Assembly: GCA_017537165.1 (NCBI GenBank)
Contig: JAFYLI010000125.1
Span: 1 to 63,178, forward strand
Source of the DNA: Oscillospiraceae bacterium
GTDB taxonomy: Bacteria; Bacillota; Clostridia; Oscillospirales; Oscillospiraceae
Direction: 5' to 3'
DNA length: 63,178 nucleotides
Both the position numbers and the translations under genes were made by a program. Every line of letters begins with the position of its first letter. Positions within the stretch are counted from its first letter, which is position 1. The notes beneath the pieces were generated by a model. That model was not told the DNA's origin. It worked only from the letters and a program-made list of their open reading frames with translations, and searched no databases. Shown piece by piece: positions 1 through 63,178 of the stretch.

Positions 1-450
1 AAGATTAGCGGCAGAAATACCTGCAGCTTCTCCGCTTGCATTCGGGAATTCGATGGTCAGGGAGCCATCGCCTACAAATGAAAGATCTTTGTTGAGGCTG
101 GAGTCGCCTGCGTAAATACCGATACCGTATTCCTCATCAGTACAAATGATCTTATTTTCGCCAATCAGTTGAATATGTAGGTCGATCGTTGAATACACCA
201 CGGTATCTTCATACTCAATGGTAGCATTGTTAAGGGTGAGGAGGTTGTTGCTTTCATCATAGTACACAGTGCCGTCACCCAAAATATCGTCGTCATTATC
301 TCTGTTAATGGCTACACCGGCAACATAAATGCCATACGGGTCTTTTGCAAAATACAGACAGAAGAAAAAGGCAAAAAATGCACTGATAAGCATAGTAATT
401 GCAAGTAAAATACTAATGATAATCCTAAAGATTTTTGTTCCCTTTGTCAT
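1..450 (-). CDS. hypothetical membrane-anchored protein, N-terminal 150 codons only (ORF runs off the window start)
   Basis: ATG at 448-450 preceded by a GGAAAGGTG RBS. The minus strand is open down to position 1. N-terminal hydrophobic helix IIISILLAITMLISAFFAFFFCLYF. Absent from the ORF track because there is no stop codon in the window. Confidence 0.5.
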   Translation of the reverse strand, partial: MTKGTKIFRIIISILLAITMLISAFFAFFFCLYFAKDPYGIYVAGVAINRDNDDDILGDGTVYYDESNNLLTLNNATIEYEDTVVYSTIDLHIQLIGENKIICTDEEYGIGIYAGDSSLNKDLSFVGDGSLTIEFPNASGEAAGISAANL

Positions 451-488
451 AATAAGCACCTTTCCGTTTTCATTCGTTTATGTGTTTC

Positions 489-1376
489 TTAGTTTTCTTC
501 CACGATGAGTTTGACAATACAATTACCGAACTGATCTTCAAGTTCATCTTGCATTTGCTTTTGGAGGTTGATGACACCTTCAACCTTTGTATCCCATTCA
601 AAAGAAAGGTGTATGTCTATTCTTGTAACATCTCCGCTCTTATGGGAATTGATGGCATAAAACTGTGAGTAGCTATCATAGTGCCGGGTCAATATATTCA
701 GTATCTTCATTTGATCCTCTTCGGGAAGTGTCTTATCTGTCAATTCGGTCAATGCTTGTCGTATGCGCTTGACGTATCCGACCATCAGATAAATCGCAAC
801 AAAAATACTGACTACAGGAGCAATGTATCCTCCGATGGGGGTAGCCCGAAGCAACCACATTGCAAAAAGAGAAACCAAAGCAACACTATCAAACAATAAT
901 GCGGAAAGTGCTTCGGCATAATTAGATTTCGAAATCGCACTATTGTGAATCTTAGTGATTTTACGTTGCTTAACGAAAAAAGCGGTATCAAAGCCAACGT
1001 TGATGATCTTAAGTCCTACTACGGCAATCACCAAATCACTTGGCTGTTCGGGGATGATAATTGCCTGAACTGAAAAACCGAGTGTGATCAGCAATCCGAA
1101 AAATCCCATGCCATCGCAGAGCAACGAAGCAATGGCTTCAATTTTTCCTACACCGTAGTTATATTCGTATCGCAAATCTTTGGTCAATTTTCTTGAAAGA
1201 AAAATGATCAATCCAAGACTAATCAGATACATGGAGGAGTCAAGCAAATCAATATAAACAAGCAAATTCCTTGAAAGGATCGCCGATACCACAACCGCCA
1301 CAAAATTAGGCGCTTCTGCCAACAACTGGGCAATGGATAGATTTTGTTGTTCTTTATAACCAGATTTGTTACTCAT
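489..1376 (-). CDS. cation diffusion facilitator (CDF)-like cation efflux transporter
   Basis: 295-aa ORF with an AGGAGG RBS. Several TM helices are followed by a soluble C-terminal domain (DVTRIDIHLSFEWDT...), which matches the CDF layout as I remember it. Confidence 0.6.
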   Translation of the reverse strand: MSNKSGYKEQQNLSIAQLLAEAPNFVAVVVSAILSRNLLVYIDLLDSSMYLISLGLIIFLSRKLTKDLRYEYNYGVGKIEAIASLLCDGMGFFGLLITLGFSVQAIIIPEQPSDLVIAVVGLKIINVGFDTAFFVKQRKITKIHNSAISKSNYAEALSALLFDSVALVSLFAMWLLRATPIGGYIAPVVSIFVAIYLMVGYVKRIRQALTELTDKTLPEEDQMKILNILTRHYDSYSQFYAINSHKSGDVTRIDIHLSFEWDTKVEGVINLQKQMQDELEDQFGNCIVKLIVEEN

Positions 1377-1387
1377 CTTTCCACCTC

Positions 1388-2347
1388 CTATGCACTAATA
1401 ATTTCCGAAATTCCGAGCAAGGCAATACCTGCCATCACGAATGCCACACTCAGATACTGTTTTCTTGTCAATCGTTCTTTTAAGAATATACGCGCCAATA
1501 TGATTGTTACAAAACAATAAGAAGAGGCTATGGGTGCTGTAAGTATTGGGCTGATTCCCACAGCGACAGTAAATGTCAATGTTCCTAAAGTCTCGCAAGC
1601 TGCAGCTCCGAGGCGGGGCAACTCTGTTTTCTTAAAAGGATTGTACGCATGTTTTTTAGCAATCAGCAAATATAGCCATACGAAAGCGCCGATTAGCGTA
1701 AAACCCAAACACTCGAAGAAAAAGAAATCTATATCGGGGATATTAACATCCGCTTCTCCGGATACCGTAATGCCCATTGCCACCATTGATGCCGCATCTG
1801 CCAAATTGTAAGCAATCGGGAACAGTAGTGCCAACGCACCGAGACGATGCTTCTTTTTATCTTCGGCAAGGTTTATTTCCTGCTTGGATAATTTTTGTTC
1901 CTGAATTCCAAGAAGTATAACACCCATTGTAATCGCAACCGTACCGATTATATCCAGAATGCCAATACTGTCGGTGACATAGCTACGGCCCGTAAAAAAG
2001 AAAAATATGTATAAGATAATTGCAGTAAGTGCTCCGTCTATATTTTCAAGCGGAGATACGACCGATGCATCAAGATGCTTTGCACCCAGAAGGCCAAAGA
2101 ACATTGCCACCACATAAAATACGGTTACAGGAATCAGATATAGGTTGTCAGTGAGCATTCTGATGGAATCGAGCAAAGTCTCCGAGGAGAAAGCTGCTAC
2201 AACACCTGACAGAGCCGCCACTAAACCGATCCATATAAAGGTTTTATGCTGAGACAATGAATCGAAATAATCTAATGATTTTTTTAAGAGTATGTCTGTG
2301 ATGCCCCACAAAAGGATGCTGGAAAGCGTGAGCATTAACCAAGTCAT
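1388..2347 (-). CDS. EamA/DMT-superfamily-like polytopic membrane transporter
   Basis: 319-aa ORF with about 10 hydrophobic segments arranged in two halves. No strong RBS. It is preceded by a short uORF. Confidence 0.55.
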   Translation of the reverse strand: MTWLMLTLSSILLWGITDILLKKSLDYFDSLSQHKTFIWIGLVAALSGVVAAFSSETLLDSIRMLTDNLYLIPVTVFYVVAMFFGLLGAKHLDASVVSPLENIDGALTAIILYIFFFFTGRSYVTDSIGILDIIGTVAITMGVILLGIQEQKLSKQEINLAEDKKKHRLGALALLFPIAYNLADAASMVAMGITVSGEADVNIPDIDFFFFECLGFTLIGAFVWLYLLIAKKHAYNPFKKTELPRLGAAACETLGTLTFTVAVGISPILTAPIASSYCFVTIILARIFLKERLTRKQYLSVAFVMAGIALLGISEIISA

Positions 2348-2490
2348 ATTTAGTTTGAGCGGCTGTAGCTGTGCTGCAACACACCCATACTCTCCTTTCT
2401 ATTTGAGCTACTTCGCATTTTACCGTTGAAAAGGCGAAGGTTATTCCCGCCTTTTGAGGTTATCGTAACACACGAAAAGATGCAAAAAGG

Positions 2491-2694
2491 ATGCAAACGC
2501 TCAAATTGACTCCGGAGAATATCAAAACCTATTACCGGTTGATCTGCGCTATGTTTCATTCTAGGGCTGTTGAGCTTGCAAGGAACGAGGTGCAGCGCGC
2601 AAAGAGCGTTTTAACCAGCGAAGAATACGCCACGCTTGTGAAGTACCTCTCGCAGGATGAAAGCCTTTCCCAAAGTCAGCTTTTTACTGAATGA
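2491..2694 (+). CDS. small hypothetical protein (67 aa)
   Basis: One of the few plus-strand ORFs not shadowed by a minus-strand gene. It ends upstream of the bidirectional terminator at 2762-2802. The RBS is weak. Confidence 0.3.
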   Translation: MQTLKLTPENIKTYYRLICAMFHSRAVELARNEVQRAKSVLTSEEYATLVKYLSQDESLSQSQLFTE

Positions 2695-2761
2695 CGGGCT
2701 CTCCAATTCCTGTACGATAGTTTTGTACCCCAAAGTATTTTGTGCTTATTTGCGCCAAAGT

Positions 2762-2802
2762 AAAAAAGGGCTTGTATCCAGAACAGATACAAGCCCTTTT
2801 AT
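2762..2802. terminator. bidirectional intrinsic terminator
   Basis: Perfect 13-bp stem AAGGGCTTGTATC/GATACAAGCCCTT (2766-2778 / 2786-2798), flanked by an A-run and a T-run. Confidence 0.8.
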
Positions 2803-2841
2803 TCGTCCTTCAAGTTTTTCTTCGTTCTTATAGATTAGTTC

Positions 2842-5790
2842 CTAACGCTTTTTGTTTTTTACAAGGTTCTCTGCCTCTGTTATTTGATGCTTCTTTGCGA
2901 TCCACTCTTTACGGCGACGATGCCACCGGACAGCGCAGAACACAAACAATCCCCAGAAGACAAGCGCCAGCACAAACGCCACCTTGACAGGCGGGTATAT
3001 GATTTTGGAAATTACCGTATCGGGGCCAACTCCATTCATGGCTGCGGAATTTACCAAAGCATACAGTCCGCGGTGGCAAGCTTCCCGCATAAGTGTGCGG
3101 ATATATGGATCGTTTTCATACTGCTCGAAGTTCAACAGCAACGTCAGGGATGCATCAAAAACGGTTGTTCCGCCGCGCAGACCGTCCGCAGCAGTGATGT
3201 AGTCGGTAGCAACATTGTCGGTAATGATCCAGCCATCGCATCCCCACTCATCGCGAAGGATACCCTGAATGAGAGCAGAGTTTCCACCGGACCATATAGC
3301 ACCCCAACGGGTATAGGCAGACATGACACCATTTGCATTTGCCTCTTCAAAGGCTTTCTGGAATGCTTTCAGATAAATCTCACGGGCTGCCTGCTCCTGA
3401 AGCCATACGCCCAGTCCCTGTCGGTCTGTCTCGCTGTCGTTGAGCGCAAAATGCTTGAGCAAAGTCGTTACGCCCAGTTTCTCAACAGCGGACACATAGG
3501 ATGCTGCCATCTCGCCGGAGAGGAAGGGGTCCTCTGAGAAATACTCAAAATTGCGTCCACCGTAGGCAGTTCGATGCGTATTGACACCGGGACCGTAAAG
3601 CGCCGAAATGCCGTAACGCAGGCAATCATTGCCAATCACAAAGCCTACCTGATGGATCAGTTCATTGTTAAAGGTGGAACCCATAACAAAGGGCGATGCA
3701 AAAGCAGTGGCAGACTGCTCGCCTGCCATATAGGAGGTGTTAAGTCCTGTCGGGCCGTTCTCGTCACGCGTTCCGGGAGATTGGATGGATTCTACCGCAC
3801 TGCGGCCATGGAATGCGTCGCGAATGAAATCCACCATTTCATCAAAACTCATCTGATCCAGTAGCGGCTCCCAATCGGGATCGTCATAGCTTTTGCTCAT
3901 CATGTCGTACAGGCGCAGACCGTTGTCTGCCTCCGTTGTAGGCATGGGGTAGAGATTCATATCGATCTCCGAGGGGTCGTAGTGGTTCGGCTGCAGATCT
4001 TCTATGAGCAGCTGTGTCAACGCTACTTTGGCATTTTCTGTGGGGAATGTACCTGTCCAGTCCGAGCGGCTGAGCCATGTCACGGTACTGTCAGAACCCT
4101 CATAAAGATTGGGATCGGACGATGATAGCTTCGTGGTAATGTCAGCGCCCGACACAGATACGGAATATGTCTGCGTGTCGGTTTGTGCCTCATTCCAAGT
4201 GTATACCATTTTGGTATTGCCGTTGGCAGTCATAGCACCTTCGGTGTTCTCCGGGGTGTAACCACGAACAGCCAGTGTATTATTCACGGCCTCATGGGCA
4301 TTATGGGCAACAGTGAGGTAATAGTCTCCGGCTTCCAGAATATATGTACCGTAGCCGTAGGTGTCGAAACTGGCCAGTTCCCGTCTGGGAACCGAGATGA
4401 TCAAGGTCTCGCTTTCACCGGGCGCAAGCAACTGGGTTTTACCATAGCCGCACAGAATAACCGCAGCTTTCTCTACGCCCATTTGCCGGTCATATTCGGT
4501 ATACGGGCTGTTGCCGTATATCTGCACGACATCTTTTCCCGGCAGTTTTCCAATATTAGTGACGGTAATGCTTATTTCAAAAGCATCCTGTACAGCATCA
4601 TAGTGAGTGTTCATACTATCCCACTGAAAATCTGTATAACTCAAACCGTAACCGAATGGGAAAGCCACGACATTTTCGTATTGATAGTCACCTGCATTGC
4701 CGGTGCCCATAACGAAATCTTCATAGCGGGTTTCAAAATAGCGATAGCCCACATAGATACCTTCCTGGTACACCTGATAGGCATCTGCGTTATCAGGTAC
4801 TCCCAACTCGATTGCATTTTCATAAGTCACGGGAGTGAAATTCCACATGGCAGGCGCAGCAAGGTTATTGTAACACCATGTATCGGACAGACAACCGGAG
4901 GGCGAAGCTTTTCCTGCGAGGATTTCAGCCAAACTGTTGAAACCGTACTGACCCGGTGTGCCCAACAGCAAACAGGCGTCCACCTGAAAATCCTGCAGGA
5001 ATGTCATTTCGAGGGGGTTCGTCGCATTTATGATCACTACAACGCGGTCGAACACGCCTTCCTCTCGCAGATGGCAAATCTGACGCATCATATCCTGCTC
5101 AGTTTCGTCCAGCTCCAAATAATTAAACGGATCATAATTAATGTCGCTGTTTTGACCACCTACGCGGGAAAACACAATAACCGCTGCATCGGAGTAATCA
5201 GTGAAGGAAGCCAACACCTGTTCTGTGTAGTCCTCCCACGGTGCTTCGTACTGCTGAGAAGTCGATGGCGCATACATAGCATCCTTGCGCATTTTGCTAT
5301 TGGGGATTTCGTTGTAAAAATCCCACAACTGAGGGTTGACGATAAAACCTTCTTTCTCCAGCGCCTCTTTCAGCGTATCGGCGTTACCTGCGTCCACTTG
5401 ACCTGATCCCGCACCGCCAAGCACAGGATTAACCGATGAAGTAGAAAAGAGGCTGATCCTGCTGCCTTCCGGCAGAGGCAGAGCATCCATTTGGTTGGAG
5501 AGCAGTACAATTCCTTCTTCGGAAACCTGGCGGGCAACGCTCTCGCCGTATGTCAAAGCCTCGGCCTCATCAGAAATTGCTGCAGGATAATAAATCGCAG
5601 AGGGATCTGCGTTTTCCATCTTCCAGGTCGATCCGGGCAGTACGAGCATAAAGTCGTTATCCAGAATGTGCATCATGGGCACAGTAACGCTGAAACACAG
5701 TGCAAACACAAGACACCAAATTGTCAGGCTCTTCCAAGGACGAAGCGCCCTGCGTTTTTCTTTTCTTTCGGTTTTGTTCATTTTCTCCAT
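2842..5790 (-). CDS. glycoside hydrolase family 3 (beta-glucosidase/beta-xylosidase-like), anchored by TM helices at both termini
   Basis: 982 aa with an AAGGAGAG RBS. GH3 catalytic-domain motifs KHFALNDSETDR and GWIITD lie near the C-terminus. GH3 C-terminal-domain-like and GYGLSYT segments lie nearer the N-terminus. TM helices at both ends (SLTIWCLVFALCFSVTV; VAFVLALVFWGLFVFCAV). Confidence 0.85.
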   Translation of the reverse strand: MEKMNKTERKEKRRALRPWKSLTIWCLVFALCFSVTVPMMHILDNDFMLVLPGSTWKMENADPSAIYYPAAISDEAEALTYGESVARQVSEEGIVLLSNQMDALPLPEGSRISLFSTSSVNPVLGGAGSGQVDAGNADTLKEALEKEGFIVNPQLWDFYNEIPNSKMRKDAMYAPSTSQQYEAPWEDYTEQVLASFTDYSDAAVIVFSRVGGQNSDINYDPFNYLELDETEQDMMRQICHLREEGVFDRVVVIINATNPLEMTFLQDFQVDACLLLGTPGQYGFNSLAEILAGKASPSGCLSDTWCYNNLAAPAMWNFTPVTYENAIELGVPDNADAYQVYQEGIYVGYRYFETRYEDFVMGTGNAGDYQYENVVAFPFGYGLSYTDFQWDSMNTHYDAVQDAFEISITVTNIGKLPGKDVVQIYGNSPYTEYDRQMGVEKAAVILCGYGKTQLLAPGESETLIISVPRRELASFDTYGYGTYILEAGDYYLTVAHNAHEAVNNTLAVRGYTPENTEGAMTANGNTKMVYTWNEAQTDTQTYSVSVSGADITTKLSSSDPNLYEGSDSTVTWLSRSDWTGTFPTENAKVALTQLLIEDLQPNHYDPSEIDMNLYPMPTTEADNGLRLYDMMSKSYDDPDWEPLLDQMSFDEMVDFIRDAFHGRSAVESIQSPGTRDENGPTGLNTSYMAGEQSATAFASPFVMGSTFNNELIHQVGFVIGNDCLRYGISALYGPGVNTHRTAYGGRNFEYFSEDPFLSGEMAASYVSAVEKLGVTTLLKHFALNDSETDRQGLGVWLQEQAAREIYLKAFQKAFEEANANGVMSAYTRWGAIWSGGNSALIQGILRDEWGCDGWIITDNVATDYITAADGLRGGTTVFDASLTLLLNFEQYENDPYIRTLMREACHRGLYALVNSAAMNGVGPDTVISKIIYPPVKVAFVLALVFWGLFVFCAVRWHRRRKEWIAKKHQITEAENLVKNKKR

Positions 5791-6144
5791 CGCTTTTTTT
5801 CTCTCCTTGGATAGCGTCTGAGTTTTAGTTATAGGAATTTTAGCAAGCGGTCTGTGTAACAGATAAATATTTCATCATACATCTCCTGCTCATCATGCGC
5901 GCCGTCTTGCGTGACAGCAAAAAATACAAACGCTTTTGTATTATTTAATATATCATAAAAGCCATTTTAAACAAAGAACTTGCTCACTATTTTTTGAACA
6001 GCGGGCAGTATCAATTTAATGACCCTTTATTTTACCACAACCAGCAAAAAATTTATCGTACTAATAGGAGAGAACGCTTTTATTATAACTGGATGCTGTA
6101 CCATACAGAATAACAACACACAAAATACATAAAACACTTTGCGA

Positions 6145-6196
6145 AACTCCGCTTGGGAGCAGGATGCCGCAGGTTCGAATCCTGTCACTCGGACCA
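6145..6196 (+). other. tRNA-like 3' fragment (T-arm, acceptor 3' strand, discriminator, CCA) with no 5' half
   Basis: GCAGG-TTCGAAT-CCTGT T-arm (6169-6185), CACTCGG, A, CCA (6186-6196). The complementary 5' acceptor strand CCGAGTG is absent from the roughly 400 nt upstream. Confidence 0.5.
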
Positions 6197-6197
6197 T

Positions 6198-6243
6198 ATC
6201 GAGTGTTCATAACGGATTTGAGTTATGGACACTCGATTTTTTT
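6198..6243 (+). terminator. terminator-like hairpin at the left junction of the element
   Basis: 16-nt arms ATCGAGTGTTCATAAC / GTTATGGACACTCGAT (one mismatch) followed by TTTTTTT. It overlaps the left inverted repeat of the element. Confidence 0.5.
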
Positions 6244-6299
6244 GCAATTTCGAGTTTCTTCGTTATGTACTGAGCAGGTTTTAAGCCTGCTCTTTTGTT

Positions 6300-7994
6300 T
6301 TATGCGGATTTGGTAATATACTCGACGGCTACACCTTTTCGTGTGTCTGACTTGTAATTACTTCCGCATTCGGGTATCTCAATATACCCAATAAACTTGT
6401 AATGAATCATCATCCTCTGACTGCGATTTTTACCAACGCCTTCAGTTTCATAAACCGTTATCTCATCTATAAGTTCCCGAAGAAGCGGTGCAGTCAGTTT
6501 TTGCATTTCCATAAATCTTCGGATAGCGTTGATAAACCTGTCTTTGTTCTGTTGCATCGTACCAAGATTGTTTATCCTATCGTTTAGGGTTGCAATCTTG
6601 CTTTTCAGTTCCATTCGCTCAACTTCGTATTTGTGGGACAACTGCATAAACCATTCATCCGTCACCTTGCCCGAAGCATTGTCCTCATAGAGCTTTTCGT
6701 AAAGCTCGGCAACCTTTTGGTTTCGTGCCGTACAGCGTTGTAGTTCGCTTTGTAGAGCTTTTTGCTCGTTGATAATATCCTTTTGTGTCTTTTGAGCAAG
6801 TAGGTCTGCAAAGGCTTCCTCGTCGCTCTGCAAGAACATCGCCATTCGCTTTAGTTCAAGCATTACAACTTGTTCTATGGCATCGGCTCGGATATAGTGC
6901 CTTGACTCACAAGTACCTCTTGTATCCACCTTGTAATTGGAGCAACTGAAATACTGAATATCCTTGTTTATGGTGTTTACGTGCGACCATAACTTGCTAC
7001 CGCAATCGGCACAGTAGAGCAAATCACAAAACATATTCTTTGGAGCGTTATCCGCTTTCGGTGCTCGGCGTTTGGTTTTCTTGGTGAGCTTCTGTACCGC
7101 TTCAAAGGTTTCACGGTCGATGATCGGCTCGTGAACATCCTTGAACACCACCCAATTTTCTTCGGGGTTAGGAATACGGGCTTTGTTCTTGAACGACTTT
7201 GAATAGGTCTTGAAATTGATTACATCACCACAGTATTCCTGCTGAGCAAGTATCTTGGCTATGGTTGATTTGCACCATTTGTACGGATTAGGCTGTGCTT
7301 TCTTTCCTCCTCTGCCAAGACCTTTTTCTCTCCAATAAGCCATTGGGATTAACACTTTACGTTCTTGCAGAATACGGGCAATGGTTTCGTTGCCTTTACC
7401 CTCCAAACACATACGGAATATATCTTGCACCACTTGTGCTGCTTCGGGATCTATAACCCATTTCTTTTTGTTTTCGGGAGCTTTCAAGTATCCGTATGGT
7501 GGCTGAGATAACGGCTCTCCTGCGTTACCACGAAGTCTGTGGGAGCTTCTGACCTTACGGCTAATATCTCTTGCATACATCTCATTCATAACGTTACGAA
7601 AAGGTGCAAGTTCGTTTTCGCCGTCTGCACTGTCCACACAGTCATTTACTGCTATAAAGCGGATATTTCTGTCGGGAAAGTAGGTGTCGGTGTAATATCC
7701 CACTTGCAGATAATCTCTGCCGAGTCGGGACATATCCTTTACGATAATCACGCTTACATATCCCATTTCAATATCCTCAAGCAGTTTTTGAAAGCCGGGG
7801 CGGTTAAAGTTTGTTCCCGTATAACCGTCATCCACATAACTGCGGGTGTTGGAGAAGCCGTGTTCCTTTGCGTATTTCTGCAACAGTTTCTTTTGATTCA
7901 CGATAGAATTGCTATCGTTATCCGTTCCGTCATCACGAGATAGTCGGCAGTATAAAGCAGTTATGCCGACATTATCTTTTTTCTTCGACTGCAT
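6300..7994 (-). CDS. large serine recombinase (resolvase/invertase catalytic domain plus recombinase and zinc-ribbon/coiled-coil C-terminal region)
   Basis: 564 aa. The N-terminus YCRLSRDD...IVNQ...VIIVKDMSRLGRDY is the classic serine-recombinase catalytic core. A Cys-rich segment (CDLLYCADCGSKLW...CSNY) follows. Confidence 0.9.
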   Translation of the reverse strand: MQSKKKDNVGITALYCRLSRDDGTDNDSNSIVNQKKLLQKYAKEHGFSNTRSYVDDGYTGTNFNRPGFQKLLEDIEMGYVSVIIVKDMSRLGRDYLQVGYYTDTYFPDRNIRFIAVNDCVDSADGENELAPFRNVMNEMYARDISRKVRSSHRLRGNAGEPLSQPPYGYLKAPENKKKWVIDPEAAQVVQDIFRMCLEGKGNETIARILQERKVLIPMAYWREKGLGRGGKKAQPNPYKWCKSTIAKILAQQEYCGDVINFKTYSKSFKNKARIPNPEENWVVFKDVHEPIIDRETFEAVQKLTKKTKRRAPKADNAPKNMFCDLLYCADCGSKLWSHVNTINKDIQYFSCSNYKVDTRGTCESRHYIRADAIEQVVMLELKRMAMFLQSDEEAFADLLAQKTQKDIINEQKALQSELQRCTARNQKVAELYEKLYEDNASGKVTDEWFMQLSHKYEVERMELKSKIATLNDRINNLGTMQQNKDRFINAIRRFMEMQKLTAPLLRELIDEITVYETEGVGKNRSQRMMIHYKFIGYIEIPECGSNYKSDTRKGVAVEYITKSA

Positions 7995-8222
7995 TTAGTC
8001 CTCCTTTCCGGCAGTCGAACACACATATTCTACTGCCATTTTACTCGGTGGTGATTCGTCCGTCAAAGGTACGAAATCACTTGTTACAATTCTTTTGAAA
8101 CGGTCGGTAATTGTCGGGTGGTTTCCAACTTTGGTAGTCTGAAATGACGAACCGACGATATACTTGACTCCGTTTATCACATACTCATTTTCTTGCTGTG
8201 CAAGACCACATATAAATTTCAT
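7995..8222 (-). CDS. small transposon accessory protein (TnpW-like)
   Basis: 75-aa ORF that directly abuts the recombinase start. Its position and size match the small TnpW-type proteins upstream of serine recombinases in Clostridia transposons. The family assignment is from memory. Confidence 0.5.
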   Translation of the reverse strand: MKFICGLAQQENEYVINGVKYIVGSSFQTTKVGNHPTITDRFKRIVTSDFVPLTDESPPSKMAVEYVCSTAGKED

Positions 8223-8231
8223 AATATTTCC

Positions 8232-9128
8232 TTACCTTTCATCACGATTTTTTCTTGCTCGTTCACGGCGTTGATAATCTTCGCCAATGAGCTTTAAGAT
8301 TGCATTATATACATCTTTTTGGGTATAACTCTTAGGGAAGAAACGGCGGACATCTTCAAAGGGAAAACTGATACGTTCCTTTTGGTTTGCCTTTTCTTCA
8401 CTCATAACGGCGAAGATCTTATCCGCATTTAGCTGACCTGTTTGAGATAATTTCTTTAGCCGCATTGACTGCGAGAGTGACGGAGTGCAGTCCTCACTCT
8501 CAATGATACTCATTAAATCGTACTGCTCCTGTTCTTTGATATAGGATAACTCCACAGCAGGAGTAAGTGCGATTCGTTCTTCATCCACAAGCTTTAACAG
8601 TTCAGGGATAAGGTTAGTTAAGCGAATATAGCGAAACACTTGGTCACGGCTTTCGTTTGCCACTTTGCCAATCTCGGTAGCGGTATCCGACTTTGTCGCA
8701 ACTTGCGACGAGGTTAAATCGGTTCGTTTGCCTTGCTCTTTCAGAGCCTCCATTTTCATTTTGTAAGCGAAGGCTTTTTCGCTCGGTAAAATCCGTTCTC
8801 GATGCAGATTGCTGTCCACAACGGCAATCGCCGCTTCGGTTTTGCTATAGGGATAAATTAAGGCTGGTACTTCTGTAAGTCCCGCCCTTTTACTTGCGTG
8901 TAATCTTCGGTGTCCCGATATTACTTCGTATTCATCGATGGTATTATCTTTCAGTCTTACGATAAGAGGGGTGATAATGCCTTGCGACTTAATACTTTCC
9001 ACAAGTTTCTCCATATCCTCATTGTCTGTAACTTTGAACGGATGACCGTCAAAATCGTGCAGTTTATCTATGGGGATACGGGCGGACTTTTTCTTTTTGC
9101 TTCCATTTGGAATTTCATACTGTGTCAT
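8232..9128 (-). CDS. ParB/Srx-like nuclease-domain protein
   Basis: Motif IITPLIVR...YEVISGHRRLHASKRAGL (ParB N-terminal domain). I prefer the ATG at 9126-9128 because it has an AAAGGAGA RBS; the ORF-track start at 9245 has none. Confidence 0.8.
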   Translation of the reverse strand: MTQYEIPNGSKKKKSARIPIDKLHDFDGHPFKVTDNEDMEKLVESIKSQGIITPLIVRLKDNTIDEYEVISGHRRLHASKRAGLTEVPALIYPYSKTEAAIAVVDSNLHRERILPSEKAFAYKMKMEALKEQGKRTDLTSSQVATKSDTATEIGKVANESRDQVFRYIRLTNLIPELLKLVDEERIALTPAVELSYIKEQEQYDLMSIIESEDCTPSLSQSMRLKKLSQTGQLNADKIFAVMSEEKANQKERISFPFEDVRRFFPKSYTQKDVYNAILKLIGEDYQRRERARKNRDER

Positions 9129-9172
9129 AGATTTTAATCTCCTTTCTGTATTTGATTTCTTAGAATGGGGTT

Positions 9173-9188
9173 TTAGGGATATCCCTAA
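9173..9188. promoter_or_regulatory. perfect 16-bp palindrome TTAGGGATATCCCTAA about 45 nt upstream of the ParB-like start (candidate operator)
   Basis: Read directly from the sequence. Direct repeats AATTACTCC (9244-9252, 9269-9277) and a 9-bp inverted repeat ATAGGAGTA/TACTCCTAT (9208-9216 / 9272-9280) lie next to it. Confidence 0.4.
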
Positions 9189-9461
9189 CGAGTACTGTTT
9201 TGCGCCGATAGGAGTACAAACAGTCTGCTCGCTAAGATGATGCAATTACTCCGAGCCTTTTCAAGGTTAATTACTCCTATTAGCGCTTTGCCGTTCTCCC
9301 GAATGTCCGTTAATTCCTAACCCATAGCATCTCTATACATCGTTTTCGCTCGCTCTTTAAGAGGTCTTGGCGTAGTATCTACATTCGGCAACGGGTATTC
9401 AATTTTCAAAGTGCAACTGAGGTTATATGTCACATTCATATTTCGGCTAAGTAGTCCAGAG

Positions 9462-9729
9462 AAAAAATAAAAAGCCGTTATGTATCAACACTAATCATCG
9501 ACGGGAGCGTTTAGCTCTCGCTTCAAATCAGATGCTCATACATAACGGCTTTGAATTAATTCAAAAGACCATACTGTTTGTGTTGACTCAACTCCACCTT
9601 AAACAGTACAAAAAATTCACGGTGGCGAGTCACGGTTTTCTCAAAAGAGATTACCGGCGGTATAGTGGACTTGTACCTAACTACACCTCTACGAGGACAT
9701 CATATTCAGTTGTAATCCCTCTGTGAGGG
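9462..9729 (-). ncRNA. candidate stand-alone structured RNA of about 270 nt, class unknown
   Basis: Lies between a near-consensus promoter (9736-9765) and a long hairpin plus U-run (15-bp perfect stem 9471-9485 / 9538-9552). It has no ORF longer than 7 codons on that strand. It contains several internal hairpins, and one G-U pair works only on the minus strand. Confidence 0.5.
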
Positions 9730-9735
9730 TATTTC

Positions 9736-9765
9736 AGTATACATGACAGAACATTCGTTTGTCAA
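9736..9765 (-). promoter_or_regulatory. sigma-A-type promoter: TTGACA, 18 nt, TATACT
   Basis: The minus strand reads TTGACAaacgaatgttctgtcatgTATACT. Confidence 0.6.
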
Positions 9766-9836
9766 GAGATTTTGTCGCAACACGAACACTTTTTAGTAAA
9801 CGCCCTACAAAACACAAAATCCTACTGTTAATAAAA

Positions 9837-10436
9837 TCACTTGTTTTCAATCCATTCCCAAATATCAATTAGGTCAATGTATATAATTCCTTCTTCAACC
9901 TCGTAATGTTTTTCACAAGTTGTTCTTGTCAAACCTTCATCATCAATAAATTCTAACGCTTTAGTTATTGCCGACAAAGCGTGCATATTGTAAAACGTTC
10001 TATCGTCACTTGAAGAAGCATCTCCTCCATTATATCCATTTCCTTTATAAACACCTTCTTCAAAGTAAGCAAACTCAGAATCATTTTTGGTGCTATATAA
10101 TATGACATAACCCAAAGTGTTTTCATCGTGTCCGTAGTATTTTTTTGAAATGCAAACGACAGCATTTATCTCTTTAACATTATCAATTTTCTTGGTTTCT
10201 CTAATGTATTTAGCCGCTTCCGATTCTATTGGACCCCCAGCAAACAAGCTAACACAGACTACGCAGATCACAATAACCGCTGCAATTGCGCCGATACCTA
10301 TTAATTTTTTCTTGCCGATCTTTTTAATTTTATCAAATACAGACTCTTTTTTATGTAAGACACATCCACAGTGAATACACACTTTAGATGTATCAGAAAT
10401 TTCTTTTCCACATTCAGGACAATTAAATAATGCCAT
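9837..10436 (-). CDS. zinc-ribbon / single-TM / extracytoplasmic-domain protein (paralog 3)
   Basis: 199 aa. N-terminal CPECGKEISDTSKVCIHCGC, then a TM helix (LIGIGAIAAVIVICVVCVSLFAG), then a C-terminal domain of about 130 aa. Confidence 0.75.
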   Translation of the reverse strand: MALFNCPECGKEISDTSKVCIHCGCVLHKKESVFDKIKKIGKKKLIGIGAIAAVIVICVVCVSLFAGGPIESEAAKYIRETKKIDNVKEINAVVCISKKYYGHDENTLGYVILYSTKNDSEFAYFEEGVYKGNGYNGGDASSSDDRTFYNMHALSAITKALEFIDDEGLTRTTCEKHYEVEEGIIYIDLIDIWEWIENK

Positions 10437-10455
10437 TATAATACCTCCGATTCAT

Positions 10456-11016
10456 TTAATCTTTCGTTAACGACGCTTGCGAATACTTTACATAACTATA
10501 TCCTGTTGGATAATCGTCTTTGGGTATAAGCGTAGAACAAATAACTTTTTCACCACTTGACACAGACGGCAAAGACATCAATTGGCTATACATTAAATTG
10601 CCACTCTTGTCATAAAAACCAACATTAAAATATCCGTGAACAGTAAAGCTGTTATTGTTCCGTACTTCACAAGACATTTTTCCGCCGTGCGCTCCCAAAC
10701 TTGCAGAAAAATTCGACATTTTCAGATTATTAAAAATTGTAGAAGCATTTGCGGAATTGTCTGAGGAATAAGAGTTGTGATAGTTGTAAGTACTTTCTTT
10801 ATTTGTGTTTGATTCCCCAATTTTAACAAAAACTATAAGACATATAATTGCTACTATGCAAACAAGGAACACAATCGGTCTTTTTGTGATGTAATCAATT
10901 GCTTTGTTAAAAAGTTGGTTATTATTTTGTTTCGAGATTGTATATCCACATCCCGGACATTGAGGCGCTGAATCAGAAACTTGTCTGCCGCATTCGGGAC
11001 AATTAATGAGTGCCAT
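10456..11016 (-). CDS. zinc-ribbon / single-TM / extracytoplasmic-domain protein (paralog 2)
   Basis: CPECGRQVSDSAPQCPGCGY, a TM helix, then a beta-rich C-terminal domain. I prefer the start at 11014-11016 (GGAGGG RBS 7 nt upstream) over 11031. It overlaps the upstream gene's stop codon. Confidence 0.75.
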   Translation of the reverse strand: MALINCPECGRQVSDSAPQCPGCGYTISKQNNNQLFNKAIDYITKRPIVFLVCIVAIICLIVFVKIGESNTNKESTYNYHNSYSSDNSANASTIFNNLKMSNFSASLGAHGGKMSCEVRNNNSFTVHGYFNVGFYDKSGNLMYSQLMSLPSVSSGEKVICSTLIPKDDYPTGYSYVKYSQASLTKD

Positions 11017-11440
11017 TGGATGTCCCTCCATCGTTTTTCAGTTTCTTTAACCCTTTATACAATCCGACGCCGCCGACAATTGATAAAATCACAGCGCCAA
11101 CGCTATGTAATGCCACATAAGTAACCGCTTCGTTATACATTTCTTTCCACCGGGATGCAAGAGAAGCATAACTGCTACCCAAAAATCCACTACTATGAGA
11201 TTTTGTTTCTGCATACTGATCTGCATAATATGAAATATTCTCAATATAGTGGCTAAATTCACTGGTTGTTACAAGAGAAATTGCAACAATAATGAGAACA
11301 ACGCTTACAACTATTCCTATATAAGCTTTCTTTTTTGTTTCAGCACTAATGTGTGGTTTTGCAGACAACATATACCCACAGTTTGAACAATATTGCGCAG
11401 TATCAGCCTGTTCCTTTTTACATTCAGGACATATAATCAT
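11003..11440 (-). CDS. zinc-ribbon membrane protein with two TM helices (paralog 1)
   Basis: 145 aa. CPECKKEQADTAQYCSNCGY plus two hydrophobic helices. GAGGGAGG RBS at 11450-11457. Confidence 0.75.
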   Translation of the reverse strand: MIICPECKKEQADTAQYCSNCGYMLSAKPHISAETKKKAYIGIVVSVVLIIVAISLVTTSEFSHYIENISYYADQYAETKSHSSGFLGSSYASLASRWKEMYNEAVTYVALHSVGAVILSIVGGVGLYKGLKKLKNDGGTSNGTH

Positions 11441-11695
11441 TTAATAAATCCTCCCTCATTTTTCGTTTGAATCTCTGCAATAAAAAAGTGCGTGACCGAA
11501 GCCACGCACCGAAAAGCGCAACTCCGATTGTCGCCAAACAAAGCTCAAATAGAAAAGGATACCCTTATTACCATCCGAGTGGAGTTGCGTTTTTACCGAA
11601 CCCATATCGGATGATAACCAAAAAAGGGCATAATATCCCCTTGATATAAAGTTGTCCTTTTCCTTATTCTGCTTTGTTTGGCTTAAATATTATAC
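11441..11695 (-). promoter_or_regulatory. structured 5' leader of about 255 nt (riboswitch/attenuator-like) ahead of the zinc-ribbon operon
   Basis: Nested long-range stems: 11533-11544/11671-11682 (12 bp perfect), 11551-11559/11655-11663 and 11569-11578/11607-11616. The last two each have a G-U pair that exists only on the minus strand. A 10-nt loop sequence (11581-11590) is complementary to 11516-11525, which lies just before the terminator. Confidence 0.45.
11482..11509 (-). terminator. intrinsic terminator/attenuator inside the leader
   Basis: The minus strand reads GTGCGTG-gcttcggt-CACGCAC followed by TTTTTTATT, about 40 nt upstream of the ATG at 11440. Confidence 0.6.
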
Positions 11696-11701
11696 CACAA
11701 A

Positions 11702-11727
11702 ATTATAACAAAATAAAGAGTTTTCAA
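11702..11727 (-). promoter_or_regulatory. putative extended -10 promoter for the leader/zinc-ribbon operon
   Basis: The minus strand reads TTGAAA, 14 nt, TGtTATAAT. The -35/-10 spacing is short, but the TGn extension is present. Confidence 0.4.
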
Positions 11728-11802
11728 AAAAATGTCGAATTTAATTCTTATAATCAAAATCTCAACTACATATTTTTTTGTAATTAAGGTATAGTTTTAT
11801 AG

Positions 11803-11842
11803 AAAAAACGGCTTAACACCAATTAATGCTAAGCCGTTTTTA
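11803..11842. terminator. bidirectional terminator after the 398-aa gene
   Basis: AAAAAACGGCTTA...TAAGCCGTTTTT: an 8-bp stem flanked by an A-run and a T-run. Confidence 0.7.
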
Positions 11843-11864
11843 AGTCAGTGCTATGATTCATTTA

Positions 11865-13061
11865 TTAATTTAGAGATAACATTTCATTTAACAATACTTG
11901 GTATATTTCCGGCAGAGAAACAATCATTAATTTATACCACGTTTCTTTTGTGAACTCGCCATTTTCAATACACCATATTTTATAGTGTAAATCTCTCGTT
12001 TCCGTGTACTGGTCAATAGGTATTCCATTTTGACTATCTGTATATTTCTGTAAGTAAACATCTCCGTTGTATTGATTTTGAGTATAGTCAATGTGAGAAA
12101 ATCTATCTTTTTGAGGATAATACATCCCGTGCAAAAAGGTGGTAATAACATATCCGTTGGCTATATTCCTGTACGGCAATGTTTCTATCTCTATGTGCCA
12201 AAATTCTTCGTTTGTTTTCTGATCTACCCCTTGTTTAATTACCATAAGCAATTTATCTGATGTGTTTTCATCTATATGTACGATAATAGTCTTCTTCCCG
12301 GTGAGATTGCTTTTTTGAAAACTAAAATTAGGGCCACGGAATTTTGCAAAAGGAACACCGGTATAATCGTAATATTCTGCCTCCGGTACAGACAATCTTT
12401 CATCAATACGATATAATATATCACAATTATCAGTTTCGTCTTTTATTATTTTTGCAAACCCAACCATCTTATCGTATGGACTTAACATCGTCTTATTAGT
12501 AAATAAATTATAGTAATATCCTTTCCCGTCAAAGATAAGGCCATCTTTCTTAAAAATAGCACCATTCACATTTGTTAATCCGTACTGATTTGTTGAATAT
12601 ATAAACTCTTCTTTACCAACGATTTCTCTTATATCAATCTTGCTTTCATATAAATTATCAAACACAAATGACACTACGATTAGCGCAAGTACTTCCATAT
12701 CAACCGCATCAACAAACGGTGTTATTATTTTTTGTTTATCAATCAAACTCATAAAATCCATTGACGATAATTCTTTCTTTGGCTTAAACAAAGTAATTGC
12801 CAAGAAATACGAACAATGAGATGAGTCGTTTTCAATCATATATTTTAGCAACATATCAACATCAATGTTGCATTCTTGGATTTGGTTTATTATGTAATCT
12901 CTGAATGGAATCATAAAAGGATCAATACATCCTCTTTCTGGTTTCATAGCGTAATATAATCCCATACGCATACGTATAGCCAATCGTTTATACATAATTT
13001 CTTGACATTCTTTAGATTCTGACATTTTTAAGAGAAAAAGTTCCGATTCCATAGCATACAC
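11865..13061 (-). CDS. 398-aa protein of unrecognised family, partner of the cyclase-like gene
   Basis: Long AT-rich ORF. Start candidates are GTG at 13059-13061 and ATG at 13050-13052, 7-16 nt after the upstream TGA, which suggests translational coupling. I recognise no TM, TIR, nuclease or nucleotide-binding motif. Confidence 0.75.
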   Translation of the reverse strand: MYAMESELFLLKMSESKECQEIMYKRLAIRMRMGLYYAMKPERGCIDPFMIPFRDYIINQIQECNIDVDMLLKYMIENDSSHCSYFLAITLFKPKKELSSMDFMSLIDKQKIITPFVDAVDMEVLALIVVSFVFDNLYESKIDIREIVGKEEFIYSTNQYGLTNVNGAIFKKDGLIFDGKGYYYNLFTNKTMLSPYDKMVGFAKIIKDETDNCDILYRIDERLSVPEAEYYDYTGVPFAKFRGPNFSFQKSNLTGKKTIIVHIDENTSDKLLMVIKQGVDQKTNEEFWHIEIETLPYRNIANGYVITTFLHGMYYPQKDRFSHIDYTQNQYNGDVYLQKYTDSQNGIPIDQYTETRDLHYKIWCIENGEFTKETWYKLMIVSLPEIYQVLLNEMLSLN

Positions 13062-13067
13062 CCATTT

Positions 13068-13805
13068 TCATTCTATTGATAATCTAAATTTTCTATCCTG
13101 TTTTTGATCTTTCTCATCCAATGCTTGGTTTATGTAATTCATATGCCACCAAAGTTTTTGACGAACTTTGTCCGGATAGGTACCATCTTTTTTTATTGCC
13201 TCTGTTTTCATCTGTTCGAATGCGGCTTGAACAAATTCTCCTGCATAACTCCAAATGGTCATATAATTTAAAAAGCATTGACCATCAGTATCTCTTCTTA
13301 CATAATCAGCATCAATTTTAGTTATAATCTCAACCACATTGTCATCCAAAACAACTCTTGGATATACTGCAATTTTATCCTCTAATTCATAAGCTCTTAC
13401 TAACGCAGAACCCCAAACCACCATATCATCAATATAAAAATCTCCAATAGTAACACCACCTCTGACAAGCCATCCAACGCTATCTCCAACAGACGAACAT
13501 AAGAAATTAGAAACACAACCCAATAACGATAAAACATCATTGTTGATGTTATCACTTATTTCTTTGGCAATGATAATATTATCGGAAAAGATTTTGAATT
13601 TGATATCCGCAAATTTCTTTATACCGTTTTCGGATGCCAAACTCATTGTATGCTTGTATAGGTTATATAAGAGATTTAAGGAATCATCTTGTGCAATTTT
13701 ATTTTCTCTAATACGATTTGTTGCGCCAAGAATATCTAAATAGGCAACAATATATCTTTTGGTTTCTCTGTTATATGGATCAACAGCTTGATTGATTTTC
13801 ATCAT
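13068..13805 (-). CDS. minimal nucleotidyl-cyclase-like (class III cyclase/GGDEF-type palm fold) protein
   Basis: 245 aa. Motifs occur in canonical order and spacing: YLD24ILGAT, KIFSD75NIIIA, VRGGVTIGDF, VWGSALVRAYELED, AVYPRVVL. The protein is divergent: the canonical Asn/Arg pair is not evident. Confidence 0.6.
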   Translation of the reverse strand: MMKINQAVDPYNRETKRYIVAYLDILGATNRIRENKIAQDDSLNLLYNLYKHTMSLASENGIKKFADIKFKIFSDNIIIAKEISDNINNDVLSLLGCVSNFLCSSVGDSVGWLVRGGVTIGDFYIDDMVVWGSALVRAYELEDKIAVYPRVVLDDNVVEIITKIDADYVRRDTDGQCFLNYMTIWSYAGEFVQAAFEQMKTEAIKKDGTYPDKVRQKLWWHMNYINQALDEKDQKQDRKFRLSIE

Positions 13806-13834
13806 TATCGTTCCTTTTTTATTGTATTTTAGTT

Positions 13835-13843
13835 ATTATACCA
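13835..13843 (-). promoter_or_regulatory. extended -10 promoter element TGGTATAAT for the cyclase-like operon
   Basis: The minus strand reads TGGTATAAT about 30 nt upstream of the ATG at 13805. The -35 element (TAGATT, 17-nt spacer) is weak. Confidence 0.45.
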
Positions 13844-13872
13844 TAAATCTCAAGAATAATCTATTAGCTATT

Positions 13873-13902
13873 ATAAAAGACGGCAGAGATTTCTCCCTGC
13901 CG
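13873..13902 (-). terminator. intrinsic terminator after the TnpV-like gene
   Basis: CGGCAG/CTGCCG stem (13881-13886 / 13897-13902) followed on the minus strand by TCTTTTAT. Confidence 0.55.
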
Positions 13903-13912
13903 CCGTTCTCGG

Positions 13913-14290
13913 TTAGTTATAAATTATATCGTTATTAACGATTTCCGTAACTCTGTTGCGTATGTTGTTCATCCGAGCTATCCACTCCATTTGATGATCC
14001 GCTTTGAGTTTTTCTGTAACACCCTCACGCTCAGCCATCTGTTTTACGAGCCGAAAAAACATATCCTCAGCCTGCTTGTCAAGATCAGCGAGGTATCCGT
14101 TCAATTTGCCACTTGTCAGCAGATTGATGTATAGGACTTTCCTGTGTTGCTTTATGTATTTTAGGTGTCGCTGTCCCCACAAACCGATAGTTTTATCTTC
14201 TTGTTCGGGGAGTGCAAGATCAGGCAAATAATAATCGCCTTGCAAAGTATAGCTAATGCCCGTTTGTTCATTGTAAATACGCTTTTCCAT
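13913..14290 (-). CDS. TnpV-like transposon-encoded protein
   Basis: 125 aa. The pattern YYLPDLALPEQE...GLWGQRHLKYIKQHRKVLY...GKLNGYLADLDKQAEDMF...MAEREGVTEKLKADHQMEWIARMNNIR matches the TnpV family as I remember it. Confidence 0.7.
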   Translation of the reverse strand: MEKRIYNEQTGISYTLQGDYYLPDLALPEQEDKTIGLWGQRHLKYIKQHRKVLYINLLTSGKLNGYLADLDKQAEDMFFRLVKQMAEREGVTEKLKADHQMEWIARMNNIRNRVTEIVNNDIIYN

Positions 14291-14292
14291 AA

Positions 14293-14484
14293 TTAAGCCT
14301 CCTTGTATACCACTTTGAATTTCTTTTGTTTTGCGTTAAGGATTTTTAGTAACACTTCATCAACCGCATCGGTGTATTTACCGTCTGCAATAAGTTTGTT
14401 TCTCTTTTCGTTAAGGCAGTTAATAATCGTTCCTCTCTCGTAATCATCAAGCGCTATGTAGTACTTCTTTGACATATCTTTCAC
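14293..14484 (-). CDS. small conserved element protein (63 aa), function unknown
   Basis: Tightly packed between neighbouring genes (2-nt gap downstream, 4-nt overlap upstream). Confidence 0.55.
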   Translation of the reverse strand: MKDMSKKYYIALDDYERGTIINCLNEKRNKLIADGKYTDAVDEVLLKILNAKQKKFKVVYKEA

Positions 14485-14780
14485 TCCTTTAACAAATCCT
14501 TAAACGGAGCTTCGGTTGATACGAAAGTATCGTATGTAAAGTTTGCTCCCAATCGAAATCCCATAATAAAACTGTCGAGATTCGATTCTCCGTTGACGAT
14601 GCTCCAAGCATTAACAAAATCAAGAAACTTCTTTTTGTTTTCACCCGTTAGTGCTTCAGTCAGAAATTCCTCGTTGAGCATTAGAACTTCCATCTGCTTT
14701 TGAACTGTCTTGTTCTGCTTGGTGCTTCTTGCTTGTGGATCGATGTTGCCGTAATAGAATTCTTCAATAAATTTTGACAT
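14481..14780 (-). CDS. small conserved element protein (99 aa), function unknown
   Basis: I prefer the ATG at 14778-14780 (MSKFIEEF..., GAGGAAA RBS) over the ORF-track start at 14879. Confidence 0.55.
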   Translation of the reverse strand: MSKFIEEFYYGNIDPQARSTKQNKTVQKQMEVLMLNEEFLTEALTGENKKKFLDFVNAWSIVNGESNLDSFIMGFRLGANFTYDTFVSTEAPFKDLLKE

Positions 14781-14917
14781 AATCTTGTTTCCTCGTTTCT
14801 GTAATTTAATTTTACGAAGAAACTTTAAAATACACAAATGTGCGAATGAAAAATATGTGTGTTTCTGCCGGTAATTCAACGCTTTTTAATCAAGTCCGTT
14901 ATGAACCCCCGCACCAA

Positions 14918-14960
14918 GTCGTCGCGTACTTCATATAGTGCGCGACGACTTTTTATTTTA
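14918..14960 (+). terminator. intrinsic terminator just outside the right end of the element
   Basis: Perfect 10-bp stem AGTCGTCGCG/CGCGACGACT followed by TTTTTATTTT. Confidence 0.7.
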
Positions 14961-15061
14961 CGTTAAAAAATCATATTTCCCTCTTTTTATACTGCGGAAG
15001 ATATGGTAAACTATATGGTAGTTTATACGCTACTGCGAAATGAATAAAAGGTGGTATTTTC

Positions 15062-16450
15062 TTGAAAAAGCAACACAAATTCCTGTCACTTTTGATTGCC
15101 ATCATTATGGTACTTTACTTATCCGTTCCCGCATGGGCAGCTGATGATTTGATCACCTCGCCTGCCCCCGTGGAACAGCCCAGTTTCTCCATAGGAGGTT
15201 TAGACAATAATGTTTGGGTCACCAAATACGGCAATCTGTACTGCGATTGTTCCGCAGACGCTTTCACAGCGGCAGTTTTCACTTGGGGCGACATAGTTAC
15301 TGTAAAGATTCTTGACCACGAGTTGGTACTCCCCGTTGTTCCTGCCTATTCCTATGTAGATACAGGTGCCTCCGCCATCATCATGGGCAAATCCGAAACC
15401 GGTGATGCTACCGGCTACATATCTTTCGCCATCAACATGGGCAACTTCGCAGAAACCTACGGTATTGCCACCAAGCAGAACGATGCCGATGGCAACTGGT
15501 ATTGGACGGCCATGGAAGGTGTAACCTTCCCCATAACCGTATCCTTTGAGATGGCTGAGCAGGGCGGCTACATGGCAGAGTATCTGCTGCGCGATCTCAT
15601 CCGCACCAATGCCCGCGAGGATTACGCAGACCTCAGCGACGAAGAGTTTGCTAACTTCCGTCCCATTACCACCGGCGGCATGAGCGAAGGCGTACTGTAC
15701 CGTTCTTCCAGCCCCATCAATCCCAAGCTCAACCGCAACACCTACGCTGATGCCGCCATCAACGCAGCGGGCGTAAAGACCATCGTCAATCTGGCAGACA
15801 ACATATCTGTTGCCGCCGAATATGAAGGTTTTGCTTCTACTTATTATGCTGCTCAAAATGTTGTATATCTGTCGCTGGGTGCAGACTTCCAGGCCAATGA
15901 TTTCAAAACAGGTCTGGCCGCTGCCCTGCGTCACATAGCCACCAACGAAGGCCCCTACCTGATCCACTGCACCGAGGGCAAGGACCGCGCCGGTTATGTC
16001 AACGCTATACTTGAGTGCTACATGGGTGCCACCTATGATGAGGTCGTTGCAGACTATATGCGTACCTATATCAACTACTACGGTGTGGAACTCGGCAGCG
16101 AGAAGTACGATGCCATTGCCAACAGCAACATAGTTAAGACTCTGCAGCAGACATTCAATGTAGCAGATCTTTCAACCGCAGATCTGCAGGCATGCGCCGC
16201 AGCCTACTTCAAGTCCATCGGTCTCACCGATACCGAGCTGGCAGCTCTCACCGCCAACCTGAGCGAGGACTACACTCAGGCCGAGCAGGCATCCTACACC
16301 GTAGCAAATGGCGACTCTCTGTGGAAGATCGCAAAAACCGTGTGCGGCAAGGGCTCCATGTGGAAGGCCATCTATGATGCCAATATAAACATCGTCAAGG
16401 AGCCCAACCTCATTTATGTTGGCCAGACCTTGATTCTTCCCGCAGCATAA
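15062..16450 (+). CDS. secreted protein with a CX5R tyrosine-phosphatase-like domain and a C-terminal LysM domain
   Basis: TTG start with an AAAGGTGG RBS. Signal peptide ending in PAWA. Active-site-like HCTEGKDRAG. LysM motif YTVANGDSLWKIA...YVGQTLILP. Confidence 0.75.
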   Translation: MKKQHKFLSLLIAIIMVLYLSVPAWAADDLITSPAPVEQPSFSIGGLDNNVWVTKYGNLYCDCSADAFTAAVFTWGDIVTVKILDHELVLPVVPAYSYVDTGASAIIMGKSETGDATGYISFAINMGNFAETYGIATKQNDADGNWYWTAMEGVTFPITVSFEMAEQGGYMAEYLLRDLIRTNAREDYADLSDEEFANFRPITTGGMSEGVLYRSSSPINPKLNRNTYADAAINAAGVKTIVNLADNISVAAEYEGFASTYYAAQNVVYLSLGADFQANDFKTGLAAALRHIATNEGPYLIHCTEGKDRAGYVNAILECYMGATYDEVVADYMRTYINYYGVELGSEKYDAIANSNIVKTLQQTFNVADLSTADLQACAAAYFKSIGLTDTELAALTANLSEDYTQAEQASYTVANGDSLWKIAKTVCGKGSMWKAIYDANINIVKEPNLIYVGQTLILPAA

Positions 16451-16469
16451 TCTCAGCAAATATAACATA

Positions 16470-16521
16470 CACCCAATGTAAAACACCCATCAGAAAGGCA
16501 TGTTTTACATTGGGTGTTTTT
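16470..16521 (+). terminator. intrinsic terminator
   Basis: Perfect 16-bp stem CACCCAATGTAAAACA/TGTTTTACATTGGGTG followed by TTTTT. Confidence 0.85.
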
Positions 16522-16606
16522 ACTGACACATAAATTTATCTTGTTATACAATCATTTTTGATATAAAATTACAAGGTGCTTTCATCAACCGTAAGGATGT
16601 GTTTTC

Positions 16607-17338
16607 GTGGATACAAGAATAAGCAGATTTGGTCTTTCAAAGGCCAAACTAATCGTAACTGCCCTTTGTTGTCTTTTCAGTCTCATTTCGCTCTTCATCG
16701 TTTACAAGAACAACGGCGAGACTTTCGACTATTTTTACTGTCTTGCCACAATTCCATTTGTTTGTCTCCCCACTCTTCTCAGCATCATATTCAAGTGGAA
16801 GCTTAACTTAGGATTTTACATTGTTTTTTCGTTATACGCCCTCGGCCCCCTGCTCGGCGCAGTATATGCTCTGTACTACATTACATGGTGGTGGGACGAT
16901 TTGCTCCACGCGCTTGCGGGTGTTCTTTTCGCTGTTTGCGGCGCTTACATCGCAATCGTACTGAACAGAAACGGCAAAACACACTACCTGCTTTCCGCCA
17001 TGTTTGGCCTTTTCTTCTCCATGGGAATCGCCGTCTTATGGGAGCTTTTTGAGTACAGTGCCGACATGCTGCTCGGCAGCGATATGCAGGCTGATACTGT
17101 TGTAAACTATCTTGCCACAAAGGTAGGCAGAAACGATGGCGGGCTGACTGTATTCGAAGGCATTAACGATGTTGTAATTGATGGCAAATCTCTTGGTCTT
17201 GGAGGCTATCTTGATATAGGTCTGATTGACACAATCAGTGATATGGCCGTTGAAACGGCGGGCAGCATTCTCTATCTTATCTATGCCGTGATCGACCGCG
17301 AACGCCATCCTCTTATACTAAGCGTGAAAAAGCGCTGA
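16607..17338 (+). CDS. polytopic membrane protein, function unknown
   Basis: 243 aa. GTG start with an AAGGA RBS 9 nt upstream. About 6 TM helices. Confidence 0.6.
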   Translation: MDTRISRFGLSKAKLIVTALCCLFSLISLFIVYKNNGETFDYFYCLATIPFVCLPTLLSIIFKWKLNLGFYIVFSLYALGPLLGAVYALYYITWWWDDLLHALAGVLFAVCGAYIAIVLNRNGKTHYLLSAMFGLFFSMGIAVLWELFEYSADMLLGSDMQADTVVNYLATKVGRNDGGLTVFEGINDVVIDGKSLGLGGYLDIGLIDTISDMAVETAGSILYLIYAVIDRERHPLILSVKKR

Positions 17339-17364
17339 GCGATTTTTCATAAATACGGACAAAG

Positions 17365-17401
17365 AAAATGGTACAGTTCAAAAAAAGAACTGTACCATTT
17401 T
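17365..17401. terminator. bidirectional intrinsic terminator
   Basis: AAAATGGTACAGTTC-aaaaaaa-GAACTGTACCATTTT. Confidence 0.8.
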
Positions 17402-17413
17402 CATCGTGATAGA

Positions 17414-19120
17414 TCAGCGCATTACCTCTGCGCTGTATTCAGTCATTCCAAAGAAGAACTTTCTCTGTCTTTCATTAGAGATTATGTGGACGGGTTTTAC
17501 CTGAGTGGACGCGGTTCCCTTGGCGATCATCATGTCTTTATACAGCAGATAGGTTTCGGGTTCAAGGAAGTTGAGGCGAGTATCGCCGCAAACTTTGGAC
17601 TTTACCTTTTGGCCCATAGAAGGGTTGGCTTCGGCTATATATTTCTCCAGAACTTCGCGGATGATTTTGGGGTTAAGCTCAGAAGGAACATTTTCGACCT
17701 CTACAAAATACTGATAACGCACGGGAACGGAGTTCATGTCAGGGTATACGGAATAATCGACAAGAGTGAAGCCAAGTTCATCAGCTGTGTTTTGGATGGC
17801 AGCGGTAAGAGCCTGCTCGGAGGTCTTTTCGCCCATGATACTTACAAGATGGTCTCTACGGGTAGAGTATGTAAGAGTGGGGGTGTTCTTGAACTTGCCT
17901 GCAATACGGACTATATCCTTCATTCTGTAACGGCACAGACCTGAGGTGTTTGTAACTATCAATTCGTATTCCTTGCCTTCTTCCACTTTATCCAGCGTAA
18001 CGATCTGAGAGAAGTCGTCATCAGCTTCCAAGGGCAGGAATTCATAGAATACGGAGTCAGGAATGATAACCGTGTCATCTCTGTCCATAGCATAAGCGAC
18101 CGTGAACAAACCCTCAGATGCGGCGATGCCGAACTTCAGCAGACGAATACCGTCATCGCCAATATAGCGCTCGTTCATCATCTTGTACTGGGCAGCAAAG
18201 GAGCCGGAGGCAATACCGATTACAAAACGCATCTCAGGCCACAGTCTTTTCATGATAGGTGTTTCAAAACCTTCTTCGAATATGGCTCGCAGCTCTGCCG
18301 CACGCTCTGGCATGGGCTTAAGCTCATTTTCCAGCTTTGCACGGACATCCTCGGGCATACGGATGGATGCGTCTATTGTACCCGTTTCTATATCATGGCA
18401 AAGCATCTTCCACTCTTTTTCGATATATCTCATCTGCTCCAGCAGGAAGCTGAAGAAGGTACCATGCAGGCAAACTGCACCCTTGTCCATCAAGGCATAT
18501 CTGGCATGGAGATAACGAGTGTTGGTATCACCGCGGGGATAGAGAGCCTCATCGGGAGCGGTGAAAATATCGGGCAGCTTGGAACGCATGGATCTGGACT
18601 GCTTCTGAGAAATCGCGCCAAAAGTAGCACCGCAGGGCAGATACTGCTCCTTGTCGGTAGCTTCCATAAGTCGAATATGTCTGCCATTTGTGAAATCGGG
18701 GCCAATGGTACTCTCGATGACACCCAGATGGCAGTACTCGGTGTACTGAACGAAAGTTTCAAGAGCTTGGTCGCTCATAGGTATACGCTTTGGGGTTCCG
18801 GTTGTGCCGGAGGTTCTGTTGTAGTGGTGAATATCCTCGGCAAAGAAAAGACCGTTTTCGCCATTTTCGGTCATTCTAAGGATATACTCTACGTAGTCGT
18901 CATATGTGGTGATAGGCATTTTACGCTGGAAATCTTCAATGGAGTGCATATCCGCAAAACCCATTTTCTTACCGAACTCTGTGTCTTTGTTCATCTCCAG
19001 CATCTGCATAAGCAATGCCTCATTGTGTTTCATAGGGTCCTCGCAGATCTCACTGAGGTGGGCAAAAACTTCCTTGCCGATCTCAAGATTCTGCAAATTG
19101 GTCTGTTTTGTCTTATCCAT
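17414..19120 (-). CDS. GH3 (Gretchen-Hagen-3) family acyl-acid amido synthetase-like adenylating enzyme
   Basis: 568 aa. P-loop-like NRTSGTTGTPKRIP, and the overall length and pattern match bacterial GH3 auxin-responsive-family proteins. Confidence 0.7.
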   Translation of the reverse strand: MDKTKQTNLQNLEIGKEVFAHLSEICEDPMKHNEALLMQMLEMNKDTEFGKKMGFADMHSIEDFQRKMPITTYDDYVEYILRMTENGENGLFFAEDIHHYNRTSGTTGTPKRIPMSDQALETFVQYTEYCHLGVIESTIGPDFTNGRHIRLMEATDKEQYLPCGATFGAISQKQSRSMRSKLPDIFTAPDEALYPRGDTNTRYLHARYALMDKGAVCLHGTFFSFLLEQMRYIEKEWKMLCHDIETGTIDASIRMPEDVRAKLENELKPMPERAAELRAIFEEGFETPIMKRLWPEMRFVIGIASGSFAAQYKMMNERYIGDDGIRLLKFGIAASEGLFTVAYAMDRDDTVIIPDSVFYEFLPLEADDDFSQIVTLDKVEEGKEYELIVTNTSGLCRYRMKDIVRIAGKFKNTPTLTYSTRRDHLVSIMGEKTSEQALTAAIQNTADELGFTLVDYSVYPDMNSVPVRYQYFVEVENVPSELNPKIIREVLEKYIAEANPSMGQKVKSKVCGDTRLNFLEPETYLLYKDMMIAKGTASTQVKPVHIISNERQRKFFFGMTEYSAEVMR

Positions 19121-19152
19121 ATTACTAATTTATAACACCTACTTGTAGTGTA

Positions 19153-20037
19153 TTAAATTTTCTTTTCCTTCGCACGGAGCAAATTCGTATACACGCGCTC
19201 GGGGATATTAAGGTTACCCTTTCCCGTGCCAAGAAATATATCAGGCTTTACCGAACCATGGAAATCGCTGCCTCCGCTTACCGACAATCCGTATTCCGAG
19301 GCAATCTCCTCCGCAATGCAAATCATTTCATCGGTATATGATGAGTGCATAGTTTCAATGCCAAATAATCCCGACTCGATGGCTTCTGGGAGAAGCTCCC
19401 TCAGTTCCTGCTCAGTCATATCCTGCAGAGGATGCGCCAAAATGGGAAGCACGCCTATCCGCCGAAGATCCTTGATCACGTCCGTTAACTGCAGACGCGA
19501 CGGCGGCAGATAGAACCCGGCATCTTCGCTGAGTATTGTATCAAACGCCTCTTTTATAGACTGCACATACCCTTGTTCCAAAAGCTCCGCAGCCATATGC
19601 GCGCGGTTTGCGTTGCCATTGGGATTGCGCCGCTTGACATTTGCATAGTCTATGGCATAACCTGCATTGTTAAGTCTCTCAACCAATTCCATATTGCTGA
19701 TTTCTTTCAGAACATGCTGTTCCTTTACTAAGCGTTCAATCGCGGCATAGTGCTCCGGCAAAACAAATAGTCCCAGCAAATGGAGTTCTTTACCTTTATA
19801 ATCCGTTGAAAATTCAACGCCCGGTACCGCCGCTACACCAAGCTCGCGAGCCGTTTCCATAAATTCAGGTAAGCCTGCAGCAGTGTTATGGTCAGTAAGC
19901 GCAATGATCAATCCCAGTTGCTTGGCTTCGGTAACAATTTCCCGCGGAGTATACGTCCCATCCGAAAAAACAGAATGCGTATGAAGGTCGCACCGCAAGG
20001 AGCAAACCGATTCACTATATAGTTTATTTTGTTCCAT
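19153..20037 (-). CDS. PHP-domain metal-dependent phosphoesterase
   Basis: CDLHTHSVFSDG...ALTDHNT N-terminal PHP motifs, and a late GGSDFHG motif. Confidence 0.75.
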   Translation of the reverse strand: MEQNKLYSESVCSLRCDLHTHSVFSDGTYTPREIVTEAKQLGLIIALTDHNTAAGLPEFMETARELGVAAVPGVEFSTDYKGKELHLLGLFVLPEHYAAIERLVKEQHVLKEISNMELVERLNNAGYAIDYANVKRRNPNGNANRAHMAAELLEQGYVQSIKEAFDTILSEDAGFYLPPSRLQLTDVIKDLRRIGVLPILAHPLQDMTEQELRELLPEAIESGLFGIETMHSSYTDEMICIAEEIASEYGLSVSGGSDFHGSVKPDIFLGTGKGNLNIPERVYTNLLRAKEKKI

Positions 20038-20105
20038 GCGTCAACTTCTTTCCTATCAGTTCAACCGTTTAGTCTTTATGGGTGCAGTTTCTGCACCCCC
20101 ACACT

Positions 20106-21056
20106 TTACATACCAATCAGCGGACTCAGTAATCCCCACAGCAAGTTACCCATCAGGCCCACCAAAAACAGCAGAACCATATAAATCAACATACTCAATT
20201 TACTGATGGTATCACGCGCAATTCCGAAATAGAAGTTAAAATGGCCATAGAGATTTCTCTCTCTGGATTCATTCCATTCATAAGTTATAGCATCGTCGCA
20301 CTCAAAACCTTCCGGCGCATATTCGCCAAACAATTCCTTTTCCATGCGGTGAATACGATAACAATTGGAGTCATTAACCTGATAGTCATCCTGCAGCGAC
20401 AGCGTTACAACTACTTTGTTTAATTTCTGTCTATGGAATGCGCCGATTTGGTTAATTTCATCCGGCAGCAATCGTGCCTCATTTACACGGACTGAGCAGG
20501 CATACTTTTCAGAAACAACCGGGCTGGTTATGAGATCGCGCAAGCGAGCAAAGGCATCACGCACATCCAGCTGCGGCCTAAACAGGCTGTCCAAATTTTT
20601 ATGAGGCAGACGGAACATAAAATATGCCTCATCGTTATCCAGATAATCTGTCAGCGTATCAATCGGCACCGTAAGCAAGGTTCCACCTGCTAACGGTTTC
20701 AAAGTATAATCCGTGCATGAAATATGGACAAGATCCACCGTTTTTCCGTGGTAAGCCATCTCGGACGTATACTGATTTTTCATATAATCCAAAATGCATC
20801 TGGTGCTGAAAATAGCGCGAAATACATTTTCGTTTCTAAGATGATGCGAAAGATCCTCAACTTCTGTCTTCTCCACTTGAAACGGTATGTACAAATTAAA
20901 ATTGCGCGTTCCTTTTATACCACGTATTCTTACCGCTACGTCTACATAACTTTTTCCCTTAGGATTAACCCATTCGTTCAAATAGAAGGTGCTTGTGTCT
21001 TCACCTGTAACCCATATAGCCCAGCCGTCATCGGCAAAGCTTTTTCTTTTTGCCAT
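20106..21056 (-). CDS. tail-anchored hypothetical protein (316 aa)
   Basis: Long ORF with a single C-terminal TM segment (LSMLIYMVLLFLVGLMGNLLWGLL). I recognise no motif. Confidence 0.65.
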   Translation of the reverse strand: MAKRKSFADDGWAIWVTGEDTSTFYLNEWVNPKGKSYVDVAVRIRGIKGTRNFNLYIPFQVEKTEVEDLSHHLRNENVFRAIFSTRCILDYMKNQYTSEMAYHGKTVDLVHISCTDYTLKPLAGGTLLTVPIDTLTDYLDNDEAYFMFRLPHKNLDSLFRPQLDVRDAFARLRDLITSPVVSEKYACSVRVNEARLLPDEINQIGAFHRQKLNKVVVTLSLQDDYQVNDSNCYRIHRMEKELFGEYAPEGFECDDAITYEWNESRERNLYGHFNFYFGIARDTISKLSMLIYMVLLFLVGLMGNLLWGLLSPLIGM

Positions 21057-21097
21057 ATTCGCACCTCTTCAGAGCAGCATCAAATATATTTTCTTTA

Positions 21098-22273
21098 TTA
21101 ATAATACAGCTGATCCACCAAAGGCAGCAGTTCATTCAGGCGCTGCTTGCACAGAGCAATAAGTTCCTGGCCGTCAGGTGTATTGAGTCCGTTGCGGCGA
21201 ATGGTACGGCGCATCATACGGGCATAACCGATGATCTGCGCTTTGCGTGCCGCATCCATGCGTGCAGCCTCGTCCTCGAAATACTTCTCCATAAGCTTTT
21301 CCCAAATTTTCTCGGTTATCTCGCGGGGCAGGCCGTAGAAATCCATTGTTACCTGAGGATCACACTCACTGTAGCCAACAAAGCCGAGATAAATTGCGGC
21401 AAAATCAAAAATGGGATGGCCGTATGCCACAGTATCCATATCAATGAGAAGGGGTTCGCCGTCCTGAATCATAACGTTGTTGGCATGATAGTCGCCGTGG
21501 ATCATAAACTCGGGTTCGGGAATCTCTTTCATCATAGCGACCAGCTTTTCCCACTGTTCTGCAGGCAGGTAGGGCTGCAGGAATTCTGCCCAATCCACGC
21601 CGGTTGCCTTAATGGGAGGCATCTCACCGGGCATTACCGGAGTGCTATGAATTTTCTTGAGCAAGTCGGTATAAATAGCTACGTTCTCTTCCAAACTATC
21701 GGGATTTGCAATCAGCAGCTTTGCGATAGACTTGGCGCTGAGAAGTTCCGCAACGGAGCCGTAGTAATCACCGACTTTTACTACATCATAAGGAATAGCG
21801 GTATTGATACCCTTGATAAATACCTTGCGGCACAGATCCTTTTCAAGTCTGATTTCTTCCAGAGATGCACCGTTGTGATAGATTTTTACTATAGTTTCAG
21901 GGTCATAGCGGTATACCGCACCGTTAGCACCCTTTGCGATCAGTTCGCAGCCGTCCAAAGAGAGACGGCGAAATGCCTTTTCTACGGTGATCATATCGGT
22001 AAAACCGGTCATATCGAGGATCTCATATACCTCGGCATTGACGTTAATGATTTTCAAATCTGCCGCATCTTTGCGCATACGCAGAACAACGCGAAGGCCT
22101 GCAGAAGAGAGATACTCCAAATTTTCGGCATCGAGAACACTCGGCATATCAGGGTGCGCCGCCTTGATTTCCTTGATCATTTCTTCCGCCTTGTCAGCGT
22201 TGGACGAATCAATGCGTCCGTTCAACTCCAAATACAGGATATTATCTTCAATACGTTCTGTTATAAGAGACAT
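21098..22273 (-). CDS. STAS domain fused to an APH/choline-kinase-like phosphotransferase domain
   Basis: N-terminal STAS domain (LEYLSSAGLRVVL...ILDMTGF). C-terminal kinase-fold motifs IHGDYHANNVMI and LIDMDT. AAAGGAAG RBS. Confidence 0.75.
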   Translation of the reverse strand: MSLITERIEDNILYLELNGRIDSSNADKAEEMIKEIKAAHPDMPSVLDAENLEYLSSAGLRVVLRMRKDAADLKIINVNAEVYEILDMTGFTDMITVEKAFRRLSLDGCELIAKGANGAVYRYDPETIVKIYHNGASLEEIRLEKDLCRKVFIKGINTAIPYDVVKVGDYYGSVAELLSAKSIAKLLIANPDSLEENVAIYTDLLKKIHSTPVMPGEMPPIKATGVDWAEFLQPYLPAEQWEKLVAMMKEIPEPEFMIHGDYHANNVMIQDGEPLLIDMDTVAYGHPIFDFAAIYLGFVGYSECDPQVTMDFYGLPREITEKIWEKLMEKYFEDEAARMDAARKAQIIGYARMMRRTIRRNGLNTPDGQELIALCKQRLNELLPLVDQLYY

Positions 22274-22360
22274 AATATTCTTCCTTTCAATTATACCCTG
22301 CTGTCCGGCCGAATAAATCGGCCGGACAGCAGCGACTTTTATAGGTGTTGCAGGTTACGT

Positions 22361-23635
22361 TTATTCGGCCACTTTGCCGTATTTTTCAAGACAATATCTC
22401 TCCAAATTTTCAGCTACCTTCTTTGTGTAAACTACCGCCTCAACAACGGTCTTGGGGCCGCTTACAACGTCGCCTGCAGCAAACACGCCGGGGATATTTG
22501 TCATACCGTTTTCATCTACAACGAAAAGACCTCTCAATGTGGTCTCGATCTGAGCTTCTCCGGAAGGAGCACTCTTCGGGCCCTGACCGATAGCAAGTAT
22601 TACAGTGTCCGCCTCAATCAGTCGGTTCGAGAGCATATTTTCCTCGAACACTACTTCCCCGTTCTCATTTTCTATCGCTTCTACTTCTGCGCAGATAACA
22701 CCCTCGTCTGTAATACGCAGTACGGACAGCAGGTGCTGGAATTTGACACCTTCTTCAACTGCCATCACAACCTCTTCATTAGCGGCAGTTATATCCTGCT
22801 CTCTGCGGTTATTGATAACAGTTACCTGAGCGTTGCTGTTCACACGAATTGCCGTACGTGCAGCATCCATAGCTACGTTGCCGGCACCAATTACAACGAC
22901 CTTATCGCCAAGATCATGCACATTGGGCGCTTTGAGGAAATCAATTGCAAAATGCACATGTCCCAAAGTTTCGCCCAGCAGGCCCAAACGATTGGGCTTT
23001 GCCGTTCCGACAGCCAGGAATACTGCGCTATAGCCGTCCATGAACATGTCGTCAACGGACAGATTGGAGCCGATATAGCAGGAGGGCTTTACCGTTACAC
23101 CCAGCTTGCGCAGAATATCTCTGTATGCATCTACCTTATCTTTGGGCAGACGGAACGCGGGAATACCGTAGCGCAGGACGCCGCCGATCTGATCCTGAGC
23201 CTCCATAAGCGTTACCTGGAAACCTTTTTTGGCCAAGATAATGCTCATGGTAATTCCTGCAGGACCTGCTCCGACAACAGCTACGCGTATGCCGTTCTTC
23301 TCAGGCTTGGAACAGTCAAATTCGCTGATATACTTTCCGGATATGTACTGCTCGATTTTAAAGAAAGGTATGGCTTTCTGCTTGGCGCCTAGAACGCAGT
23401 TGCCGAAGCAGTTATTTTCATGAGGACATACTATTGAGCAGATAGCGCTCAGAGGATTATTTTCAAAAAGCACCTCTCCCGCTTCCGCATCCTTATCCTC
23501 GAGAAACAGTTTCATGATTTCAGGAATATCCGTCGAAATCGGACAAGCCTTTTTGCAGCGAGGCACTTTGCATTTCAGACATCTGCCCGCTTCTTCCAAA
23601 AGCGTAGAGCGATTTTCTGTTGACAAATTACTCAT
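22361..23635 (-). CDS. GltD-family NAD(P)H-dependent oxidoreductase (glutamate synthase small-subunit-like, Fe-S plus FAD)
   Basis: Cys clusters CLKCKVPRCKKACP and CPHENNCFGNC. Dinucleotide-binding VAVVGAGPAG and VVVIGAGNVAMD. Confidence 0.8.
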   Translation of the reverse strand: MSNLSTENRSTLLEEAGRCLKCKVPRCKKACPISTDIPEIMKLFLEDKDAEAGEVLFENNPLSAICSIVCPHENNCFGNCVLGAKQKAIPFFKIEQYISGKYISEFDCSKPEKNGIRVAVVGAGPAGITMSIILAKKGFQVTLMEAQDQIGGVLRYGIPAFRLPKDKVDAYRDILRKLGVTVKPSCYIGSNLSVDDMFMDGYSAVFLAVGTAKPNRLGLLGETLGHVHFAIDFLKAPNVHDLGDKVVVIGAGNVAMDAARTAIRVNSNAQVTVINNRREQDITAANEEVVMAVEEGVKFQHLLSVLRITDEGVICAEVEAIENENGEVVFEENMLSNRLIEADTVILAIGQGPKSAPSGEAQIETTLRGLFVVDENGMTNIPGVFAAGDVVSGPKTVVEAVVYTKKVAENLERYCLEKYGKVAE

Positions 23636-23646
23636 AAGTTCTCCCC

Positions 23647-26460
23647 TTACTGCACTTTGATCGTCAGTGTCAATTTGTTCATACCGCCGGTATATTCGTA
23701 CTCAACGTCATCCATCATCTTGCGAACCATAAAAATACCCAGGCCGCCGATGGCGCGATCCTCCGCAGATGCGGTAATATCCGGCTCTTTCGCATCCAAG
23801 GGATTATAAGGCTTACCGTTATCGCGGAAAATCAGACGCAGAGTATCATCTTCTTTCAGAATCCGTACCTGTGCCTCGGTTGCGCCGCTGTAACGGACGA
23901 TATTAGAATAAATCTCGTCCACCGATACCATAAGCTTTGCGGAAAGCTTCATGGGCACCTCAAACGCCTCCAGATGCTCCTCCACAAAAGCAGCTACCTG
24001 CTGAACGGTTTCCATTGTGGGATTTACAGACAGCATTTTATTTTCCACCTCACTCAAACGAACGCACAACATCGTAATGTCGTCAAACTGTTCAGCCTCG
24101 CCTTGGAAAGCATCTACATCAGCTTTTACCTTTCTGCAGATTTCCTCCACCGTCATGCCATGGGTTTCGTTCAGGCTGGCAAGCAGACGATCCTCACCAA
24201 AGAGCTGTTTATCGATATTATGTGCTTCGGTAACACCATCGGTATAGAGATAAATCTCATCACCCTGCTGAAGCTGGAGCTGCTGCTCCTTGTACCGAAC
24301 GCCCTCCATACCTGCCAGCACAAAATTGGCTCTGCCCTTCAAATATTCGTAAGATCCGTCCTTATGACGCACTACCGGAGGATTATGACCGGCGTTGGCA
24401 TAACGAATAAGTCCCGTTTCCAAATCCAAAACACCCATCCAAGCAGTAACAAACATACCGGCCTCGTTATTTTCGCAAAGCTGGGCATTGACCTGCGTAA
24501 ATACCTCGTTTACTGCAAGTCCGCTCTCTGCGTGGCTCTTGATAAGTGTTTTGGAGGTCATCATAAACATGGCGCCGGGAATACCCTTACCGGAAACATC
24601 CGCCACCACGAAAGCCAGATGATTTTCATCCAGCAGATAGAAATCGTAAAAATCGCCGCCGACTTCCTTTGCCGCATCCATGCTGGCAAAGATACTAAAA
24701 TCCTTGCGGGTGGGATAGGGCGGAAATACAGATGGCAATGCAGAATGCTGAATCTTCTTTGCTATTTCCAAATCTTTATCAAAACGGGCCGCAGCCTCGT
24801 CGATATAGCTTTTCAAAGTCGCAACCGTGGAGTTGATATCGTCCGACAGCGAAGCAAACTCTTCATTATCACGAACATCAACGGTTACGTTCAAATTACC
24901 TTCGGTGATTTGAGCAAGAGACTCATTGATCTTGCGAATGTTTTTAACTACAAGTTTCTTGATAAGTACAAAAATGTTGGCAAACAATGCTGCAAATACC
25001 AGCGTTTCCATAAATGCCAGCATATAAACAGATGCGCTCTTGGAGAAAAGAGCTTCTTCCTTGCTCATAACAGCGATGATGTAATAGCCTTCGCATTCTG
25101 TATACATCACGAAAGAGGGAGTTCCGTATATCTCACCGGCAACACGCTCTCCGGGCTGTATATTCATTCCACCAGTATCGCCGAAAATGGAAACATTCTC
25201 GCCTTGATGGCCTTCGCGGTCACTTACGATCATTCCGTTTTCATCGCAGATGATGATGAAGCCTTCCTGACCGATATGGCGGTTTTCAGCAGCGTATTTT
25301 ACCTGCTCTCTAATCTGATCATAGAAAGCAGCAGTATCATAGCCAACCTGAAGGAACCCATTCTCCAAGGCTACGCCTGCATACTTGCGATATACGTTGG
25401 AATCATGAGTAATTGGACGATAGTCCTGAACAAAGTCATCCGTACCATACAGCAAGCCCATAAATTCAACCGACTGTGCACCCGAAGCCATGTTAAACCC
25501 AACATACTCAGGATTCGAGCTGACCGCAATAATTCCATTGCGGTCTACCACATTGATATCGGTAACGTCATACTCCTGCGCCAACGCAAGAAGCTCCTCA
25601 TGAGTTGCATTCTCGGGAAGTTCAGCTGCTATTGCCTTGGTAATATTCATGAGATTGCGGTTTGAAACGTCTCGGATGTCATTGCATACGTCGTCTATGT
25701 TTGCCTTGAGCGTGTAATCCACTGTAGCGTAAGCGATTTGATTTTGAAATGCTTGAGTGAAAAATGTTGTAACCACAAATGCCAGTACCACACATACCAG
25801 CAGCCAGCGCTGGAATGTTTGCGCTATATTCTCCTTACGGCTGTTGTCATGCTCGTGCTGTGCGCTGCGCTTTACAAGGAAAGTGATTGCAAGAATGGAA
25901 AGCATAACGGAGACACCGTTTGCCGCAATCATCGGGATAGCACAAATCTTTACAATAGAAAAAGCTCGATGAATATCATCCGCATTCGTCAGGAAAACCA
26001 GCAGCATGTGCAAAACTTCTGACGTTACACCTACAGCCAAGCCATAGAACCAAGAAGCTTTCTTGTTGTCCATCATGAACCTTCTGACACCTGCGCCGAA
26101 AATACCGGCTACGATCGTGCCAACAGAGCAAGCAACTCGGGTGTAATCACCTGCAGGGGTAAACCAGCGTTCCACACCGCCTACAAAACCCGCAATAAGA
26201 CCGGAAGGCCATCCGAAAATAAGGCCGGCGGTCAGGGGCGCTGCATTTCGTACGTTCAAAACGGCTCCATCTACGGGAATGCCGAATTCCGTTGCCAAAA
26301 TGGCCACAACACCAAAACTTACGCCTATTATGGCTTGTTTCCAAAGGTTAGAAAGCTCTTTGAAACGGCTTTTCTTCTCGGCCTGATAAAATCCGATCGC
26401 CAACAGCATCGGCAAAAGCGATGCCGTTATGAGGCGAAATAATGTAATTCCATTAAGCAC
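23647..26460 (-). CDS. membrane sensor: multi-TM N-terminus, extracytoplasmic domain, HAMP, PP2C/SpoIIE phosphatase, and a C-terminal RsbW-like HATPase kinase domain
   Basis: 937 aa. GTG start with a GAAGGAGG RBS. HAMP-like NESLAQITEGNLNVTVDV. PP2C motif GGDFYDF...VADVSGKGIPGA. C-terminal GGLGIFMVRKMMD. Confidence 0.8.
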   Translation of the reverse strand: MLNGITLFRLITASLLPMLLAIGFYQAEKKSRFKELSNLWKQAIIGVSFGVVAILATEFGIPVDGAVLNVRNAAPLTAGLIFGWPSGLIAGFVGGVERWFTPAGDYTRVACSVGTIVAGIFGAGVRRFMMDNKKASWFYGLAVGVTSEVLHMLLVFLTNADDIHRAFSIVKICAIPMIAANGVSVMLSILAITFLVKRSAQHEHDNSRKENIAQTFQRWLLVCVVLAFVVTTFFTQAFQNQIAYATVDYTLKANIDDVCNDIRDVSNRNLMNITKAIAAELPENATHEELLALAQEYDVTDINVVDRNGIIAVSSNPEYVGFNMASGAQSVEFMGLLYGTDDFVQDYRPITHDSNVYRKYAGVALENGFLQVGYDTAAFYDQIREQVKYAAENRHIGQEGFIIICDENGMIVSDREGHQGENVSIFGDTGGMNIQPGERVAGEIYGTPSFVMYTECEGYYIIAVMSKEEALFSKSASVYMLAFMETLVFAALFANIFVLIKKLVVKNIRKINESLAQITEGNLNVTVDVRDNEEFASLSDDINSTVATLKSYIDEAAARFDKDLEIAKKIQHSALPSVFPPYPTRKDFSIFASMDAAKEVGGDFYDFYLLDENHLAFVVADVSGKGIPGAMFMMTSKTLIKSHAESGLAVNEVFTQVNAQLCENNEAGMFVTAWMGVLDLETGLIRYANAGHNPPVVRHKDGSYEYLKGRANFVLAGMEGVRYKEQQLQLQQGDEIYLYTDGVTEAHNIDKQLFGEDRLLASLNETHGMTVEEICRKVKADVDAFQGEAEQFDDITMLCVRLSEVENKMLSVNPTMETVQQVAAFVEEHLEAFEVPMKLSAKLMVSVDEIYSNIVRYSGATEAQVRILKEDDTLRLIFRDNGKPYNPLDAKEPDITASAEDRAIGGLGIFMVRKMMDDVEYEYTGGMNKLTLTIKVQ

Positions 26461-26486
26461 CTCAGCGGTCCTCCTTCACAACAGAT

Positions 26487-26783
26487 TTATTCAATGGTCA
26501 AAATATCAGCAAAGCCGGTAATATCAAAAACTTCCATGATGGTTTCGTTAACATGGGTCAGCTTCATGCTGCCCTGTGCGTTCATCATCTTCTGTGCCTT
26601 GAGAATAACGCGCAGACCTGCGGAAGAAACGTACTCCAGCGCGCTGCAATCCAGTACCAGTTCGTTGATACCTGCAATGCATCCATCGATGGTAGCTTCC
26701 AGTTCAGGGGCAGTAGTGGTATCCAGTCTGCCAATGATTTTCAGAGTAGCTGCAGTAGCGGTAATAGTCTTTTCGATAGTCAT
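26487..26783 (-). CDS. STAS-domain anti-sigma-factor-antagonist-like protein (copy A)
   Basis: 98 aa with LEYVSSAGLRVIL and VFDITGF motifs. Confidence 0.85.
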   Translation of the reverse strand: MTIEKTITATAATLKIIGRLDTTTAPELEATIDGCIAGINELVLDCSALEYVSSAGLRVILKAQKMMNAQGSMKLTHVNETIMEVFDITGFADILTIE

Positions 26784-26853
26784 AATTGAAGTCTCCTTAA
26801 TATATTCAGATTTTTTGTATTAACAACAGTTATTTTATAAAGCCTCGCAATTT

Positions 26854-27537
26854 TCAGTTGAGCTTTTTCTTTCGAGTAAGAATTCTGTCAATTCCGTAGA
26901 ACAAATAGCCCACGGCCATAAATGCTATAAGCATCAGCAGTGCCCACTTTGCAACGCCGCCGATACCCTGCGTTTCCAAATTAACAAAGAAATAAGGGTA
27001 AATCAGAGGAGTATTGGTGCCGGGAATCAAAATGGACGTATCAAACTTCAGAATTGCAGCCTGAATGAAAATAAACACCAGGTATGCCAAGGGAAATCCT
27101 GCGCACGCAATGGGATAATACTTCTTTACTCTTCCGCGCTCACGGAACATAAACCAGTCTGCAATATACATTACAGGCAATACAACGTGGGCCAAAATGC
27201 TGCCAACACGCCAGTTCAGCTGAGGATTGCGGCCCTCGGCACCTGCTAACAGTGCATTGAACACCACGAAAGTTAGCAGGATCGCCATAACACCGATAAA
27301 TTTAAGCAGCGGCGCTACGGTCACATAACTGTCATCTTTCTTCTTTGCAGTTTGAATCAGCTGCGCAAGCATGACAGCGATGCAGAAATAGTTGCTCAGG
27401 TTTGTAAAATGAACGTAGAAGTCCCAGCGGATCATGGTGTAATCATCAAAGATACCAAAGCTGGCAACAATGCCAACAAGACCCAGCGCGCAGTAAAAGG
27501 ATTGATAAATCAGCTGCGCAGTTCTATTCGTCTTCAT
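26854..27537 (-). CDS. polytopic membrane protein, function unknown
   Basis: I prefer the ATG at 27535-27537 (AAAGGAA RBS) over 27570. About 6 TM helices. Confidence 0.6.
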   Translation of the reverse strand: MKTNRTAQLIYQSFYCALGLVGIVASFGIFDDYTMIRWDFYVHFTNLSNYFCIAVMLAQLIQTAKKKDDSYVTVAPLLKFIGVMAILLTFVVFNALLAGAEGRNPQLNWRVGSILAHVVLPVMYIADWFMFRERGRVKKYYPIACAGFPLAYLVFIFIQAAILKFDTSILIPGTNTPLIYPYFFVNLETQGIGGVAKWALLMLIAFMAVGYLFYGIDRILTRKKKLN

Positions 27538-27566
27538 ATTAAATTCCTTTCCGATCACAACTTGAA

Positions 27567-28862
27567 TCAAATCATAATTTGTTCGCCCGCAGCGTATTTG
27601 GCGCGGATTCCGTTACGGTCCAGTTCCAAATATACGGCACGTTCCAAACGCTCCGTTACGTTAAGTTCCTGCGGGTGAGCAAGAGTCGTGTCATCAAGTA
27701 CTACGGCGTCGAATTCGAAACCTTCCTCAAAGCTGCCAACCTTACCGAAGAACTCACCGCCGCCCATTGTAGCCATATAAAAGGCTTCGGGAAAAGTGAT
27801 GGGTTTTACGCTTTGATCTACGTGACGCCAATACATTTTGGATACCTGTATAGCATCCGTCATAGCGCGGAATATGGAATCACTGTGACCTCCTGCCACG
27901 TCACTGCCAAGACCGACGTTCATATCCATATCCAGATATTTACGAATCGGCGCAATTCCGGAACTGAGGTTCATATTTGATGCGGGACAGTGCGCTATGA
28001 ACACGCCGTTTTTATGCATCAATTCCACTTCCTCCGGGGTGGACCAAACACAATGGGCCATGACCGTTTTTACATCGGTGTTGATATCGTCATTCTTACC
28101 GAAAAGGTCATAATCATTATAGGCATCGCCATAAAAGGCATTGTTGGGTCTCAGGAAATGGACAAAATTTATTTCTCCGGGGCTTTCGGACAGATGAGAC
28201 TGCACCGGAATACCGTAGGTCATTTGAATTTGCTTGAGTTCCTCCATGAGTTCGTCTGTACAGCACGGAATAAACCGAGGGGTCAGTATAGGTTTTGTGC
28301 GGTGGAATTTACCTTTAACTGCATTGATCCAGCCGAATGTGGTATAGGCGGACATTTCCGCGCTTTCCTCTTCCAGTGCCTCCGTTGCTTCACGATCCAT
28401 ATTCACTTTTCCCACATAGCTGATAAGTCCGCTCCGTTCCATCATATCCATGAGAAGTTCCGTGGCGGGACGGTGGCGGGTCGCAAATATGACCGCGCGG
28501 GTGGTAGCGCCCGCTTTGAGAGCATTTACAAAGATTGAATATGCTTTCTCCGCGTATTCCAGATCAGCATATTTTTCTTCTTCAGGAAACGTGTATCGAT
28601 TGAGCCAGTCCATCAGTTCCAGATCCATACACATTCCTCTGAAAGCATACTGAGGGGCATGGATATGAAGATCTACCATACCCGGAACTATGAGGCTGTC
28701 GCCGTAATCCACTATCGGCAATTCGGCATACTGCCTGGGCAGCTCCGAAAATACGCCCTTGGATTTTCCGCCTACGCAAATGACGTACGCATTTTCTCGG
28801 GTAATCAGCTCGCTTTTGCTTTTGCTGTAGCATACGTGACCTTTAAGCACAAAATCCTTCAC
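27567..28862 (-). CDS. guaD: guanine deaminase (amidohydrolase superfamily)
   Basis: GTG start with an AGGGGGAG RBS. Motifs PGMVDLHIHAPQY, LMDWLNRYTFPEE, SHLSE, AHC and GLGSDVAGG. Confidence 0.7.
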   Translation of the reverse strand: MKDFVLKGHVCYSKSKSELITRENAYVICVGGKSKGVFSELPRQYAELPIVDYGDSLIVPGMVDLHIHAPQYAFRGMCMDLELMDWLNRYTFPEEEKYADLEYAEKAYSIFVNALKAGATTRAVIFATRHRPATELLMDMMERSGLISYVGKVNMDREATEALEEESAEMSAYTTFGWINAVKGKFHRTKPILTPRFIPCCTDELMEELKQIQMTYGIPVQSHLSESPGEINFVHFLRPNNAFYGDAYNDYDLFGKNDDINTDVKTVMAHCVWSTPEEVELMHKNGVFIAHCPASNMNLSSGIAPIRKYLDMDMNVGLGSDVAGGHSDSIFRAMTDAIQVSKMYWRHVDQSVKPITFPEAFYMATMGGGEFFGKVGSFEEGFEFDAVVLDDTTLAHPQELNVTERLERAVYLELDRNGIRAKYAAGEQIMI

Positions 28863-28903
28863 GCACTACTCCCCCTCTTTTCTAAGTCGATGACAGCTGA
28901 GTA

Positions 28904-29200
28904 TCACTCTATGGTAAGAATATCCGCAAAACCGGTAATATCAAAAACCTCCATGATATTGTCATTGACACCGATAAGCTTCATGCTGCCCTGAGCATTC
29001 ATCATCTTCTGAGCCTTAAGGATAACGCGCAGACCTGCGGAAGAAACATATTCCAAGGCATTGCAATCAAATACCAATTCCTGAACGCCGGCAACACAAG
29101 CGTCAACAGCAGCCTCCAAAGAAGGTGCGCTGGAAGTATCCAGTCTGCCGATAATTTTCAACACGGTAGTAGAACCATTTACAATTTTTTCGATAGTCAT
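28904..29200 (-). CDS. STAS-domain anti-sigma-factor-antagonist-like protein (copy B, paralog of 26487-26783)
   Basis: 98 aa, collinear with copy A. The two share a long identical block, ALEYVSSAGLRVILKAQKMMNAQGSMKL. Confidence 0.85.
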   Translation of the reverse strand: MTIEKIVNGSTTVLKIIGRLDTSSAPSLEAAVDACVAGVQELVFDCNALEYVSSAGLRVILKAQKMMNAQGSMKLIGVNDNIMEVFDITGFADILTIE

Positions 29201-29221
29201 AACACATTCTCCTCGTTTTTA

Positions 29222-29590
29222 TTAATCTAAATTTTTTCTTAATCTTAAAGTTTCCAAAAGCAGTTGTTCGCCGTCGGGCAAGACAAAACAGCCGTCTGCC
29301 CCTGCTTCAACGGCTTTCTCTCTAAAATCATCTGTTTTCGCGATAATAAACACCGGAAGATCCGGTTTTTGTCTGTGCAGCATCTTCACCAAATCCATGC
29401 TGTTTGTTCTTCCTATCTCTGCTTCCAGAAAAACAGCATCGACTCTATTGTTCAATACATCATGCGGCACATGACTAAGATCTGTATGCTGATAAACAGT
29501 ACTACCCGGGAATGCCGAAACCAAAAGCTGCGTTAATTTTTCCAGCTGTATTCTGCAACTATCTGCTGTTACAAATTTCAATGGCTTCAC
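29222..29590 (-). CDS. single-domain receiver-like protein with non-canonical active-site residues (pseudo-receiver)
   Basis: 122 aa, GTG start. CheY-like pattern, but FLEAEI replaces LLDxxMP, IIAK replaces the T/S position, and FVLP replaces xxKP. Confidence 0.65.
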   Translation of the reverse strand: MKPLKFVTADSCRIQLEKLTQLLVSAFPGSTVYQHTDLSHVPHDVLNNRVDAVFLEAEIGRTNSMDLVKMLHRQKPDLPVFIIAKTDDFREKAVEAGADGCFVLPDGEQLLLETLRLRKNLD

Positions 29591-29713
29591 CTCAAATTTT
29601 CCTTCATATTAAAGTAGTTTACCATACGAAAGGATGCAGAAAGGGTACACAAAAATCTTCTGCAGACTTAAATTAATTACATTTTTTGACTGTCGGTATA
29701 ATCATACCACGAG

Positions 29714-29763
29714 TAAAAAAACGAATCAAGCGGCAGACCAATAAACAGTCCGCCGCCTGATTC
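29714..29763 (-). terminator. intrinsic terminator after the NlpC/P60-SLH gene
   Basis: 12-bp stem (29723-29734 / 29752-29763) with a G-U pair valid only on the minus strand, followed by a U-run. Confidence 0.8.
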
Positions 29764-29799
29764 GCTATCAAGGCTTATCTTTATGTTATTCCGCAGATA

Positions 29800-31812
29800 T
29801 TACTCTTCCTCTGCCACAACTATTGCCTGCTTCATCCATTCGTCAAAGCGCAGAAGAACCATGGACAGCTGCGCTCTTGTTGCGCTATTCTTGGGATCCA
29901 ATACCATGCCTTGGCCGTAAGTATCGTTCTCTCCCTCGATCAGGCCCGAAGCACAGGCCCACTGCATTGCCGGAATGGCATATTCGGATATTTTGAAAGT
30001 ATCGTCATAGGAGAGGATATTTACCTCCTCGCCTGCGGAAACGTCATAACCCTTATACTGGGCGTAGCGCCAAAGGATAGTAACCATCTGCTCGCGGGTA
30101 AGCGCATCCTCGGGGCCGAATTTTCCGTCTCCGTATCCGATTGCAATACCGTTTGCATCAGCCCATGCGATGGCACTAACCTTGTGAGTTTCGCTGAAAA
30201 CATCGGTAAATCTATCCGTATTCTCCACCTCGGGTCGTCCGTCTATGCGCCAAAGGGCGTTAACGGTAACTTCACGGCTTGCCACGTCATTGGGGCCAAA
30301 ATAACCGTCTCCATAGTTGGCTATAAGTCCCTTTTTAATAACATAGTTCAAGCCTTCGCGATACCACTTCGTCTCGGGGAAATCGTAGGTTTTTCCTTCC
30401 AGCTTTGCGTAGCAGGGCATAAATGCCATATCCAGCGCCTGCAGCCAAGTCAGACCGTTGGCGCGCTTGACATCGAGAGTGTTTATCATTACGTCGCGAG
30501 TGCGCAGGCGCTTGCCGGTATCGGGACTCATTATGCTGCTGACCGTGCTGATAACGTAGTATTTACCGTCAACCTTACCAAGGTATATCATCTCATGGCC
30601 CGGGAAGCTCAGTGCCGCGCCCAAGGGAAGCTCATCCAAAATTGCGCACTTTTCTTCGATAGACATATTGTTCATGTCGATCTTTTCTATGTTCATATTC
30701 CACTGCCAGTTGCCGTTGCGGCCTATCTCAAGACCGAAGCAGGCATAAACGGTGCGAACCATACCGGAGCAGTCCTCTACTCCCATCATACCGCCCCAGC
30801 CGTAGGCATCACCCAGGTTCTGCAGAGTTACCATGGCGATATTCTCCGTAGTAAGAGGCAGGAAGCCCACATTTACCTTTGCGGTTTCGGGGATCAGCGC
30901 CATTTTCTTTTCATAGCTGCCATCCTCTCGGCGAACGGGCAGATAAACAACATAGTTGTGATATGTATATCTGTTATTTACAAGCTGATCGGGTTCCAGA
31001 TCGGTAACAAGTTCAAGCTTTGTGCCCTGAGCCAGCATACGACGCGCAGTCTCGGGAGCGGTGAAGGACTCGTCGGTATATTCCTTATTGCCGTATACCA
31101 CCAGAGTTTTCTCCTCGGGTATTACCCAGGCAGAGAGCCACTCTTCCCTATCAGCACATATAGCCACGTCCTCAGCAGGTATCCAGCCGGAGCAATCGCG
31201 GCTGCGAGCCATATAATACTTTCCGTCAGCAGAGGTAAGATAAATAACCAGAGGATCGTTCACCTGAACAGCGCTCAGATGCTGGTAGTTAAAATCCAGA
31301 TCCTTGGGGTCATCCCACAGGGGATCATCGGAGGGAAATACCTGCAGGGTTGTGCGCTCAACCGCAACTGCGTAACGTATGGGCATCGTAGCCTTTACGT
31401 TGGGATCGACGCAGTTATCGATCATATTCTGGAAATAAGACCAATCGGCAATTTTGCCATCGGGGCTGTATATCCAGCCGTAGTAGTACTCAGCATCCGC
31501 AGTTGAGGATTTTTGCACCATCTCGATTCTTGCAGGGCCGTCAAAGGTTTCGGAAATGGTACGCAGATCCATTACCATAGTTCCGGATGCAATATACGTA
31601 TCCTCATTGAAGGCCTTGATCTCTTCTGCAGTCAAGATGATTTCCTGCGCATCCTCATACAGATCCACCCAATAGGAAGCATCGGACATTTCTGCCGTTA
31701 CACCGGGCATATATCTTATCCCCGCTGCAGCAGCAGGCAGCGACAGCGTAAGTGCCATAACAACACACAGCAGCAAAGCAGTTATTCTTCTAAATCCAAA
31801 TTTACAACGCAT
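29800..31812 (-). CDS. secreted NlpC/P60-family peptidoglycan hydrolase with C-terminal SLH repeats
   Basis: Signal peptide. NlpC/P60 Cys motif EDCSGMVRTVYACFGL. Three SLH-like repeats at the C-terminus (FGPNDVASRE..., FGPEDALTRE..., LDPKNSATRAQ...). Confidence 0.8.
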   Translation of the reverse strand: MRCKFGFRRITALLLCVVMALTLSLPAAAAGIRYMPGVTAEMSDASYWVDLYEDAQEIILTAEEIKAFNEDTYIASGTMVMDLRTISETFDGPARIEMVQKSSTADAEYYYGWIYSPDGKIADWSYFQNMIDNCVDPNVKATMPIRYAVAVERTTLQVFPSDDPLWDDPKDLDFNYQHLSAVQVNDPLVIYLTSADGKYYMARSRDCSGWIPAEDVAICADREEWLSAWVIPEEKTLVVYGNKEYTDESFTAPETARRMLAQGTKLELVTDLEPDQLVNNRYTYHNYVVYLPVRREDGSYEKKMALIPETAKVNVGFLPLTTENIAMVTLQNLGDAYGWGGMMGVEDCSGMVRTVYACFGLEIGRNGNWQWNMNIEKIDMNNMSIEEKCAILDELPLGAALSFPGHEMIYLGKVDGKYYVISTVSSIMSPDTGKRLRTRDVMINTLDVKRANGLTWLQALDMAFMPCYAKLEGKTYDFPETKWYREGLNYVIKKGLIANYGDGYFGPNDVASREVTVNALWRIDGRPEVENTDRFTDVFSETHKVSAIAWADANGIAIGYGDGKFGPEDALTREQMVTILWRYAQYKGYDVSAGEEVNILSYDDTFKISEYAIPAMQWACASGLIEGENDTYGQGMVLDPKNSATRAQLSMVLLRFDEWMKQAIVVAEEE

Positions 31813-31824
31813 AGTTATTCCTCC

Positions 31825-32622
31825 TTACTGTACGGGCTTGACGGCCACGAAGCATTTATCTCTTGCGTGGTCAGGCGCATCACCGAAGAAGTCAAAGAAG
31901 GTGAAGTTATAGATAAATCTCTCTGCACCGTAAACTCCGTAACCATCCTGATTATGATCGGTGGTGTCGAAAGGATCAGCAACGATGATAACGTCATCGC
32001 CTTCGGTTTCAGTTCCCATGGTGTCATAGCCGATAATTACCTGCCAATGTCCACCCCAGTCATTCCAGCCAACTATAACGGGAATGCCTGCCGCAATGCG
32101 CTCGCGTATGAAGGTCAGGTCAATGGTATCAGGATTCTCGGCATAGTCATAGGTAGTTTCCAGCTCAAAGCCGCCTACAGCTTGGAACATATCAATTATC
32201 TGATCCAAACAAGTTCCTATATGCTGTTCTTCATGATCTTCTCTAAGCGCGGCAAGGCTTTCTTCGTCCCAATCGCCACGCTTTCCAAAATAGTTCAGCA
32301 CCATCTCGGTGCAGCTTACACCGCAGGACCACCAGCTGGTCTGCTGAATGGTTTTGAAGTTGGGAATGATATATAATCCGTTTCCGGATTTAGCATTGTA
32401 AAAGTCTGCGTGATAGAAGTAAACAGAATCTTCATGATCCAGCTCCCTTTCTACCTCATTGGCACCGCCGTCAGCATAGTTGGTACGGTACTCCATCTTC
32501 ATTTCGTCGCTGTAGTTACCTGCGATATCTTCTTTTTGAGTTGCCAGCAGCCAACCGACGGCTATGCCTATCAGCAGCACAACTATAATCAATACCGCAA
32601 CAACCGCGTTTCTTTTTTTCAT
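31825..32622 (-). CDS. membrane-anchored C39-like (papain-fold) cysteine peptidase domain protein
   Basis: N-terminal TM helix. QQTSWWSCGVSCTEMVL Cys motif, and a later GGHWQVIIGYD His motif. Confidence 0.6.
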   Translation of the reverse strand: MKKRNAVVAVLIIVVLLIGIAVGWLLATQKEDIAGNYSDEMKMEYRTNYADGGANEVERELDHEDSVYFYHADFYNAKSGNGLYIIPNFKTIQQTSWWSCGVSCTEMVLNYFGKRGDWDEESLAALREDHEEQHIGTCLDQIIDMFQAVGGFELETTYDYAENPDTIDLTFIRERIAAGIPVIVGWNDWGGHWQVIIGYDTMGTETEGDDVIIVADPFDTTDHNQDGYGVYGAERFIYNFTFFDFFGDAPDHARDKCFVAVKPVQ

Positions 32623-32642
32623 AAACTACCTCTCGTTCCGAG

Positions 32643-33734
32643 TCAGTGGATTTGTGCCTCCACAATATTTCCCAGTTTTTCTTCGGGTTCGTAACGATAG
32701 ATGATACTTTCAGTGGCTCGCTCTGCCAGCAGCATAGAAAGTTCGTTATCCGTCTGCGTCGGGTCAAATGCCTCACCGCTGTATCGGATCATAACATCCG
32801 CATCGTCATGTTCTTCCGAATACTCTATGGTTACCAATATCTCAAAAGGCGCTTTCATTCGGCTCAAAATTATCTGCACGCACATTTCTTCAATGTATGC
32901 TTGAATGTTATATATCGTGCGCTGAGAAATACGATGTTTTCTGCCGAATTCTTCAATTTGAGTATTGAAGCCGATAAAGTCAAAATCTGCGGATGTAATG
33001 GTATACTCCAGCACCTTCAAATGACGGATGAACTGGCGCGTACGCTCCTTGATGGGAGCATCGAAAATCTGCTCGGGAGGGCCATCTTCATATATGCCAC
33101 CCTGATCCATATAGAACACACGGTTGCATATCTCTCGGGCAAACTTCATTTCATGGGTAACGATGATCATGGTCGTTCCCTGCTTGGCAAGATCACGGAT
33201 AACAGCCTGAACTTCGCCTATCATCGTAGGGTCAAGCGCGGAAGTAGGCTCATCAAACAGAATTATTTCAGGCTCCATTGCCAAAGTGCGGGCAATGGCT
33301 ACGCGCTGCTTCTGTCCGCCGGACATTACGTCCGGATAATTGAGGGCCTTATCTGCCAGACCTACCTTACGAAGCAGCTCAATACCTTTGTCATAGGCTT
33401 CCTGCTTCGACTTGCCAAGGAGATCCATGGGAGCTGACATGATATTTTCTATGACCGTCATATGAGGAAACAGATTGAAGTGCTGGAACACCATGCCCAT
33501 CTTGCGGCGAATACGGGCAACGTCACAGCCTTTTTCCGTGATTTCCTCTCCGTCAACGAAAATTTTTCCCGAAGTAGGTTGCTCAAGCATATTGATGCAG
33601 CGAATCAGCGTAGACTTACCGGTTCCCGAAGGGCCGATAACTGAAATGACATCGCCCTTATGTATCTCTACGTTTACATCTTTCAAAGGGACAGCCGTGG
33701 GGTATTCTTTTCTCAAATGCTCTATTCTTATCAT
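32643..33734 (-). CDS. amino-acid ABC transporter ATP-binding protein with a C-terminal extension of about 110 aa
   Basis: Walker A GPSGTGKST, signature SGGQKQRV, Walker B IILFDEPTSALD. 4-nt overlap with the upstream permease gene. Confidence 0.85.
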   Translation of the reverse strand: MIRIEHLRKEYPTAVPLKDVNVEIHKGDVISVIGPSGTGKSTLIRCINMLEQPTSGKIFVDGEEITEKGCDVARIRRKMGMVFQHFNLFPHMTVIENIMSAPMDLLGKSKQEAYDKGIELLRKVGLADKALNYPDVMSGGQKQRVAIARTLAMEPEIILFDEPTSALDPTMIGEVQAVIRDLAKQGTTMIIVTHEMKFAREICNRVFYMDQGGIYEDGPPEQIFDAPIKERTRQFIRHLKVLEYTITSADFDFIGFNTQIEEFGRKHRISQRTIYNIQAYIEEMCVQIILSRMKAPFEILVTIEYSEEHDDADVMIRYSGEAFDPTQTDNELSMLLAERATESIIYRYEPEEKLGNIVEAQIH

Positions 33735-36724
33735 TCAGTCTTCACCCCTTTCAAAATACTTTCCGGCTTGCGGCGTTTGGGCTCAAAGTGCACCTTTATT
33801 CTGCTCAACAGCAGCGAGAGGATCCACGTCAGTATGAAATAGATCACAGCCGTTGCTATCAGCGGGAAGAACGCCTCGTAGGTATTGCTTCGAATAATAT
33901 CGCCCATTTTAGTCAGGTCATTGACCGCAATGTAGCCTACCACAGCCGTTGCCTTGATCAGTTCTACAGCCTGACCGCAGTAAGAGGGCAGGAAAACACT
34001 CATGGCCTGGGGGAAAATAATACGGAAAAATGTTTTATTCTTTGTGTAGCCCAGTGCGTAAGCAGCCTCAGTCTGGCCGCGGTCGACACTGCCTACAGAC
34101 ACTGTCATATGGTCATAAACGAAGGCTCCGAAGGTAAGCGCAAATCCGATTATAGCCACCACGATTCCGCTCATATCGCGTAACTTTCCGAATACCACAT
34201 AAAACAGTATCATCAAAATAACAACGACGGGTGTACCTGCGATAATGCGGGAATATACCTTAGCAATTCCCTTTGCTGTCATCTGCAGCAGTTTTACGTC
34301 AGAACGGCTGAGCATATACAGGCCGAAGCCTACCAGCGTTCCGGCGATAGCTGCGCAGATACTGATGAGCATGGTGATTCCAATACCTTCAAGCAGCAGT
34401 TTCCAGCGATCCTCGCGGACAAAGGTTTTATTGAAATCTTCCTTAATTTCATCCCAGAAACCTGCTTCCGCTTCCTGCTTGGCACCCGTATATACAACGG
34501 CTAATCCGTCGGCAGAAACGTGCGAATCTGTAAACCGGACGCTTTCGGCTCTCTCAGGAGTTACTGTGATGCCGCTTGCACCGATATCAAATTTGCCGCT
34601 TGCAACGGAGGGGATCAGCGCATCAAATGCCATGCCTTCTATCTCAAGACGGTAACCGTACTCACGGGCAAAAATTGTTAGCATTTCCACTTCATAGCCG
34701 GTAAAGCCATGGTCATAGCGGTAAGTCAGCGGACGCATTCCGTTTTCTACCGCTACCCTGATGGTGCCGTTTTCGCCCGCAAGTCTTTCGTAATCGGGAT
34801 GCTCTGTAGGCTCGGTATCAGCAAACCACTTATTTTCCAGCGCCTCCAAAGTACCGTCCTGCTTAGACTTAGCTATAAAGTCATTCAGCTGCCCCAGAAG
34901 GACTTCATTGCAGGGTTCCTTAGTGAGTATAAGCGCATTGGATACCGTTCCTACGGGAGTTTCCAGCGCCGTAACGGGGGCATTTTCCCAACGCAGACTT
35001 ACATAAAGCGGTCTTTCAAAAAATGCCACATCCACTTTGCCCTGCTCCAGCGCCAGCAAAATATCCGCAGAGGTGCTGAAGTATTTCTTCTCGGCATTGG
35101 GGAAATCTCTATCCGCTATTTCATCCCATATAGTACCCGTCCAAATGGCAATGGCTGCGTTTTCAATGTCTTTCAGCGATGTTATCCCCTGCGTCTTCAC
35201 TGCAGCATTCTGCTTTTTGGCAACCATGACCACATCTACCGTCAAATGGCTCTCGGTAAAGTCAACGCTTCGCGCACGCTCTTCGGTGATGGTAACGGCA
35301 CCTGTTCCAATGTCATATTTACCGGTTGTAACTCCGGGAAGGATAGTTTCAAAGGTAACGTTGGAAATCTCCAGATCGTATCCGTACTGCTTGGCAAAAA
35401 GCCACAGAAGTTCCATCTCATAACCGGAGAGTTCACCGTTTTTGATATAGGAAATCGGCTTCAGGTCGGTTGCCGCAGCCACGCGCAGCGTTCCGTTTTC
35501 TCCCGTAAGTTCTGCGAAATTCGGATGCTCTGTAGGCTCGGTGCTGCCCAACCATTTATCGTTAAGAGCCTGCAGCGATCCGTCTTCCCTCATACCGAGA
35601 ATAAACTGATCAAGCTGTTCACGCAGCTGTGCCGAACTTTCATCCTTCTTCAAAATGTATCCTGCATGGGTCTGGGCAATAGGCTCGGGAATAACCTCTA
35701 TGTTGGCGCCTTCCCACAAGGCCGCAGCAACATAAGTATTTTCCGAAATAAAGCCATCCACTTTGTCTTGCTCTACCGCAAGAATCATATCGGACATCAG
35801 CGTAAAATACTGACGTTCGGAGTTGGGGAAGAGTTCCGCGGCAAAGTCATCGAATACCGAGCCGGTCAGAACGCCTATTGTGGCCTCCTCGAAGTCAGCC
35901 AGCTTTTTTGCAGTACCTACAGCAGCATTAGTCGCTCCCTTTGTAACCAGCACAACGTCAAACTCGGCATAAGGCTCACTGAAATCCACACTCTCTTCAC
36001 GCTCGGGAGTAATATTCAGCGCCGCTGAGCCCATATCATACTTCCCTGCCGCAATTCCTGCGATTATCGACTCGAAGGGAATTACCTCAATATCAAAGGA
36101 GTAGCCGTACTTCTGAGCAAAAAGCGTCAAAAGCTCCATTTCCAAACCGGTGTAGTAATTTTCGCGCTGATAGAGAAGCGGCTTGCCGTCAATTGCCATT
36201 GCAAGGCGGATGGTTCCGTTTTCACCCGAAAGCGACATATAATCGGGATGCTCATTAGGCTCTGCCGCTCCCATCCACTTTTTCTTGAGCTGCTCGACGG
36301 TTCCGTCAGCTTTTGCCTCGCTCAAAAAGCTGTTGAGTTGTTCGCGGAGGTGAGTGCTTTCGCCCTCGGGAAATACAAATCCGTTTTCCACATGGCTGAC
36401 AGCTTCGTCCAGACGCTTCAACTCCACGCCTTCCCATATCAGTGCAGTCACGAAAGGAGCATCTTCAATATAGCAGTCGATCTTATCCTGCTCTACAGCA
36501 ATGATCATATCTGCCATACTGTTAAAATATACTCGCTCCGCATTGGGGAAATGATGCTTTGCCGTTCCGTCATGGGACGAACCGGTAATTACACCTATTT
36601 TTGCCTGCTCAAATGTTTCACTTTCCTGAATATCATTTTTCGTGGCTGAATTGCAGCCAGCCAGAAGTCCCACTGCAATCGCCAAAATCAAGAGAACAGA
36701 AAAACTGTTTCTTATTATCTTCAT
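33731..36724 (-). CDS. lipoprotein-anchored fusion of tandem amino-acid substrate-binding domains to an ABC permease domain
   Basis: I prefer the ATG at 36722-36724 (GAAGGAGAA RBS, lipobox LLAGC). Three repeats of about 240 aa are followed by a polar-amino-acid permease-like TM domain. Confidence 0.8.
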   Translation of the reverse strand: MKIIRNSFSVLLILAIAVGLLAGCNSATKNDIQESETFEQAKIGVITGSSHDGTAKHHFPNAERVYFNSMADMIIAVEQDKIDCYIEDAPFVTALIWEGVELKRLDEAVSHVENGFVFPEGESTHLREQLNSFLSEAKADGTVEQLKKKWMGAAEPNEHPDYMSLSGENGTIRLAMAIDGKPLLYQRENYYTGLEMELLTLFAQKYGYSFDIEVIPFESIIAGIAAGKYDMGSAALNITPEREESVDFSEPYAEFDVVLVTKGATNAAVGTAKKLADFEEATIGVLTGSVFDDFAAELFPNSERQYFTLMSDMILAVEQDKVDGFISENTYVAAALWEGANIEVIPEPIAQTHAGYILKKDESSAQLREQLDQFILGMREDGSLQALNDKWLGSTEPTEHPNFAELTGENGTLRVAAATDLKPISYIKNGELSGYEMELLWLFAKQYGYDLEISNVTFETILPGVTTGKYDIGTGAVTITEERARSVDFTESHLTVDVVMVAKKQNAAVKTQGITSLKDIENAAIAIWTGTIWDEIADRDFPNAEKKYFSTSADILLALEQGKVDVAFFERPLYVSLRWENAPVTALETPVGTVSNALILTKEPCNEVLLGQLNDFIAKSKQDGTLEALENKWFADTEPTEHPDYERLAGENGTIRVAVENGMRPLTYRYDHGFTGYEVEMLTIFAREYGYRLEIEGMAFDALIPSVASGKFDIGASGITVTPERAESVRFTDSHVSADGLAVVYTGAKQEAEAGFWDEIKEDFNKTFVREDRWKLLLEGIGITMLISICAAIAGTLVGFGLYMLSRSDVKLLQMTAKGIAKVYSRIIAGTPVVVILMILFYVVFGKLRDMSGIVVAIIGFALTFGAFVYDHMTVSVGSVDRGQTEAAYALGYTKNKTFFRIIFPQAMSVFLPSYCGQAVELIKATAVVGYIAVNDLTKMGDIIRSNTYEAFFPLIATAVIYFILTWILSLLLSRIKVHFEPKRRKPESILKGVKTE
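34448..36604 (-). repeat. three tandem intragenic repeats of about 720 bp encoding binding-domain units (coordinates approximate)
   Basis: Collinear protein repeats starting AKIGVITGS..., ATIGVLTGS... and AAIAIWTGT... Each contains GENGTIR/LRV and ...KW(M/L/F)G segments. Confidence 0.7.
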
Positions 36725-36799
36725 TGCGTAATTTCTCCTTCGCTTTTTCACATGGAATCTGCCGTCATACATAGTCTTATTCTACTACCTTGCGTTCTC

Positions 36800-37540
36800 T
36801 CAATTTTCGGGCATGTCTACCGGGAAATCGAAATACGTATCAGGATAAGGCTCGTTTTCCAATGTGAAATGCCACCATTCTTCAGGCAGCGCTCTGAATC
36901 CGTTATCCACCATGGCTTTTTGCAGTATCATACGGTTATCGATCTGCTCTTGTGTAAGCGTTTCGGTATAGTCCGGATGTGACAACTCGCCGAAATAGTC
37001 AAAACCGCCACCCATATCTACCTCGCGGCCCGTCATCATGTCCACTATAGTCAAATCAACAGTGGAGCCGCGGCTGTGGCCGGACTTTGCTGCAATATAT
37101 CCCTTGTCAAAGAGTTCGGACTTATCTACCTCGGGATAGAAATAAGGCTTCATCTCCGTTGCTTCAAGGTTCTCTGCCCATGCTTTAAAATGATCTACGG
37201 CTGTCTGTGGTCTATAAGCATCGTATATCTTGATTCGGTATCCCTGCTCCATAAGATCGTCACTGACATTTTTCAGCGCAGCGGCGGCTTCCTTAGTAAG
37301 ATAAGCTACCGGAGCCTCGTAGGCATTGATACGCTCGCCTACAAAATTGAAAGTGGAATAATATCGAATTTCCAAAATAGCATCGGGAATAACGTCAGTT
37401 ATAAGAACAAAACCGTTTTTCTCAGATTCCATCTTGCCGTTTCCCCCATTTGTATTTTTCTTAACGCAGCCAATCAGTGAGATGAGCAGCAGTACACTCA
37501 GCACGATCAAAGAGCCTTTCTTAAAAAAACTTTTTTTCAT
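36800..37540 (-). CDS. VanX/DdpX-like D-alanyl-D-alanine dipeptidase (M15 family) lipoprotein
   Basis: Lipobox LIGC. Motifs SGHSRGSTVDLT and EWWHF. Confidence 0.75.
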   Translation of the reverse strand: MKKSFFKKGSLIVLSVLLLISLIGCVKKNTNGGNGKMESEKNGFVLITDVIPDAILEIRYYSTFNFVGERINAYEAPVAYLTKEAAAALKNVSDDLMEQGYRIKIYDAYRPQTAVDHFKAWAENLEATEMKPYFYPEVDKSELFDKGYIAAKSGHSRGSTVDLTIVDMMTGREVDMGGGFDYFGELSHPDYTETLTQEQIDNRMILQKAMVDNGFRALPEEWWHFTLENEPYPDTYFDFPVDMPEN

Positions 37541-37579
37541 AAAAAGTACCTTTCCTCTATTGTAAATTTCTATACTTTA

Positions 37580-38248
37580 TTACTTGACCGGTTTCGGCTC
37601 TCTTGTCATGGCATAGTGCATGACATTACTCTTAGGAACAGGTTTCTGTTCTGCCAATTTGAAATCATAGTGCTGATAAAGCGAAACGTTGCTCTCCTTA
37701 TTGGTTTCCAGATAGCACACCATATTTTCATTATCACAGAACTCCAGCATAGGCCGCAGCAGCTTGGAGGCTATACCTTTTCCCTGGGCCTTGCGCGAAA
37801 CAGAAAGGTTATAAAGATACCAATCCACATTGTCTGTATAAGTTTCTTTCAGCTTCATGGCAAAGGTTTCGTAAGTAAGCAATCTGCCAATGATCGCAGG
37901 GCCTGAGTGCAGGATCAAACCTACACCGCCGTTCAGCAAAAAAGGAAGGGTTTTGCTGCCATTGAACCCGAGGGGGAGCCATATTGCAAACCCGTTGAGT
38001 TCTTCGCTGTCTGCGTAGATGACAGCATCTTCTGTCATGGTCTTTAATGAAATATCCATGATGATACGAGACGCTTTGGGATCATATTTTCCGCCGCTGA
38101 ACCAATTATGCAGCGGATAATCCTGATATGCATCCATGGCCACATCAGCCAGTTCTCCAAGACGCTCCTTGGGAACAATATACAATCCTGCTTTTTCCAC
38201 GGCATTTTTCGCCAGCGGAACTTCAATTTTTCTTACCAACTTATCCAT
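37580..38248 (-). CDS. GNAT-family N-acetyltransferase
   Basis: 222 aa. The acetyl-CoA-binding-like segment LSVSRKAQGKGIASKLL is consistent with the GNAT motif A region. Confidence 0.6.
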   Translation of the reverse strand: MDKLVRKIEVPLAKNAVEKAGLYIVPKERLGELADVAMDAYQDYPLHNWFSGGKYDPKASRIIMDISLKTMTEDAVIYADSEELNGFAIWLPLGFNGSKTLPFLLNGGVGLILHSGPAIIGRLLTYETFAMKLKETYTDNVDWYLYNLSVSRKAQGKGIASKLLRPMLEFCDNENMVCYLETNKESNVSLYQHYDFKLAEQKPVPKSNVMHYAMTREPKPVK

Positions 38249-38314
38249 AAATCATTACTCCTATCAAAGCAACAACCATATCGTTGTCCTCGGAATACTT
38301 CCGTATAAATCATA

Positions 38315-39295
38315 TTATTTATAATCCAAATATTTATCTTTATGCCGCTCATACTGCGCCCGAACTATACGACTGTCCAATCGATAATAAGGGGTCGGCC
38401 CCGTAAGTTCTGCATCGCCGATACTCATATCAGCCCTAACCGCACTGTCATAGGGTGAATTCCCCATAAAAGGAATACGCAGCTTTGCCCACCATGTCAA
38501 AAATCTTGCATGGAACTGAACTTCTGCAGCAAAAGAGAAAAACGACGCATTTCCCGTATGTGTAGCCAAAATGGCCATTCTCTCATACTCCATCAAGCTT
38601 TTGGGATCACAAATATACACTTTCTTATGGTCGCAGACTACTCTGCCTGCGGCGCTGTTATTTGCTTCGATAAACTGAGCTACTCTTCCGCGCAATCCCA
38701 GCTTTCCGAAATCAGCCTCATAACGCTTAGGCACATTTATATATCCCTCAGCGGCCAAGGAGGCAATATATTCGGTGTACAGTTCCGCTATCAAGTACGC
38801 TCCCTGTGACTCCGTACGGATAAAATACTGCTTAAGCGCGTCGCTATGCCGCTGTCCTCTATGTGCCACAACACGGTTTATCTCTTCCTCGAGTTTCTTT
38901 CTGTTGGCCTGCGTGGAGTCGCAAAGACAATCTACAAGAATTTCTTCACGCAAGGCGATAAAAGGAATTGTAACTCCCGGGGTATCGCCGTCGGCATGCA
39001 GGCCCATTTTTGCATCGCATTCCTGCTCGCGCATTTTAAAAAGGCTATACACATGGCTTTCGCCGACTGACACAGCATAGATATACCAATCATCAAAAAA
39101 CAGTCTGCACTCTAACTCTTCCCCTTGATTGCCCGGGACGGTAGTAATGCCGCACTGTGCCAAAATATCCGCAATCGCCACCGATGCAGCAAAGAAACCG
39201 TCTGCAGTTCCGCATACGTCACTCTCGCTTAAACAGCAAAGCTCCATAAGTTTTCGAAAAAGCTCAGGGATATTCTTTTGTACTTTATCTGTCAT
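38315..39295 (-). CDS. hypothetical protein (326 aa)
   Basis: Long ORF at the head of the operon. I recognise no motif. Confidence 0.6.
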   Translation of the reverse strand: MTDKVQKNIPELFRKLMELCCLSESDVCGTADGFFAASVAIADILAQCGITTVPGNQGEELECRLFFDDWYIYAVSVGESHVYSLFKMREQECDAKMGLHADGDTPGVTIPFIALREEILVDCLCDSTQANRKKLEEEINRVVAHRGQRHSDALKQYFIRTESQGAYLIAELYTEYIASLAAEGYINVPKRYEADFGKLGLRGRVAQFIEANNSAAGRVVCDHKKVYICDPKSLMEYERMAILATHTGNASFFSFAAEVQFHARFLTWWAKLRIPFMGNSPYDSAVRADMSIGDAELTGPTPYYRLDSRIVRAQYERHKDKYLDYK

Positions 39296-39551
39296 ATATC
39301 ATCACACCCGCATGGCTTGATAATTTCAATTTTTATAACAATATATTTTATCATTGCAAAGGAGGCAAAAGAGGGGCACAAAAAGCAATATTTCCGTATA
39401 ACTGTTTTTTATTTTCGCAAATAACATATATGCCACCGATTACGTCATGACACTACAAAACCACCCCGACCTCCGTTGTTGAAAGTCAGGGTGGTTTTTC
39501 TTCGGTTTTACGCGGATTATATCCGCAATATTTTATGTTTCGGACGTTAAG

Positions 39552-41780
39552 TCAGTTCAGCACCAAGTCGCAGAATCGATAAATTATCACTGCACTCTGG
39601 CTGCGAACAATGCCGACTGCAGGTTCCAGATATACTGTACCGTCTTTAGCGACACCCTCTATAATGCCGGTGCCGCATGCCCACTGCATTGCAGAGAATT
39701 CACTTACGTTGAAGGCATCCTCATAGCTGAGAATGTTTGTTTCTTCGCCCACGGACACATCAATACCCTTGTAGCTGCAGTAACGCCACAGAATATCGGC
39801 CAGCTGCTCACGAGTAACGGCTTCATCGGGATAGAAGTATCCCTCTTCCCCGTCCATAATGCCGTTGGCGGTTGCCCATCGGATAGCCCCGTAATGCCAC
39901 TGGTTTCCATAAACATCATTGAAATCCTCGGCAACCGCTACCGTAGGCTCCCCTTCCATGCGCCACAGTATCGTGGCTACCATGGCACGGCTGGTCATCA
40001 TATCGGGAGCAAAACGATCATCGGCAACACCCTGCATCAAGCCTTCCTCAATGCAGTAATGAACGCCGTCATAATACCATGCTGCATTGTTCAGGTCATC
40101 ATAAGACAGAGCAGAGCACTCCTCACCTTCGGGGCAGTTATCATCGGCAAGGACATAACCGTTGGTAAATGTAATATTGGTAGTTACATCCTTATATTCT
40201 TCACCGATCACTCCGCCCAGTTTTTCTGTAACATACTGCTCAAGTGCCTCTACGTCCAGCATACCTTCGTTCTGGACGATTACAGCCTCTTCGAGCATCT
40301 TCATTCCGCTTCCATGCTCAACAAGTGCATAATTATGAGATGCTATGGTATATGTAGCGGAGAGATCAATAGGCTCATATTCACCTGTTTCTCTGTTGAG
40401 TATCTTTATATCGTATACGCGGTAAGGTCCGTCAACACAGACAAACTCTTCAAATTCATCCAGTACAACGGAAGATGCAATATCCGTGTTTACGGAAAAG
40501 GTGATGTTGGAAAGATGGGGGAAACTGCCGTTTTCCTCGGGCCACAGCATCATGGCCATCTCCATCATATCCTTAATTACCTGACCGCTAACTTCCGCAG
40601 AAACCACAGTATTGTTAAAAGGCAGAATGCTTAGGAGATCATTGAATGTAACATCGCCGATCAAAACATCTGCGCGGAGTCCGCCGCCGTTAATATATCC
40701 AATATCTGCATCCACAGCACTGCGGAAGGCTTCTGCGCACAGATCTCCCAAATTGGTTTCATTATTGCGAACCAGACGTTTTCCGTTTTCATCCTTGGTT
40801 ATAAGGTTGACCTCACTAACGCCCACCTTACGCTCACCAAGTTCGGCATACTCGGTATAAATCTGTTCGATATAAGTATCAACAATAGGATCTGTATTCT
40901 GATAATCAGCAGTCTTGATCAGTTCGGTTTTGAATTCTCCATCCGCAATTGTAAGCTTGCCGATATGCTCAAACTTAGTTCCGGTGGAGCTGAGAAGAAC
41001 GTCCTCGCCGGACTTGTCAGTTAATATCTTACCTTCGATCACACTATGAGAATGTGCGTCAAGTACGACGTCGAGACCGTCGAGCTTGCTGATAAGAGTC
41101 TCTATATCTTCGAGACCTTCATATTCCTCATCGTCTGCATATCCGATGTGTGAAATAGCCACAACATACTCTGCACCATCTGCCCTGGCGGCATCGATGT
41201 TTTCCTGGACTACATCATGCAGATCGTTGGGATGGAAAGTGAAGAGATATTCGCCTTCACTGTCCTTGAACTGCGCAGGAGAAGAGGAAGTGACGGTGCT
41301 GGGGGTGGTGATGCCGATATAGGCAACGTCCACATCACCGTAAGAAACTATGGTATAGGGTTCAAAATAAGACTCCGCTTCGCCGATTTTTTGGAAATTG
41401 CAGCAAACCGGCTTAGTGTTCATCATATCTACCAGCTCCGCAAGTCTCTCCATGCGGTAGTCAAACTCATGATTTCCCAGCGCCACCGCATCATAACCAA
41501 CAAGGTTCATAAGATCAACAATATATTGGCCGAGAGAGATTACGCCAATGCTGGTTCCCTGAATATAGTCGCCACCGGAAACTACTCCGACATAAGCGTA
41601 GGTTTCCTGCAGTTCTTTCTTCATGGCTGAAAGCTTTGTGTAACCGTCTATGGCACAATGTACATCATTTTCATAAAGGATAATAATATCCTCCGTATTC
41701 TGCACTGCAAACGCATTTATCGGAAAAATTCCGATTACCAGCAACACACACAGAATAACTGCCGCAACGCTTTTCTTCAT
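39552..41780 (-). CDS. secreted bifunctional metallophosphatase/5'-nucleotidase with C-terminal SLH repeats
   Basis: Signal peptide. Calcineurin-like motifs NDVHC and GNHEFDY. SLH-like repeats at the C-terminus. Confidence 0.8.
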   Translation of the reverse strand: MKKSVAAVILCVLLVIGIFPINAFAVQNTEDIIILYENDVHCAIDGYTKLSAMKKELQETYAYVGVVSGGDYIQGTSIGVISLGQYIVDLMNLVGYDAVALGNHEFDYRMERLAELVDMMNTKPVCCNFQKIGEAESYFEPYTIVSYGDVDVAYIGITTPSTVTSSSPAQFKDSEGEYLFTFHPNDLHDVVQENIDAARADGAEYVVAISHIGYADDEEYEGLEDIETLISKLDGLDVVLDAHSHSVIEGKILTDKSGEDVLLSSTGTKFEHIGKLTIADGEFKTELIKTADYQNTDPIVDTYIEQIYTEYAELGERKVGVSEVNLITKDENGKRLVRNNETNLGDLCAEAFRSAVDADIGYINGGGLRADVLIGDVTFNDLLSILPFNNTVVSAEVSGQVIKDMMEMAMMLWPEENGSFPHLSNITFSVNTDIASSVVLDEFEEFVCVDGPYRVYDIKILNRETGEYEPIDLSATYTIASHNYALVEHGSGMKMLEEAVIVQNEGMLDVEALEQYVTEKLGGVIGEEYKDVTTNITFTNGYVLADDNCPEGEECSALSYDDLNNAAWYYDGVHYCIEEGLMQGVADDRFAPDMMTSRAMVATILWRMEGEPTVAVAEDFNDVYGNQWHYGAIRWATANGIMDGEEGYFYPDEAVTREQLADILWRYCSYKGIDVSVGEETNILSYEDAFNVSEFSAMQWACGTGIIEGVAKDGTVYLEPAVGIVRSQSAVIIYRFCDLVLN

Positions 41781-41809
41781 TCTCTACTTCCTTTCTGCAG
41801 ATCAGTCTA

Positions 41810-42523
41810 TCAGGGAGTAAAGATGCGGTTCATTTCTATAACCTGTCCGTCCTCAACGCGAATGGTGGTATTGTACGGTGTGAAGTTATAATTTTCCACC
41901 TCACCGACCAGAAAGCTACCGGGATAGAGGATAACTTCTCCCAGATCAGGATCAGCATTGTCATAGCCCATAAAGTCGACAGACACACGAATTGTAGCTT
42001 CGCCGACCTCATACCAGTTCTTAGCATCGTTGAAGCCAATTTCACAGAATATACCGCCATCTTTGGAAACAAGTTCAAAGCCACCGGCTTCCAGACCGCC
42101 ATTAACCAAAACATTGCCGTTTTCTCCACGCTCTACGGAAGTTACGGTAACATCACCTGCATGAGTAACAACAATGTCGCCAACTTTCAGATTGGCAATA
42201 TCCACAGCATCATACATATCGTAGGTATAGATCTTCACGTCCAGCTGCATTTTGCCGGTATCATCGACATATGCATCACCCTCGTTGAAAGAAACGGAAA
42301 GGATAGCGTCCGTCAGATTTTCCATCGTAGAATCAGGAAGAGGATATACGGTAACTGCAGGCTCTGCCTGTTCTTCTCCGCCTACAGCTTCCTGATTGTT
42401 TTCAGCACCGGTATCCGTAGATTCCGTTGCTCCGGTGGTAGCATCGGGTGTGGGATCCTGAGTTTTGCCGCAACCGGCAAGCAGAAGACAAACAACAAGA
42501 ATTCCAAAGATGATCTTTTTCAT
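41810..42523 (-). CDS. lipoprotein, function unknown
   Basis: Lipobox LLAGCGK and an AAGGAG RBS. Confidence 0.65.
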   Translation of the reverse strand: MKKIIFGILVVCLLLAGCGKTQDPTPDATTGATESTDTGAENNQEAVGGEEQAEPAVTVYPLPDSTMENLTDAILSVSFNEGDAYVDDTGKMQLDVKIYTYDMYDAVDIANLKVGDIVVTHAGDVTVTSVERGENGNVLVNGGLEAGGFELVSKDGGIFCEIGFNDAKNWYEVGEATIRVSVDFMGYDNADPDLGEVILYPGSFLVGEVENYNFTPYNTTIRVEDGQVIEMNRIFTP

Positions 42524-42545
42524 AATTTACTCCTTATTTTTCAAA

Positions 42546-43091
42546 TTATTTTACGACCCCAATAAAGAGGCACATATAAAATCCTATAACACCTGCCAGG
42601 AAAGTCGCAACGCAAATAACAGCCATCAATATATCAAGCGCTTTGATAACCTTTGCGTTTCCTACACCCAGAGTTACGAATGCCTTGCTGACCGAAACCG
42701 ATACATGAGCCAGTACCGCAGCAAAGAACAGAGGGTGTATAACAGTGTGTAAGATCTTTGCATGGAAGTGATTTGCAGCTCCGCCAATATGTGCTGCCAG
42801 CAGTACTATCATTGCAATAGCGGAAACTCGCTGCACCACCGTGGCGGCATTCAACTTTGCATAAGTATTGTATTCTTGCTTCTCCTTATCTCTGTGCTGT
42901 CTTGCCATCATAACGATGCTCAAAACAGTATGGAGCGCCGCCAGCACCGTTAAAATCCAGGGCAGTGCATCAGCAGATTTTGCAACGCTCCCTCGGGACA
43001 ACATCCAAACAGAATAGAAAATAGAATGATCTAAAATCAATACTGTCGTAATAAGGCTTAATATAGCATTCAGTTTTCTCATGCTTATCAT
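42546..43091 (-). CDS. five-TM membrane protein with conserved-looking histidines (cytochrome-b-like is only a guess)
   Basis: 181 aa. His residues sit within TM segments (LDHS, ALHTV, AAHIGG, LAHVS). Confidence 0.5.
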   Translation of the reverse strand: MISMRKLNAILSLITTVLILDHSIFYSVWMLSRGSVAKSADALPWILTVLAALHTVLSIVMMARQHRDKEKQEYNTYAKLNAATVVQRVSAIAMIVLLAAHIGGAANHFHAKILHTVIHPLFFAAVLAHVSVSVSKAFVTLGVGNAKVIKALDILMAVICVATFLAGVIGFYMCLFIGVVK

Positions 43092-43159
43092 TTTTCCTCC
43101 TCCATCGCCTTTTCGTCGGTATTATAGCAAACGAAAGGACACACAAAGGGGGCACAAAT

Positions 43160-43192
43160 CAAAAGGCGTGAACCAACTTTGATTCACGCCTT
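43160..43192 (-). terminator. intrinsic terminator after the response-regulator gene
   Basis: AAGGCGTGAA/TTCACGCCTT stem followed by a U-run on the minus strand. Confidence 0.7.
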
Positions 43193-43204
43193 CCGTTTTT
43201 TTCA

Positions 43205-43984
43205 CTATTTTTTGTTCATTCGTTCAAGCACGCCGGCAGTATATTCACTCCAGCTGTACTGAGCCATGTATTCACCCTGCCACAAAACGCCCATGCGCTT
43301 GCCGTCGCACCAGTCATAGTAGTCGCAATCCAAATCGTCCGGCACAATGCCCAGTTTACCGCGCTGCTGCGCAATCACATTGCCACAGCCGATGGACTCC
43401 AGTGTTTCAAGCAGGTCTCTACGCAGACTCTTCATATAACTCTCGTGTCCGCCATCATCTTCGAAAATTACTGCCTGAAGTTCGGCCGAGGTACACATGG
43501 CTCCCTTTCGGTCGATAAGATATGCCAGCAGTTCCTTAGTCTTGCTGTATTTGAAGGCTATCGGCTTTCCGTCGATATAAGCTTCAAAATTTCCGAATGT
43601 CTGCACGCGCATTCGTCTCCGCTTAGGAATAGGGCGGCGCAGATCGTAAAGCTCTTTTCTAACCTTTTCCACGGTAATGGGTTTGGTCAGGTATCCGCTG
43701 GCATGGAGGTCATAGGCCTCCTTACGGTACTCTTCAAAGCCGGTTGCAAAAATGATGTTTATATCAGGGTTTTGCAGTTTCAGTTTCTCTGCCAGCTCCA
43801 CTCCGCTCATTTCCGCCATTTCAACGTCCAGGAATGCGATATTGCACTCATGCTCGTACACAAACTCCAGCGCATCCTCCGGGTATTCAAAACCGCTGAT
43901 CTCCGCATTCGGGGCAGCCTCGGAAATTACATCCAGCAACCCCTCCAGCGCTATTCGTTCATCGTCTACCGCTATAATTTTCAT
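43205..43984 (-). CDS. response regulator: canonical receiver plus a winged-helix (SARP/OmpR-like) output domain
   Basis: Receiver residues present (VDDE, FLDVEM, IFATG, YLTKP). C-terminal RVQTFGNFEAYIDGKPI... region. Confidence 0.75.
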   Translation of the reverse strand: MKIIAVDDERIALEGLLDVISEAAPNAEISGFEYPEDALEFVYEHECNIAFLDVEMAEMSGVELAEKLKLQNPDINIIFATGFEEYRKEAYDLHASGYLTKPITVEKVRKELYDLRRPIPKRRRMRVQTFGNFEAYIDGKPIAFKYSKTKELLAYLIDRKGAMCTSAELQAVIFEDDGGHESYMKSLRRDLLETLESIGCGNVIAQQRGKLGIVPDDLDCDYYDWCDGKRMGVLWQGEYMAQYSWSEYTAGVLERMNKK

Positions 43985-45793
43985 TTATCTTCCACCTTCC
44001 TTTGTGGGAATGGACACAACGGCAACCGTGCCGTTTTCGGAACTTGTTATGTTAAGACTGCCGCCTACCATACTCTGCAGACGTCTTCTGACGTTGCGGA
44101 TACCTACGTGCGGCTTTCCGTCCTCCATGTAGTGATCCGGGTCAAATCCAACTCCCGTGTCGGTAACCGTGATCTGAACACAGTTATCCGTTCTGCGCGT
44201 GGAAACGGTAACACTGCCTCCACCGCGCTTTTTGGTTACACCGTGCTTCACCGCATTCTCTACCAAGGGTTCAATGGTAAGAGGAGGCACTTTGAAATCG
44301 GTTACACCAACATCATAGACCACATCCAGTTTTCCGCGGAAACGAATCTGCTCCAAAGACAGATAGGTTTGGATATGTCTGTATTCCTCGCTGAAAGGAA
44401 TAGGTTCATTCTTTTCAATGGAGAGCATATTGCAGCGCAGATATTCCGCAAAGCTGCTTACTGCCTCCTGGGCCGTCTCAGGCTCTTTGCGATAAAGATG
44501 GTATATGGCATTGAGCACGTTATACAGAAAATGCGGCTTGATCTGCGAAAGCATAATGGCTATACGGCTGTCTTCCAGTTCCTTTTCCAGCGTTGCTGCA
44601 CGGACAGATGCGCGGTAGTTCAATACAATAGTTCTTGCTGCCGCTACAATATGAATAACAAAGAGCACCGCAAAAACGATTTTTGAGAAGGGTGCCCTCC
44701 ACACAATGTTGCCGCCCACGCCGAATATATCCAGCAGCATGGCAGCAAACAGCAAGAACGCAGAAATGGGAACCAAGCGCTTTGCATCCTTTGGTATCAT
44801 TTCCAGCACGCAGAGAACCATAAAGAGGACGCAAAGAATTATTTGAGCACCCACCCAATAGGGCAAAGTATCATAGAGCGCGGTTACGCCAAACAAGGCC
44901 AGCACTATCAGCACACTGTTAAACAGCGCGCTCAGCATTACGGCGACCTTTGCAACGCTCTGCTTCTTTCCCGTCAAAGCATCCGCCAAAATGTTACACA
45001 AGAAAAAAGCTGCCAACATCATGCAAAGCTGACATATGTATGTGTTAAAAACGTTCAGCGAGCTCCAGTAAGAAACGTCTATACAGTCGAATGCTATATA
45101 CCCACCCGCAAAAAGGGTAAGCAGTCCAAACTTAAAAAGCATACTGCCCACGGGAATGCGCAATATTACCGACGCGATAGCTGCACCCAGCAGTAGCATC
45201 GAGGTAACCGCAAACAGTACACCTACAATTCTGAACGGTTTGCCGTACGGATCCAGATTCAACTCCAAAATGCTCCATTCCACGGGATCCGAGCACAGCG
45301 TAGTCAGGAAATCTCTATATGCTGTTTTGTTACCGTAGACGTGAGGATTATGCAAATGTATTTCAACAATATCCTCCGTTCCGATATCCGGAACAAGCGT
45401 TCCAATCCAGGCTCGCCTACACATAGAGGCAAACACTTCAGGCTTAAAATTCTGAAACTCAAGTACATCATCCTGATAAACCGGCTGGCCGTTAACAGAG
45501 ATTCGAACTCCGATGTGGTTGCTGTAAAAGTTCAGCTGCCACCCTTCTTTCATTTCCCTGAGCAAGGTACCGCGAAGGTACAAGTCTCCCTTCAACGCGG
45601 AAATATCCGACGTTTCCGTCAGTGTCTGCCAGTTTTCACCGTCATAACTATACTCGCCTATAAATTCCTGAGGCATCGGAATTGCCAGCATCGCCTGATA
45701 ATTGTTTAACGTAACAAACAAGATGCAAATCACCGCTAAAATAAGCGGCAGCACTAAACCGATATATTCAAAACGCTTTTTTTCCGCTTTCAT
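43985..45793 (-). CDS. LytS/YehU-type sensor histidine kinase
   Basis: I prefer the ATG at 45791-45793 (GGAGGAAAA RBS). Multi-TM domain, His-kinase motif IKPHFLYNVLN, and a C-terminal HATPase domain. Confidence 0.8.
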   Translation of the reverse strand: MKAEKKRFEYIGLVLPLILAVICILFVTLNNYQAMLAIPMPQEFIGEYSYDGENWQTLTETSDISALKGDLYLRGTLLREMKEGWQLNFYSNHIGVRISVNGQPVYQDDVLEFQNFKPEVFASMCRRAWIGTLVPDIGTEDIVEIHLHNPHVYGNKTAYRDFLTTLCSDPVEWSILELNLDPYGKPFRIVGVLFAVTSMLLLGAAIASVILRIPVGSMLFKFGLLTLFAGGYIAFDCIDVSYWSSLNVFNTYICQLCMMLAAFFLCNILADALTGKKQSVAKVAVMLSALFNSVLIVLALFGVTALYDTLPYWVGAQIILCVLFMVLCVLEMIPKDAKRLVPISAFLLFAAMLLDIFGVGGNIVWRAPFSKIVFAVLFVIHIVAAARTIVLNYRASVRAATLEKELEDSRIAIMLSQIKPHFLYNVLNAIYHLYRKEPETAQEAVSSFAEYLRCNMLSIEKNEPIPFSEEYRHIQTYLSLEQIRFRGKLDVVYDVGVTDFKVPPLTIEPLVENAVKHGVTKKRGGGSVTVSTRRTDNCVQITVTDTGVGFDPDHYMEDGKPHVGIRNVRRRLQSMVGGSLNITSSENGTVAVVSIPTKEGGR

Positions 45794-45940
45794 GCGTTTT
45801 CCTCCAAATAAAGATATCCCAATCAAATTTACGGACAAAATTCTTTTATATTTTTGAATTATAGCAGAGTACTTATGCGAATGCAATCGCACATCTTCCC
45901 ACTTCAGGCAGATTCAACGTCCGTTAATCCTAATCCGTTT

Positions 45941-45984
45941 CAAAAGAAATGAGGCAGCTCCAAGGAGCCACCTCATTTCTTTAT
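45941..45984. terminator. terminator hairpin after the FAD-oxidase gene
   Basis: 10-bp stem AGAAATGAGG/CCTCATTTCT with a nested GCTCC/GGAGC hairpin. Confidence 0.6.
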
Positions 45985-46025
45985 ACTTTATATTTCATTG
46001 TGGAGCAAAAGATTTACGTACAGTG

Positions 46026-47522
46026 TTATGCTCTGGGGTCGAATGCTTTCTGTATCTGCTCCATCCAAATGTGGGCATTGCTATACAACTTTCCTTTTTT
46101 CTCTGCCGACGGGCCATAGCCGGAAGATGTGGAGCCGTGATAGAAATACTTTGCGTCGGTAGCTGAGGACGCTGCCATGAACTCCATCATATTCTTGAAA
46201 CCGTCGGGATTGAATCTATCCCACATGAACAGCAGTTCGCTGGACGCAAAGTGGCTATACTCCATGGGTATGATCTGATAATTCTCAGGTGCGTCAAAAA
46301 TCTTACCGGTATCCGTAAAGTCATAGATAAACTCACTTATGGACTCACCGATATCGCACATATGCTGGACAGATTCGGCACTGGCCTTGCAGGGGAACCA
46401 ACTGCCGCCCAAACGCAGCACGCTCTGCAGGCGGGTAACTATCATGAAGTAGTCCATGTGTTCTTCCCACCACATCTCCAAGTCTCTCGGAATACGTGTA
46501 CCCTTGGTTTCGTGCACTATGTCGAACAGTATCTTCTCTTCATACTCCCGCTCCTCAGGCGACTGTGTGGCAATATGCACGACCAGCGGCATGGGCACTG
46601 TTTTTTTGCAATATTCCCACTTTTTGAAGAAATCGTTGGCCGAATCGGTCATCATCAGCGTAAGGGGCAGATAGAAATATTTCTGTACCGTTGCGGCAAT
46701 TTCAGCCTCACCCAAAGCCAGCATAGCATCACATACATCCTGGATATTCTCATAATTGAATACGTATACTCTGCTGCAATCGCCATCCATAAACATTTTA
46801 TGATGTGGGCTGATACCCTCGCGGCGTATTTCAGCAGGACCTTTGCACTGGTCAAGAGCAATGGCGCACTTTGTGATTATACCAAGTTTACCGTTATTTC
46901 CGCTGTAACCTCGCACCAAACCGCGCAGGCTGGGCCCGGGACTATCTGCGCAGAACCAACCGGAGTCGGTCTGCAGCGAGCCGGTGCGCAGGATTTCGCC
47001 TTCGGGCGTAACCATTTCTACTCCCAGCAGGTAACGGCAAGGACGGGAGGCGCCGTACTGGACATGATTATCGCCGCCCGTAACGGCATAGGTTACCAGT
47101 GGAGAGCCGCCCGGGCCTACCGCAGCGGCTGCGTAGCTAAGGCCATGCTTGCGAACCTCGGGATACAGCTGCACATGGCGCACACCGGGTTCAATAATCG
47201 CATAGCGATCTTCCACGTTGATTTCCATATGGTTCATACGCTTAAGGTGCATGAACACTGTATCGGGGCCGGACGCATAAGCGCTGGGAATGCAGCCCGT
47301 TACGCAAGCAAGGTAACGCAGATCGTGGCGAAGGCAGATGCTCACTATTTCCGCGACTTCCTCAGTTGTGGCGGGACAGACTATACATTCGGCACTGGGG
47401 TGAGCCACCGGCATCTCGGGCGTTTTGGCTCGGTTGCCTGCCAAAATAAAATCTTTTCTGGTAATATAACGCTCACCTACAACGGCAGCAAGCTCCTGAT
47501 ATACCTGATCGGAAAAACTCAT
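46026..47522 (-). CDS. FAD-binding (PCMH-type) oxidoreductase
   Basis: 498 aa. FAD_binding_4-like N-terminal half. Confidence 0.65.
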   Translation of the reverse strand: MSFSDQVYQELAAVVGERYITRKDFILAGNRAKTPEMPVAHPSAECIVCPATTEEVAEIVSICLRHDLRYLACVTGCIPSAYASGPDTVFMHLKRMNHMEINVEDRYAIIEPGVRHVQLYPEVRKHGLSYAAAAVGPGGSPLVTYAVTGGDNHVQYGASRPCRYLLGVEMVTPEGEILRTGSLQTDSGWFCADSPGPSLRGLVRGYSGNNGKLGIITKCAIALDQCKGPAEIRREGISPHHKMFMDGDCSRVYVFNYENIQDVCDAMLALGEAEIAATVQKYFYLPLTLMMTDSANDFFKKWEYCKKTVPMPLVVHIATQSPEEREYEEKILFDIVHETKGTRIPRDLEMWWEEHMDYFMIVTRLQSVLRLGGSWFPCKASAESVQHMCDIGESISEFIYDFTDTGKIFDAPENYQIIPMEYSHFASSELLFMWDRFNPDGFKNMMEFMAASSATDAKYFYHGSTSSGYGPSAEKKGKLYSNAHIWMEQIQKAFDPRA

Positions 47523-48769
47523 ACCTGTCCCTCCTCTCTCAAATTATCTGCAAGCAGTTCGGTAAGGTCCATATACTTCAGATTATAATCATCTTTAGAA
47601 TCAAGTGCCTCGCGGCAGAAAGGACAGCAGGACACGATAACTTCCGCGCCAACCGATGCGGCCTCTCTGCGACGTTCACCTGCTGTATACGCAGCGAACT
47701 CCCCGTCTATATCTGCACCCTTATGACCGCAGCACCAAGCCTCTTCATAGCTGCGCACCATTTCCTGCAGCTTTACACCCGGTATCGCGCGAAGTATCTC
47801 TCTGGGCGGTTCGTATACTCCGAACTCACCTCTGCGCCATTCTTTCTCGGGAACGTGCACGCCCCAGGACTGTATTTCGCCGTCCCAGTGGACATATTCT
47901 TCCGACAAGCGGCCCAGCATGCAGGGATCGTGATATGTTACGGTCATATCCTCACCATCATCACGAAGCAGGAGCTTGCCCTGCTGCAGCAATTCGGCAG
48001 CCACCTGCGTGATATGCAGCGTACGGAACTCGGTCTCCACAAATCTGGGATACCCACCGCGGAACGCGCCGAAGCACTCGGCGCAGGCTGTAATGATAGT
48101 CTTTACACCCTTGGCGCGGAAAGTTTCCACATTGCGCTTGATAAGCTCTTCGGCTTCTTTATGGGCACCCATGCGCCAAAGCGATGCGCCGCAGCACCAT
48201 TCATCTTCATAAAGCAAACGGAACTTCACGCCGCCTGCCTTCAATATCTTTATCGCCGCCAAAATGGTTTCGGGATGGCGATATGCGCTGCATCCTGCAA
48301 ACAAAACAGTATCCGCTTCCGGGTCATCCTTAAAATCTTCGGGCAGGAATGAGAAGCGCTGTTCATGAGGCAATCCATATATATTATGGGTGTTCATTAC
48401 CTTCTCCAATTCGGTTTTGCGCACTTCGGGCAGATAACCCGCCTCTGCGCAATCGCGGCGAAGCTCGAGAATGGTATCCAGCACTTCCATATCGCGGACG
48501 TTCTTGCAGTTAATATCGCAGGCACCGCATGCAGTGCAGGTATAGAGCATTTCGGCAAGGTCTTCGTGGTGGCTCATCTTGCCGCTGAGTATCTCGCCCG
48601 CAATATTGAGCATACCTTGTCCGGAATAAGCATCGAACAGATAATACTCGTGGATCGGGCACATTGCAGCAAAATCCCAACCGCTCATTCTGCCGGGAAG
48701 AAGCCACTTACACTGTCCGCAGTGGTTACACGACTCTATGGTATAACGCAATTTATTCAGATCAGCCAT
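47519..48769 (-). CDS. GlcF/heterodisulfide-reductase-like Fe-S protein (two 4Fe-4S motifs plus CCG domains)
   Basis: CNHCGQCKWLLP and CTACGACDINCK ferredoxin motifs, plus repeated CCG motifs (EWCCGASL, AWCCGHKG). Confidence 0.75.
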   Translation of the reverse strand: MADLNKLRYTIESCNHCGQCKWLLPGRMSGWDFAAMCPIHEYYLFDAYSGQGMLNIAGEILSGKMSHHEDLAEMLYTCTACGACDINCKNVRDMEVLDTILELRRDCAEAGYLPEVRKTELEKVMNTHNIYGLPHEQRFSFLPEDFKDDPEADTVLFAGCSAYRHPETILAAIKILKAGGVKFRLLYEDEWCCGASLWRMGAHKEAEELIKRNVETFRAKGVKTIITACAECFGAFRGGYPRFVETEFRTLHITQVAAELLQQGKLLLRDDGEDMTVTYHDPCMLGRLSEEYVHWDGEIQSWGVHVPEKEWRRGEFGVYEPPREILRAIPGVKLQEMVRSYEEAWCCGHKGADIDGEFAAYTAGERRREAASVGAEVIVSCCPFCREALDSKDDYNLKYMDLTELLADNLREEGQV

Positions 48770-48784
48770 TGTATTCCCCTCCCT

Positions 48785-50086
48785 TTAAAAGCAGAGCTTG
48801 CCCGGATTAAGGATACCATCGGGATCAAATATTTTTTTGATACGTTTCACGGCATCCAAAGACTGAGGCTCAGTATATACAAGTTCACTTAATCTGCCGT
48901 AGGGACGGTCAAAATAAGCGCCGATCGCCGCCAGCTCCTTGGCAAGCTCAAAGAGCGCAGCTTCGTACTTTTCAGCTTCGCCTGCATTTTCAAAGCGCAG
49001 ATTGCATTCTATGCGGAAGGCTCGCCCCTGCACTTGAGGCTGAACAGATAATCCGGTCTGAGGCAGGTGCTGAGAAATATACTCTGCGATTGCAGCGGTT
49101 TTGCTGGGTGGGGCGGCCATTACCAATTCTTTTTGGGCGCCAAGTCGCAGTTTCCAGTTAGTTTCGCGGCGATCACAATCGGTAAGCATGTTCTCGATAC
49201 GCTCTTCAAGATTCGGCAGCAGAGGATATTCGGTTTCGGCAACCAAACCTGCTTCTGCGCAGGCTTCACGCACATAGCGCGAGTAAATGTCCACACGCTC
49301 CTCTGGATAGCGGTCAAATCCACAAACACGGCACAGCATTACCCACGGTGCACACTGACGCAGCTTTTCCTCTTCCGCAAGATCGTTTGCAAAAGCAGCG
49401 GCAAAATTCTCACGGTTAAGAATAATGCATTCATCCGGCACTCTCTTGCGTATCAGAGCATTGGCCAGTGAGTTGAGCTGACCTACGTTATCTGCCGCGA
49501 TAAAGAACAGACGGCTTGCCGAGGGCAATATCTCGGTTTTCAGCGTAGCCCACGTTACAAAGCCTATAGTGCCTTGAGCCGCGGAAAGGAAGCGCAGATA
49601 ATCTATAGTTCCGGGTCCCCATGGCAGAACCTTATCCGCCTTATTCTGCTCGTATGTACCCGGGCCTGCAGCCGAACCCGTACGAAATACGTCTCCGGTT
49701 CCGAACACTGTTTCCACGGTCAGCAAAGGGTCGGGATAGTCATACTGGTACTTGGGTATCAGTATCGCTTCGCGCTCAAGGGCGCTGGTAGTTACGGATT
49801 TTCCCGCGCGGGCCAAAAATGGTAGATTTAAACGCATCCCATGCTCCGCCAGCAGAGGGATAAGAGTTCCAAAAGTAACTCCCGGCTCTACACGGACATA
49901 TCTGCTGCGTCTATCGATTTTCATTATTCGGTTCATAGCGGAAAAGCAAACTGTTTCGGCATTTGCATTTTCTGAGGCGCCGTGAAAATGCGGCGGCTCG
50001 GAGCTAAGCGGAACAAGTCCTTTTCCGTTTTTTCGTGCCTCTCGGATTATCTCCTGGACCTGCGCTGTATTTTCGGGAAACAGCAA
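48785..50086 (-). CDS. FAD-binding oxidoreductase (GlcD/GlcE-like)
   Basis: TTG start with an AGGAGGG RBS. 433 aa. Confidence 0.65.
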   Translation of the reverse strand: MLFPENTAQVQEIIREARKNGKGLVPLSSEPPHFHGASENANAETVCFSAMNRIMKIDRRSRYVRVEPGVTFGTLIPLLAEHGMRLNLPFLARAGKSVTTSALEREAILIPKYQYDYPDPLLTVETVFGTGDVFRTGSAAGPGTYEQNKADKVLPWGPGTIDYLRFLSAAQGTIGFVTWATLKTEILPSASRLFFIAADNVGQLNSLANALIRKRVPDECIILNRENFAAAFANDLAEEEKLRQCAPWVMLCRVCGFDRYPEERVDIYSRYVREACAEAGLVAETEYPLLPNLEERIENMLTDCDRRETNWKLRLGAQKELVMAAPPSKTAAIAEYISQHLPQTGLSVQPQVQGRAFRIECNLRFENAGEAEKYEAALFELAKELAAIGAYFDRPYGRLSELVYTEPQSLDAVKRIKKIFDPDGILNPGKLCF

Positions 50087-50235
50087 GGCAACTCCCTCCT
50101 ATCGATCAATTTGTTATTCGCAAATTCTTGTAGCAAAAGCGTTATATTACGCAATCATTTGTTAACATTTTATTCCATTCAAAACAAAAACGCAAGTCCG
50201 CAACGGCTTTTATTTTGCTGCGCCATTTCAAACAT

Positions 50236-50269
50236 AAAAAGAAACGGAGCGATCACTCTCGCTCCGTTT
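50236..50269 (-). terminator. intrinsic terminator after aspA
   Basis: AAACGGAGCGA/TCGCTCCGTTT stem with a U-run on the minus strand. Confidence 0.8.
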
Positions 50270-50290
50270 GTTACTCTAAACGTTTATAAT

Positions 50291-51733
50291 TCACTCATCG
50301 CTGCGCGTCAGCAATTCTTTTCCCGAGATACCGGGCTCTGTCATGCTGTGAACATCCAGTATTAGGTTCAGTTCGTCCTCGCTTAAAATCTTTTCCTGCA
50401 AAATCAGTTCTCTTACGGGTATTTGCTCTGCTATCGCCTTCTTGGCAATCGCCGCGGCACTGGAATAACCAATATGCGGACACAGCGCGGTAACGATGCC
50501 TACGCCGGAATCCACCAGCTGCCGACATCTTTCTTCATTTGCGGTAATGCCACTCACGCAATTATCCGCAAAAGTCATTGCCGCGTTGGTCAATACGGTT
50601 ATGGACTGGAAGAGGTTTTCCAAAATCACCGGCTCAAAGACATTCAGTTCCAGTTGAGCCGATTCCACAGCCATCGATATGGTTACATCATTGCCTATGA
50701 TCATATACGCAACCTGGCTTACGACCTCGGGAATAACCGGGTTTATTTTGCCCGGCATGATCGATGAGCCGTTTTGCTTGGGCGGAAGGTTTATCTCTCC
50801 AAAACCCGTACGCGGGCCCGAGGCCATCAGGCGCAGGTCATTTGCGATCTTGGACAAGGAGACGGCGCAGTTTTTCAGCGCGCCGGAGATTACAGCAAAG
50901 CAGTCTATGTTCTGGGTCGAATCGATCATGTCGTCTGCCTGACGGAACGGGAATCCGCTCAAAGAAGAAAGGGTTTCGGTAATATGCTCGAAGTATGCAG
51001 AATCGGCATTCAAGCCTGTACCAATGGCAGTAGCGCCCATATTGACGGTATAGAGCTCTGCCTCCGCTTGCTCGATTCTCTTGAGATTACGCTCAACAGC
51101 GGTAGCGTAGGCAGCAAATTCCTGACCAAGGCGGATCGGTATAGCATCCTGCAAATGGGTACGACCCATTTTGATTACAGCGTCAAATTCAGCGGCTTTC
51201 TCAGCAAGCTTGTTTTTCAGATGAGCCAAAGACTGTTTCAGTTCCTGCAGCAGCACCAGGGTGGTCATCTTGCCTGCTGTGGGAACCACATCGTTTGTGG
51301 ACTGACCGCAGTTTACGTGATCGTTCGGATGAACGATGGAATAGTCGCCAAGTTCACCGCCAAGGAGCTCTATGGCAACGTTGGCTATTACCTCGTTAGC
51401 GTTCATATTGGTAGAAGTACCGGCACCGCCTTGAATAGGATCCACAATGAACTGATCGTGGAATTTCCCTTCGATCAAGAGATCGCAGGCCTTGGCAATA
51501 GCATCCGCGATGCGCGTATCGAGCACCCCCGCCCTTGCATTAGTAATGGCACATGCTTTTTTAAGCAGGGCAAGGCTTTTGATCAGTTCTGCGTGCAGCT
51601 TTGTGCCGCTGATAGAAAAATTTTCTACAGCACGCAGGGAGTGGACACCGTAATAGGCATCTTTGGGAATTTCTTTTGTTCCGACGGAATCGGATTCATA
51701 TCTAAACGCTGATTTATCCATCAAGTGTGTCAT
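50291..51733 (-). CDS. aspA: aspartate ammonia-lyase
   Basis: Signature GSSIMPGKINPVIPE (the aspartase-type PVxPE variant). N-terminal DSVGTKEIPKDAYYGVHSLRAVENF. I prefer the ATG at 51731-51733 (GGAGA RBS). Confidence 0.8.
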   Translation of the reverse strand: MTHLMDKSAFRYESDSVGTKEIPKDAYYGVHSLRAVENFSISGTKLHAELIKSLALLKKACAITNARAGVLDTRIADAIAKACDLLIEGKFHDQFIVDPIQGGAGTSTNMNANEVIANVAIELLGGELGDYSIVHPNDHVNCGQSTNDVVPTAGKMTTLVLLQELKQSLAHLKNKLAEKAAEFDAVIKMGRTHLQDAIPIRLGQEFAAYATAVERNLKRIEQAEAELYTVNMGATAIGTGLNADSAYFEHITETLSSLSGFPFRQADDMIDSTQNIDCFAVISGALKNCAVSLSKIANDLRLMASGPRTGFGEINLPPKQNGSSIMPGKINPVIPEVVSQVAYMIIGNDVTISMAVESAQLELNVFEPVILENLFQSITVLTNAAMTFADNCVSGITANEERCRQLVDSGVGIVTALCPHIGYSSAAAIAKKAIAEQIPVRELILQEKILSEDELNLILDVHSMTEPGISGKELLTRSDE

Positions 51734-51869
51734 ATAAAAATCTCCATGAGTTTTTTTGCAGAATAGCCTGCTCTGCTGCGAATGCATACCATTCTACCCA
51801 ATTTAATCTGTCGCTAACAGCGCATACTCATAGGTTACTACATAAAAGGATGCAGAAAAGAGGCACTCA

Positions 51870-51905
51870 AAAAGAAACGGCGCGACCGAAGTCACGCCGT
51901 TTTTA
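51870..51905 (-). terminator. intrinsic terminator after nagB
   Basis: AACGGCG/CGCCGTT stem with flanking A- and T-runs. Confidence 0.6.
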
Positions 51906-51948
51906 ATATTCATTTTATGAGGCCACATGCGAATGAGTTTATTATTGC

Positions 51949-52698
51949 TTATTCAACCTCAACGCCTGCTTCGACCAGCTTGCTCATGGCAGCCTTATCG
52001 CCGACTATGGTAACGTTGGGGTGCAGCTGCAGAACGGATGCGGGAACGTCGGTGGTAACGGGGCCGGTGAATGCGCGGCAGACGATGTCAGCCTTAGCTT
52101 CGCCGTTTACTACCATCAAGATGCTGCGAGCTTGCATAATATTCTTAATGCCCATGGTGAATGCACGGCGGGGCACCTCGTCGGCAGACTCAAAGAAACG
52201 CTTATTGGCTTCGATGGTGCTCTCGGTCAGGTCAACGGTATGGGTTTCCAATTCGAAACCGTTGCCGGGCTCGTTGAAGGCGATGTGGCCGTTATGACCC
52301 AGACCCAGCAGCTGCAGGTCGATACCGCCAAGGTCACGGATGACCTTATTGTATCTTGCGCACTCAGCTTCGGGATCGGCAGCAAGACCGTTGGGTACGT
52401 TGGTGTTCTCTCGCTCGATGTCTACGTGGTCAAAGAGGTTAGTCTGCATGAAATAGCGATAGCTCTGCTCATGCTCTCCCGCAAGGCCTACGTACTCGTC
52501 AAGGTTTACGCTATGTACCTTTGCAAAGGACAGTTCGCCCTTATTATACCACTCTACAAGCTGCTTATATGTTCCTACGGGAGTGGAGCCGGTTGCAAGA
52601 CCCAGCACACAATCGGACTTGGACTTGACCTGCTCTGCGATTATTTCAGCGGCCTTGCGGCTCATTGCTTCGTAATTTTCTGCCTGATAAAACTTCAT
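51949..52698 (-). CDS. nagB: glucosamine-6-phosphate deaminase
   Basis: 249 aa. LGLATGSTP motif and typical length. Confidence 0.85.
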   Translation of the reverse strand: MKFYQAENYEAMSRKAAEIIAEQVKSKSDCVLGLATGSTPVGTYKQLVEWYNKGELSFAKVHSVNLDEYVGLAGEHEQSYRYFMQTNLFDHVDIERENTNVPNGLAADPEAECARYNKVIRDLGGIDLQLLGLGHNGHIAFNEPGNGFELETHTVDLTESTIEANKRFFESADEVPRRAFTMGIKNIMQARSILMVVNGEAKADIVCRAFTGPVTTDVPASVLQLHPNVTIVGDKAAMSKLVEAGVEVE

Positions 52699-52710
52699 TT
52701 TCCTGCCTCC

Positions 52711-54075
52711 TTAAACTGCGTGGCCCTTATCCTTGATAACGTCCACAACGGACTGCGCCAGCTCGCGGCACAGTGCCTCACTCTCAGCCTCTACCATGAC
52801 ACGAACTACAGGCTCGGTGCCGGACTCGCGGACAAGGATACGACCCGTATCGCCAAGCTTGTCGGCAACTGCCTTTACGGCTGCCTGCACATTGGGATCT
52901 GCTTGAGCGGTCTTCTTATCGGTAACGCGAACGTTGATAAGGACCTGAGGATAGACGGTTACGGGCTCGGCCAGTCTCTTCAAGGACTGCTTCTTGGCAA
53001 GCATAACCTCCATGACCTTCAGGGAGGTCAGGATGCCGTCGCCGGTGCGGGCATACTTGGAGAAGATGATATGACCCGACTGCTCGCCGCCGATACGGTC
53101 TCCGCATTCAACCATGCGCTCGTAAACGTACTTATCGCCTACAGCGGTCTTGGCGTAGTCAATGCCGATTTCGTCAAATGCCTTATACAGGCCGAAATTG
53201 GACATGATAGTGGTAACAACGGTGTTGTTGGCCAGTTCGCCGCGCTCCTTAAGGTAACGTCCGTATATGTAAAGGATCTTATCGCCGTCAACCAGCTCGC
53301 CGTTTTCGTCAACAGCAAGGCAACGGTCAGCGTCGCCGTCAAAGGCAAAGCCTACGTCCATACCGTTTTCTTTTACATACTTCTGCAGACCCTCAATATG
53401 GGTGGAACCTGCATTGGTATTGATATTAAGTCCGTCGGGAGCATCGTTGATAACGTGTACATCTGCGCCCAGGGCCTTGAATACGCTGGGAGCAATGCTC
53501 CATGCGCTGCCGTTTGCGCAGTCAAGGGCGACCTTCATGCCCTTGAAGGAGTACATTGCAAGAGAAACAAGGTAGCCTATATAACGGTTGCGGCCTGCGC
53601 TGTAATCAATGACCGCGCCTACGTGCTCTTCAGTTGCAAGGGGCAGTTCTTTCCAGGGGCGGCCGTCCATTTCCAGCTTGCCGTCCAGGTAATCCTCCAC
53701 CAGATTTATGGTGGCATCGTCCATCTTCTCGCCTTCACGGTTAAGCAGCTTGATGCCGTTATCGTAATAGGGATTATGAGATGCAGAGATCATAACGCCG
53801 CAGTCGAATCCTTCGGTGCGGGTAACGTAGGATACGGAAGGAGTTGTGGTAACGTGCAGCAGATATACATCTGCGCCGGAGGCTGCCATACCTGCGCTGA
53901 GCGCATATTCCAGCATGTAGCTGGAGCGGCGGGTATCCTTACCTACTACTATTCTCGCCTTTTCCGCGCGGCCGTAATACCAGCCGAGGAAGCGGCCTAC
54001 TTCAAAGGCATGCATTGCAGTCAGATTATCGTTGGCCTTGCCGCGAAATCCGTCTGTTCCAAAATATCTGCCCAT
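52711..54075 (-). CDS. glmM: phosphoglucosamine mutase
   Basis: Active-site GVMISASHNPYYDNGIK. 454 aa. Confidence 0.9.
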   Translation of the reverse strand: MGRYFGTDGFRGKANDNLTAMHAFEVGRFLGWYYGRAEKARIVVGKDTRRSSYMLEYALSAGMAASGADVYLLHVTTTPSVSYVTRTEGFDCGVMISASHNPYYDNGIKLLNREGEKMDDATINLVEDYLDGKLEMDGRPWKELPLATEEHVGAVIDYSAGRNRYIGYLVSLAMYSFKGMKVALDCANGSAWSIAPSVFKALGADVHVINDAPDGLNINTNAGSTHIEGLQKYVKENGMDVGFAFDGDADRCLAVDENGELVDGDKILYIYGRYLKERGELANNTVVTTIMSNFGLYKAFDEIGIDYAKTAVGDKYVYERMVECGDRIGGEQSGHIIFSKYARTGDGILTSLKVMEVMLAKKQSLKRLAEPVTVYPQVLINVRVTDKKTAQADPNVQAAVKAVADKLGDTGRILVRESGTEPVVRVMVEAESEALCRELAQSVVDVIKDKGHAV

Positions 54076-54077
54076 AA

Positions 54078-54743
54078 TTAATCCTCCTTAGCGACAACTA
54101 CGCCGCCGGTCTTCCAAATACTTTTCTCGGGCACAACACCGCGCACACAGGACACGGGATAAATGTTGGAGTTTCTTCCGATAACACTGCCGGGATTGAG
54201 CACGCTGTTGCAGCCGACTTCAACATTGTCTCCGAGAATTGCGCCAAACTTCTTGCGTCCGGTTTCGATGCGCTCATTGCCGTCTTTTACAACTACAAGA
54301 GTTTTATCGGACTTTACGTTAGAGGTGACGGAACCTGCACCCATGTGGCTCTTATATCCCAGAATGGAGTCGCCCACATAGTTATAATGCGGAACCTGCA
54401 CGTTGTCAAACAAAATTACGTTTTTCAGCTCTACGCTGTTTCCCACTACGCACTTGGTTCCCACAAGCGCGCTGCCGCGTACGAAAGCACAGTGACGAAC
54501 TTCCGTTTCGGGGCCGATAATGCAGGGTGCGCCCAAGAATGCCGTAGGCGCGACCTCAGCGGTTTTATGTACCCAAACGGTGGGCGAAACTTCAGTATAT
54601 TCATCTTCGGATAACGCAGGGCCAAAGGTCAGTATCAGCTCCTTGATACCGTCCAATGCCTGCCAGGGGTATTCAAAATTCTTCAAATAATCTCCCGCAA
54701 GAGTGTGGGAAAGATCCAGCAGATCCAAGGTTTTAATAGCCAT
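54078..54743 (-). CDS. left-handed beta-helix (hexapeptide-repeat) transferase, GlmU C-terminal-like
   Basis: Repeated [LIV]-G-x-x-x-x hexapeptide pattern through the C-terminal half. I prefer the ATG at 54741-54743. Confidence 0.6.
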   Translation of the reverse strand: MAIKTLDLLDLSHTLAGDYLKNFEYPWQALDGIKELILTFGPALSEDEYTEVSPTVWVHKTAEVAPTAFLGAPCIIGPETEVRHCAFVRGSALVGTKCVVGNSVELKNVILFDNVQVPHYNYVGDSILGYKSHMGAGSVTSNVKSDKTLVVVKDGNERIETGRKKFGAILGDNVEVGCNSVLNPGSVIGRNSNIYPVSCVRGVVPEKSIWKTGGVVVAKED

Positions 54744-54933
54744 CAAATTTTCCTCATAAAATTATGTGTTAAGCCAAATATTACCACTGCGCAGCTATAT
54801 ATAGTAGTCAGCGCACATTAAAGCTGCTTCTACATACCATGTGCCGATGTAATTATAAACTCATCAAGTCCTATATGCAAGTATTTAAGTGCGATATAAG
54901 GGGGCACTTAAAAAGTTTTTTACGCTTTACCGC

Positions 54934-54965
54934 AAAAAGGCCGAGGATATTCCTCAGCCTTTTTC
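54934..54965 (-). terminator. terminator hairpin after the RelA/SpoT-domain gene
   Basis: AGGCCGAGGA/TCCTCAGCCT stem (one mismatch) with flanking A- and T-runs. Confidence 0.55.
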
Positions 54966-54995
54966 TCGAGTTTATTATATTTTCTTTTTGCGGTA

Positions 54996-55769
54996 TTATA
55001 TATCGTTTTCTCTCTCCTGCTTCATTCGGCGGAAGTAGGAACTCATTTCATCTGCCAGACCCGAAAGACGGTTGAGAAGCTTGGAATAGTCGCGCAGCAT
55101 TTCGTCATCCTCGGCATCTTTATAGACGATATCGTGGTCCACCTCTCCCCAGCCCTCCTCAAACAAGGTTCGGCCCTGAAGCTCGATATACTGACCCTTG
55201 TACTTGATGATGTAATGCAGGGAGCGGTAAATACCGTCCGAGATTATTTCAAGTTCGTCGCTGTCATATATTTTAGTGTCGCCGGTTCTCTTATATGCTC
55301 TCGGACACTCCGCCATATAATAGTTATCGGGATTTTCGTCAAAGTCCGCCAATCTGTCCTTGATGTACCGCTTGGGATCGTTTACAAAGCAGTAAGTAAG
55401 ATACTGGTGGAAGCGTTTCCAATCCTCGCGGTAGAGGAAGAACACGCGGATGCCGATAAGGTCGGTTACAAACTTATAGTAATTCGTATGGTCCATCGGG
55501 GCAAACTTTTCCGGATTTTCCTTCTTTTTGCGTACAACTTTCTCCAGCAGATGCTCTACGCTCTTGGTGCGGTATCGGTACGAGTGAATACCCGCGTTTT
55601 CAATATCGTACAGATAATCATCTATAAAGGACTTGCCGATTTCCCTGAGACTGCCTTCAAGCTTATGGTACTCTTCCTCGATAAGAGTCAGCTCTTCCCA
55701 TGATATATCCGCTTCGGCCAGATCATTGTCCGACAAACCGTATGTTTTAAAAAAGTCTTGCTTATCCAA
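54996..55769 (-). CDS. RelA/SpoT-domain protein (small alarmone-synthetase-like nucleotide pyrophosphokinase)
   Basis: TTG start with a GGAGGG RBS. Motifs RTKSVEHLLEK, DLIGIRV, YRSLHYII and ELQGRTLFEEGWGEVDH. Confidence 0.7.
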   Translation of the reverse strand: MDKQDFFKTYGLSDNDLAEADISWEELTLIEEEYHKLEGSLREIGKSFIDDYLYDIENAGIHSYRYRTKSVEHLLEKVVRKKKENPEKFAPMDHTNYYKFVTDLIGIRVFFLYREDWKRFHQYLTYCFVNDPKRYIKDRLADFDENPDNYYMAECPRAYKRTGDTKIYDSDELEIISDGIYRSLHYIIKYKGQYIELQGRTLFEEGWGEVDHDIVYKDAEDDEMLRDYSKLLNRLSGLADEMSSYFRRMKQERENDI

Positions 55770-56118
55770 TAAGTTTCACCCTCCACTCCGCTTCTTTGAA
55801 GCCTACAAGTACAAAACCCTCACCAACAGCGATGGGGCGCTTTACCAGCATTCCGTCTGTCGCAAGCAGCGCCAGCATTTCGTCATCGCTCATAGCGGGC
55901 AGCTTATCTTTCAGTTCCATCGACTTATAAAGCAGGCCGCTGGTATTGAAAAATTTCTTCAAAGGCAGGCCGCTCACTTTATACCATTCCGTCAGTTCCT
56001 CAACGGTGGGATTCTCGTTTTTTATATCGCGGAATTCATATTCGATATTGTTCTCATCCAGCCATTTGCGCGCCTTTTGGCAGGTAGTGCACTTGGCGTA
56101 ACAGATAAATTTAAGCAT
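55762..56118 (-). CDS. ArsC/Spx-family thioredoxin-fold protein
   Basis: N-terminal CxxC (YAKCTTCQKARKWL) and C-terminal LVKRPI. I prefer the ATG at 56116-56118 (AGGGGG RBS). 8-nt overlap with the downstream RelA/SpoT-domain gene. Confidence 0.75.
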   Translation of the reverse strand: MLKFICYAKCTTCQKARKWLDENNIEYEFRDIKNENPTVEELTEWYKVSGLPLKKFFNTSGLLYKSMELKDKLPAMSDDEMLALLATDGMLVKRPIAVGEGFVLVGFKEAEWRVKLIG

Positions 56119-56129
56119 CAACTTACCCC

Positions 56130-57233
56130 CTATTTATCAAAGGTTGCCGCAACCTCGGCTATATACTGAGCCGCCGACAAACGCTGCGGGCAAAGATCAT
56201 CGCAGGTACGGCAGCCGATACACTCCGACGCTTTTTTATATTTTTTCGCCAGAGCGTCATAGGCCGGCTGTATTTTCCAATCTTCATTTCTATTGCGCCT
56301 ATACTCGTTATACAGCGCAAAATATTCGGGTATGGGAATATCCCGCGGGCAGCCGCCAACGCAGTAGGAACAGCCCGTGCAGGCAACCGCCGTATCTTTT
56401 CGTATAATGCGGGCGCAACGCTCCAGCGTTTCCCTTTCGCCCTCCGTAAGAGGCTCAAGAGGCCGCATATTTTCCTCTATCTGCTCTATTGCACCCATGC
56501 CGCTGAGCATAACTTCCACCTGCTCAAGTCCCGCCGCAAAACGCACCGCCCAGCGGGCCATGCTGTCATCGGGGCGAAGCTCACGCAGAATATTTTCCGC
56601 TTTTTCCGGCAGTTTTGCAAGGGTGCCGCCTTTCACAGGCTCCATGACCATTATCTGTTTGGCGTGCTTCACCGCAACGTCATAGCACTCGGCAGCGCGA
56701 ATGGCTTTGCTGTTCCAATCAAGATAATTTATCTGCAGCAGCACAACGTCCACTTCGGGATGTTCTGTAAGTATTTTGTCCAGCAGCTGCGGCGTATCGT
56801 GGTAAGAAAAGCCTATTCTGCCCGCTTTGCCTTCGGCCTTCAGTTCCCGCAGCAAACGGAATTGTCCGTTTTCCCGGGCGATTTGATAATTCTCTTCGTT
56901 GAGGCCGTGGAGAAGGTATATATCGAAATAATCCACTCCGCAGCGCTGCAGCTGCCTTTCAAAGCAGGCACGGCATTCCTCATAGGACGTAAACTTGAAG
57001 CCCGGCAGCTTATCGGAAAGGACAAAGCTGCTGCGCTCATGGCGCTCTGTCAGCGATTTGCGAATAGCCTCTTCGCTCAATTCGTCCAAATACGTATAAG
57101 CCGTATCGAAGTATCTGCCGCCCAGCTCAAGGAAACGGTCTACCATCGGGTTCAGCCGCTCATAGTCTATAGTTTTATCTTCATTTTGGGGCAGGCGCAA
57201 AAAACCGAAGCCTATTTCGTTCACGGCATTCAC
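56130..57233 (-). CDS. aldo/keto reductase with a C-terminal 4Fe-4S-binding extension
   Basis: AKR-like N-terminal region. C-terminal Cys motifs CTGCSYCVGGCP and CIGCRTCDDLCP. Confidence 0.7.
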   Translation of the reverse strand: MNAVNEIGFGFLRLPQNEDKTIDYERLNPMVDRFLELGGRYFDTAYTYLDELSEEAIRKSLTERHERSSFVLSDKLPGFKFTSYEECRACFERQLQRCGVDYFDIYLLHGLNEENYQIARENGQFRLLRELKAEGKAGRIGFSYHDTPQLLDKILTEHPEVDVVLLQINYLDWNSKAIRAAECYDVAVKHAKQIMVMEPVKGGTLAKLPEKAENILRELRPDDSMARWAVRFAAGLEQVEVMLSGMGAIEQIEENMRPLEPLTEGERETLERCARIIRKDTAVACTGCSYCVGGCPRDIPIPEYFALYNEYRRNRNEDWKIQPAYDALAKKYKKASECIGCRTCDDLCPQRLSAAQYIAEVAATFDK

Positions 57234-57246
57234 CTCGAATCAATCA

Positions 57247-58302
57247 TTATTTTCCAAAGTTCGCCACAGTATCTATGAGTGCGCGCGCATTCCCGTAAGT
57301 TGCGCCCATGGGCATTCCGCCGCCTGCGCTGACTATAAGGCCGCGGAAATCGCCGCCGTTGGCTGCCATATAGTCGGCTATGACCGCCTTGGTCTGCTCG
57401 CTGACCGTTTCGGGAGTTTCTTTCGCCATGGACATTGGCGGCACGTTGCCCAGCAGGGCCACGCTCTTCCCTGCTTTCCTGCGTATATCGCCGATATTCT
57501 TTTTATGGGTAAAATTAAAAATATCGACGCCAAGATCTTCAAGATAAGGAACGCATACGTCATTATCCGTATCGTTATGGAAAAGGTGCATGGTGCCGGC
57601 AAAGGTATCGAAAATATCTTTCAAATACGGGTGGGCAAACTCTCGGTAATCTTCGTCATTAAGGAACCCCGTGATGTCGTCAAGCACAAGGATGCCTTTT
57701 GCGTTTTTCACGTTCTCCAGCTGAGCCTCCAGCCAGTTTTTGCACAGCGCAGTGGTGCACTTCAATATTTTATGCACACTGTCGCCGTCTTCCTTTATAC
57801 CCACAAGCAGTTCGGTAAGCTCCATCAGGTGGGAGGCTATGGTGAGGGGGCCGCGGGTGCTGACGATATATATATCCTCTCCCCTCTCCTGAATACGCGG
57901 CTGCATATACCGCTGAAGATTCAGCAGCAGCGGCATCAGGCCGTTCTTGCGGGGATCGGGCACCTGCAGCGCTGAAATGGCAGCTGTATCCTCAATACCG
58001 CCAAGAATATGGTGCACCGCAGGCAGGTTGTCCTCATAGAAATCCAGCTTGCAGCCGAAGCCTGAGGACTCCGTTGCCATACCGTATTCGCACCACCAGT
58101 CGGGAATATAAATAACCTCGGGAAAGTCATTTTTTATTTTGCAGTATGCGTCGAACCACACTTCGGGTCGGGCATAGAAATCAATATTATTCACACCGCA
58201 GTATCCGGGCATCCAGGGACTGTCCACAATAAGTCCTACGGGCAAGTCCGTATTGGTGCGGCTGACTACCGATTCAAGCATATTCCACTGTTCGCGGGTC
58301 AT
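57247..58302 (-). CDS. uroporphyrinogen-decarboxylase (URO-D) family protein, methyltransferase-like
   Basis: 351 aa. The family call rests on overall pattern only. Confidence 0.5.
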   Translation of the reverse strand: MTREQWNMLESVVSRTNTDLPVGLIVDSPWMPGYCGVNNIDFYARPEVWFDAYCKIKNDFPEVIYIPDWWCEYGMATESSGFGCKLDFYEDNLPAVHHILGGIEDTAAISALQVPDPRKNGLMPLLLNLQRYMQPRIQERGEDIYIVSTRGPLTIASHLMELTELLVGIKEDGDSVHKILKCTTALCKNWLEAQLENVKNAKGILVLDDITGFLNDEDYREFAHPYLKDIFDTFAGTMHLFHNDTDNDVCVPYLEDLGVDIFNFTHKKNIGDIRRKAGKSVALLGNVPPMSMAKETPETVSEQTKAVIADYMAANGGDFRGLIVSAGGGMPMGATYGNARALIDTVANFGK

Positions 58303-59108
58303 GACAGAGCTTCCCTTCTTTTGCAGAATTCATCAAGTATTGCCAGCAGATCAGACGGCAGACGGCTTCTGCATTCTTCTTTCAGTTCTTCGGGCACGCC
58401 GTAAAAGCCCTCGGCCATGCCGCCCGCGATGCAAGTGAGAGTATCGCAGTCGCCTCCCAGAGAAACGGCTGTACGAATAACATCCTCAAAGCTTTCGCCT
58501 TCAAGGAATGCCGTGATAGCCTCTGGAACTGTTTCCTGACAGCTTTCCTTGTGGCGGTATGTGGGCCGTATTTCATCGCAGGTGCGGCTAAGGTCATAGC
58601 CGAAGTTCTCTTCAATATACGCCTTTATCTCGGCCTTACTGCTGCCGCTGCGCGCCATAAATATGGCGGCTGCGGTGGCCTCCGCGCCCTTTATACCCTC
58701 GGGATGATTATGGGTAACATCGGCCGACAGGCGGGCAGCGCGGCGCACGGAGTCTATATCGTCAAACAGCCATGCGGCAGAGGAAACGCGCATGGCAGAG
58801 CCGTTTCCGTAGCTGTAATAGGGTTCGCTGAAGCGGCGGAAAAGCCATATGCGAAAACGTCCGCCATAACCCGCGTTGGGGTAACGGTTGCCTATATCAT
58901 GCATAGCGGCAACTATACTTCCGCGAATTGTATCATCATCCGCACCCTCGGGGGCATCCATGAAACCCTTGGCAACAGCAAGAGTCATCACCGAATCATC
59001 GGTAATGGTGGAATACTTTGAAAACAGAGGAAACTCCTTGGTTTTGATATTGTAGGTGTCAAATTCGTAAGGGCTTCCGATTATATCGCCCAGTATTGCT
59101 CCAAACAT
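58299..59108 (-). CDS. ADP-ribosylglycohydrolase-family protein
   Basis: N-terminal GAILGDIIGSPYEF and TDDSVMTLAV. C-terminal GGDCDTLTCIAGGMAE. Confidence 0.75.
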   Translation of the reverse strand: MFGAILGDIIGSPYEFDTYNIKTKEFPLFSKYSTITDDSVMTLAVAKGFMDAPEGADDDTIRGSIVAAMHDIGNRYPNAGYGGRFRIWLFRRFSEPYYSYGNGSAMRVSSAAWLFDDIDSVRRAARLSADVTHNHPEGIKGAEATAAAIFMARSGSSKAEIKAYIEENFGYDLSRTCDEIRPTYRHKESCQETVPEAITAFLEGESFEDVIRTAVSLGGDCDTLTCIAGGMAEGFYGVPEELKEECRSRLPSDLLAILDEFCKRREALS

Positions 59109-59149
59109 GATATTACCTCGCTTTCATTCTTATTTTATCAGTGGTTTCA

Positions 59150-59911
59150 CTATTCTTCAAGCAGATATTTCAAACTGCGCTCGGGAGCATCGAGAAAATT
59201 TTTCATGGTTTGAAAATGCTCCGTTTCCTCATAGCTCACCGACTTTATGCCGCGGCTGCCTATTTCGTATATTTCCGCTCCCGGCAGGGTCATCAGCATA
59301 GGCGAATGGGTGGAAATGATGAACTGTGAATTATGCTTCACAAGCTCATTTATCCGCGCCATAAGCGTCATGACACGCATGGGCGACAGAGCCGCCTCGG
59401 GCTCGTCCAATATGTAAACGCCGTTGCCGCCGAAGCGGTTTTCCACCAGCGCCATAAAGCTTTCACCGTGGCTCTGCTCATGGAGAGATACCCCGCCGTA
59501 GCTGTCGATTATGGGTGGGCCGAATCCGGGCACGCTGTCCAGCTCATCTATATTGGTGGCCACATTATAGAAGCTTTCGGCACGCAGGAAAAATCCGTCC
59601 TTGGGGTATTTAAGTCCCTTTACCACAGACAGATACTCATATAGTGACGAATGGGTATTCTCGGTGGAAAATTGAAAATTTCTCGTGCCGCCCTCGGCAT
59701 TGAAGCCCATGGCAACAGCCAGCGCCTCCACAAGAGTTGACTTACCTACTCCGTTCTCCCCCACCAGAAAGGTTACGGGTTTATTGAAGCGCAGCTCACC
59801 CATTTTCGCCAGATGCCGCACCACCGGCAATGTGCTGACATAATCCCTCGGCGGCGGCATATCCGCCAAGCGTATGCTGCGTATATATAATTTCCCAAAA
59901 ATATCCGCCAT
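59150..59911 (-). CDS. stand-alone ABC-type/AAA ATPase
   Basis: Walker A GENGVGKST, Walker B YILDEPEAALS, and an H-loop-like STHSP. Confidence 0.7.
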   Translation of the reverse strand: MADIFGKLYIRSIRLADMPPPRDYVSTLPVVRHLAKMGELRFNKPVTFLVGENGVGKSTLVEALAVAMGFNAEGGTRNFQFSTENTHSSLYEYLSVVKGLKYPKDGFFLRAESFYNVATNIDELDSVPGFGPPIIDSYGGVSLHEQSHGESFMALVENRFGGNGVYILDEPEAALSPMRVMTLMARINELVKHNSQFIISTHSPMLMTLPGAEIYEIGSRGIKSVSYEETEHFQTMKNFLDAPERSLKYLLEE

Positions 59912-60037
59912 TGTAATTCCCCCTTTATATCATTGTAGCACAGGCAATGTACCATTTAACGGACAGCATATCGCTATTGCACCCGCAAAAAATATATGGT
60001 ATCTTAATATCATAGAAATATTTTTGGAGGTGTACTT

Positions 60038-61030
60038 ATGTGGAATATCCCTTATGTAATTGACCTTGACGATCACGAGGGCAGCGGCATAAAGACCTTT
60101 ACCCGTTATCATGCCAACGGCGAGCGCGAAGAGGAAATGAGCGCCGTACTTGACGGTGAAGGCCCTCACGGTCTTTATAACATTACCGACACGGTAATGT
60201 GCAAGATGCCTACGGGCGTTACTCCCGAAGAAGCATCCAAAATGGCACACACCCACAAAATAGGCTGGGAGCTTTTCTTCGTTGACAGCGGCTCCATGTA
60301 CCTCTACACCGACGGCAGACGCTGCCTCATCAAGGAGGGCGACATAGTTAATCTGCAGCCCTATCAGATGCACTCCATGGCTTCTATTGAAGACGTAAAG
60401 TGGCGCGGCTTCTTCCACGATCTTGACTCCTTTAACGATTCCATCGCCGTCAACTTCGCAGCCGACCTCTTCCCCGGCGCAAAGGAAGACCCCGAATTCA
60501 ACAAAGCTAAGGGCGCACGCGACTATCTCAAGCACGAGCAGCCCGTATTTACCGACGTTCCCGTTGAGACCGTCAATGCCGTAAAGCATCCCGACCGTCC
60601 TCTCTTCAAGTATGAGTTCGACGGCGTTACCGCAAAGGTGATCGTTCCCCGCTATGAAAACGGCGGCGTTACCGAGCTGGTACTGGCAGAGATGAAAAAG
60701 GGCGCCAAGATCGAGTGGGGCTACCACACCTACCGCGAGCAGTACTATGTCCGCAAAGGTAAGGTTCGCGTAGATATGGGCGAAGTAAGCTTCACCGCAC
60801 ACAAGGCCTGCGTTATCAACATTCCCAAGCTGGCCCCCTTCTCCATCACCGCTCTTGAAGATGCCGAGGTTTACGATGTAGGCGGCCAGACCCACTGGTT
60901 CTCCTTCCTGCTGGACTACGCTTCCCTCGCCACCTTCACTCCCGAGCGCTTCAACGATCCCGCAGAGATCGCCGCGCTTAAGGAAAAGTTCAACATCCCC
61001 GTAAAGGCCATCACCACCGGCAACGAATAA
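60038..61030 (+). CDS. bicupin-domain protein
   Basis: GGAGG RBS. Two cupin-like beta-barrel halves (GWELFFVDSGSMYLY...; EQYYVRKGKVRVDMG...). Confidence 0.6.
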   Translation: MWNIPYVIDLDDHEGSGIKTFTRYHANGEREEEMSAVLDGEGPHGLYNITDTVMCKMPTGVTPEEASKMAHTHKIGWELFFVDSGSMYLYTDGRRCLIKEGDIVNLQPYQMHSMASIEDVKWRGFFHDLDSFNDSIAVNFAADLFPGAKEDPEFNKAKGARDYLKHEQPVFTDVPVETVNAVKHPDRPLFKYEFDGVTAKVIVPRYENGGVTELVLAEMKKGAKIEWGYHTYREQYYVRKGKVRVDMGEVSFTAHKACVINIPKLAPFSITALEDAEVYDVGGQTHWFSFLLDYASLATFTPERFNDPAEIAALKEKFNIPVKAITTGNE

Positions 61031-61046
61031 TCTCACATTCTCCCGT

Positions 61047-61085
61047 CCCGCTCCTGCTTTTTGAGCAGGGGCGGGATTTTTCTTT
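61047..61085 (+). terminator. intrinsic terminator
   Basis: 12-bp stem CCCGCTCCTGCT/AGCAGGGGCGGG (one G-U pair) followed by a T-run. Confidence 0.8.
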
Positions 61086-61132
61086 ATAATCGCTGCAGAA
61101 TTTGAATTTTTTTCTTTTCTTTTTGCCTGCAT

Positions 61133-61143
61133 TGGTATATAAT
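61133..61143 (+). promoter_or_regulatory. putative extended -10 promoter element for glnS
   Basis: TGGTATATAAT about 35 nt upstream of the glnS ATG. Confidence 0.35.
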
Positions 61144-61174
61144 ATTCAAATCCAATAAAAGAGGAGAAATACGT

Positions 61175-62857
61175 ATGGATATCGAAAAGAATGAATACGA
61201 ATATAAAAACTTTATCCACGATTTCATAGACGAGGATATAGCAGCCGGCGGTCAGTATGAGGGTATGGAAGTACACACCCGTTTCCCGCCCGAACCCAAC
61301 GGCTATCTGCATATAGGTCACTGCAAGGCTCTGTGCATCGACTTCGGTACCGCCGAAAAGTACGGCGGCAAGTGCAACCTGCGCTTTGACGATACCAACC
61401 CCGCCAAGGAAGACACCGAGTTCGTCGATGCCATTCAGGAAGACATCAAGTGGCTGGGCTTTGATTGGGAAGACCGCATGTACTACGGCTCCGACTATTT
61501 CCCCCAGACCTACGAATTCGCCGTTGAACTTATCAAGAAGGGTCTTGCCTACGTTTGCGAGCTGACTCCCGATCAGTTCAAGGAATACCGCGGCGACATC
61601 GGCACTCCTGCCCGCAGCCCCTACCGCGACCGTCCCATCGAAGAGAGCCTTGAGCTTTTCGAAAAGATGAAGAACGGCGAAGTCGAAGAGGGCAAGATGA
61701 CTCTCCGCGCCAAGATCGACCTTGCAAGCGGTAACTTCAACATGCGCGACCCCGTTCTCTACCGCATCCGCTTCATCGAGCATCACAGACAGGGCACCAA
61801 GTGGTGCGTATTCCCCATGTACGACTTTGCTCACCCCATTCAGGACGCGCTTGAGGGCATCACTCATTCTCTCTGCTCCCTGGAGTACGAGTCACACCGT
61901 CCCCTTTACGAGTGGGTCGTAAACAACGTAAGCATCCCCTACCACAAGCCCAGACAGATAGAGTTCGCACGTCTTAACATCGACCACACCGTAATGAGCA
62001 AGCGCAAGCTCCGCGCCCTCGTAGAAAACGGTCTCGTTGTTGGCTGGGACGATCCCCGTATGCCCACTCTCTGCGGTCTGCGCAGACGTGGCTACACTCC
62101 CGCATCCATCCGTAATTTTGCCAACCGCATCGGCGTTGCAAAGGCTGACTCCACCGTCGAGTACGCTTTCCTTGAGCACTGCCTGCGCGAGGATCTCAAT
62201 ATGACCGCCCAGCGCGCCATGGTAGTACAGCGTCCTCTTAAGCTGACCATCACCAATTATCCCGAGGATAAGAAGGAAACCGTCAGCGTTGAGAATAACC
62301 CCAACGATCCCGAGGCAGGCAACCGCGAGGTTCCCTTCTCCCGTACCGTATACATCGAGGCTGACGACTTCATGGAGACTCCCATCCCCAAGTACAAGCG
62401 TCTGTTCCCCGGTGGCCCCGAGTGCCGCCTGAAGGGCGCATACCTCATCACCTGCACCGGCTGCGTTAAGGATGACGAGGGCAACGTTATCGAAGTTCTC
62501 TGCGAGTACGATCCCGACAGCCGCGGCGGCGATCCCGCCGACGGACGCAAGGTCAAGGGTGCAACTATCCACTGGGTAGACTGCGACACCGCTGTTGACT
62601 GCGAGATCCGCCTCTACGATAACCTCTTCACCGACGCTGATCCCGACGGCGCAGACAAGAACTTCCTTGACTTCCTCAATCCCAACTCTCTCGAAGTTCT
62701 CAAGGGCTGTAAGGCCGAGAGCATGCTGGCAACCGCCGAGGCTCCCGCTCACTATCAGTTCCTTCGCGTCGGCTATTTCTGCGTTGACAATAAGGACTCC
62801 GCTCCCGACCATCTCGTCTTCAACCGCGCAGTTGCGCTGAAGGCCAGCTTCAAGTAA
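61175..62857 (+). CDS. glnS: glutamine--tRNA ligase
   Basis: HIGH-type motif PNGYLHIGH, KMSKS-type VMSKRK, 560 aa, strong GAGGAGA RBS. Confidence 0.9.
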   Translation: MDIEKNEYEYKNFIHDFIDEDIAAGGQYEGMEVHTRFPPEPNGYLHIGHCKALCIDFGTAEKYGGKCNLRFDDTNPAKEDTEFVDAIQEDIKWLGFDWEDRMYYGSDYFPQTYEFAVELIKKGLAYVCELTPDQFKEYRGDIGTPARSPYRDRPIEESLELFEKMKNGEVEEGKMTLRAKIDLASGNFNMRDPVLYRIRFIEHHRQGTKWCVFPMYDFAHPIQDALEGITHSLCSLEYESHRPLYEWVVNNVSIPYHKPRQIEFARLNIDHTVMSKRKLRALVENGLVVGWDDPRMPTLCGLRRRGYTPASIRNFANRIGVAKADSTVEYAFLEHCLREDLNMTAQRAMVVQRPLKLTITNYPEDKKETVSVENNPNDPEAGNREVPFSRTVYIEADDFMETPIPKYKRLFPGGPECRLKGAYLITCTGCVKDDEGNVIEVLCEYDPDSRGGDPADGRKVKGATIHWVDCDTAVDCEIRLYDNLFTDADPDGADKNFLDFLNPNSLEVLKGCKAESMLATAEAPAHYQFLRVGYFCVDNKDSAPDHLVFNRAVALKASFK

Positions 62858-62869
62858 AAACACATACTA

Positions 62870-62904
62870 CATCCTCCCAAACATTGGGAGGATGTTTATT
62901 TTTC
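62870..62904 (+). terminator. intrinsic terminator after glnS
   Basis: Perfect 10-bp stem CATCCTCCCA/TGGGAGGATG followed by TTTATTTTT. Confidence 0.85.
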
Positions 62905-63028
62905 ATCGTTTTATATATATGTGCTTACATATATCGCTTTATAAATAAGCACTTTACTTATTGCATAAATCACCCGCTTGTGCTATCATGGGTATATTGA
63001 AAAAATAAGCAAAGGAAGTGTATGCGAA

Positions 63029-63178
63029 AATGAAAGAAGGTTCCGGAGCCGGTGCAGCCACCGGCAAGAAGCCCGGAATAAAGGGCGTTACCACAACGCT
63101 GGACTTTATTGATTTCGGCAGTGAAAATTACTACGAAGAAGACAAAGCCAAAACCAGAGCGGAGCGCAAGAAGCTCCC
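63029..63178 (+). CDS. hypothetical protein, first 50 codons only (runs off the window end)
   Basis: ATG at 63029 with an AAAGGAAG RBS about 11 nt upstream. Open to the window end. Low-complexity Gly/Ala/Lys-rich start. Confidence 0.35.

Follow-up and report, generated by a model that had tools for sequence, protein, structure and literature searches.

A divergent cyclase-fold gene and its downstream neighbour in mobile-element cargo of an Oscillospiraceae bacterium: members of two families that almost never co-occur

Introduction

Two adjacent minus-strand genes in an Oscillospiraceae bacterium raise the question whether a small cyclase-like protein and the unrecognisable protein encoded behind it form a dedicated pair of signal generator and effector. 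This was proposed in an initial annotation of the window, the 63,178-nucleotide stretch of DNA analysed here (contig JAFYLI010000125.1), which likened the pair to anti-phage modules such as Pycsar, CBASS and mCpol-type systems. In the following the upstream, cyclase-like gene is called A and the downstream gene B, and related loci are designated by L numbers.

Results

Organization of the A-B unit and its carrier element

Genes A and B make up a single minus-strand unit that has an extended -10 element and is closed by a strong terminator. Both open reading frames were found as originally described, A at 13068-13805 (245 amino acids) and B at 11865-13061 (398 amino acids) if a GTG start is taken for the latter. 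Since homologues of B are 393-395 amino acids long and begin with ME(S/P)ELF, its start was reassigned to the ATG at 13052, giving a gene of 395 amino acids at 11865-13052. The GTG (13061-13059) falls within an SD-like GGGTG (13063-13059, minus strand) located 6 nt upstream of this ATG, and an equivalent AGGTG or AGGTA is kept at the junction in three diverged copies of the pair (L003, L163 and L165). The view that B has no good ribosome-binding site was therefore abandoned together with the GTG start.

The promoter element first assigned to the unit, TGGTATAAT, is present by direct reading of the minus strand from 13843 to 13835 as a predicted extended -10. A consensus scan did not recognise it in this form and returned an overlapping sigma-70-like TTGAGA-16-TAAAAT at 13853-13826. 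The proposed terminator was substantiated by RNA folding: an intrinsic terminator with a 17-bp stem and a T-run occupies 11798-11841 on the minus strand, its hairpin (11841-11804) folds at -21 kcal/mol (z = -5.86), and none of 200 shuffled sequences was as good. On the promoter side, a terminator-like minus-strand hairpin 3' of tnpV (13904-13879; 11 pairs, 7 of them G-C, with a TTTTATAATA tail) isolates the unit from tnpV. Since the spacer between A and B measures 13-15 nt and holds no terminator, the two genes are likely co-transcribed. Tight operon linkage in mobile-element cargo is by itself no sign of a functional pair.

As the initial annotation had it, the unit lies in AT-rich cargo of a mobile element, with a GC content of 0.32-0.35 at 10-14 kb in comparison to 0.45-0.52 in the flanks. 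The left-hand end of the element is marked by the gene for a TnpX-like large serine recombinase (6300-7994; Resolvase, Recombinase, Zn_ribbon_recom and DUF4368 domains) and the right-hand end by a DUF6809 gene (14481-14879; Pfam, 4.4e-21); the TnpV gene is at 13913-14290 (Pfam, 1.6e-48). Further cargo at 8232-11440 comprises a ParB-like gene (8232-9245) and genes for three zinc-ribbon proteins in tandem (9837-11440). All of these genes are on the minus strand. Because it combines a TnpX-like serine recombinase with TnpV and DUF6809, the carrier, about 8.6 kb in length, resembles Tn4451. In blastn comparison, similarity to the element of L003 ends at 14916.

Stacking of cargo is visible in the related elements. 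In L003 two additional genes sit between tnpV and A, and in L163 a SIR2_2 gene precedes the A-B pair and an Mrr-type gene follows it. L165 carries the pair on a tyrosine-integrase element, unlike the TnpV elements.

Gene A encodes a predicted class III cyclase-type fold

Based on AlphaFold2 modelling (pLDDT 91, pTM 0.90), protein A is predicted to consist of a divergent class III cyclase-homology (palm) domain at about residues 16-180 and a helical C-terminal extension (181-245). A Foldseek search against the PDB gave 82 matches at E <= 1e-3, the top one at 1.5e-6, and the best 50 of the 82 were catalytic domains of adenylate and guanylate cyclases (AC/GC) or cyclase-like proteins, with TM-scores of 0.6-0.72 when normalised to target length. 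The significant matches included 6yii, a class III cyclase-like ATP-binding protein from P. aeruginosa. The reading of A as a cyclase-type protein, made at first from the order of its motifs, was thus borne out by the model, by the fold matches and by the conservation described below.

With the AC/GC catalytic domain (CHD, PF00211), A shares the palm fold and the order of motifs, which runs from a metal Asp in strand 1, followed by GxT, through a second Asp in the beta2-beta3 hairpin and an RxGxxxG strand, to WG and a helix ending in LE. In the model D24 closes the strand 16-26 and D75 lies between the strands 68-73 and 76-82; their equivalence to the metal-binding Asp pair is drawn from motif and strand position, without superposition. 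D24 was found in 32 of 32 relatives and in 22 of 23 diverse relatives, and D75 in all members of both sets (32/32 and 23/23). Also invariant in the 32 relatives are R115-G116-G117, W131-G132 and E142, and down to 25-30% identity the family retains F73-S74-D75-N76, R115-G116, E142, P149-R150, K217 and W220. Within the family, conservation is highest at the cyclase-like motifs. Of the cyclase active site the C1-type half is retained, namely D24 (YLDILGAT) and D75 (FSDN) together with the Gly-rich triphosphate loop and with R115 of the RxGxxxG strand. The family has invariant residues of its own in E142, P149-R150, D172/D174, K217 and W220.

A differs from the CHD in several respects. The Asn/Arg transition-state pair is absent, as was noticed from the start: in a by-eye alignment to WG..LE the expected positions hold V136 and E140, and across the family these columns are V/L/I and E/D/K/Y and never conserved as N/R. 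Base-specifying residues are not recognisable. The protein is small and stand-alone, has no sensor domain, and carries the C-terminal helical extension of about 65 residues in which K217 and W220 lie. In Pfam searches at E up to 10, neither A nor the 23 diverse relatives were matched, PF00211 (Guanylate_cyc) included.

A was also unmatched in NCBIfam, in PADLOC-DB 2.0.0 at E up to 10 with the PycC models included, and, both as sequence and as profile, among PDB sequences (phmmer, hmmsearch). It was matched at 2.7e-22 by PHROG 23933, whose function is not annotated. UniRef lists a relative with 47% identity, P0088 (UniRef100_A0A1I0Q011), under the name 'Guanylate cyclase domain-containing protein'. 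A belongs to an unnamed family, which is found in anti-phage defence neighbourhoods.

The A family recurs in and beside defence systems

In seven A-family loci, from bacteria as well as archaea, one to three tandem copies are placed between the hsdM and hsdS genes of a Type I R-M operon, with junctions that are very short or have overlapping stop and start codons. Nine loci are placed immediately 3' of a ToxN/AbiQ toxin gene, one follows GmrSD and one precedes DUF2971/PDC-S31. Solitary copies were found on a B. cereus plasmid and in a plasmid island of Agrobacterium that also holds AbiEii, PLD and AAA-ATPase plus UvrD genes. With the SIR2 and Mrr-type genes of L163, the A family recurs in or beside known defence systems, in accordance with the defence-type role suggested for it initially. 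Genes embedded in Type I R-M operons have been described as defence genes in the case of TgvAB of V. cholerae VPI-2 (PMC11411939), and the finding of defence genes by such embedding has been termed 'guilt-by-embedding' (bioRxiv 10.1101/2024.01.29.577857).

In about 30 of some 45 informative A loci, no neighbouring gene of the same direction lies within 60 nt. Tightly linked downstream genes do occur: a TIR-like gene 32 nt downstream of the A relative in two Paenibacillus loci (L002 and L012), its product weakly matching the CAP12/Pycsar-type TIR (E 1.1e-3) and bearing the motif NVLVELGYA, an overlapping GDSL lipase gene, and a DUF2971 gene at 17 nt. In L021 and L022 two ArdA genes follow the A relative.

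Both the A and the B family are carried by transposons, conjugative elements and prophage ends. A phage origin was considered and rejected: neither protein was matched in 50,697 phage genomes, and in IMG/VR there were only 5 matches for A and 9 for B, some of them near contig ends.

Gene B encodes a well-predicted protein without structural match

The AlphaFold2 model of B (pLDDT 88.8, pTM 0.84) consists of a helical domain at the N terminus (1-147), followed by a C-terminal beta-meander domain with conserved His, Glu, Asp and Lys. It was originally described as lacking any recognisable domain, and this held in all searches: B was unmatched in Pfam, NCBIfam, PADLOC and PHROGs, B and its profile were unmatched among PDB sequences (phmmer, hmmsearch), and Foldseek found no match to the model in the PDB (best E 0.48) or BFVD (best E 0.034). 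The top Foldseek probabilities, 0.1-0.4, belonged to short matches of beta-barrel or StARkin type. The family comprises 193 clusters among 1.84 billion representatives and, since none of the 150 listed clusters exceeds about 455 amino acids, B is without fusion partners in these. The C-terminal beta-sheet bears many invariant polar residues, which could line a ligand or active site.

Several candidate identities were rejected. A membrane protein is contradicted by the sole hydrophobic window, 113-131 (KD19 = 2.1), which has an 11-residue core with acidic flanks and lies inside a confident helical bundle. Assignments to a PD-(D/E)xK nuclease, a CYTH/triphosphate-tunnel enzyme (from an HxExE strand), a 2H phosphoesterase (from repeated H-I-D/E strands) or an SRPBCC/helix-grip ligand binder were guesses from motif reading without Foldseek support.

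Members of the B family usually occur in conjugation operons of Firmicutes, in defence islands or terminally in integrated elements. Its defence-type neighbours include R-M with T5orf172, a BREX-like island, a STAND-TPR NTPase, an AAA_11/12-DUF2726 helicase and a DUF1016 nuclease. The defence association is weaker than that of the A family, as T4SS operons also house B. In L058, for example, B lies in a T4SS operon directly before an ArdC-like gene. One 90%-identity cluster of B was found on 434 contigs, and tblastn of B against 72,556 plasmids gave zero matches. With its compact size and confident model, B represents a mobile-element family of gut Firmicutes without structural relative in PDB or BFVD, and offers a clean target for the function of a new fold.

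A and B families almost never co-occur

By profile search of 150 loci, B was present in 1 of 56 A-family loci and A in none of the 94 B-family loci; in three further loci with B at 82%, 77% and 75% identity A was absent as well. Two of these three B copies lie 3' of a CHAP hydrolase gene, one of them clearly inside a T4SS operon, and the third follows ABC-transporter genes; the gene order CHAP-B-DUF6664 recurs in L151. In blastn comparison with these unpaired B copies, similarity spans exactly from 13060/13064 to 11863/11864, which is the B cassette including its SD. The search of the other A loci with the B profile yielded nothing. A partner shared under another name was considered in the form of a 385-aa Paenibacillus neighbour, which proved unrelated to B (hhalign probability 0.1).

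At least four contigs retain the pair, at 76-94% identity, and it rides on element backbones of two kinds (TnpV, and tyrosine integrase in L165). Homology of the A-B junction extends to all four diverged copies. In the B tree the paired copies group together in a single small terminal clade, which also contains unpaired copies. These comparisons suggest that the junction arose once, in this clade. As the two families almost never co-occur, a dedicated cyclase-effector pair is not supported, nor is the conserved signal-generator and effector partnership proposed at the outset. The initial annotation had itself named missing co-occurrence of the homologues as a refuting result, and this result was obtained.

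Comparison with known systems

No Pycsar, CBASS or other PADLOC model matched A or B. Like Pycsar, in which PycC is paired with a TIR or transmembrane effector, A is a predicted cyclase-fold protein in defence islands and on mobile elements, and the TIR-like neighbour in the two Paenibacillus loci adds to the likeness. In contrast to Pycsar effectors, B is not a TIR, transmembrane or cNMP-binding protein, and the A family as a whole lacks a conserved effector partner, B being missing from 55 of 56 loci.

With mCpol/Panoptes, A shares the layout of a predicted nucleotide enzyme of about 200-250 amino acids that is built on a minimal palm domain and encoded beside a variable neighbour. It differs in the hairpin motif, which is FSDN instead of GGDD/GGDEF, and in the absence of any Cas10 or mCpol entry among the best 50 of its 82 fold matches, a comparison made at the level of fold. 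B shows no features of the two-TM beta-barrel effector, its only hydrophobic stretch being the 11-residue core mentioned above.

The hsdM/hsdS loci of A relatives resemble R-M-embedded defence genes such as PrrC in EcoprrI and TgvAB in V. cholerae VPI-2. A has a predicted cyclase palm, which is unrelated to an ABC-ATPase/anticodon nuclease or to GmrSD, and the copy in the window is outside any R-M operon. A literature search found no described cyclase-fold defence gene that is stand-alone or R-M-embedded.

Lactococcal AbiG, with AbiGi of about 249 and AbiGii of about 397 amino acids, is also a two-gene operon in low-GC DNA with protein sizes near those of A and B. AbiGii, as B, has no structural match (PMC13064643). 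However, neither A nor B was matched by Pfam AbiGi/AbiGii or by PADLOC, the plasmid search was negative for B, and no Lactococcus is among the ten genera named for the plasmid hits of A, four more being unnamed. We rejected this identity and treat the size match as a coincidence.

Discussion

We give about an even chance to the explanation that A and B are two autonomous accessory defence-type genes, independently mobile, which were joined once and recently, so that the locus would hold stacked cargo and not a dedicated cyclase-effector system. A would bind an NTP with two Mg2+, probably as a dimer, and perform a nucleotidyl transfer, that is, cyclisation or a related reaction. Its neighbourhoods suggest an autonomous single-protein defence-type module, which would become active upon infection or when the neighbouring system is inactivated, as PrrC guards its R-M, and which would act either by consuming NTP or by means of a nucleotide product. 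A minority of lineages have tightly linked downstream genes that may make use of this product (TIR-like, GDSL lipase, DUF2971, and B in the present clade). B would have an independent accessory role in defence or establishment.

Three observations run counter to this explanation. A and B have stayed together through about 20% amino-acid divergence and on two backbones, and therefore behave as a functional cassette would. The variable effector-like genes downstream of A relatives resemble variable-effector signalling systems. Anti-restriction genes adjoin both families, ArdA by A in L021/L022 and ArdC by B in L058.

It is possible, but in our estimate unlikely, that the clade holds a newly assembled Pycsar-like system, in which A would make a nucleotide messenger on infection and B, as a novel effector or sensor, would bind it and kill or arrest the cell. 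The common promoter and terminator, the short junction with its kept SD and the persistence of the pair in at least four contigs on two backbones are consistent with this, as are the tight effector-like partners of other A relatives and the polar residues of the B beta-sheet. Against it stand the rarity of co-occurrence and the nearest unpaired B copies (82% identity), which do without A in conjugative elements. Moreover, most A relatives are solitary or R-M-embedded without effector, B has no cNMP-binding, CARF/SAVED or TIR domain or convincing transmembrane segment, and PADLOC PycC does not match A.

We hold it quite unlikely that A, B or both aid the mobile element in a new host, for instance against host immune signalling or restriction. 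Such a role would fit the position of B within T4SS operons, before an ArdC-like gene or 3' of a CHAP hydrolase gene, the two ArdA genes after A, and the carriage of both families by mobile elements and prophage ends. However, chromosomal hsdM/hsdS operons of bacteria and archaea and the vicinity of ToxN/AbiQ and GmrSD are odd places for an anti-defence gene, and neither protein was matched in the phage genomes. Conjugation operons carry defence cargo too, as SpbK/YddK of ICEBs1 does.

Very unlikely, finally, is a pseudo-cyclase, that is, a domain which binds nucleotide as a sensor or regulator but does not turn it over, as in 6yii, with output by protein contacts with neighbours (the Type I R-M complex, or B): the missing Asn/Arg pair, the match to 6yii and the R-M embedding with overlapping stop and start codons, which suggests physical coupling, would agree with it, but the metal Asp pair and the phosphate-binding Arg are essentially invariant to 25-30% identity, a signature of retained catalysis, and GGDEF and Cas10 palm enzymes are active without an Asn/Arg pair.

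Returning to the explanation of independent, stacked genes, we know of no case in which a stand-alone class III cyclase was shown to confer defence by itself. If A relatives defend, they would be a cyclase-fold immune module outside the rule of enzyme plus cognate effector that applies to Pycsar, CBASS and mCpol, which would raise the questions of how infection is sensed by a cyclase domain without further parts and what effect its product has. A more far-reaching proposal, which we regard as unlikely, is that the A family constitutes a new, widespread bacterial and archaeal immune module, a stripped-down class III cyclase that works alone or as an R-M guard. Its tandem paralogues would perhaps form C1/C2-like heterodimers, and its nucleotide product would be read by lineage-specific partners, here by B as a nucleotide-activated effector of new fold.

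The A-B unit and its carrier element

Based on the lengths (393-395 aa) and the ME(S/P)ELF beginnings of its homologues, we placed the start of B at the ATG at 13052, giving a protein of 395 aa whose gene ends at 11865 on the minus strand. Both B and the 245-aa gene A 5' of it (13068-13805, minus strand) were found where the initial annotation had described them, and only the GTG start proposed there for B was abandoned, as it falls within a Shine-Dalgarno-like GGGTG, which reads AGGTG or AGGTA at the junction in three diverged copies. The sequence TGGTATAAT is located at 13843 to 13835, 30 nt 5' of the start of A. The terminator 3' of B consists of a 17-bp hairpin and a T-run (-21 kcal/mol, z = -5.9 in RNA folding), and the preceding gene, tnpV, is closed by a second terminator-like hairpin (13904-13879), indicating that A and B form a self-contained unit. 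The GC content is 0.32-0.35 across this unit versus 0.45-0.52 in the flanks.

The carrier element spans about 6.3 to 14.9 kb of the window and contains, in order, a TnpX-like large serine recombinase with DUF4368, a ParB-like gene, three tandem zinc-ribbon proteins, B, A, TnpV, a 63-aa ORF and DUF6809. The zinc-ribbon genes (9837-11440, minus strand, between the ParB-like gene and B) encode proteins of 199, 191 and 145 aa, each with a zinc ribbon at the N terminus and a hydrophobic segment after it. Just outside the element are host genes for a Y_phosphatase3, LysM and SAM_HAT_C-like protein (15062-16450, plus strand) and for a GH3-family (acyl-adenylate-forming) protein (17414-19120, minus strand).

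A copy of the element in a goat-rectum MAG (locus L003) has two extra genes between tnpV and A (3953-5890, local coordinates), encoding a 349-aa weak AAA/STAND-like ATPase and a 294-aa protein without match; these may be another two-gene defence candidate. Locus L163 (2733-12411) is a TnpV-type element with a heavy load of defence genes, in which a 1215-aa SIR2_2 gene flanked by two TnpV genes precedes A-B, and a 734-aa Mrr-type gene (Mrr_cat/NA-iREase1) comes after the pair. In L165, A-B is carried on a tyrosine-integrase backbone. Defence-type genes accumulate in the slot adjoining tnpV, which acts as a hot spot for cargo.

Co-occurrence of the A and B families

Profiles of both families were searched against all six-frame ORFs of 56 A-family loci (2 from look-up of named homologues and 54 from a set with a single genome for each species) and 94 B-family loci (5 from look-up, 80 metagenomic and 9 viral). 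Both genes were present in one of the 56 A loci, the 94%-identical copy in L003, and in none of the 94 B loci did the profile search detect an A relative within 5 kb of B. The two families are almost never together, and the candidate new cyclase-effector pair proposed initially was thus mostly not borne out; the co-occurrence that defines Pycsar- and CBASS-type pairs fails at this locus.

Three further B copies (82%, 77% and 75% identity), on long gut-metagenome or draft-assembly contigs, have no A. Two of them come after a CHAP hydrolase gene, in one case where a conjugation secretion (T4SS) operon ends, and the remaining one is preceded by ABC-transporter genes. At the nucleotide level the three copies match the window from 13060-13064 down to 11863-11864; the shared stretch is the B cassette with its Shine-Dalgarno sequence and nothing more. 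Conversely, B is missing beside the A copies of L004 and L005, which show 64-65% identity. Pairs were found in the window, L003, L163/L164 and L165 only. In a neighbour-joining tree of B the paired copies fall in one small terminal clade, also holding the unpaired L151 and L152, and the four diverged copies share a homologous A-B junction. The co-occurrence counts, the single terminal clade and the homologous junction show that A and B are distinct cassettes whose pairing had a single, recent origin; being unpaired is the ancestral state for both families.

As for function, the chances are about even that A and B are stacked accessory genes, each of them autonomous, and that A is an active enzyme. 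A functional pair in which A signals to B could exist in this clade only, where the two genes share a self-contained unit; set beside the near absence of joint occurrence elsewhere, we consider such a pair rather unlikely.

Protein B and its relatives

B has 468 homologues, and scanning all 1.84 billion representatives with an HMM gave just 193 clusters. Those listed all have one single-domain architecture of about 390-455 aa or are fragments, so fusions give no functional hint. The AlphaFold2 model of B was confident (pLDDT 88.8, pTM 0.84) and shows an N-terminal domain of helices and, C-terminal to it, long antiparallel strands arranged as a meander, then helices. Foldseek gave no match to this fold, the best E values being 0.48 for the PDB and 0.034 for BFVD, nor did sequence profiles match the PDB. 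Invariant residues cluster on the C-terminal strands (H286-x-E288-x-E290, H308, H320-I-D322, H356-Y-K358-x-W360-C361-x-E363-N364), and the His, Glu, Asp and Lys residues there suggest a putative enzymatic or ligand-binding sheet face.

The B family consists of mobile-element proteins of unmatched fold. Some relatives are located in T4SS operons, with the gene orders TrbL-B-ArdC or CHAP-B-DUF6664. Two slots recur in Firmicutes conjugative elements (L058/L059 6001-8111; L154 5069-8651; L151 84-3225), one within the T4SS operon between TrbL and an ArdC-like gene, the other 3' of a CHAP cell-wall hydrolase gene and 5' of DUF6664. Other relatives adjoin large serine recombinases at element ends, or lie beside a STAND-TPR NTPase, an AAA_11/12-DUF2726 helicase, a DUF1016 nuclease, an MmeI-type restriction-modification (R-M) system with T5orf172 or a BREX-like island. 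The B relatives share no constant neighbour family. Roles of A and/or B in counter-defence or establishment, with which the conjugation slots would be consistent, are improbable. On an IMG/VR contig (L146, 3114-5957) a B relative directly follows the large terminase subunit gene at 54 nt, an unusual site for an accessory gene.

Protein A and its relation to cyclases

A (262 homologues) had no match among Pfam, NCBIfam and PADLOC models and matched PHROG 23933, a family of unknown function, at 2.7e-22. The AlphaFold2 model, built with 32 homologues, reached a pLDDT of 91 and a pTM of 0.90. Foldseek against the PDB gave 82 matches at E <= 1e-3, of which the best 50 are class III adenylyl/guanylyl cyclase catalytic domains or cyclase-like proteins (top match 1azs_B, 1.5e-6; TM up to 0.72, normalised by target length). 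The cyclase-like fold assigned initially was therefore correct, and the motifs named for it lie on the correct structural elements of the model: D24, with GAT after it, closes strand 1; D75 sits in the beta2-beta3 hairpin; the long strand that comes next bears R115-G-G-x-x-x-G; and W131-G132 opens into a helix ending with L141-E142. Invariant down to 25-30% identity are F73-S74-D75-N76, R115-G116, L135, E142, P149-R150, K217 and W220, and in an alignment of that reach D24 is shared by 22 of the 23 sequences. The cyclase palm of A conserves the two Asp of the metal site and the Arg that binds phosphate; A retains the half of the cyclase site responsible for binding metal and phosphate, and its C-terminal helical extension carries conserved residues of its own. 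V/L/I and E/D/K/Y occupy the columns that correspond to the transition-state Asn and Arg of class III cyclases. A 47%-identical relative is independently named guanylate cyclase domain protein in UniRef. Fold matches, motif placement, invariant residues and the missing Asn/Arg pair together mark A, on the predicted structure, as a true but divergent cyclase-homology domain. That A is a non-catalytic nucleotide sensor, as the missing pair might allow, is very doubtful beside the conserved metal site.

A is like class III cyclases in fold and metal site but differs in two features of membership, the Asn/Arg pair and the curated profile. The PADLOC PycC models for Pycsar do not recognise A, and, in a comparison by fold and motif, the fold ranking and FSDN hairpin speak against membership of mCpol/Panoptes. 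An AbiG identity of A/B, prompted by the protein sizes, was rejected, since Pfam and PADLOC gave no match for either protein and tblastn of B against 72,556 plasmids gave none; the likeness in size is taken as a coincidence.

Neighbourhoods and proposed role of the A family

Beyond the pair, the interest lies in the B family with its unmatched fold and in the A family, which has a cyclase fold and as yet no name and is strongly associated with defence neighbourhoods in bacteria and archaea. A relatives are recurrently embedded in, or adjoin, known defence systems. Seven loci carry one to three A paralogues arranged in tandem between the hsdM and hsdS genes of a Type I R-M operon, where adjoining genes overlap or are very closely spaced; these loci are from Methanosarcinaceae, Methanocorpusculum, Methanomethylophilaceae, Paceibacterota, Gastranaerophilales and Firmicutes. 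Such embedding is the logic behind the discovery of the TgvAB and HEC systems (PMC11411939; bioRxiv 10.1101/2024.01.29.577857), which the A family fits; the main text of the preprint mentions no cyclase-fold family. Within these operons, two or three paralogues stand in tandem in L035 (2063-3858), L038 (4949-6744), L041 (3174-5494) and L044 (5947-7543), and paralogues flank hsdS in L043 (534-1319 and 2529-3156). The Asp dyad is kept in every copy of these multi-copy sets from archaeal and bacterial MAGs. The paralogues might assemble into C1/C2-like heterodimers.

In nine loci (L017, L019, L020, L023, L025, L027, L028, L034 and L036; about 5370-6738 in most) a ToxN/AbiQ toxin gene directly precedes the A relative, and with a small ORF this looks like a recurrent three-gene block. 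These loci are from mouse-gut Lachnospiraceae and Eubacterium genomes; the gap ranges from 7 to 217 nt and measures 7 or 69 nt in seven loci, and the small ORF, convergent and of 79-93 aa, lies 3' of A in most. Single loci have GmrSD preceding A, a DUF2971/PDC-S31 gene beginning 17 nt after it, or an overlapping GDSL lipase gene. Distant plasmid copies are solitary, one of them in an Agrobacterium island with AbiEii, PLD, AAA-ATPase and UvrD-helicase genes, and about two thirds of the informative A loci are without a tightly linked co-directional neighbour.

As an autonomous, enzymatically active gene product, A would bind NTP with two metal ions, perform nucleotidyl transfer and act as an abortive-infection-type module. 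PrrC guards EcoprrI, and by analogy A may guard its neighbouring system. In some lineages a linked gene could encode a reader of the product of A. The best candidate in the family for a genuine cyclase-plus-effector pair is found in two Paenibacillus loci, where a TIR-like protein that weakly matches a CAP12/Pycsar-type TIR domain (E 1.1e-3) is encoded 32 nt 3' of the A relative. This 385-aa protein (L002 8764-9921; L012 6771-7928) has an N-terminal TIR-like domain with NVLVELGYA and an uncharacterised C-terminal region of ~270 aa.
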